From assembly GCA_038087875.1 (NCBI GenBank), contig JAXLNO010001745.1, positions 1 through 64,000 on the forward strand: 64,000 nt of DNA, in the 5' to 3' direction. Within the stretch, counting starts at the first letter, position 1. The number at the start of each line of letters is the position of its first letter. This stretch comes from Malacoraja senta. Its lineage: Eukaryota. The notes beneath the pieces are model-generated. The model was not told the origin of the DNA, made no database searches, and was given only the letters and a program-made list of their open reading frames with translations. Of this stretch, positions 1 to 64,000 are shown one piece after another. Position numbers and translations under genes: made by a program.

Positions 1-3000
1 GTAGAGCAGAGAGGGGGAAGAGTGTGGAGGGAGAGTTGAAGTGGGAGGGGTAGGGACAGTCCATCTGTTACCCATTCCCTATCACCCCCAATCCTCTTTC
101 TCTATTGCCACACACGTGACGACGCCCTTCGACACAGGCTGTGGGGGTTGGGGGGAGGGGCTGGGGCTGGGCTGCTGCCAAGGCATATGTAAACGGATTC
201 ATTTCGATTTGTCACACGTGTCGCAGGGCGTCGCCACGTGTGTGGGGGTGATAGGGAATGGGGAAATTTCAAAATGTTAAACAAACAGCTCTCAGCAATA
301 GAATGTAAATGAAGGTTCCGTTTTGTGATGTCACAATGCCCAATGCTGCGGGGGTTGGGGGGGAGGGGCCGGGGCTTGGGTCGCAAAGGCATATGTAAAT
401 GGATCCATTCCGATTGGACATCTGTGACCATTGTGCATTGTGACATCACACAACGGAATCTTTACGAACATTCTATGGCTGAGCTGTTTTTTTAAACATT
501 TTGAAATGTTTGGTTTGGGGGGGGGGAGAGGTATTTTATTTTAAAAAGCGTACGTAAACACGAACAAATTTAATCAGGATCGTCTATTCGTAAAGATAAA
601 CGTAACCTCTTTAGAAACGGTAAAAAATATCGGCGTTTCCGCGCGCCGCGCGGGCGCGGGGCGGTATCAAAGGCGGGAAAGTCAAGCAGAACGTTGGACG
701 TACAGACGTACAGCCGTACAGACGGACGACAGCCAGAGAGTTTTATATAATAACTAGACCAAGTGCAGACCCGTTGGGTCTGGACACCGAACGTGCGTTT
801 GGGGCGGGGGGCTGTGACGTCACACTAACCACCCGTTGGGTCTGTACCTCCAAAGCAGGGTTGCGGGGTGTGAATCTGGCACCCACAAACACACACACTC
901 ATCACACCCCTTTATATTATATTAATATTTTAATTTTCTTCTTTTATTCCATCTCCACCCTATCCACTGACGAATAGCCCTCACCTCTCAGGTACGTCTC
1001 GAGGGGGGGTGGTGCAGAGAGAGAAAATTTAATGTTAGAAAAAAAAATTGTGAGGTGGGGGAGGAGGAGGGTTGAGAGGAAGGGGGTGAGGAAGGTGGGG
1101 AGAGAGGAGGGTGAAAGAGGAGAGGGGTGCAGAGAGGAAGAAGAGGATGGGGAGAGAGGTGAAGGGGGTGGGTTGGAGCAGGCGTGCATGAGTTGAGTCG
1201 CGGGCTGTGAAGAGAGAAGGGCAGAGAGAGAGAGAGAGGGGAGAGACAGATAGACTGGTACACACAATAAAACTCGAGAAAGACTGCGGGTGCAGCAGCA
1301 TCTATGGAGTGAAGAAATAGGCAATGTTTTGGCGGAAACCCATCCTCAGACGGGTTTTCACGAAACGTTGTCTATTTCTTTTGATACATAGATGCTGCTG
1401 CACCCGCTGAGGTTATGAAGCGTTTTTTTTGTGTACCTTTGATTTTCAAGCATCTGCAGTTCTGTCTTAAAGACAGAGAGACTGTTGGCGGGCTGTTTTC
1501 CCAACGCGCGTTTGCGGGAGGGGAGGGGGGCTGCGGCATCACACTCACACTAACCACCCCCCAAACACAGGCGGGGGGAGGGGTGGAGAGGAAGACGGGG
1601 TGGGGAGAGAAGAGGGGAGAGGGAGACGGGGTGGGGAGAGAAGAGGAGAGGGGGAGGGAGGGGAGAGGGGGGGGAGGAAAGGGGAAACATTGGTGAGGGA
1701 GAAGAGAGCAGGGTGGGGGAGAGGGAGGGGGAGGAGAGTGGTAGGAGAGCGGGGAGGGCAGGAAGGGGGGAGAGGGGGGAGGGGATGTTAGAGGTGGAGA
1801 GAGGGGATGAGGGGAAGGGGAGAGGAGTAGGGGGTTGGGAGAGAAGAGGGGGGGGGAGAGGGAGACGGGTTGGGAGAGAAGAGGGGAGGGATGGGAGGGA
1901 GGAGAGAGGGGGAGGAGGAAAGGGGAGAGATTGGTGAGGGAGAAGAGAGCAGGGTGGGGGGGGAGGGACGGGGAGGAGAGTGGGGAGTGGGAGGAGAGCG
2001 GGGAGGGCAGGAAGGGGGGAGGGGGGGGAGGGGATGTTAGAGGTGGAGAGAGGGGATGAGGGGAAGGGGAGAGGAGTAGGGGGGAGAGAGGGAGGGGGGA
2101 GGGATAGAGGTGGGGGAGGGAGAGGAGCAGAGTGGTGAGTGAGGGGCAGAGGGGTAGCGGGGAGTGGTGCAAGAGAGGGGAAGGGGGTAGGGGGGAGATG
2201 GGGGTGAAGAGGGGTGGTGGAGGGGGAAGAGAGGGTGTGGGAGGGGAGGGAGGGGGAGAGGAGAGAGGGGGAAGAGTGGGGAGGGAGAGTTGAAGTAGGA
2301 GGGGGAGGAACAGTCCATCTGTTACCCATTCCCTATCACCCCCAATCCTCTTTCTCTATTGCCACACACGTGACACAGGTTGCGGGGGTGGGGGGAGGGG
2401 CTGGGGCTGGGGCTGCTGCCAAGGCATATGTAAACGGATTCATTTTGATTGGATATCTTTGAGCATTGGGCATTGTGACATCACAAAACGGAACCTTCAT
2501 TAACATTCTATTGATGAGAGCTGTTTTTTTAAACATTTTGAAATGTCCCCATTCCCTATCCCCCCCACACACGTGGCGACGCCCTTCGACACAGGCTGTG
2601 GGGTTGGGGGGAGGGGCTGGGGCTGAGGCTGCTGCCAAGGCATATCTAAATGAATCCATTCCCATTGGACATCTGTTAGCATCGGGCATTGTGACATCAC
2701 ACAACGGAATCTTTACTAACATTCTATGGCTGAGCTGTTTTTTTAATCATTTTGAAATGTTTGGGGGTGGGGGGGGGGGAAGTATTTTATTTTTAAAAGT
2801 GTACATAAAAACGACCAAATTTAATCAGGGTTGTCTATTCGTAAAGATAAACATAATCACAGGCTGTGGGGTTGGGGGGGGGAGGGGCTGGGGCTGGGGC
2901 TGCTGCCAAGGCATATGTAAACGGATTCATTCCGATTTGTCACACGTGTCGCAGGGCGTCGCCACGTGTGTGGGGGTGATAGGGAATGGGGACATTTCAA

Positions 3001-6000
3001 AATGTTAAACAAACAGCTCTCATCAATAGAATGTAAATGAAGGTTCCGTTTTGTGATGTCACAATGCCCAATGCTGCGGGGGTTGGGGGGGAGGGGCCGG
3101 GGCTTGGGTCGCCGCAAAGGCATATGTAAATGGATCCATTCCGATTGGACATCTGTGACCATTGTGCATTGTGACATCACACAACGGAATCTTTACTAAC
3201 ATTCTACGCCTGAGCTGTTTTTTTAAACATTTTGAAATGTTTGGTTTTGGGGGGGGGAGAGGTATTTTATTTTAAAAAGCGTACGTAAACACGAACAAAT
3301 TTAATCAGGATCGTCTATTCGTAAAGATAAACGTAACCTCTTTAGAAACGGTAAAAAATATCGGCGTTTCCGCGCGCCGCGCGGGCGCGGGGCGGTATCA
3401 AAGGCGGGAAAGTCAAGCAGAACGTTGGACGTACAGACGTACAGCCGTACAGACGGACGACAGCCAGAGAGTTTTATATAATAACTAGACCAAGTGCAGA
3501 CCCGTTTGGACTGGTCCCCGAAAGTGCTTGACACCCCGGGGTGTTGTTCCCGAACGTGCTTCAGACCCCGGGGTGAAAATCTGCTGAAAAGAAGATGGCG
3601 TCGTTTTCTGAAAAAATCGGAGAAAATCGGCGAAAAAAAGATGGTGTCGTTTTCGGAGAAAATCGGGGGGGGAAATGGCGTCGTTTTCGGAGAAAATCGG
3701 AGAAAATCGGAGAAAATCACATGGGGGTGGGGGGGGGGGGATGGATTTTATTTTAAAAACGTGTACATAAACAGGACCGAATTTAATCAGGAGTGGCTAT
3801 TCGTAAAGATAAATGTCATCTCTTTGGAAATGGTAAAAAATATGGGCCTTTCCGCGCGCTGTGTGGGCCAGGGGCGGTATCAAAGGCGGCGTACAGACGT
3901 ACAGACGTACAGACGTACGACAGCCAGAGAGTTTTAAAAGCATACTAGACCAAGTGCAGACCCGTTGGGTCTGGTCCCCGAAAGTGCTTGACACCCCTGG
4001 GTGTTTTTCCCGAACGTGCTTCAGACCCCTAGGTGAAATTTGGGGGGAAAAAAAGATGGCGTCGTTTTCGGGAAAAATCGGAGAAAATCGGGGTAAAAAA
4101 GATGGCGTCGTTTTTTGAGAAAATGGGAGAAAATCAAATTGGGGTTGGTGGGGGGATGGATGACACCCCGGGGTGTTGTTCCCGAACGTGCTTCAGACCC
4201 CTGGGTGGAAATCGGCGAAAAAAAGATGGCGTCGTTTTTGGAAAAAATCGGGGGGAAAAAGATGGCGTCGTTTTCGGAGAAAATCGGAGACAATCGGAGA
4301 AAATCACATTGGGGTTGGGGGGGATGAATTTTATTAAAAAAAACGTGTACATAAACAGGACAGAATTTAATCAGGAGTGGCTTTTTGTAAAGATAAATGT
4401 AATCTCTTTGGAAATGGTCAAAGATATGGGCGTTTCCGCGCGCTGTGTGGGCGCGGGGCGGTGTCAAAGGCCGCGCGGCAAGCAGAACGTTGGACGTACA
4501 GCCGCACGGACGGACGACAGCCACAGTGTTTTAAAAGTATACTAGACCAAGTGCAGACCCGTTGGGTCTGGACACCGAACGTGCGTTTGGGGCGGGGGGC
4601 TGTGACGTCACACTAACTACCCGTTGGGTCTGTACCTCCAAAGCAGGGTTGCGGGGTGTGAATCTGGCACCCACAAACACACACACTCATCACACCACTT
4701 GATATTATATTAATATTTAAATTTTCTTCTTTTATTCCATCTCCACCCTATCCACTGAAGAATAGCCCTCACCTCTCAGGTACGTCTCGAGGGGGGGTGG
4801 TGCAGAGAGAGAAAATTTAATGTTAGAAAAAAAAATTGTGAGGTGGGGGAGGAGGAGGGTTGAGAGGAAGGGGGGTGAGGAAGGTGGGGAGAGAGGAGGG
4901 TGAGAGAGGAGAGGGGTGGAGAGAGGAAGAAGAGGATGGGGAGAGAGGTGAAGGGGGTGGGTTGGAGCAGGCGTGCATGAGTTGAGTCGCGGGCTGTGAA
5001 GAGAGAAGGGCAGAGAGAGAGAGAGAGGGGAGAGACAGATAGACTGGTACACACAATAAAACTCGTGAAACACTGCGGGTGCAGCAGCATCTATGGAGTG
5101 AAGGAAATAGGCAATGCTTTTGGCGGAAACCCATCCTCAGACGTGTTATGAAGCATTTTTTTTTGTTTACCTTTGATTTTCAAGCATCTGCAGTTCTGTC
5201 TTAAAGACAGAGAGACTGTTGGCGGGCTGTTTTCCCAACGCGCGTTTGCGGGAGGGGGGGGCTGCGGCATCACACTCACACTAACCACCCCCAAACACAG
5301 GCGGGGGGAGGGGTGGAGAGGAAGACGGGGTGGGGAGAGAAGAGGGGAGAGGGAGACGGGGTGGGGAGAGAAGAGGAGAGGGGGAGGGAGGGGAGAGGGG
5401 GAGGAGGAAAGGGGAGAAATTGGTGAGGGAGGAAGAGAGCAGGGTGGGGGAGAGGGAGGGGGGGGGAGAGTGTTAGGAGAGCGGGGAGGGCAGGAATGGG
5501 GGAGAGGGGGGGAGGGGATGTTAGAGGTGGAGAGAGGGGATGAGGGGAAGGGGAGAGGAGTAGGGGGAAGAGAGGGAGAGAAGGAGGGGGATGGATAGAG
5601 GTGGTGGAGGGAGAGTGGAAGAGTGGGGAGTGAGAGAGAAGGGAGGGGGAGAGGGGTGGGGGAGGGGGTTGTGGAGGGAGATGGGGTTGGGTTTGGGAGT
5701 TAAGTGGAAGAATGGGGAGGGAGATGAGAGGTGTAGGGGGAGTGGTGGAAGTGGGAGAGAGGGAGGGGGAGAGGTGTAGGGGGAGTGGTTGAAGAGGGAT
5801 AGCGGGGTAGGGGGAAGGGGACGGGGTGAGAGAGGGAAGGGGGATGTGGGAGAGAGTAATGGGGGTGGGAGGAGGAGGGGGATGAGAGGGAGAGGGGTGA
5901 GGAGAAGGGGATGGAGAGGGGGAGGAGAGAGGGGTGGGTAAGGCGAGGAGAAGGGTTGAGAGGTGTGGGGGAGGGTGGAGGGTGGCGACGGGGTTGGGAG

Positions 6001-7648
6001 AGAAGAGGGGGGAGGGGGGAGAGGGAGACGGGGTGGGGAGAGAAGAGGGGAGGGATGGGAGGGAGGAGAGAGGGGAGGAGGAAAGGGGAGAGATTGGTGA
6101 GGGAGAAGAGAGCAGGGTGGGGGAGAGGGACGGGGAGGAGAGGGGGAGTGGGAGGAGAGCGGGGAGGGCAGGAAGGGGGGGAGGGGATGTTAGAGGTGTA
6201 GAGAGGGGATGAGGGGAAGGGGAGAGGAGTAGGGGGAAGTGAGGGAGAGAGGGAGGGGGGAGGGATAGAGGTGGGGGAGGGAGAGGGGAAGAGTGGTGAG
6301 TGAGGGGCAGAGGGGTAGCGGGGAGTGGTGCAAGAGAGAGGGAAAGGGGGTAGGGGGAGATGGTGGTGAAGAGGGGTGGTGGAGGGGGAAGAGAGGGTGT
6401 GGAGGGGAGGGAGGGGGAGAGGAGAGGGAGGGGAGAGTGGGGAGGGAGAGTTGAAGTAGGAGGGGTAGGGACAGTCATCTGTTTCCCATTCCCTATCACC
6501 CCAATCCTCTTTCTCTATTGCCACACACGTGACGACGCCCTTCGACACAGGCTGCGGGGGTGGGGGGTAGGGGCTGGGGCTGGGCTGCTGCCAAGGCATA
6601 TGTAAACGGATTCATTTCGATTTGATATCTTTGAGCATTGGCATTGTGACATCACAAAACGGAACCTTCATTAACATTCTATTGCTGAGAGCTGTTTTTT
6701 TAAACATTTGAAATGTCCCCATTCCCTATCCCCCCACACACGTGGCGACGCCTTCGACACAGGCTGTGGGGTTGGGGGGAGGGGCTGGGGCTGGGGCTGC
6801 TGCCAAGGCATATCTAAATGAATCCATTCCCATTGGACATCTGTTAGCATCGGGCATTGTGACATCACACAACGGAATCTTTACTAACATTCTATGGCTG
6901 AGCTGTTTTTTTAATCATTTTGAAATGTTTGGGGGTGGGGGGGGGAGAAGTATTTTATTTTTAAAGTGTACATAAAAACGACCAAATTTAATCAGGGTTG
7001 TCTATTTGTAAAGATAAACATAATCACAGGCTGTGGGGTTGGGGGGGAGGGGCTGGGGCTGGGGCTGCTGCCAAGGCATATGTAAACGGATTCATTTCGA
7101 TTTGTCACACGTGTCGCAGGGCGTCGCCACGTGTGTGGGGGTGATAGGGAATGGGGAAATTTCAAAATGTTAAACAAACAGCTCTCAGCAATAGAATGTA
7201 AATGAAGGTTCCGTTTTGTGATGTCACAATGCCCAATGCTGCGGGGGGTTGGGGGGGGAGGGGCTGGGGCTGCTGCCAAGGCATATGTAAATGGATCCAT
7301 TCCGATTGGACATCTGTGACCATTGTGCATTGTGACATCACACAACGGAATCTTTACTAACATTCTATGGCTGAGCTGTTTTTTTAAACATTTTGAAATG
7401 TTTGGTTTGGGGGGGGGAGAGGTATTTTATTTTAAAAAGCGTACGTAAACACGAACAAATTTAATCAGGATCGTCTATTCGTAAAGATAAACGTAACCTC
7501 TTTAGAAACGGTAAAAAATATCGGCGTTTCCGCGCGCCGCGCGGGCGCGGGGCGGTATCAAAGGCGGGAAAGTCAAGCAGAACGTTGGACGTACAGACCT
7601 ACAGCCGTACAGACGGACGACAGCCAGAGAGTTTTATATAATAATAGA
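1..7648 (-). mobile_element. Head-to-tail array of at least 5 non-autonomous Helitrons
   Basis: 3' ends on the minus strand read hairpin CAGACCC-AAC-GGGTCTG, 8 nt, then CTAG|T, at 754, 3485 (degenerate hairpin), 3945 and 4542. The outermost 5' end TCTATTATTATATAAAAC is at 7648. Units: partial (1-753), 754-3484, 3485-3944, 3945-4541 and 4542-7648. No RepHel ORF. Confidence 0.75.
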
Positions 7649-7670
7649 TAGATAGATAGATAGATAGATG

Positions 7671-7726
<56 letters not shown>
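7645..7726. repeat. (GATA)n microsatellite
   Basis: About 20 GATA units abutting the Helitron 5' terminus. Confidence 0.97.
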
Positions 7727-7727
<1 letters not shown>

Positions 7728-7886
7728 CCTTGAGTTCACAAACTGTCTGGGCTAAAGTTCACAGACTCTCCTTTTCAAGGAGTGAGCAGTTTTAAGCAAA
7801 CTGACTTCAGCAAATCCTTACAAATTCCATCACCCCCCCACTTTGATTCATCAATCAATGCCAGAGGGAATGAATCATCTAAGTAA

Positions 7887-8557
7887 AGGGGCCTGTCCCA
7901 CTTACGTGTCCTTGGCACGCATATTACGCGTTGAGCCACGATGGTCGGGCGCGATTACATGCGTACGCACAGCCGTCTGGAGCGCGTGACGTCATTTGAA
8001 GATGGACACAAAGCTGGAGTAACTCAGCGGGATCGGCAGCATCTCTGGAGAGAAGGAATAGATGACGTTTCATGTCGAGACTCTTCTTCAGTCTGAAAAG
8101 AAGGGTCTTGACCCGAAACATCACCCATTGCTTCTCTCCAGAGATGCTGCCGGTCCCGCTGAGTTACTCCTGCATTTCTTGTTTATCTTCAATTTTCTTG
8201 GCCCCGCTCTGGGAGTAGAAGTGGGGGCGGATCCGGACCTCAACGGCCATGAGCCCCAGGCCGAGTTCGGCGATCGTTTGCCTGCTTCTGCTGCTGTTGA
8301 AAGTGAGACTTTGCGTCGCGCCAGGGTCTTGGGCCTGTCCTACTTTGGCCGTCAGTTCCGCGACAGGCCGTTGGCGCGCGAAGATTTCGTTCACTACAAA
8401 ATTATTGGAGCCCCGCGCGATGTCGCGCACAACTACATACCCCTCCGCGCTTCTCAGTGAGACCGGTCCCGCGCGGCCATACGATGCCCGTGAGCCTCAA
8501 CGCGACCACGAGGTCGCATAATTTGTGTGCCAAGGACACGTAAGTGGGACAGGCCCT
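7887..8557. mobile_element. PIF/Harbinger-type MITE
   Basis: TIRs of about 30 bp (AGGG(G)CCTGTCCCACTTACGTGTCCTTGGCAC) flanked by a TAA target-site duplication (7884-7886 and 8558-8560). Confidence 0.75.
8003..8178. repeat. Fold-back short element related to the Penelope 3' tail
   Basis: Inverted pair of the CCAGAGATGCTGCC..CCCGCTGAGTTACTCC module. The same module ends the Penelope copy at 14810-14940 and recurs many times in the window. Confidence 0.7.
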
Positions 8558-8934
8558 TAAAAATACCAAGGAAGGGTAGCGCAGCTACACATCACTGGAT
8601 ATCTTTAACCTGTTCAATCACTGGATATCTTTAACCTGTTCAATGCCACCGCCGAGTACACTAAGGATCATGGCCAATAGTGAAAAATAAACTTGGCAGT
8701 GAACAGCTTAATGGTCTCCATATTTTAGAGAAAGCCTTCAATTGCCATGAGGGGTGAGCCTTATTATATCTATGTTTCTCTAAATATAGGACGCACTTTT
8801 GTGGTAAAAGATGGGGTAGCTCGGGCCTCGAAAAGATCCAACCTTATGTGCAGCTTTACATTTGTTTATATGCAATAAGCAAAAAGAACACAATAGAAGA
8901 TTAAACATGATAATAACTATAAGCAAAGCCAAGA

Positions 8935-9135
8935 GATCGTGGCCTTACACGAGTTGCTGCCTTGCAGCACCAGAGACCCGGGTTTGAACCTGACTACGAT
9001 TGGTGACTGTACGGAGTTTGCATGTTCTCCCCGTAACCTGTGTGGCTTTTCTCTGAGATGTAGGTAAATTGGCTTGGTATAATTGTAAATTGTCCCTAGT
9101 ATGGGCTGAAGGGCCTGTTTCATCACTGTATCTCC
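8935..9135 (+). mobile_element. tRNA-derived SINE (decayed)
   Basis: Shares the GTTGCTGCC..CAGAGACCCGGGTT..GGAGTTTG..GTTCTCCCC core with the other copies in the window. Confidence 0.75.
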
Positions 9136-9559
9136 AAAGCAGTGGTTCTTAACCTGGGGGGTCGTGACCCCCATGGGGGTCATTTGGGGGGTTTCCGGGG
9201 GTCATGAAGGGGTTGTAAAGAACATCAATTTGTTGAGCCTATTTTGAGGAACCTAACAAAGGTACATACCACACACAGTATTTTGTTCACGAATGCGCGT
9301 ACGGATACATAGGGCCTATGAGAGGGGGGTGCAGGGGGTACATCGTACCCGGGCCCAGAGTCCAATAGGAGCCCGGGAGCTGAAGGAGGGGGGGTGGGAA
9401 TTTCGTGAAATCTCAGAAAATGTTTGCATATATTTTGTGAAGACTAGCATTCACATTTTGTGCCTTCAGAGTTTTATATATCGTAATTCGTAGAAATTGT
9501 GATCCATAATATAGCAGGGAATTTTAACTGGCGGGTGTGTGGTCGGGGTAACCTGATTA

Positions 9560-9815
9560 AAAGAGGGGGAAGGGGAAGAACCATCACTACTCATGGGTCT
9601 TCCCTGTAGGAGGAGGGAGAGCACTAGGACCCAACAGTCATCACTACTGATGGATCTTCCCTGTAGGACAAGGTGGGGGGAGAGCACTAGGACCCAGCAG
9701 AGTCATCACTACTGATGGATCTTCCCTGTAGTAGAATGAGGGGGGGGAGCACTAGGACCTAGCAGAGTCATCACTATTGATGGGTCTTCCCTGTAGGAGG
9801 GGGGGAGCACTAGGA
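9560..9815. repeat. About 60-bp tandem repeat inside the hAT element
   Basis: About 4 copies of catcactactgatggatcttccctgtagga...gagcactaggacccagcagagt. Confidence 0.85.
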
Positions 9816-10436
9816 GCCAGCAATCAGACCATGTGCTGTCTGCATGGTTTAGGTTGTGGGCCTGGTGCTATGCTGGGAACTCTGGTGAGGTGACGGCTCT
9901 GGCCCGCTGGTGGAGAGGCGAGGGTCGGCAGAGTCGCTGGTGGAGGCCCGTGGGGAGCTGGAGTAGAGATATAGGCAGCAGCATCATTGGCTTTCTGAAG
10001 ACAGTGAAGGTCGGCGACAGTGGCTGCGGTGGCCTCGCCCGGGGAGGTGGTGAGAGTCAGGAGCCGCGGCTGTTTCAGTGGTCCGGGCCTGGGTTTGGAT
10101 CAGTATGTGGATGGGTGGGTGAGGGTGTGTGGGTGTGTGTGGATGTGTGTGGGTGTATGTGAGTAGGTGAGTGAGTGTGTGTCTGAGTGTATGTGTGTTA
10201 GTGGGAGGGTGAATTTTATAAATGAAGTTAAAACCATTAGATCTGTTGAACTTGTTAACAGACTATTGACTTGGTAACCTGTTTCCAAATGTTTGTGTTA
10301 GCTTCAGAATACTATTAACATTTCCAGCAACAGTAGCTTCTGCAGAGAGGTCATTTAGCAAACTCAAGCTGATTAAGAATTATTTAAGGTCGACAATGTC
10401 TCATGAACGTCTTGTGGATTTGGCCAGGCTAAGTAT

Positions 10437-10945
10437 TCAAAGTCAGTTTTATTCATCACATACACACGAAGGTGCAGTGAAATGAATTTGCCAGCAGTGA
10501 TACACGTAAAAAGAACACACAATACACAATAAAATTGAACACAAACATCCACTACAGCATTCTTCACTGTGGTGGAAGGCAACACGTTTCAGCCAGTCCT
10601 CCTCCTTTGTTCACCCGTGTTCGGGGCCATAACCCCTCCGTAGTCGCATCTAGGGACGGACCGATGTACAAGGCACTCTCGTCAGGATGATCCAAACTCC
10701 GACGTTGGGACGGACAAACACACTATGCGGCTTGGAGGTCCCGACTCGGCACTTTCCTACTGGAGACCGCAGCTTCAGGATGTTATAGGCCGCAGGCCAG
10801 CGGTTCGAACTCGTCTCTGGTGATCCCCGGCAAGGGATCCCAGACTCCGGATGGTAAGTCCATGCCACGCCCGCGGCTAGAAGCTCCGCAGACCACAGCT
10901 CCACGGTGTCAACGTATTGAATCAATAGTATTGAATCAAACATTG
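10437..10945 (-). mobile_element. GC-rich non-autonomous retro-element with a Rex/Babar-like 3' tail
   Basis: Minus-strand AATAAA-type tail plus a GC-rich body similar to 13350-14020. The family name is an inference. Confidence 0.5.
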
Positions 10946-13349
10946 CCAGAACAATACATTTTCATGCTGTGATTTGACATTTTTCACAAAAAAGGCCAGC
11001 AAAGCTCTTTATATAAAGTAAATTTATATAATAAAAGTAAAACTTTTACTTTTTACTAATAATTATGTCTTTTGATGATATGATCTGCATTGAAACATAA
11101 AAGGATGTTTCAATGTGAATTCTTTCTCCTTATCTGTATTGTAGCATAAACAAAGATGTTCAAAACAAAGCTAGATAAAATGCTGGAGAAACTCAACGGG
11201 TGAGGCAGCATCTATAGAGTGAAGGAAAACAAATGTGCTTTCTGATCCTTTTATGTTATTTATACTTATTTATATTTATCATGGAGGGTGTATAGTGGCA
11301 TAAGGCCTCAAATGCAGAAAATCAACAGAGCGCCCCATTCCACCCCTCTCTCATCTTCCATACCCCTTTTTGCCGTGCAGGCTACAGCTCATGGCATAAA
11401 ACTGTAGCATAGCGGATTAAAACAGGATGACTAATGGAGAAGGGAAGGGGGCCCAAAAGAAACTTTGTACCCACTGATAAAATTCCTCTGAGGCCCTGCG
11501 TATACACGCACAAACAGTGTGTGTTGTGAACCATGTCTTCCAAGACGCGCACGTATAGTGAAACATTTCTCAAGTTGGGCTTCACAAGCATTGTTCAAAA
11601 TCCGTGGTCAAGCCGCGATGTGTTCTCTGTGCCAAGGTTTAGAGTCACGAGAGCATGAAGCCCAGCAAACTGAAGATCCATTTGGAGTCTTGTCACAGTA
11701 ACCTGGCGAAAAAGAGCGTGGACTATTTCAAACGAAAAGAAGCCGTACTCAAGGGTTCCCGCATGTATTCAACGGGTCACTGCGCTCATCAAAATGAAGC
11801 AGCGTTGGAGGCTTCATACCAGATTGCTTATCGAATCGCACAGACTAAGAAACCTCACACCATCGGTGAAGAGCTTATCAAGCCACGCCTTCTCGAAACA
11901 GCGAAATTGGTGCTGGGGAAGAGCAGTCAAACAAGTTCAGGCAGATTTCCATTTTGAATTAAACAGTTAAAAGTTGAATCTCGGATATGAGTAATGATAT
12001 TCTGCTGCAAGTAGTGAGGGCTGTGACGAGCAGTCCAGTGTATTCACTGCAACTGGGCGAGTCAACAGATGTTGCCTCATGTTCCCAACTGCTAGTCTAC
12101 GTTCGTTACCTCAATGGAGGAGTACCTGTTCTCGGAGCCATTGGCTACTACCACTCGGGGAGAAGATGTGTTCAGAATGCTGGAAGCCTTCCTCATCAAA
12201 CATGAGCTTGGCTGGGAATGCCTTGTTGGGACATGTACAGTTGGGGCACCTTCCATGGTCGGTTGCAGAACCGGTTTCCAAGCCTTCGTGAAGGATGTCG
12301 CTCCCCATGTCTCCTTCACCCACTGCATGATACATCGCCATGCTTTAGCGATGAAGACTCTCCCTCTTGGTCTTCTAGAAGTGCTTTCAGATGTGGTGAA
12401 GATTGTGAACCACATCCGAGAGCGCAACAAACTGAAGAATCTTCAAGCGATGTGTGAAGAAATGGGCGCCGATTTCACTATTCTGTTATTCCACACAGAA
12501 GTGCGCTGGCTTTTGCGTGGTAAAGTTCTCAATCATGTGATTCGACTTCGAGTGGAAATAGCGCTGTTCTTGGAGAGAAGGGGTACTGAGAAGGAGAATC
12601 AGCTTCATGAAAAGATGCAGGATGAACTGTTCGGGATGAAGGTTGCTTACTTGGCTGACTTCTTCGCTGAGGTGAATTCCTTGAACCTGTAATTTCAAGG
12701 AAACATCCCAATGCTACACACAGCTTGTGGCAAAGTGGCAGCGTTCAGGAGGAACCTTTACCAGAGAAGAGTCGAGGATCATCCGACCCTTTCCCGTTGA
12801 AGACGGTGGCATCAGTGATACTGACGTGACTGCGAAGGTTGAATTTTACCGAATTCGTGAAGATGCGCAGCTCAAGAGTGACTTCATGGAACAAGAGCTC
12901 GCCACGTTTTGGCTGAAAGTGAAGGACTGTCCTGCTCTTTCGAAGAGGGCCCTGACCCTATTGGTCCATTCCCCCTCAACCTCTCACTGTGAGGGTGGAT
13001 TCTCAACTATGGTAACTCTGAAAACGAAGGTACGCAATAGGCTTGTGATCGACACTGACATGAGATGCTGCCTGTCGAGCATTCGTGCTCGTTTTGATTG
13101 CCTGATGACGGCGAAGCAATTTCAGCCATCCCATTGACTGAGCAATGGCAGACATGTTTTAATAAATCGGGCTGTTTTTCTTCAAATTTTGTTTCAGAGG
13201 TCACGGTACTGATCAAGAATGCCTGATGGGGTCGTGGGGCCAAAAAGGATAAGAACAACTGCTCTAATACTTAAAGGTAAAGGGGCAAATAAAGGCCACA
13301 AAGTGGCTTTAGTGAGTCGGATTACAGAAAATCCCACATCTTTCTCAAG

Positions 13350-14020
13350 GTTTCATGGTTAGTTTATTGTCACATATACCAATTAAGGTACATTGAAATG
13401 CAGACTACCATACACCATACAAAAAAAAGCAACAAGATACCCAATAACGTAAAAGTTAACATAAACATCCACAACAGAGGAGCCCGCACGTTCCTCACTG
13501 TGAGAGAAGGCAATAAAGTCTAATCTCCTTCCTCTTTATCTCCCGCGGTCGGGGCAGTCAAACAATCTGCAGTCGGTGGTCGAAACCTGGAATCGAAACT
13601 CCCACATCGGAGTAGTCGAAACTCCTGCGGCTTGGAGGTCCCGGATGTTGGTCTCGACCGAGGACCGCAGGCTCCGCGATGTTAAAGTCTTGCAGGCTCT
13701 CACAGTTGGAGCCCTAAAGTCGATCCCCGACAGGGATCGCGAGCTCCATGATGGTAAGTACACAGGCTCCTGCGATGGATCTCCCGGTCGATCTCTAGCA
13801 AAGGCCGCCATTCCTCAATGTTAGGCCGCATTGTGGACGGAGATACGATACAGAAAATATCACATCAACGTCGAGGGTAAGAGATTAGGAAAAGTTTCCC
13901 ACAACTCCCCCAACCCCCCCCCCCAAAACAAGCTAAAGAACACTAAAGAATATACATTTAACACGTACAAAACGGACACAAAGAAGGAAGGGACAGACAT
14001 ACTGTTGGCGAGGCAACCAT
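13350..14020 (-). mobile_element. GC-rich non-autonomous retro-element with a Rex/Babar-like 3' tail
   Basis: The tttattgtcaca tail motif (minus strand GACAATAAA) is shared with Rex1 3' ends in the window; the body resembles 10437-10945. Confidence 0.5.
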
Positions 14021-14129
14021 TGCAGCAAAAGGTGGATTGCTTAAGGATATAGAAGGAAATATGTGCCTGGAGTTTGTGGATATAGGCGAGGTTTGGTTTC
14101 ACCAAGGAAGATATGTAGAATAGTAAGGA

Positions 14130-14940
14130 CCATTAATAGTAAGTACATCATAAAATCCTCCAACATTTTTGCCACCTCCAACGGGATCCCACTACTGGTC
14201 ACATCTTCCCATCTCCACCCCTTTCTGCTTTCCGCAGTGACCGTTCCCTCCGAAACTTCCTGGTCAACTCGTCCCTTCACACCCAAACCACCCGCTCCCC
14301 GGATACTTTCCCCTGCAACCGCAGGAGATGCAACACCTGTCCCTTTACGTCCCCCCTCGACTCCGTCCAAGGACTTAAAGTCTTTCCAGGTGAGGCAGAA
14401 GTTCACTTGCACCTCTTCCAACCTCATCTACTGTATCCGCTGTTTCAGTTGTCAACTTCTGTACATCAGTGAGACCAAGCGCAGGCTCGGCGATCATTTT
14501 GCTGAACACTCCCCCTCAGTCCGTCTTACCCTACCCGATCTCCCGGTAGCTCAGCACTTCGACTCCCCCTCCCATTCCCAGTCTGACCTTTCTGTCCTGG
14601 GCCTCCTCCATTGTCAGAGTGAGGCCCAGCCCAAATTGGAGGAACAGCACCTCATATTTCGCTTGGGTAGTTCATACGCCAGCGGTATGAACATTGACTT
14701 CTATTACTTTCGATAGCCCTTGATTTCTCTCTCCATCCCCTCCCCCTTCCCAATTCTGCCACCAGTCTTACTGTCTCCGCCGACATTCTATCTTTGGCCC
14801 TCCCCTGACATCAGTCTGAAGAAGGGTCTCGACCCAAAACAATGCCCATTCCTTCTCTCCAGGGAAGCTGCCTGACCCGCTGAGTTACGCCAGCATTTTG
14901 TGTCTCTCTTCGATTTTAACATCTGCAGCATCTGCAGTTC
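14130..14940 (+). mobile_element. Penelope-like element 3' fragment (GIY-YIG endonuclease)
   Basis: ORF 14063-14716 reads FTCTSSNLIYCIRC..LLYISETKRRLGDHFAEH..VAQHF..KLEEQHLIFRLGS..GMNID, a degenerate GIY-YIG domain, followed by the characteristic tail. Confidence 0.88.
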
Positions 14941-15069
14941 TTTCTTACACATGGAGAATCAATGTGGAGAATGCTAACATGCAGGGACACTTTGAAGTTA
15001 AGCAAGAAGGAGATGTTGGATCATTTGAAGAGAAATGTGGATAAATCCCCAGGACAGAGGGGTGTAGTG

Positions 15070-15535
15070 GATGATAATAATAATCGTTGAAAACATTAAT
15101 GCCGTGCTGGTTTCCGACGGGCATGGTGACGGACGCACCACACATCTCTGTCCTCCATGCAACTTGCAGGCGTGTCTTTTATCTCTACACATGCGTCTTC
15201 CATCAACGTCTTCAGCATCATCTTGATTGGCCGTCCTGGGTCAAGTCTTCCATGGGTGGGTTCCCACAGCACAACCTTGTTTGCTGGCATTTCTGGGTGG
15301 CGGAGCCAGTGACCTGCGAGCCTCATCCTTCGCAACGTGATCTTCTCGGTCAGAGGTGGATTCTCCCCATAGAGCTGGGCGTTGGTGATGTGGTCCCTCC
15401 ATCTGACATTTTGAACTTTTCCGAGCATTCGGGTGTAGGTACCATCGAGAGACTAGGACAGTGCTGGAGTGAGAGTCCAGGCATCACACCCGTACAATAA
15501 TATGGTCTCTACAGTTGTACGGAAGGCCAAATATT
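15070..15535 (-). mobile_element. RTE-clade LINE 3' fragment
   Basis: ORF 15096-15428 reads WRDHITNAQLY..RRMRLAGHWLRH..LWEPTHGR..GRP..MEDRDVW, with a (TTA)n-like tail. Confidence 0.82.
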
Positions 15536-15686
15536 CAGGCTGTAGTTCAGTGACACGTAGAGTTCTGCAGGGATCTGTGCTGTGACCCTTGCTACTTGTG
15601 ACATATATAAATGACTTGGACCCTGGTGTTCAGAAATTACCCAGTCATAACAATTAATCAAATAATGATTTTTATTTTTCTTTCAG

Positions 15687-15962
15687 ATTATCACTACGTT
15701 CAAGGACAGTTTGGTTGTGAGGTGGACGATCACAGTCCCACTGTAGGGATATTGAAGTTGGCCTTTGATGGAAGATATGCATTTAGTTTTGATAAGGACA
15801 AACTAAAGTGGACGGTGCATGATCCAATAGCTGAGCCCTTCAAAGAGAAATGGGACAAGAATGAAAAAATGAACCGTTATTTCAAGAGCTTGTTAGAACA
15901 TGACTGTGTGGATCTATGGCTTACATACTATGCAATTGGAAAGACATACCTGACCAGAAAAG
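15687..15962 (+). CDS. MHC class I-like alpha2 domain exon
   Basis: Acceptor tttttctttcag|AT and donor AAAG|gtgagt; 276 bp, the canonical class I exon 3 length. Translation (D)YHYVQGQFGCEV...AFDG...KWT...KEKW...LEHDCVDLWLTYYAIGKTYLTRK retains H93, Q96, C101, D119, G120, W133, K146, W147, C164 and Y171 (HLA-A2 numbering, manual alignment). Confidence 0.96.
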
Positions 15963-18900
15963 GTGAGTTCAGAACAAAGGATGTTGTTTTGTGATGGTAG
16001 GCAATGAGTAATATTTCACTCTGAGGCAATGAGTAATATTATCTCTGACCCAATCATGACAGAGGGAAAGGTCATTCGGCCCATTGATTCTATGCTAGTT
16101 TTCTATGCAATGTCGACAAACTGTTCCACAGCTCTCTCTCACAACTTGCACTCAGCTCCCTCGGATTCTCCTTGCATTCAGCTCCACGACGGATAATTTG
16201 CAATGTCCAACTAACTCACCGGCACGTCTTTGGTGTATGGGACAAAACTGGAGCACATGGAGGAAGCCAACTGAGTCATAAGGTGATAAGTGATGGGTGC
16301 AGCATTAGAACATTCGGCCCATCAAGTTGACTTCGCCCGTCAATCATGGCTGATCTATCTCTCCCTCCTAACCCCATTCTCCTGCCTTCTCCCCATAACC
16401 CCTGCCGTGCATACTAATCAAGAATTAAAAATATCCATTGACGGACTCCACAGCCTTCTGTGGCAAATATAATAACCATATAATAACCATATAACCATAT
16501 AACCATAACAGCACGGAAACTGGCCATCTCGGCCCTTCAAGTCCGTGCCGAACATTTTTTTTTTTTTTTTTAATTAAAAATAAATACTTTCCCCTAGTCC
16601 CATCTACCTGCACTCAGACCATAACCCTCCATTCCTTTCCCGTCCATATACCCATCCAATCTATTTTTAAAGGATAACATCGAACCTGCCTCCACCACTT
16701 CCACTGGAAGCTCATTCCACACAGCTACCACTCTCTGAGTAAAGAAGTTCCCCCTAATGTTCCCCCTAAACTTCTGTCCCTTAATTCTCAAGTCATGTCC
16801 CCTTGTTTGAATCTTCACTACTCTCAATGGGAAAAGCTTATCCACGTCCACTCTGTCTAACCCGCTCATAATTTTAAAGACCTCTATCAAGTCCCCTCTT
16901 AACCTTCTGCGCTCCAAAGAATAAAGACCTAACTTGTTCAACCTTTCTCTGTAACTTAGTTGCTGAAACCCAGGCAACATTCTAGTAAATCTCCTCTGTA
17001 CTCTCTCTATTTTGTTGACATCCTTCCTATAATTAGGCGACCAAAATTGTACTCGATACTCCAGAATTGGCCTCACCAATGCCTTGTACAATTTTAACAT
17101 TACATCCCAACTTCTATATTCAATGCTCTGATTTATAAAGGCCAGCACACCAAAAGCTTTCTTTACCACCCTATCTACATGAGATTCCACCTTCAGGGAA
17201 CTATGCACAGTTATTCCTAGATCCCTCTGTTCAACTGCATTCCTCAATTCGCTACCATTTACCGTGTACATCCTATTTTGATTTTTTCCTGCCGAGATGT
17301 AGCACCTCACATTTGTCAGCGTTAAACTCCATCTGCCATCTTTCAGCCCACTCTTCTAAATGGCCTAAATCTCTCTGTAGACTTTGAAAATCTACTTCAT
17401 TATCCACAACGCCACCTATCTTAGTATCATCTGCATACTTACTAATCCAATTTTCCACACCATCATTCAGATCATTGATGTACATGACAAACAACAGTGG
17501 ACCCAACACAGACCCCTGAGGCACCCCACCAGTCACCGGCCTCCAACCTGACAAACAGCCATCCACCATTACTCTCTGGCATCTCCCATTCAGCCACTGT
17601 TGAATCCATCTTGCTACTCCACCATTAATACCCAACAATTGAATCTTCTTAACCAACCTTCAATGAGGAACCTTGTCAAATGCCTTACTGAAGTCCATAT
17701 AGACAACATCCACTGCTTTACCCTCATCACTTTCCCTAGTAACCTCTTCAAAAAATTCAAGAAGATTAGTCAAGCATGACCTTCCAGGCACAAATCCATG
17801 TTGACTGTTCCTAGTCAGACCCTGCCTATCCAGATGCTTATATATATTATCTTTAAGTATCCTTTCCATTAATTTGCCCACCACTGACGTCAAACTAACA
17901 GGTCTATAATTGCTAGGTTTACTCTTCGAACCCTTTTTAAACAACGGAACAACATGCGCAGTACGCCAATCCTCCGGCACTATTCCCGTTTCTAATGACA
18001 TTTGGAATATTTCTGTCATAGCCCCTGCTATTTCTACACTACCTTCCCTCAATGTCCTAGGGAATATCCTGTCAGGACCTGGAGACTTATCCGTTTTCAG
18101 ATTTTTCAAAAGTGTCCGCACCTCCTCTTCTTTGAATCTCACAGTTTCCATTGCTACTCTGCTTGTTTCCCTTACCTCACATAATTCCATATCCTTCTCC
18201 TTCGTGAATACCGAAGAAAAGAAATTGTTCAATATCTCCCCCATCTCTTTTGGCTCTGCAGATAGCTGTCCACTCTGACTCTCTAATGGACCAATTTTAT
18301 TCCTTGTTATCCTTTTCCTATTAATATAGCTGTAGAAACCCTTTGGATTTACTTTCACCTTACTTGCCAAAGCAACCTCATATCTTCTTTTAGCTTTTCT
18401 AATTTCTTTCTTAATATTCTTTTTACATTCTTTATACTCCTCAAGCACCTCATTTACTCCATGCTGCCTATAATTATTGTAGATCTCTCTCTTTTTCCGA
18501 ACCAAGTGTCCAACTATCTTGCACACATTTTACAAACTCCAAACCATCCAGCCCTTTTACAGAATGTGTTTCCCAGTCTATGTGTGGAAAATTGAAATCT
18601 CCCACAATCACTACCTTGTGCTTACTACTAATATCTGCTATCTCCTTACATATTTGCTCTTCCAATTCTCGCTCCCCATTTGGCGGTCTATAATACACCC
18701 CTATAAGTGTTGCTACACCTTTCCCATTTCTCAGTTCCACCCAAATAGCCTCCCTAGACGAGCCCTCTAATCTATCCTGCCAAAGCACTGCTGTAATATT
18801 TTCCTTGACAAGCAATGCAACACCCCCACCTCTTGCTCCTCCAATTCTATCACCCCTGAAGCAACAAAATCCTGGAATATTTATTTGCCAATCACAGCCC

Positions 18901-21900
18901 TCCTGCAACCATGTTTCACTGATCGCCACAACATCATACTTCCAGGTGTCAATCCAGGCTCTAAGATCATCCACCTTTCTTACAATGCTCCTAGCATTAA
19001 AATATACACATTTAAGAAACCCACCACCACTTATTCTCTGTTTATTATCTTTTTCTTCTTTCTCCCCTACATTTTGGGTCCGAGTGCTTCCCTTCTCTGC
19101 CTCCTGCCTCCCACATTTTCCACTAGCTTTCTCTATTTGAGTCCCTCCCCCCAACCGTTCTAATTTAAAGTCTCCCCAGTAGCCTTTGCAAATCTCCCCG
19201 CCAGGATATTGGTCCCCCTCGGGTTCAAGTGCAACTATTGAGACTATGACCTCTCGTCGTAGACTCTCCCATTGGAGACATCCTCTCCACATCCACATCT
19301 ATCCAAGCCTTTCACTATTTGTTTGTTTTAAAAAATATATTTTTATTAGAAGCATGTGCATATCATAATACAAACATTTCTTATATATCAATCCTACGTT
19401 GCTAATAGGTGGGAGTCCAGCTATCAAAATAATAGTGGTCCTCATTTATCAATTGTATATTAAATCTGCTTCTATTTAGTTTTTAGTTTTTTTATAGATA
19501 GAAAGTGAGAAATTAAAAAAAAGGCATGATAAAGAAGAATGGAATAATTTACCAATAATACAACTTTGGAGATAGGTCCGTAAGTTATAAAGCATAACTA
19601 TTCATCTAATCCTGAGCTTGGATTTCAGTCAGATTCCCATGCTGAACCAATTTACCCTTTCAAAAAATCAATACATGGAGACCATATTCTATTAAATAAT
19701 TCATGTTTGTCAATTAAGACAAGTCTAGTTCTTTCCAAATGTAAGGTCTCTGATATTTCCATAATCCACATTTTAATTGTGGGGTTTATAGGACCTTTCC
19801 AAAATGTTAATATTAATTTTTTCCCAATTATTATACTATAATCAAGAAAGTTTCTTTGGTTTATTGTAAGTCTTAAGCTTTGTTCTGATATTCCTAATAT
19901 TATTAGTTTTGAGTCGGGATCCAGAAGGGGAGGGGCCATCTTGGGGAACGGCTGCTAGGTCAGCAGACGTCCGTTTAATTCACTTTTTTTTGTAGTTCTA
20001 GTGAGTCCTGTGTTCTGTTTGTGGGAGAAATAGACTTTTTAATGTAGGGGGAAGGGGTTAACTATATTTCTAGTTCCCTACCTGGTCGGTGAGGCAGCTT
20101 TTTCTCCGGGCTGCCCCGTCGACCCGTCCTCGTGGCCTACCAGCGGGCGTGGAGCGCCTTTTTCCTGGCGGGGACCGCCCAGCACCTCGGCTTCGGTGGC
20201 GGTATAGCGCTGGAGCGGGCGATGCCTTGCCTGGGTCGCCGTGCTGGATCGACGTGCTGGAGCTCCGGTGAGCTGTGATTGCCGAGGTCAACACCTCTGG
20301 GCTGCAGGTCTGCGGAGCGGAGCGGGCGGCGCCGACTTCAACATCGGGAGTCTGGGAGCTCCAAACCGGCGCGGCCTTGTCGGCTTCGGAGGCCGCGGAC
20401 TTCGGTAGGGAAGCGGCTGTTTCAGGTGGCCCAGCCGCTGAGAGGACTCTCCCGACGCCGGGCAACAGCACCCGGCGAGAACGGCCAGGAACATCGGGCC
20501 TCCGTAGAGGCAATAGCTGAGGCCTCAATAGGCCTGACTTTTGGGAGAACTGGGGTTGGGGACTGGACATTGTGCCTTCCCCCACAGTGGTAACCATCCA
20601 GTGGGGGGATGATTTCTGTGTGTTAGTGATTATTTTAGTGTGTGTCCAAGATGGCTGCTGGAAGGGAGAGTGTACGCTGGCGCGGTTTAGCTGCCGCTGC
20701 TCTCTCGTCACATTTGTGTTTCTGATTTTTTTGTTTTTGGATCGAATTCTGTCTTTAATTTGTCTATTGGTGATGTCTTTACTATTTATTTTACTCCGAT
20801 TATACGTTTTTTTACTTGTTAAATACTGTAAGGTGTCCTTGAGACTCTTGAAAGGCGCCCATAAATAAAATTTATTATTGTTATTATTATTATTATTGAC
20901 TACTTCAGAAATTATTCTGAAAATGGCCTTCCTGAAATTTTTGATTTTTATACAATTTACAAAGGTATGAGTTAAGTTAACCTCTAAATGCTGGCATTTA
21001 TCGCAAATAGGAGAGATATGTGGGAAGATTCTATTTAATTTTGTTTAATAATAATGTAATTTATGTAATACTTTAAATTGTATTAAGGCATGTCTGGCCT
21101 TTAACGAGCATTGATGTATATATTGTAGACTTTCGTCCCAAATATCTTTCGTTATAGGTTGGCCTAATTCATTTTCCCATGTGTGTCTATATAAATCCGT
21201 CGGCGGGACCTCACTATCTAAGAGGGTATTATAAATATGAGATATTAATTTTTCTGTATTAGGATGTTTATTCAAACATTCATCAAGGATTTCTGGTTCC
21301 CTAGTTCTGTAATCTTGTGTATTTGATTTAATGTAATCTCTAAGTTGTAAATATCTGAAAAAGTTATTTGAGTGTAGTCCGTAAATCTGTTGTAACTCCT
21401 GAAATGAAAGAAAAGTGCCTTTCCTATAAAGATGTCCCATCTTTTTAATTCCATAACTTTTCCATTGTGTAAAGCCTTTATCCAACATGGAAGGTTTGAA
21501 TAAAGGGTTGTTTATAATGGGGAGACAGAGTGATAAATTATCCAATTTTAAAGTATTTTTTAATTTTTCACTATATGTTTTTTAATGCAATTTTGTGTGA
21601 GCAAACATAATCGAACCAATATCAAAAGGCAAACAGTCTTTCACTATTTTGTATGATTCAATGAGGTCCCCCCTTATTCTTCTAAACTCCAGCAAGTACA
21701 GGCCCACTGCCATCAAATGGTCATCATATGTTAACCCATTCGTTTCTGGGATACCTCCTCTGGACCCTCTCCAGAGCCAGCACATCCTTCCTCAGATATG
21801 GTGTCCAAAATTGCTCACAATGCTCCAAACGTGGCTTGATCGGCGCCTTATAGAACCTCAGCATTACATCCCTGTTTGACAGGGAGAAAGTGTAATTGAT

Positions 21901-24900
21901 GTCTTTCATATTAGTTAACCATGGATTTTCTTGACCACAGTTGACAGCCCCTAATGGGATTGCATGTCTATCACACATCTCAAAAGAGCACAGCGTTAAG
22001 CTTCGAAGGGCAAAATTTACACGAGATGTGCAGGTCAAGTGTTTTTCTGCACAGAGAGAGCTTGATACCTAGAATGCGCTACCAGGAGTGGTGGTAGAGG
22101 AGGACATGATAATGGTGCTTAAGAAAGTTTTGGACAGGCTTGTGAATGTGCAGGGAATACAAGGATATGGATCACATGCAGGCAGTGGAGATTAGTTTTG
22201 GTTTAGTTTAGAGATAGAGTATGGAAACAACACCTTTGGGCCACTGAGTCCGCACTGACCAGCAATTGCCCATTCACAATTTCTGTCCTACAAGCTAGGG
22301 ACAATTTACAGAAGCCAATTAACCTGCATATCTTTTGTATTTGGGAGGAAACCGGAGCCCCCAGAGAAAACCCACAGGGTGACAGAGAGAACGTACAAAC
22401 TCCGTCCAGACAGCACTCTAGTCAGGATCGAACCCGGGTCTCTAATGCTGTAAGACAGCCACTCTATCACTGTGCCTCTGTGTTGCCTTAATTTAACTTG
22501 GTATCCTGTTCGACATGGACATTGCAGGCTGAAAGTCCTGTTCTTGTACTGTTCTATGTTCTATATATTCTCATTGGACAGGGCAGGGATATGTTTTCCA
22601 CTCCTCCAGCCTCCATGTTGAATACTTACTCCCAGTTTAAATCTGATTCAATTAGTCAATCCATTTCTCCCTCCCCTCCTGCCCTGATCCCCATTCTATA
22701 TTTTGAAGTAATCATTCCCTTTTTCACTCCCTGGTCTGTCTACTATGCCCACAACTTTCCTCTACTTTCCAGTCTTGGTGCATGCAACATCTATCCATTT
22801 ACCACTTTCCATAGACCCAGGCAGTTCTTCAAAGTGAAACAGCGTGAAACACTTGGACTTCCAGTCAAATCTACTGCATTTAGTTTTCATGACGTAATCT
22901 TCCACATGGCATCAATGAAACAAATTGGGTGGCTGCTTTCTGGAGAACCTGCATTCAATCCATGGGACTTTCTAAGATTCCTAATTCCTGCCACTCTAAT
23001 TCTCCATTCAACACCCACCATGATCCATCCATCTGTACCTCTTACACTAGCATAACAAGGGTGAAAGTAACCTCGAGGACCAACAACTCAGCTTCTGTCT
23101 GGACATGTTGCAGCCTTTCAAACTCAATTCCACATTCAACGAGTTGCATTCCCTGTCGATAAAAGAACTGGTCATTTCAACTGTTAAGTTGAAGACAGAA
23201 AGAACAGATGCAAGAAGTATGAAGCAGGATCCCAAGCTGAAACATTACATAACCATGTCTTCCAGATGCTGCCTGAACCACTGAGTTACACCTGCACGTT
23301 TTTTGTTTTTTTTAAATTACAGTAAAGTTATCCACCTACCAAATCAGGACAGCCTGACCTACTTGAGTACTGCAGTATGTCTGCATTTTATATAACTCTG
23401 TTTAGTTTCATGCATGCAGAGATGCAGTGAAATGGTTTGGATGGAACAGCAGATGCTGGACACCCCGTCCCTTCTCTCCAGAGATGCTGCCTGTCCCGCT
23501 GAGTTACTCCAGATTTTTGTGTCTATCTGCAGTGAAATGGTTGTTCTGCATTCTCCCCAGTCAAGTCATACTGTACATAAGTACATTACGTCCACTTCTG
23601 GAACAGCACGCAGAGATCCACCACATTCCAGGACACATTGCAGCTTTCAAGTCTCTGAGAAGTCTGATTTTGCCCTAAGGAAATACCCAATTTCTAATTT
23701 TCCCATGTTAAGGCCCAGTGTCATAACAGCACTGGATTGATGAAGTTGACGCGCCTGCCTCAGTTAAAGTTTTTCTGTTTCAAGATTGTGACCAAACCCT
23801 CGTCACTGGAACTGTGTCGCAGTGCCACCCATTACTTATGTCCCAATTATCTTTCAACATGCTGGAATCACTTGTTTTTTTATCCTTTTTAGACTTTTTT
23901 CATGAATTGTTCAGCATAAACAGTTATGCTACAACAAAGTTAAGCGCAGCTACGACTTAGTTCCAGAGACGTAACAACACAAGAGATAGTGTTGGAAGAA
24001 TGATCAAACTCACACATAGTGGTTATTAGTAACTTTGCAGAGGAAACACAAGGTGCTTTCTTCTCAGCAGGCTTACTACCAGTCTACCAGAGAGAGAGAG
24101 AGAGCTGTCTAATAAGCCTGTGGGCGGAGCCACAGTATGAGTGACACTAATCTACAGATAGGCACAGGGATAAGTTTTGGTTTATTATTTTCACGTTTAG
24201 TTTCGAGGTACAGCATGGAAATAGGCCTTTTGGCCCACTGAACCTGTGCTGACTAACGACCACCCAAATATTAGTTCTATCCTACACACTAGGGACAATT
24301 TACAGAAGCCAAAAAACTTACAAACCTGCACGTCTTTGAATGTGACGGAACTGCAGCACCCGGAGATAACTCACATGGTCACAGAGAGAATATATGAACT
24401 CTATATAGACAGCACCCATTGTCAGGATTGAACTTTGGTCTGTGGTACTGTAAGGCAGCAACTTTCCAGGTACAGTTGCATGCTATCCAATTGGATGAGA
24501 TAACGACATACATGATCAAGTCAACTCAAGTACTGAAGGTAGAGCAAAGGGGAAGGTACAGAGTGTGGCATATAGTTCTCAGCAATGTAGCACACCAGTT
24601 CCATTAGATAAGGGTTTCGACACAAAACGTGACACATTCCTTCTCTCCAGAGATGCTGCCTGACCCGTTGAGTTACTCTAGTATTTTGTGTCTATCTGCA
24701 GTTTAAACCAGCATCTACATAGTTCTATAAATAAAGTTCACTGTCTGTAATGGGGTAGTGGTCAATTGGACAGAACCCTAGCTTATGGAACGATCATTCA
24801 GAAGCCTGATTTTCTCCTCGGTTATCAAGTTTTCAAGTAAGCCATTTGGTCCTCTAACCTGCCCACCATTCAATATGACCATGGCTGACGTTCCTCAGGC

Positions 24901-27900
24901 ATCAACTCCTGTTCGGTGCCAGTTCCTCATTGCACTCAATTCTCCAATCTTTCAAAAGTTTAACTACCGCCACATTAAATACTTCCAATGAGTTTGTCTT
25001 CACAAATCTCCAGAGTCAAGAGCGCCAGAGAATGACCACACTCTGCAAAAAGAGATTTTGTAAACAAATGACTGATCTCTTTTATCTCTTATTGAAGAGG
25101 AGTGAAAATACGGCCAATTTTAAGCTTGTCCCTCCCCAATTGACCCTCATTTCATAACTTGTCAATTATTTATTATTGTCAATAATGTGCCCTAGTGAAA
25201 AGATTTGCCGTTGGTATTAGTTTATTATTGTCACATGAACTGAGATATAGTCAAAAGTTTGTCTGTGTGTTATCCAATCAGATCATACTACACATGTGCA
25301 ATCAAGCCATCCACAAGTAGAACAGTACAAAGAGAAAACTACTCAGAGTGCAGAATACCGGGTTACAATATCATAGCATTACAGTTACAGAGAAAGTGCA
25401 GATCAAAAAGAGTTGCAAGGATCACAATGAGATTGGTTGGAAGTTCAGGGCAACATCTTATCTTACATGAGAATCATTCAGTAGTCCAATAACAGTGGGG
25501 AAGAAGCTGTTCCTGAATTTAATGGTACGTACTTTCAAACTTTCTTGTGTACTGTCTTAACAGGGAGCATACAATCCCTTTTAAACCACATGGTTGGTTG
25601 ATGGGACGAAAGAGGCAAAATGGGGCAGATGTGGACAGTAACTTGGTTGTTGTAGACTGAAGAATATTTTGTGGTGGGTGACTGTGCAAGTTTTACTGAA
25701 GATGAAAATAACCATCTTACTGTCTTGTAGTTTCCCCTGAGGTATCTCTCGCTGCCCGCCCTGATGATCATTCAGTCCTGTACTGCACTGTGTTTGGATT
25801 TTACCCACCGGCCATCAATGTCAGCTGGTTGCAGAATGGTCAACATGTCTCTGAGACCAAATCTTCTGGGGTCATACACAACAACGATGGAACATATCAT
25901 CTAAGGTCTGTCCTTGAGTATGATCCGTATGATGGGAAACAGTATTCCTGTCATGTCGATCACAGCAGCCTGCCCGGTGGGAAGATCATCATCTGGGGTA
26001 AGAACGTTAAATATTCTTTCATAGATAATCATTATCTTCTGTTGTATCCATTTTAATCATCGGGAATACATCCCATATTCCAAGATGCTTAAACTTTCTT
26101 TGTTTAGTGGTGTTGCTCTAAGTAATCACGTAATCAGCACCCACTCTCCACATGAGCAGAAGACTTTGTCAACAGAACATTGATCAAAAGTAAATAAATA
26201 ACTAATATACAAGGAAGGAGTATTTGGGATTCTCAGTGGTGGAACTGATATCCATGAAAGGTATGTTTAAATAAAAAATGAATCTTGATGTGATTAACAG
26301 CAAGGCACTGGGGGAGTACATGCCCCAATCCAAATCAATGGTCCGAAGTGGAAATGATTGAGAGCTTCATGTTCCTTGGCATGAATGTATCCAATATTCT
26401 GTCATGGACTGGCCACATAGCCAAGGGGACACACCAACACCTCTACTTCCTCAGGAGACTGAGAATATTCATCATGTCTCTGGTGACTCCAGCAAACATC
26501 TATAGATGCCGCTAGAGAAAGCATGTTGTTGGGTTGCATCACATCTTGATTTGGGAACTGCACTGCCCAAGACTGCAAGAATATACAAAGAGTTAAAGAT
26601 CATCACACAGCCCAGACTTCCCACTATTGGCTCAATCTACACTAGGTTGCCTTGGAAAACGAGACTTATCCCACCCCGGTCATTCCTCCTTCCTGCTCCC
26701 ATCAGGCAATAGGTACTGAAAGTTGAAAATATGCACTGCCAGACTCAGGAACACCCCCTTTCCACCTGTTAACAGGCTTCGGAAGGGTCCTTCCATAATG
26801 TAGGTTTAAATCCCGATTCACCTCAACCTCATTGCACATTGAACATTGTCTATGGAACTGATGTGTTACAATGTTGAGAACTATATTCTGTACTCTGTAT
26901 CCTCCTCTTTGCTCTATCTATTGTTTTTGAGTTTGTATTTATGTATAGTATTATAATTTGTTTGGATAGCATACAAAACAAACCTTTGCTCTGTATTTTG
27001 AAACATCTGGCATTAATAAAACAAAACCTAATGAAGTAAGTTCCCTGACGCAAGTTACAGATTCAGCAACAACAAATATAGCTGCCTGACAAATAGCGAT
27101 CGTACTAGTTTGATTCCAAGTATGCTGCACTATCCTACACAAATGTTCACTTTTGAAGATTCCCTCGAACAATGCACAACTAAGGAATCTGATGTTTCAC
27201 TCTGAAGACTGTTGACATACTCCAGAACTTAATTTCCAACCTATCTATGTATCATCAGCAATCTAGGCTACAGCGCCATCAGCCCTTTCTTCTGCTCTTA
27301 ATACCAACGATAAGTAGTTCACTTTCTTGCAATGATTCCCAACCTGCAGTTGCAGTTTCCCAACCTGAACACTCCTTTAAGACAACTCTCTGCTTGCTCT
27401 AAATTGTTTTTTCCATTCATGCTAATTATTACCCCCAATGTCATAAGCCTTTGCATCACTAGATTGATATCTTATGAAAATCCAGATATTGTGCGACATC
27501 TGGTGGTCAGGCCACTTATTGCTAGAACCCTCGTCAGGGGAGCTGGGACTATCACATGACAGGGTTTTGGTGGGAGTTGGTGATGAATCAGTCGCCAGTC
27601 AACTGGTGTGCCCGATAACAACGGCAGGAACTTTGCTCAAGTCCTTACTAAACGTGAGTGGGCCAAAACTGTATTTCTTTTAAAAAAAAACATTGATTTG
27701 TTCACGACGCTTGGATCTCTACAATATATTGTATTTCTTTTGTTTCTCATTTCAATTGTGTTACCTATTCTGCTTTTCCATCATTTTGTTTTTGAATTTT
27801 AGGCTTTTCACACCTGCTGCTCGAATATACATTGTCTACGGGTTCCTGTTGCATTTTCAAAGAATTCTAATCAATTTCTCAAACAAAGTTTGAAGAAGGG

Positions 27901-30900
27901 TCCCAAAACGAAACGTCACCTGTCCATGTGTAAGAAGAAACTGCAAATGCTGGTTTACACCGAAGATGGACACAAATTGCTGGAATAACTCAGCTGGTCA
28001 GCCAGCATCTCTGGAGAAAAGGAATAGGTGATGAATCCATATTCGCCAGAGATGCTGCCTGTTCCGCTGAGTTACTCCAGCATTTTGTGTCTATTATGTA
28101 TATTCTTTTCACTGACTGGTTAGCATGAAACAAAAGCTTTTCACTGTACCTCAATACATGTGACAATAAACTAAACTAAAGCTTTTGTGTAAATCAGTAT
28201 CTGCATCTCTTTCTTTCTACAATTTTCCTGTTAATGCACTTTATTGTTTTGTTATTACTTAAATGTTCTGCCATTACTGAAAGGAATCCAACATTTCCCC
28301 CAAAACAGATGTCAGATTATATAGGGTTAAAGCTTTCTGATTTCTATTCGCCTTCTTTCATGAATTAAGTTGTGGCTGTGATGGTGCCATAGATCATAGA
28401 GTTGTACAGAACAGATATTGTCCCTTTGCCATGTTGCAGAACTCCGTGATTCAAAACAACATATTTATATATGTTGAAAAGCGCCAAAGATAGACACAAA
28501 ATGCTGGAGTAACTCAGCGGTGAGGTAGCATCTCTTGAGAAAAGGAATAGGTTGCATTTCGGGTCGAGACCCTTCTTCACCCTGAAGTCTTCAGACAGTG
28601 CCAATCTATTTAGCTGCACTGCTTAGCAATTGATTTGTAAAATTATGCATTTTTATTTTTCAGAAGGAAATGGGAAGAAAGACAGGCACATATGCCTTAT
28701 TGCCGTGTGTGTGCTGATATTGTTGGCTGTTGCTTTGGCAGTAATTGTTTGGTGGAGAAAAAAGAGGAGAGGTAAGATGGAAACATTGTGATGAACTGTT
28801 GCTAGTAAAGGTATTGGGCTTGAAGAAATGATCGATCTCAAGTAGGATAAGGCATCAGCTACACCTGAAATGCCTCGACAGTCACCACTGTCAACTAGCC
28901 TTTGTGCTGTTGTTAAATGTTTCTGATAATCAGATATTTAAAAATTGTGAATTCAGTGTAAAAAAATGTTATACATTATGGATTCACTGCCCCAAATCCT
29001 AGAAATATCAATGAGTCATTAAAAAGTACAGCATGCATGCAGTCCTTTCGGCCCACCGTGTCCATGCCAACCACCAACCAACTGTTCTCATGAATTCTAT
29101 CTCATTGCACCTTCTCATCCAGTCACCCACCCACTAGGGGCAATTTACAGTGGCCAATTAAACAATAAACTGACACATCTTAGGATGTGTGAGGAAACCG
29201 GAGCCCCTGGAGGGATCCAATGCGGTTACACGGAGAACGTGCAAACTCCACATAGATGGCACTCAAGGTCAAAATTGAACCCGGGTCTGTGTCGCTGTAT
29301 GGCAGCAGCTCTACGAGTTGTGACACTGTGCTGCTCTGTTGGGGGCTCGCACTGTTCATGATCCAAGTCAGCTATGAGGCAGATTGGTTGCAGTTTAACG
29401 TTTTCTAGTTTTGTTTAGTTTAATTTAGAGATACAGTGACGAAACAGGTCCTTAGGCCCGCCGAGTCTGCGCTGACCAGCGATCCGCGCACATTAACACT
29501 ATCCTATACACATACACCAAGCCAATTAACCTACATACCTGTACGTCTTTGGAGTGTGGGAGGAAACCTTAGATCTCGGAGAAAACACACGCGGTCATGG
29601 GGAGAACGTACAAACTTTGTACAGACAGCATCAGTAGTCGGGATCGAACCCGGGTCTCCGGTGCTGCAAGCGCTGTAAGGCAGCAACTCTACCGCTGCAC
29701 ACAGTAGCTGCCACCAAGGCCGCTGTTGCTGGAAAACTCCAAATTAAGTGGGAATGTGAGTAGTGGGAGAAATGGTTCAAGGTGGAAAGCCGAATGAATG
29801 AGCAACAACATGACAGGTGGACTACAATGTGAAACAGGACAGCACAGAGCCAGAGACCTGAATTAAATACCGACATCATCTGTTGTATCTGTAGAGTTGG
29901 ATGTTGTTCCTGTGACCATGTGGGTTTCCCCAGGTGCTCTGGTTTCCACCCACATCCCCAAAACATTGTTTGGTAGGTTAGTTGTCCCCTAGATTGTGCA
30001 TGATACAATGCGGGGAGAGCTGATGAGAATGTGGGACAAATGTAGGATTAGTGTACATGAATGGTTGGTGCAGGTCAGTGGGACAAAGGCCATGTTTGTA
30101 TGCTGCATATTTCCATGACTCTTTATGATGTAGAAAGATGCTGACTATTTATGATTTATAAGATTGGGAAAGACTGTGAGGGACAGTGCTATAGTAACTC
30201 AGCAGGTCAGGCAACATCCCTGGAGACCATGGATAGGTGACAATCTGGTTCGAGACTCTTCAGGCAAATTACAATGTTTGTACATAATGCAGCATGGTAG
30301 TGCAGCTGGTAGAACTGCTGTCTCACAACGCCAGAGACCCAGGTTCAATCTGGACCTCGGGTACTGTCTACGTGGAGTTTGCACGTTCTCTTGTGACTAT
30401 GTGGGCTTCCTCAGGGAGCTCCGGTTTCCTCCCATATCCCAAAGATGAGCAGGTGTGCAGGTAATCATCCTCGGTAAGTCACCCTGATAGTGTAGGGGTG
30501 GATGGGAAATCTATTATGAATGGGTGATTGCTGGTTAGTATGGATTTGGTGGCACAAATGGCCTGTTTACACACTATCACTGTTTTCAAGAGAGAGTTAG
30601 ATTTAGCGCTTAGGGCTAAGGGAGTCGGGGGATATGGGGGAAAAGCCAGATCGGAGTATTAATTATGGATGATCAGCCATGATTGTATTGAATGGCGGTG
30701 CTGGCTCAAAGGGCCGAATAGCCTATTCCTGCACTTATTTTTTATGTTTCTATCTTTCTATTAAATAAACTAAATTGGAAGACAGAAGGTATTGACTGAT
30801 GCATCTTCACGCCAGCTGTAAATGTCATAAACTGTGAGAATTGATTGCAAATGTTATACAATATTATAAACTAAACTGCGTGATCAAAATGACAAGATGG

Positions 30901-33900
30901 ATGAAGAGCAGAGTTTTCATTGAAATAACAGAGGTGCAGCTTTCTCGAGCACTTGGCCTTGGTTGTGTAATATTTCCTCTTCAAAATACAATGTTCCCAG
31001 GTATTGCTGGTCTGAGACACCATTCAGCAAGTATATTTCCTGAAATTGAGATTCTGCTTTCATGGTATCAAGATGTCTAACAGCTCCAGCACCCAGATCA
31101 GAACCTTGCCAAAACTAAGAATGCAGCAACAATTTAGTCATTGAACATCAACGTCATGCATATTTGAACTGAGGCAATGGTTAGCTTATTATCACTGTAA
31201 ACCAGTCATGGTCATGGGTCTGCCATTGTGGTCACTATTAGTGAGGATGATTAACTATCATTTAGCAGCGAAACGAAAAAGAATTGGCTTTTCAAGCCCA
31301 CGGAGCCATAGAGTCATACGGCATGGAAATGGGCCCTTTGCTTCAACTTGGCCATGCCAACCAAGATGCCATGTTTAAACTACAATTTTCCTGCAATTGA
31401 CCCATATCTCACTGAACCTTTCCTATCTACAGTATGTACCTGTCCAAGTGTGTTCTAAATGTTTTTTAATACCTGCCTCAACTCCTTCCCCTGGAATGTT
31501 CTTCCATATTTCCACTTCCTCTGGTTCCGAGTAACTCGTTCCCTTCTCACCTTAAACCTAAGTCCTCTGGTTCTTGATTACATAAGGCTGGTTAAAAGAT
31601 TCTGTGCATTCAATCTATCTATGCTCCTTGATTTTATAAACTTCTATAAGATCACCCCTCAGCCTCTTGCGTGCCAAGGACTAAAGTCCAAGCATTCTTA
31701 TCCTCTCCCTGAATCACAGGCCCTGTTAATGACATCCTTCCGATAGTGGAGTGACCAAAACTTAACACAATACTCCAAATGTGGCCTCACCATCATCTTG
31801 TACAACTGTAGCAGAACATCCCAACTTTTGTATTCAGTACCTTTCTTTTAAAATCTTTTTATTGTTTTTTTTCCAAAAAACAAAAACAAAAATAAAACAT
31901 AAAAAACAGAGCAAAAAGATACAAAGGGATCAGGATTAAACACATTAATAACAGGTATAATCTAATATGAGACCAGTGTCAAAATACACAATGAATATAG
32001 ACCTCTATGTAAATATAGTTAAATCTTTAAAAGGAAACATAAATGTAAAAAAAAGCAAAGATAAAAAGACAAAAAGAAAAAGAAAAAACAAAACCCCATA
32101 AACTAAAAAAACGTTTTTAAAAATTGATAATAATAAAATAAGAATAAAAATAAAATAAATAAATAAAACAAAACAGAGCAAAACCGAATCTGAACTGAGA
32201 AATTCAACAATTTAAGTCTGTTTGTCGTCAAGTCCATTCCACCCTATGAAGGTAAAATAATTTTTATAAAGGTTAAAGAGGGAACAATTTATGTTGTATG
32301 AAAGTGTTCAATAAGTTTTCCCCAAGTCTTATCAAATTTAACCAAGGGTTCAACAATGTCACTTCTAATTTTTTCTCAATTTAAACATGATATTGTCTCA
32401 GAATACCACTGGAGTGTGGTCGGAGGGTTGGAATCTTTCCATTTAAAGAAAATAAATCTTCTGGCAATTAATGTGGTAAAAGCAATCAACCGATGGGCGG
32501 AGTGGGACAAATGAATAGAATCTAACATTGGTAACCCAAAAATTGCAGTAATAGGATGAGGTTGTAAATCGATACCTAAGACTACCGAAATAGTATCAAA
32601 AATGTCTTTCCAATATTTTTCCAAAAGAGGGCAGGACCAAAACATATGGGTCAGTGATGCCACTTCAGAGTTACATCTGTCACAGGTAGGATTTATATGA
32701 CCATAAAAACGAGCTAACTTATCTTTTGACATATGAGCTCTGTGGACCACCTTGAATTGTATCAAAGCGTGTCTTGCATACATTGAAGAGGTATTAACTA
32801 ATTGAAGGATCCTCTCCCATTTCTCTATAGATAAAGAAATTTGGAGTTCCCTTTCCCAGTCATCCTTAATTTTATCAAATGTATCTATTTGTAATTTTGA
32901 AATCAACTCATGAATAGTCGTTATTAACCCTTTCTGATAATGGTTCAACTGTAAAAAAAATCCAAAATTTCGGGTTGATGTGGTAGCGGAAAAAGGGGTA
33001 GTTCCTTTTGTCTAATTTGTAAATATCTAAAAAAGTGTGAATTAGGTAAGTTATATTTATTGGAGAGTTGTTCGAAAGACATAAAACAACCTTCCAAAAA
33101 CAAATCACGAAAAGCTACTAATCCCTTCCTCTTCCATAACAAAAAAACTTGATCAGTACTAGATGGTTGGAAGAGAAATTTGGATAAAATCAGATAGTCC
33201 AAAAAACTTACGAAATTGAAACCGTATTCGGAACGTATGTCTTATTATTGGGTTCGTCATATATTTATTCAATCTCGTAATTGTAAAAGGTAACGAGGTC
33301 CCTAGAATAGAAGCCAATTATAGCCCTTGTAAGGAATCACGTTCTAGGTTTATCCATCCAGGGCATTGGGTATCTTCTAAATCTTTTGTCCAAAATGTTA
33401 AATAACGAACATTGACTGCCCAATAGTAGAGTCTAAGGTTCGGCAATGCCAAACCACCATCTTTTGGGGATTTCTGTAGGTATTTTTTACCTAGTCTGGG
33501 ATTTTTATTCTGCCACATATATGAAGAAATTTTAGAGTCTATAATATCAAAGAAAGATTTGGCAATAAAAATTGGTATCGTCTGAAATAAATGCAGACAT
33601 TTAGGTAAAATGAACATTTTAATAGCATTGATTCGGCCAATTAAGGATAAGGACATTGGTAACCATTTAGTGAACTGATGTTTAATATGGTCAATTAAAG
33701 GAATAAAATTAGCTTTAAATAAATCCTTGTGTTTCTTGGTGATCTTAATACCTAAATAAGTAAAACTTTCAGTAGTCAATCTAAATGGAAACTGTCCATA
33801 ACTCGAAACAAAATTATTTAATGGGAAAGCTCACCCTTACTAAGATTTAGTTTATAACCAGAAAAACTACTGAATTGATTAAGTAATGCTACTATTGCCG

Positions 33901-36900
33901 GAATAGATTTCTCAGGGTTAGAAATAAATAATAACAGATCATCTGCATAAAGAGATAGCTTATGTGTCTTAATCCCGCGGACAATACCAAAAATATTAGG
34001 GGATTCCCTAATAGCAGTGGCTAAAGTTTCCAAAGCAATATCAAATAGTAAAGGACTTAAGGGACAGCCCTGTCTAGTACCTTGAAAGAGCCTGAAAAAA
34101 AGGGGATCTCTGATTATTAGTAAATACAGAAGCCTGAGGTATAAGATATAGCAGTTTGATCCAAGAGATAAATTTTGGACCAATCTTAACTTTTTCAAGT
34201 ATATTGAATAAGTTTTCCATTCTACTCAATCAATAGCCTTCTCGGCATCAAGTGAGATGACACATTCTGGGGTTTTATTAGACGCTGTATATACAATATT
34301 TATTAATCTCCTAACATTAAAGAATGAGTAACGATTTTTAATAAAACCTGTCTGATCTTCAGAGATAATTTGCGGTAAAATCTTTTCCAATCTCATAGGT
34401 AATATTTTTGAAAGAATTTTAAAATCTACATTTAACATTGATATAGGTCTATATGATGTCACTTCAGTAGCGTCTTTATCTTTTTTTTTAATTAAAGAAA
34501 TAGAAGCTTCATAAAAAGATTGTGGTAATCTATTGCTTAAAAAGGCTTCTTTAAATACCTTGCATAGCCATGGAGACAATACATTTGAGAAATACTTTTA
34601 AAATTCTACTGTAAATCCATCTAAACCGGGAGCTTTACCAGATTTCATTGAAAAAATTGCTTTCTGTATTTCTTCTTCCGTGATGGGTTCATCTAACAAC
34701 AGATGGTAAATTGTATGGTAAATTTGGTAAGTTCAGTTTCTGTAAAAACTCATGCATTATATTGGGATCAGTAGGAAAATCTGATTGGTATAGGGAGGTA
34801 TAAAATTGCTGAAAGGATTTATTAATTTCGTGATGGTCTACAGTTACTGTACCATCCCGTTTACTCACTTTAGTAATCTGACGCTTGGCCGACACTGCTT
34901 TCAATTGATTAGCAAGTAATTTACCAGATTTTTCACCATTTATATAAAATTTACTTTTGGTTTTAAGTAACTGGTTCTCAATCGGTGATACTAATAACAA
35001 ATCATATCTCAATTGAAGTTCAACTCTATTCTTATAGAGCTCTAAACTAGGAGATTTTGAATATTTTTTATCAATTTCTTTAATCTCGTCAGCCAATGTG
35101 CGTATTTCTTTTTGTGTTTGTTTTTTTAATCCCGCGGAGTATGAAATAATTTGTCCACGAATATATGCCTTAAAAGCATCCCAAACAATATCATTGGATA
35201 TCTCTTCATTAGAGTTTGTCAAGAAGTAAAAAGCAATCTGATCTTTCATAAACTTAATAAAGTTTAAGTCTTGAAGCAAAGTAGCATTAAATCGCCATTG
35301 TTTAGCACTAAACTTGGAATCAGGTAGTTTGATCAATAGTTTCACTGGTGCATGATCAGAAATAGCAATTGTATCATACTCACATGCAATGACCGATGGA
35401 AATAGCCGAGAATCTAGTATAAAATAGTCGATCCTAGAATAACTATGAAATACATGAGAGAAAAATGAAAATTCTTTGTCATTTGCGTGTAAGAATCTCC
35501 AAATTTCTTACATTCCCGAGTCAAGTAAAAAATAATTAATAAAATTAGCTGATTTATTTGGAAGCGCATGATCAGATGTAGACCTATCAATCGAGGGATT
35601 CAAACAGCAATTGAAGTCTCCATCCATTATTAAAAAGTGTTCATTTAAATTAGGAAAGGATGCAATTAACTGTTTAAAAAACTCAGGGTGATCAATATTT
35701 GGTGCATAGACATTCACCAAAGCCACTTTTTGCCTAAAAAGGACAGCGGTAATCACCAAGAATCTGCCATATGGATCAGAAATTGTTTCATGGTGAACAA
35801 ACGGAATTGAGGAGTCAATAAAAATAGAGACTACCTTTCACCTTAGCCTGTGAATTTGAATGAAACTGCTGTCCTCTCCAAAACTTGAAAAATCGTGACT
35901 TGTCATCTTGCCTTACATGAGTTTCCTGAACAAAGATAATCTGAGCATTTAGTCTGTGAAGAACTTTTTTTTAAAAAGTCCTCTTAATGGGATGGTTCAA
36001 GCCATTCACACTCCATGAAAGGAAATGAGTAACTTTATCCATATTGCTTGTAAAAATCATGTGGGATGTAATGGGTTAATTTCTTGAAGCCTAAAAGTTC
36101 ATAATACTGGAAGAAGAAAAATCTAGGGCGGAGTCAGAAGTGACGACATTTCAGCCAATTTTGTAGTTCAGAATTTGCACAAATGGAGATCACTAAATAG
36201 GGAACAAAAGACCCCTCCCCCTTCCCCCCTCCCACCCCTGTAGAACCCCAAACTGACCAAAAGAGTCAGCAAACTACCTAATCCCCTCCCCAATCCCATC
36301 TCTCCCAGTAACAGCGCTCAGCATAAAAAGAATAATATTTAACCACTACTTCATAACACATTCGTTATTATCTCTTTGAGAGAGAAGAAGAAAAAAATAC
36401 AGACTGGCATGGAATGCTGCTTATTATTATCCAAGGTCAAGATATGAAAAACAAGAACTGCATTCTCTTAGTTTGTCTAACGACAGGGGAACACGAATTA
36501 ACAAAGAAATTCTTAAAAGAATATATATAAAAGAAAAACAACTCGTCCAGTTAAATTCTTAATCATTACCAAACAAAATGTTGTCAAAATAGGAACAGTA
36601 AATCTCCAATTATAACTTAATCAGCTATCTATTACTCCCCTTCCTCGTCGTAGCTCTTCAGAAAGCTGGAGGCGTCTTGAGGACTGTTAAAAAATTGAAC
36701 GTTACCATTGAAAAGCCGAATACGCAATATAGCTGGTGATAATAGAGCTGGGCGCATTTTCTTATACAAATCAGACATTACATTATAAAAAGTCTTTCTT
36801 ATTTCCAAAAGCTCATAACTATAATCAGGGACAAACCGAAACTCTCATCCTTCATATTCAACCACACCAAACTTTTTTGCTGCCTGGAGAATATTCTCCT

Positions 36901-39110
36901 TCATTTGAAAAAAATGAAACCGAATGCTCAAGTGTCTCGGTTTATTACCGGATCTCTTCCCAATCCTGTGTGCCTTATCCAGGAACGGAAGGTTTTCATT
37001 GTGCTCAATGTTGAATGTTTCCTTTTTCATTTTAGAAGCATATTTTATAACGTTATCTCCTTCTTGGGCTTCGGGCAAACCAACAATTCGTCAATTCAAA
37101 CCACGGCTTCTGTTTTCTAAGTCCATATTTTTAGACTTGTATTGCTGAAGTGTTTTCATTCATTCTCCGTTCCAATTTTTCAATCTTCAAATCTCTCTCC
37201 TGTCCCAGGGTGCGCAAGATATCAATTTGATCCGTTTGTTCACGAAGTTCATCTTGTAACAAAGACAGTTTTCCTTGGACTTCCTTCAATTTGGTCGAAA
37301 CTCCTTTCACCATTTCTTCCAAACTGCCAAATCTTGTTTTCATTTCATTTTTCAGCTCGTTGTTCAATTCATCATTCATTTTTCGATATTGCTTCTATGA
37401 TGCTGGAATCAGAAGCTGCAGCTGTGGTGGTGGCTTTCCCCAGTTCCTTCTTTGGGGATCCTCCTTTCCTTCTTGTCTCCATCCTTTTCACGATTAAGGC
37501 GTGTAAAAGTGTTATCAACACTTTATGAACAGTTAGACGGTGTCTTGAAGTCAAATAGTCACCAGTAACATTGAAAGGGTAGTGAGGGGAGCAGAGAGGA
37601 TCATTGGCGTCTCCCTACCCTGGGTACAAGAACTGTTCCAGAGCCGCTGTCTGAAAAAAGCTCAGAGAATTGCTAAGGACAAACTGCACCCCCTCCACAT
37701 ACACCTGGATCTCCTGCCATCAGGCAAGAGATATCGCAGCATCAAAGCACGGACCACAAGACTGCTAAACAGCTTCCTGCCATATGCTGTGAGGCTGCTA
37801 AACAGCCACTCTGTACTCACAGTCACCTGATTCAGCGGCTTGGCACGGACACTTTAATAACTGGCACTGGCCACTTCAATAACTGGCACTGGCCACTCAA
37901 ATCAGCTGCCCCGGACATCTTTATGATTGGTTTTACTGTATTTTAACGTTGTTGTTTTACCTACTTTTTCACTATTTATACTGTTCCATCAGGGACTGGA
38001 TTGTTTTTAGTGTTATTACGTGTGAAATGTTTTAAATTTCATGTGCGATGCTCCGGTATTCCCTGGGAAACGTCTTTTCATTTTGCACTGTACAACTGTT
38101 GCTTCCAAGATGACAATAAAGGTTGATTGAATGATTGATTGAATGAAAGAGTGGTCAGTGGAAGTTAAAAGTTAAGGGAGCAAACGAGTTTGCAACCTTA
38201 CAGCATGCTGCCACAAGGAGAGTCTAGTTATTGACATGTTATTGATGTTCATGATTATTCTGTTCTTTGTGCCTGGCCATTTTGACTTTGTCACATTTTA
38301 CTTGGTTTATGATATTGTACAAGATTTGCAATCACACCTCCCAATTGACTAAAATTATCCCAATTAACTAATTGCCTACTATGGCATTTAAATTATTGCA
38401 TTATATTCAGTGCAGCGTAGAAGCTGCAGTTTTTTAAAAAGGGCAAGTTTTTATTACATACTATGTGGTGTGTGCCTGGAAAGCACTGCCAGGGATGGTG
38501 GCGTCTGGCGTGCACCTTCGTGGGTGCATGGAGATGCAGGGGTTTGAGGGACATGAATCATTTGCAGGCAGATGCTGCCTAACTGGTGTCTGTCCGACTG
38601 ATCTGGAGGGATCTGATGGTCAGGCAGGGAATATTTCCAGTGACCCAATGGTGCTGAGTTCGCTGAATTTTACGGTGAATGGGAATGCCCCTGTAATAGA
38701 GGAACAGGTCCTTTGTCCAACAACGTTTGTGCTGAACATGAGTCCGCACCAACCAACGATCACCCACATAAGCTAGGGACACAAGTCAATTAACCTACAA
38801 ACCTGCACATCTGTCTTTGGAATGTGGGAGGAAACTGGAGCACCTGGAGAAAACCTATGCAGTCACAGGGAGAAGGTACAAATTCCATACAGACATCACC
38901 CGTGGTCAGGATCAAACCCAGGTGTCTGGCGCTGTGCCTTTATATCTGGAAGGAAGATGTTATGTGGGATGAATCAACAGTTAAAGCGAATAAACTAGTT
39001 GCATCTTTCTGAGTTCTGTTCTCTGCTATGCCATTTCTTTGTTGTCTAATATTTAATTTCCCTCCTCAGATTATCAAAATATTCAACCAAAGCAGAACGT
39101 GCACTGCTAA
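15687..39110 (+). CDS. Non-classical MHC class I-like heavy chain gene (5'-partial; alpha2, alpha3, TM and cytoplasmic exons)
   Basis: Four exons with AG/GT boundaries, all phase 1, join into one open frame: alpha2 276 bp, alpha3 267 bp, TM 108 bp, tail 41 bp to TAA. Domain order and exon phasing are those of MHC class I. The lineage cannot be assigned without a phylogeny. Confidence 0.9.
16470..19233 (-). mobile_element. CR1 LINE (young; 5'-truncated, internally deleted)
   Basis: Endonuclease (YFNARSI, ISETWL, VGDFN), RT (QHGF, VPQGSVLGP, YADD) and a (TATGGTTA)n tail. A deletion of about 386 bp relative to the 41-44 kb copy falls near 18519. Confidence 0.95.
19320..21560 (-). mobile_element. 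L1-clade LINE ORF2 3' fragment, interrupted
   Basis: ORFs 21045-21545 (FFRYLQLRDYI, LIQFKVLHKL) and 19652-19939 (ILTFWK, IWSPCIDFL) with an A-rich 3' end; split by the 19940-20895 insertion. Confidence 0.85.
19940..20895 (+). mobile_element. Non-autonomous GC-rich retro-element inserted into L1
   Basis: Interrupts the L1 frame and ends in AATAAA plus a (TTA)n tail; no recognisable ORF. Confidence 0.6.
21560..22190. mobile_element. Older CR1 3' fragments in both orientations
   Basis: EQFWTPYLRKDVLALERVQRR (minus strand) and a plus-strand KLRRAKFTRDV-like CR1 end. Confidence 0.7.
22195..22490 (-). mobile_element. tRNA-derived SINE
   Basis: Same SINE core with a (TAAAC)n tail. Confidence 0.8.
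24175..24470 (-). mobile_element. tRNA-derived SINE (decayed)
   Basis: Same SINE core. Confidence 0.72.
25731..25997 (+). CDS. MHC class I-like alpha3 (C1-set Ig) exon
   Basis: Acceptor tgtcttgtag|TT and donor TGGG|gtaaga. Translation (V)SPEVSLAARPDDHSVLYCTVFGFYPPAINVSWLQNG...DGTYHL...YSCHVDHSSLPGGKIIIW carries the C1-set motifs CxxxGFYP, W and YxCxVxH. Confidence 0.96.
28664..28771 (+). CDS. MHC class I-like connecting peptide/transmembrane exon
   Basis: Acceptor ttttatttttcag|AA and donor AGAG|gtaaga; phase 1-1. Encodes (E)GNGKKDRHICLIAVCVLILLAVALAVIVWWRKKRR: a hydrophobic helix followed by a basic stop-transfer run. Confidence 0.92.
29030..30570. mobile_element. Cluster of four tRNA-derived SINEs
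   Basis: Copies at about 29030-29330 (-), 29410-29712 (-, best conserved), 29860-30120 (+) and 30290-30570 (+). Confidence 0.8.
31845..37560 (-). mobile_element. Near-full-length decayed L1-clade LINE
   Basis: ORF1 remnants at about 37554-36640 (coiled coil; LDKAHRIG..KPRHLSIRF). ORF2 from the ATG at 36042 has endonuclease (LSWSVNGL, GDFNC), RT (GTRQGCPLSPLLF, LYADD) and a Cys-rich C-terminus (CDRC..HMFWSC). A-rich 3' UTR; many stops and frameshifts. Confidence 0.93.
37562..38145 (+). mobile_element. Rex1/Babar LINE 3' fragment
   Basis: AERIIGVSLP..KAQRIAKDKLHP..LLPSGKRYRSIKARTTRLLNSF, ending in GACAATAAA plus a (TTGA)n tail. Confidence 0.85.
39070..39110 (+). CDS. Probable terminal cytoplasmic-tail exon (DYQNIQPKQNVHC*)
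   Basis: Strong acceptor ctaatatttaatttccctcctcag| with a branch-like ctaat. Phase 1 matches the TM donor and gives a YxxPhi motif. It lies 10.3 kb from the TM exon (5.7 kb of that is L1), and there is no transcript evidence. Confidence 0.62.
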
Positions 39111-40085
39111 CCAATCGCTGAGTAGAAGATTTCATGGATGTGATTAAAATGCAGGAACTGAAATAATTGGAAAGGGTTAAATTAAGTTTATCAAACATGA
39201 CAGAAATTCTCAATAGACTGCCCTGCATTTGTACAAATTAGAGCTATCTAGCAATTTATGTTGATAACAACTGATATGACTGAGGCCTCAACTCCTTTAC
39301 TGTGCTTATTCCACATAAGACACAATTCCCTGTTCTTTTAGAATATATCCACGCATTATCCATCAATTCACCAGCACATCATGCCTCTTTAATACATTCA
39401 TAAGGTTAACTCTGTTTCTTGTCATCTCCAAGGGACACAGAACCAGTGATTTCAGCCATTCATGGTTAGGCAACACTTGCTTATTCCAGAAATCTCTTCT
39501 AGCTGATATCCAATATTAATATATCCTTTCTTAAATTTGAGGACCAAGCTGTGCACAGTAGTCCTGATATGTCCTTAGCAACATCATGTACCATAATTAC
39601 AATAGTAACCTACTTTGAATGCTAATCACATTCTGCGTTGTGTGCTGCATCTACCTGCTGGCTTTTTGTTTGCACTTTAAGCACTTGAATCTCTTGTACT
39701 CCACTCATTTGCAATCTCACTCCATTTAGATAATAGCTTCTTTTAATTGATCTTACCAGAGTGTGTGAGCACATATTTTCCATTCTTAAACTCCATTTGC
39801 CATGTTTATGTTCATCTAACAAAGAGTCATGGAGCCATATAGCATGGAAGTAGGTACTTCAGCCTAATGCTCCAAGCTGAACAAGATGCTACATTTAGGT
39901 TAGTCACATTTGCCAGCGTTCGGCCCACTTTCCTCTCAACATGTTCTATCCATGTACCTGTCCAAGTGTCTTTTCAATGTTGTTATTCTACCTTCGCTGG
40001 CAGCTCATTCCATACACCCAGTAACCTCTTAGTAGAAAAGGTTGCCTCTCGGGTTCCTACTAAATCTTCCTCCTCACCTTAAACC

Positions 40086-40719
40086 CAGGGGTGCAGTGCT
40101 GCCGGAGCTCACCTGAGCACCGATCCGGCACCTCTGTTAAAGAAAAAATAAACAGCGTGGAATTTTAACTAGCGGATGTGTGGTCGGGGTAACCTGATTA
40201 AAAGAGGGGTAAGGGGAAGACCCATCACTACTGAGGTTCGCTGTAGGAGGAGGGGAACACTATGATGCAGCAGAGACAGACCATGTGATGTGTGCATAGT
40301 TTGTGGTTGTGGGCCTGGAGCTGAGCCTGGAACTCTGGTGGGTGGGTGAGTGGGTGGGTGTGTGTGTAGGTGAATGGGTGTGAGGGTGAGAGTGTGTGTG
40401 TGAAGGCCCAGAGCTGCAGGATAGCCAGGGCGAGTCGGTGTCTTGCCGGCACCTCTGTAAAAATACATGATAACCGTATTTTTCTTTACTTGCTTCATAA
40501 TTATATTTCATGATAATCAGTGAGTGCAACCATGCAATATTTTGTCATAATTAAATTAAGTATTATATGTTTTAATGTACTAGCTATACACTGGGATGTA
40601 GTAATAGGCTATAATCTTGTTTGACCCTCTAGGGAGACTAGCTTGCCTCCCCCCCTAGCAAAATCTGAAATGCCCCTGTTTGACAGCTCCGACACCTAAA
40701 CAATTAGCATTGAACACTG
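40086..40719. mobile_element. Non-autonomous hAT element
   Basis: Perfect 8-bp TSD CTTAAACC (40078-40085 and 40720-40727) and imperfect CAG..CTG termini; splits a CR1 3' fragment. Confidence 0.8.
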
Positions 40720-41059
40720 CTTAAACCTGTTTTTGCTGGTTCTTGATTACCCTACCCTGGGTAAAATAAATCCTGATCAATCGCCCTCATGATTTTAGAA
40801 AGCTCTCTAAGCACCAATTAAATGGTTTCAATTATAGATAGAGTAAGACTTTGTGGTTATTTCCAACAAGAATTTTAGACTAAAGAAAGGCCAGTGGAAG
40901 TACTTGGTCAAACAGCATCTGTGGAGGCAAATGACATATACCAACATTTCAAGTCAAGGCACTGCATTAGAATTGAAGGAGAGGATGGGAAGATTCTAAC
41001 AGTTTGAAGGAGGAATGGGGCAGAGGCTGGTAAGTGGCAGGTGGAATCAACTGGGGAGG

Positions 41060-44000
41060 GGATGAATCTCAGGATTACTGCCTGTGCCACGTGACGGTGA
41101 GAGTAGGAATGGAGTGAGGTGGAGGATAAATGCGTGGCTGAGGAACTGGTGCAGCGGGCAGGGATTCAAATTTCTGGATCATTGGGATTTCTTTTGGGGA
41201 AGGAGTGACCTGTACAGAAAGGACGGGTTGCACTTGAACCCGAGGGGCACCAATATCCTGGCGGGGAGATTTGCAAAGGCTACTGGGGAGACTTTAAACT
41301 AGAACGGTTGGGGGGAGGGACTCAAATAGAGAAAGCTAGTGGAAAATGTGGGAGGCAGGAGGCAGAGAAGGGAAGCACTCGGACCCAAAATGTAGGGGAG
41401 AAAGAAGAAAAAGATAATAAACAGAGAATAAGTGGTGGTGGGTTTCTTAAATGTGTATATTTTAATGCAAGGAGCATTGTAAGAAAGGTGGATGAGCTTA
41501 GAGCCTGGATTGACACCTGGAAGTATGGTGTTGTGGCGATCAGTGAAACATGGTTGCAGGAGGGCTGTGATTGGCAAATAAATATTCCAGGATTTCGTTG
41601 CTTCAGGGGTGATAGAATTGGAGGGGCAAGAGGTGGGGTGTTGCATTGCTTGTCAAGGAAGATATTACAGCAGTGCTTTGGCAGGATAGATTAGAGGGCT
41701 CGTCTAGGGAGGCTATTTGGGTGGAACTGAGAAATGGGAAAGGTGTAGCAACACTTATAGGGGTGTATTATAGACCGCCAAATGGGGAGCGAGAATTGGA
41801 AGAGCAAATATATAAGGAGATAGCAGATATTAGTAGTAAGCACAAGGTAGTGATTGTGGGAGATTTCAATTTTCCACACATAGACTGGGAAACACATTCT
41901 GTAAAAGGGCTGGATGGTTTGGAGTTTGTAAAATGTGTGCAAGATAGTTTTTTGCAGCAATACATAGAGGTACCTACTAGAGAAGGGGCAGTGCTGGACC
42001 TCCTGTTAGGAAATGAGACAGGGCAAGTGGCGGAGGTATGCGTCGGGGAGCACTTCGGGTCCAGTGATCACAATACCATTAGTTTCAATATAATTATGGA
42101 GAGGGTCAGAACTGGACCTAGGGTTGAGATTTTTGTTTGGAGAAAGGCTAACTTTGAGGAGATGCGAAAGGATTTAAAAGGAGTGAATTGGGACATGTTG
42201 TTTTATGGGAAGGATGTAGAAGAAAAATGGAGGACATTTAAGGGTGAAATTTTAAGAGTACAGAATCTTTATGTCCCTGTTCGGTTGAAAGGAAATAGTA
42301 AAAAATGGAAAGAGCCATGGTTTTCAAGGGAAATTGGACACTTGGTTCGGAAAAAGAGAGAGATCTACAATAATTATAGGCAGCATGGAGTAAATGAGGT
42401 GCTTGAGGAGTATAAATAATGTAAAAAGAATATTAAGAAAGAAATTAGAAAAGCTAAAAGAAGATATGAGGTTGCTTTGGCAAGTAAGGTGAAAGTAAAT
42501 CCAAAGGGTTTCTACAGCTATATTAATAGCAAAAGGATAACAAGGAATAAAATCGGTCCATTAGAGAGTCAGAGTGGACAGCTATCTGCAGAGCCAAAAG
42601 AGATGGGGGAGATATTGAACAATTTCTTTTCTTCGGTATTCACGAAGGAGAAGGATATGGAATTATGTGAGGTAAGGGAAACGAGCAGAGTAGCAATGGA
42701 AACTGTGAGATTCAAAGAAGAGGAGGTGCGGACACTTTTGAAAAATATGAAAACGGATAAGTCTCCAGGTCCCGACAGAATATTTCCTAGGACATTGAGG
42801 GAAGTTAGTGTAGAAATAGCAGGGGCTATGACAGAAATATTTCAAATGTCATTAGAAACGGGAATAGTGCCGGAGGATTGGCGTACTGCGCATGTTGTTC
42901 CGTTGTTTAAAAAGGGTTCGAAGAGTAAACCTAGCAATTATAGACCTGTTAGTTTGACGTCAGTGGTGGGCAAATTAATGGAAAGGATACTTAAAGATAA
43001 TATATATAAGCATCTGGATAAGCAGGGTCTGATTAGGAACAGTCAACATGGATTTGTGCCTGGAAGGTCATGCTTGACTAATCTTGAATTTTTCGAAGAG
43101 GTTACTAGGGAAATTGATGAGGGTAAAGCAGTGGATGTTGTCTATATGGACTTCAGTAAGGCCTTTGACAAGGTTCCTCATGGAAGGTTGGTTAAGAAGA
43201 TTCAATTGTTGGGTATTAATGGTGGAGTAGCAAGATGGATTCAACAGTGGCTAAATGGGAGATGCCAGAGAGTAATGGTGGATGGCTGTTTGTCAGGTTG
43301 GAGGCCGGTGACTAGTGGGGTGCCTCAGGGGGTCTGTGTTGGGTCCACTGTTGTTTGTCATGTACATCAATGATCTGGATGAAGGTGTGGAAAATTGGAT
43401 TAGTAAGTATGCAGATGATACTAAGATAGGTGGTGTTGTGGATAATGAAGTAGATTTTCAAAGTCTACAGAGAGATTTAGGCCATTTGGAAGAGTGGGCT
43501 GAAAGATGGCAGATGGAGTTTAATGCTGACAAATGTGAGGTGCTGCATCTCGGCAGGACAAATCAAAATAGGACGTACACGGTAAATGGTAGCGAATTGA
43601 GGAATGCAGTTGAACAGAGGGATCTAGGAATAACTGTGCATAGTTCCCTGAAGGTGGAATCTCATGTAGATAGGGTGGTAAAGAAAGCTTTTGGTGTGCT
43701 GGCCCTTATAAATCAGAGCATTGAATATAGAAGTTGGGATGTAATGTTAAAATTGTACAAGGCATTGGTGAGGCCAATTCTGGAGTATGGAGTACAGTTT
43801 TGGTCGCCTAATTATAGGAAGGATGTCAACAAAATAGAGAGAGTACAGAGGAGATTTACTAGAATGTTGCCTGGGTTTCAGCAACTAAGTTACAGAGAAA
43901 GGTTGAACAAGTTAGGTCTTTATTCTTTGGAGCGCAGAAGGTTAAGAGGGGACTTGATAGAGGTCTTTAAAATTATGAGCGGGTTAGACAGAGTGGACGT

Positions 44001-44360
44001 GGATAAGCTTTTCCCATTGAGAGTAGGGAAGATTCAAACAAGGGGACATGACTTGAGAATTAAGGGACAGAAGTTTAGGGGGAACATTAGGGGGAACTTC
44101 TTTACTCAGAGAGTGGTAGCTGTGTGGAATGAGCTTCCAGTGGAAGTGGTGGAGGCAGGTTCGATGTTATCCTTTAAAAATAGATTGGATGGGTATATGG
44201 ACGGGAAAGGAATGGAGGGTTATGGTCTGAGTGCAGGTAGATGGGACTAGGGGGAAGTATTTTATTTTTAATTTTAAAAAAAAATTAAAAAAAATTTAAA
44301 TGTTCGGCACGGACTTGAAGGGCCGAGATGGCCTGTTTCCGTGCTGTTATGGTTATATGA
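41060..44360 (+). mobile_element. CR1 LINE with ORF1 esterase end and nearly complete ORF2
   Basis: ORF1 SGNH-esterase end (DHWDFFWGRSDLYRKDGLHLNPRG), then ORF2 endonuclease and RT broken by a frameshift near 41635, a TAA at 42417-42419 and a frameshift near 43330; TTATGGTTATATG tail. Confidence 0.96.
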
Positions 44361-47300
44361 TGGGCAGATGGAGCAAAGTTGGTGTATGGGTGGTTGTGGG
44401 AGAACAAATGAACACCAGTGGTATGGATAAGCTGAAATGTGAAAACTTTATATTCATACCATCGGCTTGTAAGTTACCCAGGTGGATTATCAGATATTTT
44501 ACTTAAAACTTTCTGTGCCCAAGGTTAACGACAGATGGGTCAGTGTGTGAGTGGGAAGGGGTATTAAAATACCATACAACAGATCTCAGGATGATCTTTA
44601 CTTCAAAGGGATGTGCTGTACAAAATGGTTGACATCTAAGCTAGTTTCTCCACAGTGTGAGCAATGAATGCAGTATAGAAAGTTGAAAGAGGTGCAAGTG
44701 AACCTCTGTCTCATTTGAACAGATTATTCTCCTGTTGTTCACCTCTTCCTCCTCCTCTCCTACCTGTTTCCATCTACCCATTATCCTCTCCCCACCTGGT
44801 TCTACGTTTGATCTACCAGCGTCTGTCCTATTCCTCCCTGATTGCTATATATTGGCAATCCATCCTCTTCCCTCGCAGGCCTGGTGCAGGTTCTTGACCC
44901 TATTTGTGACATCAACCATTTGTCCCAATAATTTTGCTTGAGCCATTGAATGCTTTCAGTCTTCTGTTTTTAGTTGCAGATTCCATTAGCTACAGTCATT
45001 ATTGGATAGAATATATGTTGTTTTAACACTGCATTTAGTCTGAGACACAGCACCAATAAATGTTGTTACATAACGCTTGGTTATTTGATGATGTCAAAAG
45101 TCTTGATTGTTTGTACTTTGTACATTTCTAATCTAATGCAAAGAATTTATCATCCATAAGAATATTAAATTATCCACGGTGACTGGTGGTACAGAGATCA
45201 AGTTCATTTTATGTGGCTCATTTGGTACAAGTTCTGCTCTTGAGATTTAACCTAATAATAGTTGCCTGTAGAATGTGCTTGATGAATAGACCATTGAGTA
45301 TAAGATTTTTGGAAATAGATTGGCATGAAATCCAAGTAAACACATTGGATTGCACCCTGTTTTATAGTGGCTTCATGTTGCGAAGTAAAGGCAAGATATA
45401 TGGAATATGCAAGATATAATATGAAAGATATAATATGCAAGGCGCAAAATTAAATTGTTGTTAAGAAAATGTAAGGCCTCCATTTATTTGCAACAGCATC
45501 AATCACAGTTATCTTACGTCAAAGTTGATTTTGTATTTTTTAAAGAATGAATGGGAACAAAATGATCAAAAATGTATTGGCAGTCAAAGTAATACAAGGT
45601 TGTAGAGGAGACAAGTGTGTAGGAACAGGCCACTCTGCCGATCCTGCCAATACTGGCGAATATAGTCCACATGAGCCTCTTCCCACCTTATGCGATCTGC
45701 AACATGGTTGGCAAGTCTGTGCTGGATTCTCCAATGTAGAACCGAGTGTTCTTTTCTCTTTTGTGTTTGCCCAGCCTTCCCCTAAATGCAATTCATTGAT
45801 CTGGATCCTCATTCTCACCTGTATTGGGTGGGAGGGGAGGAGAGGGAGCATTCTCTGTAGAATTCCCTGCTGGATTTTATGGTGGAAATGTTTTCACCAT
45901 AGTGATTCATTTAAAAGCTTTATGTATTTTAATATCACCCTTCAGCCACTTCTCAAAGGGGTGGAGGGCAGGGTGTGAACGACTTACCCAGGGACATTCG
46001 ATGACCGTGTTTTGTTTATTTTATCCAAACATTTTTTAATATAAATTAATATAGTATTATTTTTTTGTATCTTGGGTAAGCACATTGAAATAGCAATGGA
46101 TGGCGTGTTCAGAAAATTATTTCTGATTTGTCCTCGCTTTGTGAACACCAAACCAATGTATGCATCTGTCTTATCTGCAAAAAGGCATTGGCACCAGGGT
46201 CTAGGTTCCTTTTAAGCATCCCAGTTATCATGTTCTTCGATGCAGAGGAAATGTGGCCACGATAAATACAAAAATGTTGAAATGCAGAATATAAAAGTAA
46301 TAGGAATTCAGGCATTTGAGCCTCAACTATTATTCCATGTGATCAATTGTGACCTAAAATGTATACCTTGATCCTTTTATTTCTCTGATCCTTTGACCAT
46401 ACAAATAACATATAACTCCTTGTATAAATTCAATGATCTGTGTTCAACTGCTTCCAGTGGTGTAACATTCCACACGTTCATCATTCTGTGCGAGAAGTAA
46501 TCGCTCTTCATCTCAACTTGAAGCCTTATCATCAGATTGTGTCCACTGGGTCCTGAACTGACCGGATTTCCCTCTTGAATATATGTATACGTACATATAT
46601 ACACATATATGTGTGTGTGTGTACCTGTGAGTATGTGTATATATATATATATGTGCACACTGATTTTGTTTTTCTCTTTCTCGTTTTTCATATTGTTTAC
46701 CATGTACTATGTTTACATATTCCATTGTGCTGCAGTGAGTAAGAATTTCATTGTACTATCTGGGACATATGACAATAAAACACTCTTGACTCTCTTGAAT
46801 CTGTACAGACCCATAAGAATGTTGTAGTTGATTTTGAATGGTCCTAATCACAATGTAAAACTAATCGCCCAAATCGCCCTTCATACATTCGTCCTCCCAT
46901 CCCTGAAATCTGATGAATCTTCACAGCACTCCCTCCATAACAAGAACATTCTTCCTAAGATCAGGAGACTAAAACTGCAGATGCCCTGGTATTGGCAAGC
47001 ACATTTCTCAGAATAACATGATAATAATAATAATAATAGATTTTATTTATATAGCGCTTTTCAGGACACAAAGTCGCTTTAGAAAGGGATAAGGAGGAAT
47101 CCCTAGTCAGAGGGTGGTGAATCACATATTAAGTTCTTGGAGCTCTGGAAAATTATCAATCTTTGATGGGAAGAATGGATAGGGAGGCTGATCACTTTGC
47201 TGGAGGGTTTGAGAGCGGACAAGGAATTCTATGCAACGTGCGTTTGGAATGTCAAGTGTATGGCATGTAGATGTTGTGTAATTGGCTCCATTATGCCCTT

Positions 47301-50300
47301 AGTGCATTGGAAAAGGTAAACGGGGTTTTCACCTAAGATTACATTTTTTGCTAACTGCACTTTATGGTAAGCAAGTAGGCTGGCTTTGGGAAACAATTAG
47401 ATGATTGAGGGCTCACTTAGAATAATTGGGAAATTATGGAGCAGCCTACAAGGATATTTAGTGTAAGGATAAGTTAAACCTTTCTTTTCTCCGAGACATG
47501 GAAGAATAGCTCGGTGCTTGATTTAATGCAGAATCTTTGAAGGACATTGGCTGGGCCCGCAAGATCTCCACACCAGCCATCATAAATAGGAGTCTCCAAT
47601 GGGCAGAAGACTGTGAGACTTGATGGTATTTGCCATGGCTTCTATCATTTAACACATTGAGCTGAAAGCCATGAGATTTATTGCTTTTTTAATGCTTTAT
47701 CTTGTAATTTGACATAATAAAGATAGTCATTTGTACCCTTGAAATTTTCTTTCTCCGTTCATTGATCCGAATCCTATTTATGTTTCATCACAAAGAGAAA
47801 ATTGGATAAACTAATTGTGAGCAAAAACACGCAAAACTACAGTTTAAGGGCTGGGGTTGAACAAGTGATTTTCTCCAGTAGAGAGGTGGCATTGGCCTGA
47901 TAGGATGAATGGTCCCCATCAGCACATTTAAATGATCCATTGATTTGTATTCATCATCGTATATCAAATAAACTTAGCGATACGGAAGGAGAAATATTTT
48001 GGCCTGTTTATATGGTGCAAAATAACCCACCCCAGAACAATAAATAGTTGTGAATTTACACTTAATATTATCTGTCACTGAAGCAGAGTGCAGAGGTTCT
48101 CAAATTCATTTAAGAAATAGTATTAAGGCGACTGTTTAGAAAATGGTGGGTATTGGCTGCAAGATGGGAGTAGTATTGTAGAGTAGTGATGAGGTGTTTT
48201 GATGGCAGTGATCATAATTTAGCATGATTAAAGTAGCAATGTACACTAGGAATGCAGGTTCGCAGCTGAGGTGAAAACATTTCCAAGACTGCAACATAAT
48301 TTAACAGAAATGTAATACAAAATGTAATAAAATAGGGCAATTAAATGGTGACAGTTAACAGATCTCTGGGGATACTAGAAACTGTAGATGTTGGTTCGTT
48401 GAGCAAAACTGTTGGAGGAACACAGTGGGTCAGGCAACATCTGTGGGATGGAATGAACCAACGATATTTCAGGCTGGAACTCTTGTTCAGACTGGTGACT
48501 TCAAAACGTTGTCAGTCGATTCCCACCACAGATGCTGCCTGACACACTGAATTCTTCATGCACTTTGTTTTTAACATACCAGCTGGAAAGAGTCCAGAGA
48601 AGATTTACAAGGAGACTTGATAGTGGCATTTGAAGTCTTTAGAAAGGCATAGATATGCAGGGAAAGGAGGGATATGGAACATGTGTTGGTGGAGGAGATT
48701 AGTTCAACTTGGCATCACGTTTGGAACAGAAGGTGTGGCCCCAAGGGCCTGTTCCAATGCTGAACTGTTCTGCAAGTCACTGAGTCTATGTTCAGGGAGG
48801 GTGAGGTTGAGAAGGATCTGATTTCAATAGAAAATAGGTGCAGGAGTGGGCCATTCGATCCTTCGAGCCAGCACCGCCATTCAATGTGATCATGGCTGAT
48901 CATCCCCAATCAGTATCCCGTTCTTGCCTTCTCCCCATATCCCCTGACTCCGCTATTTTTAAGAGCCCTATCTAGCTCTCTCTTGAAAGCATCCACTGCC
49001 CTCTGAGGCAGAGAATTTCACAGACTCACCACTCTCTGTGAGAAAAAGTGTTTCCTCGTCTCCGTTCTAAATGGCTTACTCCTTATTCTTAAACTGTGGT
49101 CCCTGGTTCTGGAAATGTGGCCCCTGGTTCTGGATTTCATTCCTTAGAGTGCAAAAGGATGGGGTGATCTGAAAGAGGTTTACAAAATTATGTGAGCAAT
49201 CAATCAGGTAAATGCGCTTGAGTTTTTTGCCCACAATAGGGGACTCGAGAACCAGAGGATATAGATTTACGGTGAGAGGTGGGTGAGTGTGGAGATTTAA
49301 TAGGAACCTGGGGATAACATTTTTACACAAAGAGTGGTGGGTATATGGAACGAGCTGCCAGAGGAGGAGGTTGAGACAGGTACTATCATAACAATAAATA
49401 GACAATTGGACAGGTACATGCATAGGATAGGTTGAGAGGGTTATGAGCCAAGCGTGGGGAGTTGGGACTAATGTAGATGGGGCATGCTGTGCCAAATAGC
49501 CCGTTTCGACGCAGTTACTAGGGGCAATTTACAGGGGGCAATTAACCAATAAACCTGCACGAGTTTGGAATGTGGGTGGAGACCAGCGCCCGGAGAAAAC
49601 CCACGTACGACGTTCACACAGACAGCGTCCGTAGTCGGGATCAAACCCGGGTCTCTGACGCTGCGAGGCATCCGTTCGACTGCTGCGAATTTTGTTTGTA
49701 TTTTCTGATTTAAATCAAAGATGTTGGTATAGATATGAGTTCCATGTTTAGGAAATGTGTGAATGTCAGCAAAGTTGTTTGCAGGTGTAGTATTAGGCAA
49801 GATGTAAACTGCCTTGACATTCAATAACATTACCAAGCTAACTCCTCCGCCATCAATCTCTGTTCAAATAATAATTGAATCACCGTCTTTTTGACCAGAC
49901 AGTAGGACTCGCGTGAATTTGGAAGCTGCAGGGAAAATGACTAATTTGGACTGGTGTTACTTTTGGCCACTGAATGGAAGATTATAATCATTTTCCTCTC
50001 GACGGTGGAATCAACACCCTTTCGCTTTCCAAGCGGGCAATTAGTGCTGTTCTCCCTTTGAAATCTACCGTGTAAAAATAGCACCTGCAGATCAAGATCC
50101 AAATTGACCGCCATTCTGATTTGGAAAATGTCCTGATCCTCAGTATTGCAAATGCCGAAACGCCCCACGCCGACAGAATATTGTACTGGCGCCAGGAGGT
50201 CTTCAGCGGTGGAAAAAAGGATGGCTCTTCACCACGTAGATGAAATGTGCATGTACCTTTAACATAGTGACCTCACCACTACTAACCACTCCCCACATCA

Positions 50301-50637
50301 CTGGTATAATTACAACCTTCCCACCCAGTTCTCTCTCTCTCTGGTTCCAGTGACAGACCACGGACAGCTAGGGCAGCAAAGTATGTGTATCATGAATAAA
50401 CAGTAGTAACGATACAGTGCATTATGACCCATCTTTACATTCACCACGTAGTCAAAGGCAAAAAGGAAATTTTAATACAACCTTGCTACCTGCTTAAAAT
50501 AAACACTGGGTGCTGCAATCGATAGATACAACGTGTTGGTTTATTATTGACACGGGTAACTAGATACAGTGAAAACCCCTTTGCGTGGTATTCAGCCAAA
50601 TCATACTATGCGTGAATACAATTAAGCCATACATAAG

Positions 50638-51182
50638 TGTGAGATGCAAAATCACAAACGCTTTTAGAGACAAAGTCGGCAAAGAAGCTTTTTATTTAAA
50701 TCATATTCTGCAGAATAGGTGCCTCTCCTCTGATGTCCCCTAGAGGCACACCGAGGATCGGGATGTCTTCTATCTTTATACATTTCATGGGTATCATTGT
50801 CACACCCTCATCCATCCCCATTGAGCTTCTTCCAATCATAACATAAAGCCCACATTCCCACGAGAACGTCCTGGAACGTCCACCCAACGTCAAAGACACC
50901 TCCCATATCATGCATTTAAATTAGGCATCTTGTCATAGTGGGTGTGTGTACATATTCATGTAAGTTCATTAGGCATGCGCAGATATGTTTGAACTTATGT
51001 ACTTTCTCCCTTTCTACTTACTTCTCAAATCTTCTGCTGAATTTGCTACTTTTTATCTAGAATTTCTCTCTGTTCTATATATCGTTATTTTCTATTTACC
51101 AGCAGTCTGGCTTCTGCTGACACCCAAGCCATTTTTCTATCCCTAGTGTAAATCAACTATGTCTGTTAACTCTTTCCTCACA
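50638..51182 (-). mobile_element. Retroviral 3' LTR (545 bp)
   Basis: Minus strand begins TGTGAG and ends CTCACA (6-bp inverted termini), follows the polypurine tract AAAAAAGAAAAGGGTGGAT and has AATAAA near its 3' end. Confidence 0.8.
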
Positions 51183-51218
51183 ATCCACCCTTTTCTTTTT
51201 TGCTACGCAACCTTTGAT

Positions 51219-51596
51219 TTATACTATATCCTCCTTTTCTAATGCTAGCAGCAGATTCTTCGCCTCCCCATCCCCCTCTCGTTGGTTATACTGTGTTCGG
51301 AAGGCTATCATGGTGGCGGCGCTGTTCTTTGTCAGGGCTGTTTCTATCAATCGCTGAGCCAATCCCCGTACGCAGGGAATGATACAACATCCGCACAAAC
51401 ACAGTAACCCCACCATGACTACAACTGATGTTAGAGCTGAGGTAAAAATGTGCTTCCATTTCCCAAACCAGGAGTCTAGAAACCCAGTCCAGGAGTTGTC
51501 TACTCCAGAGTTCTCAGCCAATTCGATAGACAGAGAGGTGAGACCTGCTAGGGCTCTTGACACTGACCCATCCGGAGCAGTGTTGTTGGGGATGAA
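51219..51596 (-). mobile_element. env: Endogenous retrovirus env, TM-subunit C-terminal fragment (class I/epsilon-like)
   Basis: FIPNNTAPDGSVSRALAGLTSLSIELAENSGVD..W..WFGKWK, membrane anchor IFTSALTSVVVMVGLLCLCGCCIIPCV and cytoplasmic tail; the frame is open to the stop, followed by PPT and LTR. The IPNNTAPDGS motif is typical of fish ERV env. Confidence 0.88.
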
Positions 51597-51641
51597 TCGC
51601 CCGTTCACACACGCGCGGGTGGAGGGCGTGCGTGTGTGTGG

Positions 51642-53395
51642 GCACACAATACTCCAGGTGTGGTCCCACCAGGGCCCTGTACAACTGCAGAAGGACCTTT
51701 TTGCTCCAATACTCAACTCCTCTTGTTATAAAGGCCAACAGGCCAAAACTGCACACAATACTCCAGGTGTGGTCTCACCAGGGCCCTGTACAACTGCTGA
51801 AGGACCTCTTTGCTCCTATACTCAACTCCTCTTGTTATAAAGGCCAACACGCCAAAACTGCACACAATACTCCAGGTGTGGTCTCACCAGGGCCCTGTAC
51901 AACTGCAGAGGACCTCTTTGCTCCTCTACTCAACTCCTCTTGTTATTCAGATTCAGATTCAGATTATTTAATGACCACACAGTCAAGCTGGTGGAATTCA
52001 TGTTCAGTACAGGATGTTACACAATAGGCTGATTCCCATCAAACATAACATAAAACACAACAACATACAGTATACAGTACATGCACGAGGTGGCTATGTG
52101 ATGTTGTCATAGAGTGTTCAGATTTCGAATTGCATATGGGTAGAAACTGTTTTTAAGTCGTGATGTTTTGGCGGGCAGTGAGCTGTAGCGCCTTCCTGAC
52201 GGCAGCAGGTGGAAGATGTGGTGAGCTGCGTGGGAGGGATCAGAAATGATTTTATTCACCCTTGACACAGACCGTTTGAGATTGAGTGATTCTATTGATG
52301 GGAGGGAAGTGCTGATGATTTTGGATGCTTTGTTGACAATGCGCTGTAGATTATTACGGGAGTGTCTAAACTGCTGTACCAAACTGTTATTGATGAAGTG
52401 AGCATACTTTGGATGATGGCTGTGTAAAATCGGATTAGGAGATGTTTCCTCACTCTGAACTTCTTGAGCTGACGGAGAAAGAAAAGTCTTTGGTTGGCTT
52501 TTTTATAAATGTGATCTGAATTGATTTTCCATTTGAGGTTATTGCTTATGTGAGTGCCAAGAAATTTGAATGAGTCAGTGGTGGATATGGGTTTGCCAGA
52601 GATGAGTAGGGTGGTCTTGGGTTGTGCCTTCCATCTGAGATCAATGATAAGTTCATGTGTTTTTGATGTGTTGAGTAGGAGGTTATTATCTGCTTTGTTT
52701 GTTTGAGTGCGGTATTCTGTTTCGTTGTTATTAGAGATGAGACCTATAATGGTTGTGTCATCTGCGTATTTATATATTTTGACTGAACTATACTGGGATG
52801 TGAGTTGATTTGTGTAGAGTGAGAATAACCAGGGTGACAAGACGCAACCCTGAGGGGCTCCTGTACTGAGGTGCAGAGGGTGAGATGTGGTGTTACGTAT
52901 CTTCACCCTCTGTTGTCTGTTCCAAAGGAAGCTATAGATCGAATGACAGACGCAGGGGTCAATGTTCATGTCCGTTAATTTATGGAAAAGTTTAACCGGG
53001 TTGATGGAGTTGAATGCCGAACTGAAGTCCATGAACAGGGTGCGGGCGTAAGTGTTGGCAGTTTCCAGGTGTTGCAGAGTGTGATGGATGGCCAGGTTGA
53101 CTGTGTCTTCTACTGACCTGTTTGCTCTATATGCGAATTGATGTGGGTCCATGTTGGATGAAATGCTGGTTTTGAGGTGAGCGAGAATAATGCGCTCAAA
53201 TGACTTCATGGCCACAGATGTAAGGGCAATCGGTCTGTAGTCATTGAGGCAGGATGTTGTGTTAGACTTGGGCACAGGAATGATGGTGGATTATGAAGGC
53301 GAACAGGCCAAAACTGCACACAATACTCCAGGTGTGGTCTCACCAGGGCCCTGTACAAATGCAGAAGGACCTCTTTGCTCCAATACTCAACTCTT
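51642..53395 (-). repeat. Four tandem 109-bp units derived from CR1 RT sequence, split by a Rex1 insertion
   Basis: Units start at 51642, 51751, 51860 and 53316; each encodes [28 protein letters not shown] on the minus strand. Confidence 0.85.
51947..53290 (-). mobile_element. Rex1/Babar LINE, 5'-truncated RT
   Basis: ORF 52292-53275 (NDYRPIALTS, DPHQFAYR, DFSSAFN, GAPQGCVLSP, YADD); (TCTGAA)n tail; short ttat overlap at both ends. Confidence 0.93.
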
Positions 53396-53489
53396 TCTCT
53401 GTTTTCTTTAGTGGCCTTTCCAAATAAAATGAAAACATATTTTACACTTTGTGGACACCTTGATGTTTGAATTATGTTCTTCAACCAGT

Positions 53490-53806
53490 TTAGTCCAGTT
53501 TAGTTTAGTGATATAGTACGGAAACAGGCCCTTCGGCCCCACCGCGTCCGTGCCGACCAGCGATCCCCGCACACTAACACTATCCTACACACACACAGGG
53601 GGACAATTTACAATCTTTACCAGAAACCAATTAACCTACAAACCCGCACATCTTTGGAGTGTGATAGGAAACCAGAGCGCCCGGAGAAAACCCACGCAGG
53701 TCACGGGGAGAGAACGTGTAAACACCGCACAGACAGCACCCGTGGTCAGGATGGAACTGGGGTCTCTGGCGCCGTGAGGTGGCAACTCTACCGCTGGGTC
53801 ACCGTG
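53490..53806 (-). mobile_element. tRNA-derived SINE
   Basis: Full-length SINE core with a (TAAAC)n tail. Confidence 0.82.
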
Positions 53807-53878
53807 ACGACCAGAGAGAGAGGGAGAGGTGGATACTTCTCTCTCCGTCTTTCTCACTACCTGCTTCTCTCTCTCTAT

Positions 53879-53910
<32 letters not shown>

Positions 53911-54253
53911 CTAGAGGGAAGGAGGGAGAGAGGAAAGGAGTCCGACATTACTCAAAACTCCANNNNNNNNNNNNNNNNNNNNNNNNNNNNNNNNNNNNNN
54001 NNNNNNNNNNNNNNNNNNNNNNNNNNNNNNNNNNNNNNNNNNNNNNNNNNNNNNNNNNNNNNNNNNNNNNNNNNNNNNNNNNNNNNNNNNNNNNNNNNNN
54101 NNNNNNNNNNNNNNNNNNNNNNNNNNNNNNNNNNNNNNNNNNNNNNNNNNNNNNNNNNNNNNNNNNNNNNNNNNNNNNNNNNNNNNNNNNNNNNNNNNNN
54201 NNNNNNNNNNNNNNNNNNNNNNNNNNNNNNNNNNNNNNNNNNNNNNNNNNNNN

Positions 54254-54560
54254 CCCCTCCTTTGTTCTCTCCATCCCTTCATCCCCCCTCCTTTGTTCTC
54301 TCCATCCCTTCATCGCCCCCTCCTTTGTTCTCTCCATCCCTTCATCCCCCCCTCCTTTGTTCTCTCCATCCCTTCATCCCCCCTCCTTTGTTCTCTCCAT
54401 CCCTTCACCCCCCCTCCTTTGTTCTCTCCATCCCTTCATCCCCCCTCCTTTGTTCTCTCCATCCTTTATCCCCCATCCTTTGTTCTCTCCATCCCTTCAT
54501 CCCCCCCTCCTTTGTTCTCTCCATCCTTCATCCCACCCTCCTTTGTTCTCTCCATTCCAC
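54254..54560. repeat. Pyrimidine-rich minisatellite of about 30 bp
   Basis: About 10 copies of ccctcctttgttctctccatcccttcatccc. Confidence 0.92.
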
Positions 54561-54589
54561 CCTCAATGTCCCAAAAAACAACAACAAAA

Positions 54590-54756
54590 CACCCGGAACC
54601 AAAACTGCGGCGTTTCGCTCTCCACCCGGACGCCTGAGACCCGCCGTCCCACTTTGCCAGCGCCGTTGCGCCGATCTAAAGCGTCCCACCTTTCCCCGGA
54701 AGCGCCTTTGTGGACCGGAAGTTGTGCGGGAATCCAGCTGTGAAGAGCAGGTAAGG
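54590..54756 (+). promoter_or_regulatory. CpG-rich promoter/first exon with tandem ETS sites and a 5' splice site
   Basis: CCGGAAG at 54696-54702, CCGGAAGT at 54715-54722, dense CpG, and a consensus donor CAG|GTAAGG at 54750/54751. Confidence 0.6.
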
Positions 54757-54787
54757 ATAAAAGCGCTGCCATGCAGCGGTAGGCAGC

Positions 54788-55185
54788 AATGCAGCCAGTG
54801 ATGCATGCATCCCTTTAATGCAGCCAGTGATGCATGCATTCCCTTTAATGCAGCCAGTGATGCATGCATCCCTTTAATGCAGCCAGTGATGCATGCATTC
54901 CCTTTAATGCCCAGTGACGCATGCATTCCATTTAATGCAGCCAGTGATGCATGCATTCCGTTTAATGCAGCCAGTGATGCATGCATTCCCTTCAATGCAG
55001 CCAGTGATGCATGCATTCCCTTTAATGCAGCAAGTGATGAATGCATTCCCTTTAATGCAGCCAGTGATGCATGCATTCCCTTTAATGCAGCCAGTGATGC
55101 ATGCATTCCATTTAATGCAGCAAGTGATGAATGCATTCCCTTTAATGCAGCCAGTGATGCATGCATTCCCTTTAATGCAGCAGGG
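54788..55185. repeat. 30-bp minisatellite
   Basis: About 13 copies of ATGCAGCCAGTGATGCATGCATTCCCTTTA. Confidence 0.95.
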
Positions 55186-55584
55186 GAACATGCACAGGCG
55201 CTTGCAGGCCAATCCCCGCATTTTATAATTCACACTATATCCACACTTAATATAGCCCATCAGGCAGGTTTCTGTCTCATTTCCAAACCATTTCCCCAAA
55301 CTCACGAAGCCGACCTTGCGTGACAACGGCGTGGATGTGGGGATCCCAGACCGGCCAAAACAGGCCCTTCGGCCCATTCCCCCCCTGCCAGCCGCAGTTG
55401 GTATTGTCTGAATCGGGTCTACGTTCGNNNNNNNNNNNNNNNNNNNNNNNNNNNNNNNNNNNNNNNNNNNNNNNNNNNNNNNNNNNNNNNNNNNNNNNNN
55501 NNNNNNNNNNNNNNNNNNNNNNNNNNNNNNNNNNNNNNNNNNNNNNNNNNNNNNNNNNNNNNNNNNNNNNNNNNNNNNNNNNNN

Positions 55585-56160
55585 TTGGCCCAACTTGCCC
55601 ACACCGGCCTGCATGCCCCATCTACACTAGTCCCACATGCTGCCCGCATTTGGCCCATATCCCTCCAAACCTGACCTATCCATGTACCTATCCGTGTTAT
55701 AATCCCAGCCTCAACTGCCTCCTCCGGCAGCTCATTCCATAACACACCATCCTCTGTTGTGGAAAAGTTGCCCCTCAGATTCCTATTAAATTTTCCTCAC
55801 CCCGCCTCTCTCACCTTAAACCCGTGTCTCTGATCCTCGATTCCCCTTCTCTGGGCAAGAGACTGTGCTTCTACCCGATCTATTCCTCTGGTGATTTTGT
55901 ACACCTCTATAAGATCACCCCTCATCCTCCCACGCTCCAAGGAATAGAGTCCCAGCCTGCCCCAACCTCTCCCTGTAGCTCAGGCCCCTCGAGTCCCGGC
56001 AACATCCTAGTAAATCTTCTCCACGCCCTTTCCAAACTCAATGACATCTTTCCTGTAACACGGTGCTCAGAACTGAACACAATACTCTAAACGCAACCTC
56101 ACCAACGTCTCGTACCACTGCAACGTGACCTCCCAACTTCTATACTCAATACAGAGACAG
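55585..56160 (-). mobile_element. Older CR1 3' fragment
   Basis: IEYRSWEVTLQWYETLVRLRLEYCVQF and LWNELPEEAVEAG on the minus strand. Confidence 0.8.
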
Positions 56161-56705
56161 ANNNNNNNNNNNNNNNNNNNNNNNNNNNNNNNNNNNNNNN
56201 NNNNNNNNNNNNNNNNNNNNNNNNNNNNNNNNNNNNNNNNNNNNNNNNNNNNNNNNNNNNNNNNNNNNNNNNNNNNNNNNNNNNNNNNNNNNNNNNNNNN
56301 NNNNNNNNNNNNNNNNNNNNNNNNNNNNNNNNNNNNNNNNNNNNNNNNNNNNNNNNNNNNNNNNNNNNNNNNNNNNNNNNNNNNNNNNNNNNNNNNNNNN
56401 NNNNNNNNNNNNNNNNNNNNNNNNNNNNNNNNNNNNNNNNNNNNNNNNNNNNNNNNNNNNNNNNNNNNNNNNNNNNNNNNNNNNNNNNNNNNNNNNNNNN
56501 NNNNNNNNNNNNNNNNNNNNNNNNNNNNNNNNNNNNNNNNNNNNNNNNNNNNNNNNNNNNNNNNNNNNNNNNNNNNNNNNNNNNNNNNNNNNNNNNNNNN
56601 NNNCTTTTTTGTGGGAATACACTGCGGTGAGGTGAGCGAGTACATACCGGGGGAAATACAAGAGAGAGACAAATGTTGACTTTTTTCCTCTTTTCTTTTC
56701 TACAG

Positions 56706-56850
56706 ATGTGAACAATGAAGGAGAATATAGGACCAGGCGCCTGCTGCTGATGCTGCTGTGGAAAAGAAAGAATTTTGCTCTGAATCTGGAGCCAAGTTGT
56801 ATTAAAGTGGGTGGGTCTTGCAATGAAATAAAAATACATTCATCAAATCA
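56706..56850 (+). other. Candidate terminal exon of an unidentified small gene
   Basis: Strong acceptor ttttttcctcttttcttttctacag|, upstream donors GCG|GTGAGG (56626) or GAG|GTGAGC (56631), ATTAAA at 56801 and AATAAA at 56827. Confidence 0.5.
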
Positions 56851-57547
56851 AACACTTGACTCTTATGATTATTATGATCATCACACATTGAGGCCTGTGG
56901 GCTAGTAAAGGCCTGATGAGCCTTAGGGGCACATCCTGGGCTAGTACAGGGCCTGATTGGCCGAAGGGACATTTAAGCAATTTTTTTAGGGGGCTGTAAT
57001 CTCAGTTTAGAGTACAGTCACCTTTGACTATTATGATCATCACACACTGGCTGGGGAAGGCTAGTGTGGGGACAGAGAAACAGTGTGGGGGGACAGAACA
57101 GTGGGGACAGAGTACATGCCTGATTGGCAGAAGGGACACCTCCTGGGCTAGCATACATTGGGCCGAATGAGGGATGCTTTCTGCAATTATTTTACCTTTT
57201 CCCTGTGCTGGCTGGCTGGCTGGCTGTGCTGGCTGGCTGGCAATGTGCTTTTAAGCCTCCAATGCATCACACAGGCAATTTGACCAGCTTTGTGGGGCCT
57301 ATAATACATTCTNNNNNNNNNNNNNNNNNNNNNNNNNNNNNNNNNNNNNNNNNNNNNNNNNNNNNNNNNNNNNNNNNNNNNNNNNNNNNNNNNNNNNNNN
57401 NNNNNNNNNNNNNNNNNNNNNNNNNNNNNNNNNNNNNNNNNNNNNNNNNNNNNNNNNNNNNNNNNNNNNNNNNNNNNNNNNNNNNNNNNNNNNNNNNNNN
57501 NNNNNNNNNNNNNNNNNNNNNNNNNNNNNNNNNNNNNNNNNNNNNNN

Positions 57548-58640
57548 TTGCTTTGAAAATGCCAAAGGTGATTTGCTTTGAAAATGCAAAAGTTGCTTTG
57601 CTGTGAAAATGCAAAAGGTGGTTTGCTTTCAAAATGCAAAATGTTGTTTGCTTTGAAAATAGAAAAGGCGGTTTGCTTTGAAAATGCAAAAGGTGGTTTG
57701 CTTTGAAAATGCAAAAGGCGGTTTGCTTTGAAAATGCGAAAGGCGGTTTGCTTTGAAAGTGTGAAAGGTGGTTTGGTTTGAAAATGCAAAAGGTGCTTTG
57801 CTTTGAAAATGCAAAAGGTGCTTTGAAAATGCAAAAGGTGCTTTGAAAATGCAAATGGTTTGTTTTCAAAATGCAAATGTTTGCTTTAAAAATGCAAAAG
57901 GTTTACTTTGAAAATGCAAAATGTTTGCTTTGAAAATGTAAAAGGAGGTTTGGTTCGAAAATGCAAAAGGGGGTTTGGTTTGAAAATGCAAATGGTGGTT
58001 TGGTTTGAAAATGTAAATGGTAGTTTGGTTTGAAAATGCAAATGGTGGTTTTGTGTGAAAATGCAAATGGTGGTCGGGTTTGAAAATGCAAAAGATTTGG
58101 TTGAAAATGCAAAGGGATTGGATTGAAAATGCAAATGGTGGTTTGGTTTGAGTATGCAAAGGTTTGCTTTGAAAATGCAAAAGGTTTGCTTTGAAAATGC
58201 AAAAAGGATTGGTTTGAAATTTCAAAAAGTGGTTTGCTAAATGCAAAAGGTGGTTTGCTTTGAAAATGCAAATGGTGGTTTGCTTTCAAAATGCAAAATG
58301 TGGTTTGCTTTGAAAATGTAAAAGGTGGTTTGCTTTGAACATGCAAAAGGTGGTTAGCTTTGAAAATGCAAAAGTTGGTTTGTTTTGAAAATGCAAAAGG
58401 TGGTTTGCTTTGAAAGTGCAAAAGGTGGTTAGCTTTGAAAATGCAAAAAGATTTGCTTTGAAAATGCAATAGGTGGTTTGCTTTGAAAATGCAAAAGGTG
58501 GTTTGCTTTGAAAATGCGAAAGGTGGTTTGCTTTGAAAATGCAAAGGCAAGTGCGGTTGCTTTGAAAATGCAAAGGCAAGTGCAGTTGTATTGAAAATGC
58601 AAAGGACAGTGCGGTTGCTTTGAAAATGCGAAGGCAAGTG
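57548..58640. repeat. About 25-bp satellite (TTTGAAAATGCAAAAGGTGGTTTGC)n
   Basis: Roughly 40 degenerate tandem copies; the array begins at an N gap. Confidence 0.95.
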
Positions 58641-60017
58641 ATTAAAAGCCAAATCTTGACCACTTCCTGTTAGCACTCTATATTGATTTTAGAAAAATCG
58701 CTACCTTTTACTGCTGGGATCTTTGGCCGTCTTACTCAGAATCCCCCTCCAGCTGTCAGGGCCAGAGGATTTTTCCCATCGATGAAAAATAAAAGACTTA
58801 TTAATGTTTTTAAAATGTTGGATTCTCACTCCTGTCAATCACACCATGAAGGCCACGCCCCATCCATTGGGACGGGGAGGGACTATAAACCCGGAAGTGT
58901 GGACGTTCCGCAGTCGCTAGTAGATTGTGAAGGAGAGATCATGACTCTCAGTCTGAGCTGTGACTAAACTGAACACTGAACACATGTCTACTAAACTGTG
59001 AGTGTGGTTTGATGTGCTTTTATGTGGTTTATTTGGAACTGTGTTTGGAAGGAATAAATGTTTTTACGTGCCTTTTGACTGTGCCGCTAATTCAAAAGTG
59101 TGCCTTTTGACTGTGCCACTTATTGAAAAGTGTGCCTTTTGACTGTGCCGCTAATTGAACGTGTGCCTTTTGACTGTGCCGCTAAACTGTGCCTATATTT
59201 TAATATGTGTTTTGCTTTTTAAATGTAGCTTGAATTTTAAATGTGGCTTGCTGTGCAACCGTTTTTTGAAGGAAAACCCGTGAATAAACCTTTTATTAGA
59301 TCACGACTGTGTTTAATGCAAAATTGCCGCTCACTCCGTGACTTCTGCTTAGTGGAGAGATGGTGCTGATTGCGTCATTTCCGGTGAGTTCAGAGGTGGC
59401 GCTCAGTGCGGAAGGGCCAAAGTGGAGACGCCGCCCTGAACAATTTGAGTAATTCAAGAGAGCTCACTGCCATACATATGGTGAGTGTGTGTGTTTGTTG
59501 AAAGTTATTTAAAGCACGTTTTTGCAGTAGCAGCAGCTCGAGAGGAGTGTTTTGGAATAAAAAGGCTTTAAACATTTGAATCATTTGGTTTGGACACATC
59601 TGTGTTCTTATTTTCAAATTACTTACATAGAATATATGGTTAGTAAAAGGATTCAGTATGCTTACAACGCTCTGAAGTTATTTGGCATTTTAGTATTGGT
59701 GCTGTGTGTGAGTGTGTGTCTGTGTGTGTGTGTGTGTGCGTGTGTGTGTGTGAGAGAGTGTGTCTATTTGTTTGTGTGTATGTGTGCGTGTCTTTCTATA
59801 TGTGTATATGTGTGTGTGTGTTTGTGTGTGTATGTGTGTCTTTGTGTTTGTNNNNNNNNNNNNNNNNNNNNNNNNNNNNNNNNNNNNNNNNNNNNNNNNN
59901 NNNNNNNNNNNNNNNNNNNNNNNNNNNNNNNNNNNNNNNNNNNNNNNNNNNNNNNNNNNNNNNNNNNNNNNNNNNNNNNNNNNNNNNNNNNNNNNNNNNN
60001 NNNNNNNNNNNNNNNNN

Positions 60018-60305
60018 TGCAGTGAGGTTGGAATTGCTGCCCGCATCCTGCTTGGAGTGCTGTGGGGTTGGACTTACTGCCTGCACTCTGCTTGGAGTGC
60101 TGTGAGGTTGAATTTGCCTCCTGCACTCTGCTTGCTGTCTGGTTAGACTTGCTGCCTGCACTCCGCTTGGAGTGCTGTGAGGTTGGAATTGCAGCCACCA
60201 CTCTGCTTGGTGTGCTGTGAGGTTGGATTTGCTGCCTGCACTCTGCTTGGAGTGAGGTTGGACTTGCTGCCTGCACTCCGCTTGGAGTGCTGTGGTGTTG
60301 GACTT
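60018..60305. repeat. About 41-bp minisatellite
   Basis: Tandem copies of ctgcctgcactctgcttggagtgctgtgaggttggacttg. Confidence 0.9.
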
Positions 60306-60829
60306 GCAATGTTTTAAGACTCGTTCACATTTTAAACTTTAATAAATCATTTTTCCACTTGCCATGTCTGCGTGTTCTTCATCACAATGGGTTCCCTAAT
60401 AGGCAGAATGCCTGCGCTGTCGGAGAGCCACTAAGAGTGCCTGGGGGAGGGGGGAGGTTGAGGGGAGATGGACTGAATGTGAGTGTGGGGGGGAGGGGAA
60501 TGGCAAGGAGCAGAGTTGTGGAGTGAAGGGAGGAGGGGTAACTGAGTGAACTGCCACCACACCAGCTGTAATTGACTGAAGTGCCAGCCCACCAGTCGTG
60601 ACTTCACTGAACTGTAAGTCCAAGAATCCATTCAGTCCACATTGTCCATACTATCCCTCTGGAAACCAGTCCCTTCAGCCCACAACACCCATACTAGCGC
60701 TCCAGAGATCTACACAAGGAGAGACGTTCCTCCTTCATTGCTGTGATCTGTAAAAAGAGATGAAAATGTCTAAAATTGATTGTCCACCATCTCCTCCTTC
60801 TCTCTCACAGACTCTGTCACCTGTTTAAC

Positions 60830-62345
60830 CATATAACCATATAACCATAACAGCACAGAAACAGGCCATCTCGGCCCTTCAAGTCCGTGCCGAACTTTTT
60901 ATTTTTTTTATTTTTTTTTAATTAAAAAAAATAAAAAAATACTCTCGCCTAGTCCCATCTACCTGCACTCAGACCATAACCCTCCATTCCTTTCCCGTCC
61001 ATATACCCATCCAATCTATTTTTAAAGGATAAAATCGAACCTGCCTCCACCACTTCCACTGGAAGCTCATTCCACACAGCTACCACTCTCTGAGTAAAGA
61101 AGTTCCCCCTAATGTTACCCCTAAACTTTTGTCCCTTAATTCTCAAGTCATGTCCCCTTGTTTGAATCTTCCCTACTTTCAATGGGAAAAGCTTATCCAC
61201 GGCCACTCTGTCTAACCCGCTCATAATTCTAAAGACCTCTATCAAGTCCCCTCTTAACCTTCTGCGCTCCAAAGAATAAAGACCTAACTTGTTCAACCTT
61301 TCTCTTTAACTTAGTTGCTGAAACCCAGGCAACATTCTAGTAAATCTCCTCTGTACTCTCTCTATTTTGTTGACATCCTTCCTATAATTAGGCGACCAAA
61401 ATTGTACTCCATACTCCAGAATTGGCCTCACCAATGCCTTGTACAATTTTAACATTACATCCCAACTTCTATATTCAATGCTCTGATTTATAAAGGCCAG
61501 CACACCAAAAAGCTTTCTTTACCACCCTATCTACATGAGATTCCACATTCAGGGAACTATGCACAGTTATTCCTAGATCCCTCTGTTCAACTGCATTCCT
61601 CAATTCGCTACCATTTACCATGTACGTCCTATTTTGATTTGTCCTGCCGAGATGTCGCACCTCACATTTGCCAGCATTAAACTCCATCTGCCATCTTTCA
61701 GCCCACTCTTCCAAATGGCCTAAATCTCTCTGTAGACTTTGAAAATCTACTTCATTATCCACAACACCACCTATCTTAGTATCATCTGCATACTTACTAA
61801 TCCAAGTTTCCACACCATCATCCAGATCATTGATGTACATGACAAACAACAGTGGACCCAACACAGACCCCTGAGGCACCCCACTAGTCAACGGCCTCCA
61901 ACCTGACAAACAGCCATCCACCATTACTCTCTGGCATCTCCCATTCAGCCACTGTTGAATCCATCTTGCTACTCCACCATTAATACCCAACAATTGGATC
62001 TTCTTAACCAACCTTCCATGAGGAACCTTGTCAAAGGCCTTACTGAAGTCCATATAGACAACATCCACTGCTTTACCCTCATCAATTTCCCTAGTAACCT
62101 CTTCGAAAAATTCAAGAAGATTAGTCAAGCATGACCTTCCAGGCACAAATCCATGTTGACTGTTCCTAATCAGACCCTGCTTATCCAGATGCTTATATAT
62201 ATATTATCTTTAAGTATCCTTTCCATTAATTTGCCCACCACTGACGTCAAACGAACAGGTCTATAATTGCTAGGTTTACTCTTCGAACCCTTTTTAAACA
62301 ACGGAACAACATGCGCAGTACGCCAATCCTCCGGCATTATTCCCG
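60830..62345 (-). mobile_element. CR1 LINE, 5'-truncated young copy
   Basis: RT ORFs 61475-62146, 61306-61503 and 60949-61296 are nearly identical to those of the other two copies; same tail. Confidence 0.95.
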
Positions 62346-62879
62346 TTTCTAATGATATTTGATGTTTTCAGTAGAATTTCTGGCAGTTTCTGAGCTGCCA
62401 GCCCACCAGGCCTGAGTTTCTGAGCTGCCATCCCACCAGGCCTGAGTTTCTGAGCTGCCTGCCCAAGAATATATTCGGCCCACAAAACCGATGTTGGAAC
62501 TACAGAAGCCCCCACCACCGCCCCGCCACTGGCCAGCAATATTGGAAATGGTGGAGAGGTGGAAAATTGCTTTGGGGGACCAGCCCTCCCGTGTGAAGAT
62601 GGGACCCAACGGGTCTCACTTAGTCTAATGTACTTATACAAGAAGAAGTTTGGATGAATATCTTACTGTTTTTACTACTACAATAAAGAAACTATTAATC
62701 AAGAGACTGTGTTTGGAAGATTTCCCTTTCAACGGCATTGAATGTCTCGGGGAGAGCGCGTGAGTGAGTTTCGATTATCTCTTGAACCCCTGTCTTCAAT
62801 CAGAGTGAGTAAAGGAAAGAATCCTTGAAACGATATGAAAATCTGTCACTATAGGTATTACCCCAGATTACTACCCCAC

Positions 62880-63255
62880 AGTGTGTCACGCTATCAGTAC
62901 TACTCCATAGTGTGTCCCTCCATCAGCACCACCACAGTGTGCCCCTCCATCAGCACCACCACAGTGTGTCCCTCCATCAGCACCACCACAGTGTGTCCCT
63001 CCATCAGCACCACCACAGTGTGTCCCTCCATCAGTACCACCAGTGTGTCCCTCCATCAGCACCACCAAAATGTGCCCCTCCATCAGCACCACCACAGTGT
63101 GTCCCTCCATCAGTACCACAGCAGTGTGCCCCTCCGTCAGTACCACCAGAGTGAGCCCCTCCATCAGTACCACCACAGTGTGTCACTGCGTCAGTTCTGC
63201 CCCATTTTTATCCCTCCATCAGTACTATCCCACTGTATGTCACTCCATCAGTGGA
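62880..63255. repeat. 27-bp minisatellite
   Basis: Tandem copies of cagtgtgtccctccatcagcaccacca. Confidence 0.92.
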
Positions 63256-64000
63256 CGGAGAGAGGGCAGCCCTGAGAGGGGGAATAGAGAGCGTAGGAGA
63301 GTAACAGTTCAGAGAGAGTGACATCAGTAAGGATGGAGCGAGAGGGAAAGAGAGGAGGGAGAGGTGCTGCATCATTCGCGTTTTACTTAGGTTTAGGATA
63401 ATTCTGAGGCGGCAATGTTTCTGTTCTCTGAGTGTCGTGAGTCTTTGGGTCGTTCATCCCCAGAGGTGATGGAAGGCAGAGGATGTTAGGGTCCCATGGT
63501 ATATACAGATCTATTCCAGGCAAGCAGGGAGTGAATGGTTCCCGGGGTCAGTCAGCAGGAGTGTGGGGCTTGAGGTTAGTCAGTGAAGCCGCGATCATAT
63601 TGAGTGGTGAAGCAGAGTGGAGGGGGGGGGCATTTGAGTCCGAGGTGATGTGTTGAACTAATTCCTCAACCTGTGGACAAAGGTCGCCCAGTCCAGTCCA
63701 CCTTCAAACTGGGCACCAGAAGCCCTGAGAGGATCCCTGGAATTTGGCATTGCCTTGCTGAGTGAAACGGATTGAAGGAAATCAGACAAACAAAATGGGG
63801 TGGAGAGTTGGATCTGATGGAGTTTGAAACAATATCCCTTTTGCTGGAACAATGCCGCCGCTCCCAATTTCCATCCCTCAGTATTCAATTTCAATTTTTC
63901 AATTTAAAACTTTATTGGCATGATAAAAAATACATTGTTATATTGCCAAAGTATAAAACATGACATACATATTTAAAATGCATAAGTATAAATACAAGTA

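Follow-up and report, generated by a model that had tools for sequence, protein, structure and literature searches.

Introduction

Sharks and rays carry UFA and UGA as single- or low-copy genes. UFA has been described as CD1-like (PMC10751288), and a 2025 review relates, from a personal communication, that by crystallography and mass spectrometry both UFA and UGA were found to take up lipids similar to the ones that human CD1d binds (PMC12562908). Our literature search did not find the primary UGA/UFA paper, and the two works cited here are secondary mentions. In mammals, a motif in the cytoplasmic tail of CD1b, CD1c and CD1d drives the recycling of these molecules through late endosomes (PMC5002277), and tails of the YQNI type occur in human CD1b (RRRSYQNIP) and pig CD1d (RRRVYQNIQ; PMC5002277, Table 2). 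The UGA lineage is already public knowledge, as are its CD1-like character and a crystal structure, and close orthologues have been annotated in NCBI.

Here, we describe a class I gene in a window of 64,000 nucleotides, the whole stretch of Malacoraja senta DNA that was analysed. In our judgement, it is highly probable that the window contains the 3' four exons of skate UGA and that these encode part of a class I heavy chain that most likely holds lipid tails.

Exon Structure of the Malacoraja senta Gene

The window consists of vertebrate DNA, with LINE reverse-transcriptase open reading frames and long introns, and it contains four intact plus-strand exons of an MHC class I gene, all with canonical splice sites and in one reading phase (Table 1). 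Each of the four exons is preceded by an AG acceptor (at 39068–39069 for the tail exon, the frame of which is continuous with that of the transmembrane exon), and a GT donor follows each of the first three, all in phase 1. When spliced, the frame encodes a partial protein of 229 amino acids with zero internal stops. The bounds originally proposed for the gene, 15687–39110, proved exact, as they coincide with the start of alpha2 and the end of the TAA stop codon.

Table 1. Features of the class I gene in the Malacoraja senta window.
Feature	Position	Strand	Description
Upstream sequence, presumably part of intron 2	1..15686	+	without alpha1 or leader exon
Alpha2 exon	15687..15962	+	276 bp, phase 1, AG/GT splice sites, open frame
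Alpha3 Ig C1-set exon	25731..25997	+	267 bp, AG/GT splice sites
Connecting peptide, transmembrane helix and basic stop-transfer RKKRR	28664..28771	+	108 bp exon
Last coding exon, cytoplasmic tail (D)YQNIQPKQNVHC and TAA stop	39070..39110	+	41 bp

The alpha2 domain matches the Pfam family MHC_I at 50.2 bits (cut-off 28.3) and the alpha3 domain matches C1-set at 71.9 bits. Four domain cysteines are present, namely the C101–C164 disulfide pair in alpha2 and two more in alpha3, and the latter domain also carries one N-glycosylation sequon (NVS). The transmembrane exon is 86–89% identical to its counterpart in the Leucoraja and Amblyraja proteins. A usable exon map has been obtained for the 3' part of UGA in the Malacoraja senta genome.

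Relationship to Shark UGA

An HMMER search of the PDB returned 9CH4_A as the best match for both alpha2 and alpha3 (E 6.8e-35 and 3.7e-33, respectively). This entry, released on 2026-03-18, carries the title "Crystal structure of shark nonclassical MHC CLASS I, UGA" in Foldseek. The next matches to alpha2, MR1 and bird class I chains, reached E values of only ~1e-12 (best 4.7e-12). The orthologue from Amblyraja radiata aligns with 9CH4 without gaps (E 9e-118), and the AF2 model of its ectodomain (pLDDT 93.8) gave a TM score of 0.91–0.93 to the same structure.

An exhaustive HMMER search, started from alpha2, yielded three close representatives, followed by a drop to about 40% identity. The wider family is present in skates (Amblyraja, Leucoraja and Rhinoraja), the sawfish Pristis, the rays Mobula and Hemitrygon, and the sharks Heptranchias, Heterodontus, Pristiophorus, Stegostoma, Scyliorhinus, Cetorhinus and Mustelus, and its members are annotated automatically in NCBI as "class I F10 alpha chain-like" or "MR1-like". 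The protein encoded in the window shares 91% identity with that of A. radiata, 90% with that of Leucoraja erinacea and at most 90.4% with that of Rhinoraja longicauda, a species in which the UGA gene exists in about ten near-identical copies. These identities mark the source of the window as a rajid skate distinct from all three. Compared with the orthologous exon of A. radiata, the alpha2 exon shows 96.7% nucleotide identity. The dN/dS ratio between the two species is 0.44 overall, a value based on 33 substitutions only, and 0.27 in alpha2, and the pocket positions are free of replacements.

A maximum-likelihood tree of 59 class I sequences recovered the 16-member UGA family as one clade (SH-aLRT 99), which divides into sharks and batoids, as orthologues would show, with the window sequence placed within the skates (SH-aLRT 100). 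In this tree, 9CH4 was left out and represented by the zebra-shark sequence P0172, a gapless relative about 88% identical to it that lies in the shark half of the clade. A phylogeny over alpha1–alpha3 had been proposed at the outset as a check on the gene, and our version, run on class I sequences, places the window sequence in a shark-and-ray clade apart from other class I molecules.

On the basis of the best match to 9CH4, the fold and the place in the clade, the window gene is, judged by its sequence, a skate orthologue of UGA, a non-classical MHC class I molecule of sharks and rays. The 9CH4 match and the tree agree with the original prediction of a non-classical class I gene with a hydrophobic groove in a cartilaginous fish. 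That prediction had allowed for one of the known non-classical lineages, possibly the CD1-like UFA, or for a new lineage; the gene does belong to a known lineage, but this is UGA, so the suggestions of UFA and of a new lineage are not upheld.

Upstream Region and the Missing 5' Exons

The alpha1 exon had been expected to lie outside the window, and our searches agree: tblastn with full-length skate and shark orthologues and with a 9CH4 fragment, at E values up to 10, found neither an alpha1 nor a leader exon in the 64 kb. The alpha1 exon of the skate gene would be expected to encode roughly GPHTLIYYYTLNH...GFHGIIKG..NET. In Leucoraja, a UGA-like copy adjoins another class Ib gene (consecutive accessions on one contig); neither a second class I gene nor a GPR139-like neighbour, as in Leucoraja, was found in the window, which contains no further gene.

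Could the window copy be a truncated or dead fragment, which has lost alpha1 and the leader and retains its four exons as a relic? The orthologous gene of A. radiata spans 78 kb, with the leader followed by alpha1 32 kb on, alpha2 after a further 11.3 kb and alpha3 after a further 20.4 kb. The 15.7 kb upstream of alpha2 in the window would, by this measure, have been long enough to include alpha1, which speaks for truncation. Between 14109 and about 48800, the window follows the A. radiata locus collinearly, with nucleotide identity of roughly 80–95% (blastn), and upstream of alpha2, collinearity with the A. radiata intron is confined to 14109–15686. The break at ~14.1 kb also fits a truncated copy, as does the G/A-rich macrosatellite, with units of ~4.1 kb, that fills positions 1–7650; across 1–14100, the window and the A. 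radiata locus have only dispersed repeats in common.

On the other hand, no stop codon interrupts the four exons, their splice sites are intact, identity to A. radiata is higher in the exons (93–97%) than in the introns (about 80–90%), and the pocket residues are the same as in two other skates, all of which argue against a dead copy. Furthermore, intron lengths are very different between the two species anyway, as intron 3 measures 9.8 kb in the window gene and 20.4 kb in A. radiata. A relic is, therefore, improbable. Most likely, intron 2 is enlarged in Malacoraja senta and alpha1 lies beyond the window.

A Hydrophobic Alpha2 Groove

In classical class I molecules, the invariant residues at the peptide termini are Y7, Y59, R/Y84, T143, K146, W147, Y159 and Y171. 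We follow HLA-A2 numbering, which we take to be correctly placed by the landmarks C101, D119/G120, W133, K146/W147 and C164; it implies one deletion near 104–108 and one insertion near 148–151. Residues were checked in an HMMER alignment to 7CPO, a class I chain that retains T, K, W, Y, W and Y at the positions concerned, and in an alignment of 25 sequences. In the window protein, F51 corresponds to T143, K54 to K146, W55 to W147, L68 to Y159, L76 to W167, Y80 to Y171 and A31 to Y123.

Both alignments reproduce the substitutions first read from a manual comparison, with F143, L159, L167 and A123 in place of the classical T, Y, W and Y, as well as the retention of K146, W147 and Y171. The classical peptide-terminus set is thus incomplete in the window, through F143 and L159, to which L167 and A123 are added. 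The groove-facing residues V95, G97, F99, L114, L116, M152, Y155 and F156 are likewise present as described; positions 118, 124 and 126, which had been listed with them, are not standard pocket positions. The full set of 18 standard alpha2 pocket positions reads V95, G97, F99, L114, L116, A123, W133, F143, K146, W147, M152, Y155, F156, L159, L160, D163, L167 and Y171.

Over these 18 positions, the mean Kyte–Doolittle value is 1.28 for the window, compared with −0.05 ± 0.56 for 67 further class I sequences found in the same search. The UGA family, the window sequence included, fills nearly all of the top hydrophobicity ranks among 83 class I sequences. The hydrophobicity of the alpha2 pocket is greater than chance. 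A small G97 and A123 had been suggested to deepen the groove. G97 is common to all members of the family and is also present in the shark protein that was crystallised; A123, together with L116, is a smaller residue by which the skate differs from that protein.

The alpha1 domain can be viewed through the skate orthologues, which retain Y7, Y59 and R84 in the 25-sequence alignment and in which a hand mapping places further hydrophobic residues, F70, I73, I74 and W81, on the alpha1 helix. An alpha1 domain with intact Y7, Y59 and R84 together with a polar groove had been named in advance as evidence against a lipid-type molecule; the three residues are indeed kept in the orthologues, but the groove is not polar. 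As they are kept, the loss of the peptide-terminus network is only partial, and a hydrophobic peptide or lipopeptide is consequently a minority possibility for the ligand.

Would such a molecule present peptides or lipopeptides in the manner of HLA-E/Qa-1 or chicken YF1, with the retained anchors holding one peptide end? K146, W147 and Y171 in the window and Y7, Y59 and R84 in the orthologues could serve in this way, and searches of Pfam, the PDB and the AlphaFold DB put the protein nearer to class I and MR1 than to CD1. Against this, T143, Y159, W167 and Y123 are replaced throughout the family by residues that do not form hydrogen bonds, and the groove signature hardly varies between sharks and rays, in contrast to that of peptide presenters that track diverse ligands. 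The lipids reported for UGA (PMC12562908, a review) also argue against peptide presentation, and we consider it unlikely.

The Cytoplasmic Tail and a Proposed Mechanism

Within the tail, RKKRR-DYQNIQPKQNVHC, lies YQNI, a sorting motif of the Y-x-x-hydrophobic type. All members of the family whose tails are complete, in skates, rays and sharks, have a motif of this type. The shark UGA tails stop directly after it, whereas the skate tail is longer (YQNIQPKQNVHC).

The skate protein is a type I membrane glycoprotein and, by homology, would pair with beta2-microglobulin. Its alpha1/alpha2 groove, in which several polar residues that hold peptide ends are lost and the lining is aliphatic and aromatic, would for these reasons most likely hold lipid tails. 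The YQNI tail would recruit adaptor proteins and recycle the molecule via endosomes, where lipids exchange, as in CD1b, CD1c and CD1d. The gene structure, family membership, groove composition and tail motif are results of the present analysis; beta2-microglobulin pairing, a lipid ligand, endosomal trafficking and T-cell recognition are inferred for skate UGA. The earlier reading of the groove as non-peptide and possibly lipid-binding gains support from the orthology to UGA, the hydrophobic groove and the lipids reported for UGA (PMC12562908).

Relationship to CD1 and MR1

Two functional traits of CD1 are found in the skate gene, namely a hydrophobic groove and a tyrosine-based endosomal sorting tail. 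Membership in the CD1 family itself was considered and rejected on the Pfam score and the fold ranking. With the CD1-type Pfam profile PF16497 (MHC_I_3; cut-off 35), the window alpha2 scored 16.6 bits and P0172 29.8 bits, and the profile gave no match, at E values up to 0.01, to P0154, the protein that led to the A. radiata locus. When the AF2 model of A. radiata was used, no CD1 molecule appeared among the top 50 fold matches in the PDB. In Swiss-Prot, the fold search was led by chicken class I, MR1, HFE and ZAG, with CD1c at rank 23 and 22% identity. As far as sequence and fold tell, the skate protein appears to work like CD1, while it is class I by sequence and fold and not CD1 by descent.

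The high places of MR1, HFE and ZAG in the sequence and fold searches, and the automatic NCBI name "MR1-like" given to several family members, could point to an MR1-like presenter of small metabolites or to a class I-like protein that does not present antigen, for example ZAG, HFE or FcRn. However, identity to MR1 is only 26–28%, and the family forms its own clade. MR1 has a groove lysine, K43, for its Schiff-base ligands; in a hand alignment, the orthologue alpha1 appears to lack a lysine at this position. A membrane anchor and an endosomal sorting tail, furthermore, fit an antigen presenter and not the secreted ZAG. We regard this alternative as very unlikely, and the lipid-holding UGA molecule described above is the reading that we retain.

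Significance

With UGA and UFA, antigen presentation of the lipid type can be traced to the oldest jawed vertebrates. This bears on the question of whether CD1-like function and the classical MHC are of equal age, a case that has already been argued (PMC10751288, PMC12562908 and 9CH4). To this, the present work adds one more skate orthologue and the conservation of the groove residues and of the YQNI tail between skates and sharks. Lesser additions are L116 and A123, the smaller residues specific to skates, and the expansion to roughly ten copies in R. longicauda.

Comparison with Known Systems

The classical shark class I molecule UAA (6LUP) shares the fold and domain order of the skate protein and is its second-best structural match, with a TM score of 0.86–0.88. 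It differs in that its match to alpha2 reaches only E 1.8e-8 and in that the skate gene lacks T143, Y159, W167 and Y123.

The sister branch of the UGA clade (SH-aLRT 97) is P0016 (XP_055486430), the class I gene that adjoins the UGA-like copy in Leucoraja erinacea. P0016 shares alpha1 motifs with the UGA family, as well as L159, and its best PDB match is also 9CH4; this search returned 9CH4 only and no separate UFA structure. Unlike the window gene, it lacks the Y-x-x-hydrophobic tail, and the two are only 38–43% identical.

The closest system is the crystallised shark UGA (9CH4), with which the skate protein shares 15 of the 18 alpha2 pocket residues, including G97, F99, F143, L159 and L167. 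The domains are equal in length, in keeping with the gapless alignment of the skate orthologue, but the skate protein is that of a batoid and about 60–68% identical. The three pocket differences are all hydrophobic, with V95 in the skate for L, L116 for F and A123 for I. As L116 and A123 stand in place of F116 and I123, the F-pocket region should be roomier in the skate. It is conceivable, though rather doubtful, that skate UGA is functionally distinct from shark UGA, with the enlarged F-pocket end taking a different or wider lipid repertoire. If this were true, a supposedly single- or low-copy CD1-like presenter would have diversified in skates, with the multiplication in R. longicauda.

Finally, the mammalian CD1b, CD1c and CD1d resemble the skate gene in their hydrophobic groove and in the loss of peptide-terminus residues from alpha2. 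On the other hand, the skate gene keeps K146, W147 and Y171, and its orthologues keep Y7, Y59 and R84, unlike CD1. The short basic tail with a motif of the Y-Q-N-I type is common to these CD1 molecules and skate UGA, and the six-exon layout of CD1b, CD1c and CD1d is the same as that of the skate gene (PMC5002277).

UGA Copy Number and Family Features

UGA has been described in the literature as a single- or low-copy gene. In contrast, we observed ten distinct UGA-like proteins (P0164 and P0195-P0203) in the skate Rhinoraja longicauda, all encoded on a single 41.5 Mb contig, that is, on one chromosome, and UGA therefore looks multicopy in this species. The ten proteins fall into one 90%-identity cluster and are near-identical by eye.

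The family alignment (A1) further showed that nearly all UGA members carry an additional cysteine at alpha1 position ~31, within the motif LDGCEI. No partner for this cysteine was evident in alpha1 or alpha2 in the same alignment.

In the window gene, translation past the alpha3 donor (25998-26056) ends in ...IIWGKNVKYSFIDNHYLLLYPF-stop, and similar read-through endings are present in the NCBI models of two other skates (Leucoraja P0157 and Rhinoraja P0197). The read-through could represent either a soluble isoform that has been conserved or an artefact of gene modelling.

Repeats in and around the Gene

The repeat elements of the window are listed below. The three LINE copies belong to one family, with 85-93% identity to many copies in the orthologous Amblyraja radiata locus, and copy 1 lies antisense inside the alpha2-alpha3 intron of the window gene. 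The second, LINE-like element is likewise antisense, inside the intron separating the transmembrane and tail exons, and is missing from the corresponding A. radiata intron. The macrosatellite has a unit length of ~4.1 kb, 88-97% identity between repeats and a strongly positive GC skew; the orthologous intron of A. radiata contains nothing equivalent. The 327-aa reverse-transcriptase ORF adjoins a run of assembly gaps (53963-60017).

Repeat and reverse-transcriptase features of the window
Feature	Position	Strand	Remarks
G/A-rich macrosatellite	1-7650		runs off window start
LINE family, copy 1	16472-19300	-	endonuclease and reverse transcriptase ORFs
LINE family, copy 2	41646-44360	+	endonuclease and reverse transcriptase ORFs
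LINE family, copy 3	60826-62362	-	endonuclease and reverse transcriptase ORFs
Second LINE-like element, AT-rich	32376-35759	-	zf-RVT domain, GC ~32%
327-aa ORF	52292-53275	-	full reverse-transcriptase domain (114 bits) and ALKBH8_N-type segment

A Sister Class Ib Lineage

Adjoining the UGA-like P0157 in Leucoraja erinacea is P0016 (XP_055486430), which is a class Ib lineage sister to UGA. Unlike UGA, P0016 lacks the tyrosine tail motif, but the two have in common the alpha1 motifs YYxLNHG, VPRQRWMA and AGFHGI.KG, together with L159.

Follow-up and report, generated by a model that had tools for sequence, protein, structure and literature searches.

To our knowledge, CD1 proper occurs only in mammals, birds and reptiles. 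CD1 genes are laid out with one transmembrane (TM) exon followed by one short tail exon, as is the gene described here. Lysosomal-type YxxPhi signals are said to be spaced 6–9 residues from the membrane and in many cases to be C-terminal, and the LAMP-1-type lysosomal signal is reportedly GYQTI at the C-terminus, both of which are ascribed to Bonifacino and Traub in 2003. Among the human proteins, a motif of this type stands just before the C-terminus of CD1B (YQNI), CD1C (YQDI) and CD1D (YQGV), which bears out the YxxPhi-containing CD1b tail that was cited in the initial annotation of this locus (PMC5002281). The tails of these proteins direct them to endosomes and lysosomes, with AP-3 being needed by CD1b and mouse CD1d for lysosomal delivery; a primer listed in the same paper encodes the C-terminus of CD1b as RRSYQNIP (PMC2194227).

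Sharks and rays possess a non-classical MHC class I lineage, UGA, that is considered in one review to bind lipids like CD1, from a personal communication, and to be single- or low-copy (PMC12562908). UFA is mentioned in a 2023 paper in terms that match those used for UGA (PMC10751288). A structure has been deposited as PDB entry 9CH4 under the title "Crystal structure of shark nonclassical MHC CLASS I, UGA" (released 2026-03-18). This title was obtained by structural comparison, and an AlphaFold model of a skate homologue, of mediocre accuracy (pLDDT = 67), served only for that comparison. A search of the literature for a primary description of UGA, UFA or 9CH4 found none, and the review cites a personal communication only (PMC12562908).

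The window, a 64,000-nucleotide stretch of DNA from Malacoraja senta, carries on its plus strand an MHC class I-like gene represented by four exons that are in phase. All are of phase 1 and have AG/GT boundaries (Table 1). When joined, the four exons are free of stop codons through both disulfide pairs and a 23-residue hydrophobic span. From searches against Pfam, the α2 exon matched MHC_I (E = 2.9e-13) and the α3 exon matched C1-set (E = 5.5e-20). The 3′ end of the TM exon reads ...TGG TGG AGA AAA AAG AGG AGA G/gtaag with the donor at 28771, and the last exon starts at 39070 directly after the acceptor tttaatttccctcctcag. Following the phase-1 join, the coding part of the last exon reads D (G + AT), YQNI, QPKQNVHC and stop, giving a predicted C-terminus of ...VIVWWRKKRR-DYQNIQPKQNVHC. 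The cytoplasmic tail comprises 18 residues, RKKRRDYQNIQPKQNVHC, and YQNI is found seven residues past the membrane span.

The join of 28771 to 39070 and the resulting tail peptide had been proposed in the initial annotation, where the acceptor was described as strong. A crude scoring of acceptors over the 28.8–47 kb interval placed the site at 39070 only 16th of 1203 AGs; thus, it is identified by homology and would not stand out from its sequence alone. Two Logan contigs, L001 (3455 nt, run SRR11241640) and L002 (1992 nt, run SRR13269358), are spliced mRNAs since each contains an uninterrupted reading frame of 334 codons. On alignment to the window, each contig breaks into four blocks with edges that coincide with those of the exons, the TM block extending to 28771 and the next block starting from 39068–39070. 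Across the junction, L001 reads ...AGGAGAG/ATTATCAAAATATT. In the last exon, the codons AAG (Lys, 39090–39092) and CAC (His, 39102–39104) are particular to the window copy. The nucleotide identity to these contigs is 94–95% for the α2 exon, about 94% for the α3 exon, about 92% for the TM exon and 80–88% for the 3′ untranslated region (blastn against the window). L001 and L002 represent a gene copy that is 90–95% identical and has the same TM-to-last-exon join.

When L001 and L002 were placed on a genomic locus of the thorny skate Amblyraja radiata (L003), six exons were identified over 78 kb, corresponding to the leader, α1, α2, α3, TM and tail. The intervening introns are, in order, 31.8, 11.3, 20.4, 6.3 and 6.8 kb in length. 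The window and the A. radiata locus share the 35 nt preceding the acceptor without a single difference, while the intron further upstream has diverged. RefSeq models from related species have the same ending as the predicted protein of the window. The proposed coordinates and tail peptide proved to be exact. The join itself is made in both contigs, and its acceptor region is kept in A. radiata. From these comparisons, it is confirmed that 39070–39110 is the true last coding exon of the gene. Located 10 kb from the TM exon, it is easily missed by automated gene models.

Table 1. Positions of the class I-like gene and associated elements in the window.
Feature	Position	Strand	Description
α2 exon	15687–15962	+	276 nt, phase 1; both groove cysteines; canonical AG/GT sites
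α3 exon	25731–25997	+	267 nt, phase 1; Ig C1-set domain; canonical splice sites
Connecting-peptide/TM exon	28664–28771	+	Ends with the basic stop-transfer run RKKRR and the first base of an Asp codon
Intron, 10.3 kb	28772–39069	+	Last 35 nt (39035–39069) are the polypyrimidine/acceptor region
LINE inside the 10.3-kb intron	about 32.4–35.8 kb	minus	Long stop-free retroelement-like stretches, assigned by eye
Last exon, coding part	39070–39110	+	(D)YQNIQPKQNVHC and stop; YQNI codons at 39072–39083, stop codon TAA at 39108–39110
3′ UTR homologous to L001	39111–45168	+	Blocks 39111–40085, 40720–41065 and 44405–45168

The gene may be assigned to the UGA lineage since its α2 exon matches the PDB chain 9ch4_A (E = 6.8e-35) far above all other class I chains, the next having an E-value of 4.7e-12. 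A full-length skate homologue matched the same chain with an E-value of 2.8e-115. Among protein sequences, the α2 exon is 93% identical to a skate protein and 55–70% identical to a family of RefSeq models from sharks and rays. The window gene and the shark UGA protein of 9CH4 are about 60% identical, and sister elasmobranch class I lineages are only about 40% identical. Judged by sequence, the window gene is a skate copy of UGA, an elasmobranch non-classical MHC class I molecule.

Like UGA as represented by 9CH4, the window gene has the α2/α3/TM architecture of class I, and its short YxxPhi tail is common to the UGA-type RefSeq models of sharks and rays. The two differ in that the skate and ray tail is nine residues longer and terminated by Cys, whereas the shark tail stops straight after the motif. 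In addition, the window shows no leader or α1 exon for this copy. The review portrays UGA as single- or low-copy (PMC12562908), but many copies are present in skates. A single 90%-identity cluster includes 10 distinct RefSeq proteins from Rhinoraja longicauda, all from one 41.5-Mb chromosome, with more from Leucoraja and Amblyraja. This distribution points to an expansion of UGA copy number in skates, and the window copy adds to that picture.

It is possible, if somewhat doubtful, that the exon and its motif are real by descent while the window copy is an unexpressed or truncated duplicate, in which case the tail would be idle here and reflect other UGA copies. Searches with tblastn and relaxed blastn identified no leader or α1 exon in the 15.7 kb of the window upstream of α2, which would suit a dead duplicate. 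However, the α1–α2 intron of A. radiata measures 11.3 kb within a gene of 78 kb and α1 may lie outside the window; a truncation or simply the limit of the window could account for the absence. Compared with L001, the 3′ UTR is interrupted by an insertion of ~630 bp (40086–40719) and a same-strand LINE fragment of ~3.3 kb (41066–44404), the latter called by eye from long stop-free retroelement-like stretches. The multiplicity of skate copies, including those in the Rhinoraja cluster, also favors this alternative, as does the protein collection, where the best match to the window copy is 91% and no protein of that copy itself is present. Against these points, no stop interrupts any of the four visible exons, and their splice sites and cysteines are intact. 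A comparison of the window copy with the expressed mRNAs gave a dN/dS of about 0.4 overall, which also speaks against a dead duplicate (α2, 0.22–0.25; α3, about 0.5; TM and tail alone, 0.6–0.7 on very few sites).

Public sequencing runs contained only 40–60% of the 31-mers from the α3 exon and from the region surrounding the last exon (38700–39700). One of these, an RNA-type run, contained 40% of the α3 31-mers with an estimated identity of about 97%, and may be weighed against the absence of expression. The partial shares are read as close alleles or paralogues, the RNA-type run included, and do not amount to proof that the window copy is expressed. No transcript of exactly this copy came to light, and its expression may be presumed from that of its homologues.

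With the exon established, the tail motif may be considered in terms of its conservation, which the initial annotation had named as a check on its reading. YxxPhi is a short, degenerate motif. Since it is expected in roughly 1 in 10 random 13-residue peptides (an estimate), a single occurrence means little and it is the conservation that matters. The motif is kept across elasmobranch UGA: in 14 further genera, drawn from skates, rays and sharks, it lies 6–8 residues past the membrane span. The Tyr is residue 7 of the tail in the window and residue 6–8 in all homologues. In skates, the tail after the membrane span follows the pattern RK[KN]R[RK]DYQ[NT]I..., and the corresponding tails contain ...AYENI... 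in sawfish, ...DYESI... in stingray and ...DYENI... in manta. In sharks, the stop comes directly after the motif, which is observed as AYNAV, GYNVI, DYNTV, DYNVV, EYNAV, DYNIV, DYSFV or DYSVV. The Tyr and the Ile/Val are fixed while the two x positions drift (Q/E/N/S followed by N/T/S/A/V/I/F), a pattern that selection on YxxPhi is expected to leave.

The motif was present at tail position 6–8 in 17 of the 21 UGA-lineage models that were first examined. Of the four exceptions, two are alternative isoforms, each with a sister isoform that carries the motif (Heptranchias DYNIV, Chiloscyllium DYSFV); the remaining two come from Pristis, where the models end at the TM exon or continue beyond it. 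The sole real exception is the whale shark (Rhincodon typus, P0211), where UGA ends in GYSLT and the hydrophobic residue at +3 has been lost. The other whale shark isoform ends in GRQVFL. YxxPhi was absent from all 12 tails examined outside UGA, which came from elasmobranch class I genes of its sister lineage and of classical type. The tails of skate, sawfish, stingray and manta continue for a further nine residues after the motif and have an invariant final Cys (...QPNQNVPC, ...RANQNLRC, ...RAHRRVNC).

The tail is best read as a putative tyrosine-based endosomal/lysosomal sorting signal. YQNI fits the YxxPhi consensus and is preceded by the 23-residue hydrophobic span and the RKKRR run, while the spacing of the Tyr from the membrane fits the 6–9-residue range of lysosomal-type signals. 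A sorting role is proposed because of the analogy with CD1 and the general rules for tyrosine signals. Under this proposal, YQNI would bind clathrin adaptor complexes through their mu subunits (those of AP-2 and possibly of AP-3), and UGA would then be internalized from the cell surface to cycle through endosomes or lysosomes. Ligand loading may take place in these compartments as it does for CD1b, CD1c and CD1d. Both the adaptor binding and the compartment are predicted by analogy, and AP-3 or lysosomal specificity is not readable from the sequence. A search for adaptor-binding or localization data on any UGA molecule returned none from the searchable literature. Overall, it is likely that the last exon of this skate UGA copy, spliced over a 10.3-kb intron, carries a YxxPhi sorting signal.

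A conserved Tyr might instead serve a role other than endocytic sorting, for example in phosphotyrosine signaling or basolateral targeting. Only the Tyr and the aliphatic residue at +3 are kept, other short linear motifs overlap YxxPhi, and batoids have conserved the nine-residue, Cys-ended extension, all of which would be compatible with such a role. It is nonetheless very unlikely given the 6–8-residue spacing from the membrane, the C-terminal position of the motif in sharks, the exact fit to the YxxPhi consensus and a tail that is too short for signaling modules. Furthermore, with lipid binding reported for UGA, endosomal sampling is the economical interpretation (PMC12562908). Chance, whereby YQNI would be spelled by a random open frame behind an AG that merely looks good, is scarcely credible: while the acceptor has a modest crude rank and YxxPhi is expected by chance in about a tenth of such peptides, this reading is already refuted by homologous mRNAs that use the exact junction, by conservation of the acceptor and exon in A. 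radiata and by the presence of such a tail in 14 other genera.

As a putative sorting signal, the tail may be compared to those of CD1 and LAMP-1. The window gene has the feature that characterizes CD1b, CD1c and CD1d, namely a very short tail with a basic run followed by YxxPhi near the C-terminus, and lipid binding is reported for both CD1 and UGA (PMC12562908). Unlike CD1, the skate motif has nine further residues after it. The resemblance to CD1b noted in the initial annotation holds insofar as the membrane-proximal YxxPhi is real and conserved; however, the literal YQNI is found only in some skates, and other taxa present YQTI, YENI, YESI, YNAV, YNVI, YNTV, YSVV and others. Thus, it is the YxxPhi class that is conserved and not a CD1b-specific signal. 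The tail is similar to that of LAMP-1 in having YxxPhi 6–9 residues from the membrane, in the DYQTI of Rhinoraja copies and in the shark tails that end at the motif. In contrast, LAMP-1 is an unrelated protein, and Asp, Ala, Glu or Gly precedes the Tyr in UGA in place of a fixed Gly.

By sequence, the window gene is not a CD1. Membership in that family was considered and rejected since the CD1-type Pfam model MHC_I_3 scored 16.6 bits, below its cut-off of 35, and CD1 was absent from the best 60 PDB sequence matches, where UGA led, MR1, classical class I, ZAG and HFE were the runners-up and a single ULBP chain was also present. The MHC_I model scored 50.2 bits, above its cut-off of 28.3. Shared ancestry with CD1, one of two origins suggested in the initial annotation for the likeness of the tails, finds no support in the sequence. 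It is unlikely that the one-exon YxxPhi tails of UGA and CD1 are homologous and descend from a lipid-presenting, endosome-sampling class I ancestor that predated the split of cartilaginous and bony lineages. If this were true, CD1-type trafficking would be as old as the MHC and would have been lost in teleosts and amphibians, not invented twice.

In sharks and rays, the candidate for a CD1 counterpart is UGA. If its tail carries a conserved endosomal sorting signal, this would provide the trafficking half of an argument for ancient endosomal lipid presentation. The UGA lineage is already known and on record as CD1-like, and the present interpretation is reasonable as a functional one; the likeness to the CD1 tail may stem from homology or from convergence. 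The window itself contributes one more copy of a lineage that has already been solved structurally and serves mainly as an annotation aid.

Some gene models from other species bear on the annotation of UGA loci. The UniRef model P0003 from Pristiophorus japonicus ends in ...RRRGEITMLFNQIRRG, which resembles the last exon of the window in a shifted frame. The peptide suggests that the splice donor of this model may have been mis-set. At the UGA locus of L. erinacea, RefSeq isoforms X1–X4 (P0152, P0165–P0169) continue beyond the TM exon into a GPR139-like receptor gene that lies downstream and look like read-through or fused gene models. Neither homologues of these alternative isoform exons nor GPR139-like receptor sequence was found in the window.

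Upstream of the gene, positions 1–7700 of the window consist of repeated multi-kb units in which one and the same 70-residue stretch without stops recurs at 545, 3276 and 7436. These repeats adjoin proline/serine-rich low-complexity tracts, forming a tandem or segmental repeat block. Between this block and the α2 exon, the plus strand at 11640–13140 has long stop-free stretches with the look, by eye, of a hAT-type transposase remnant.
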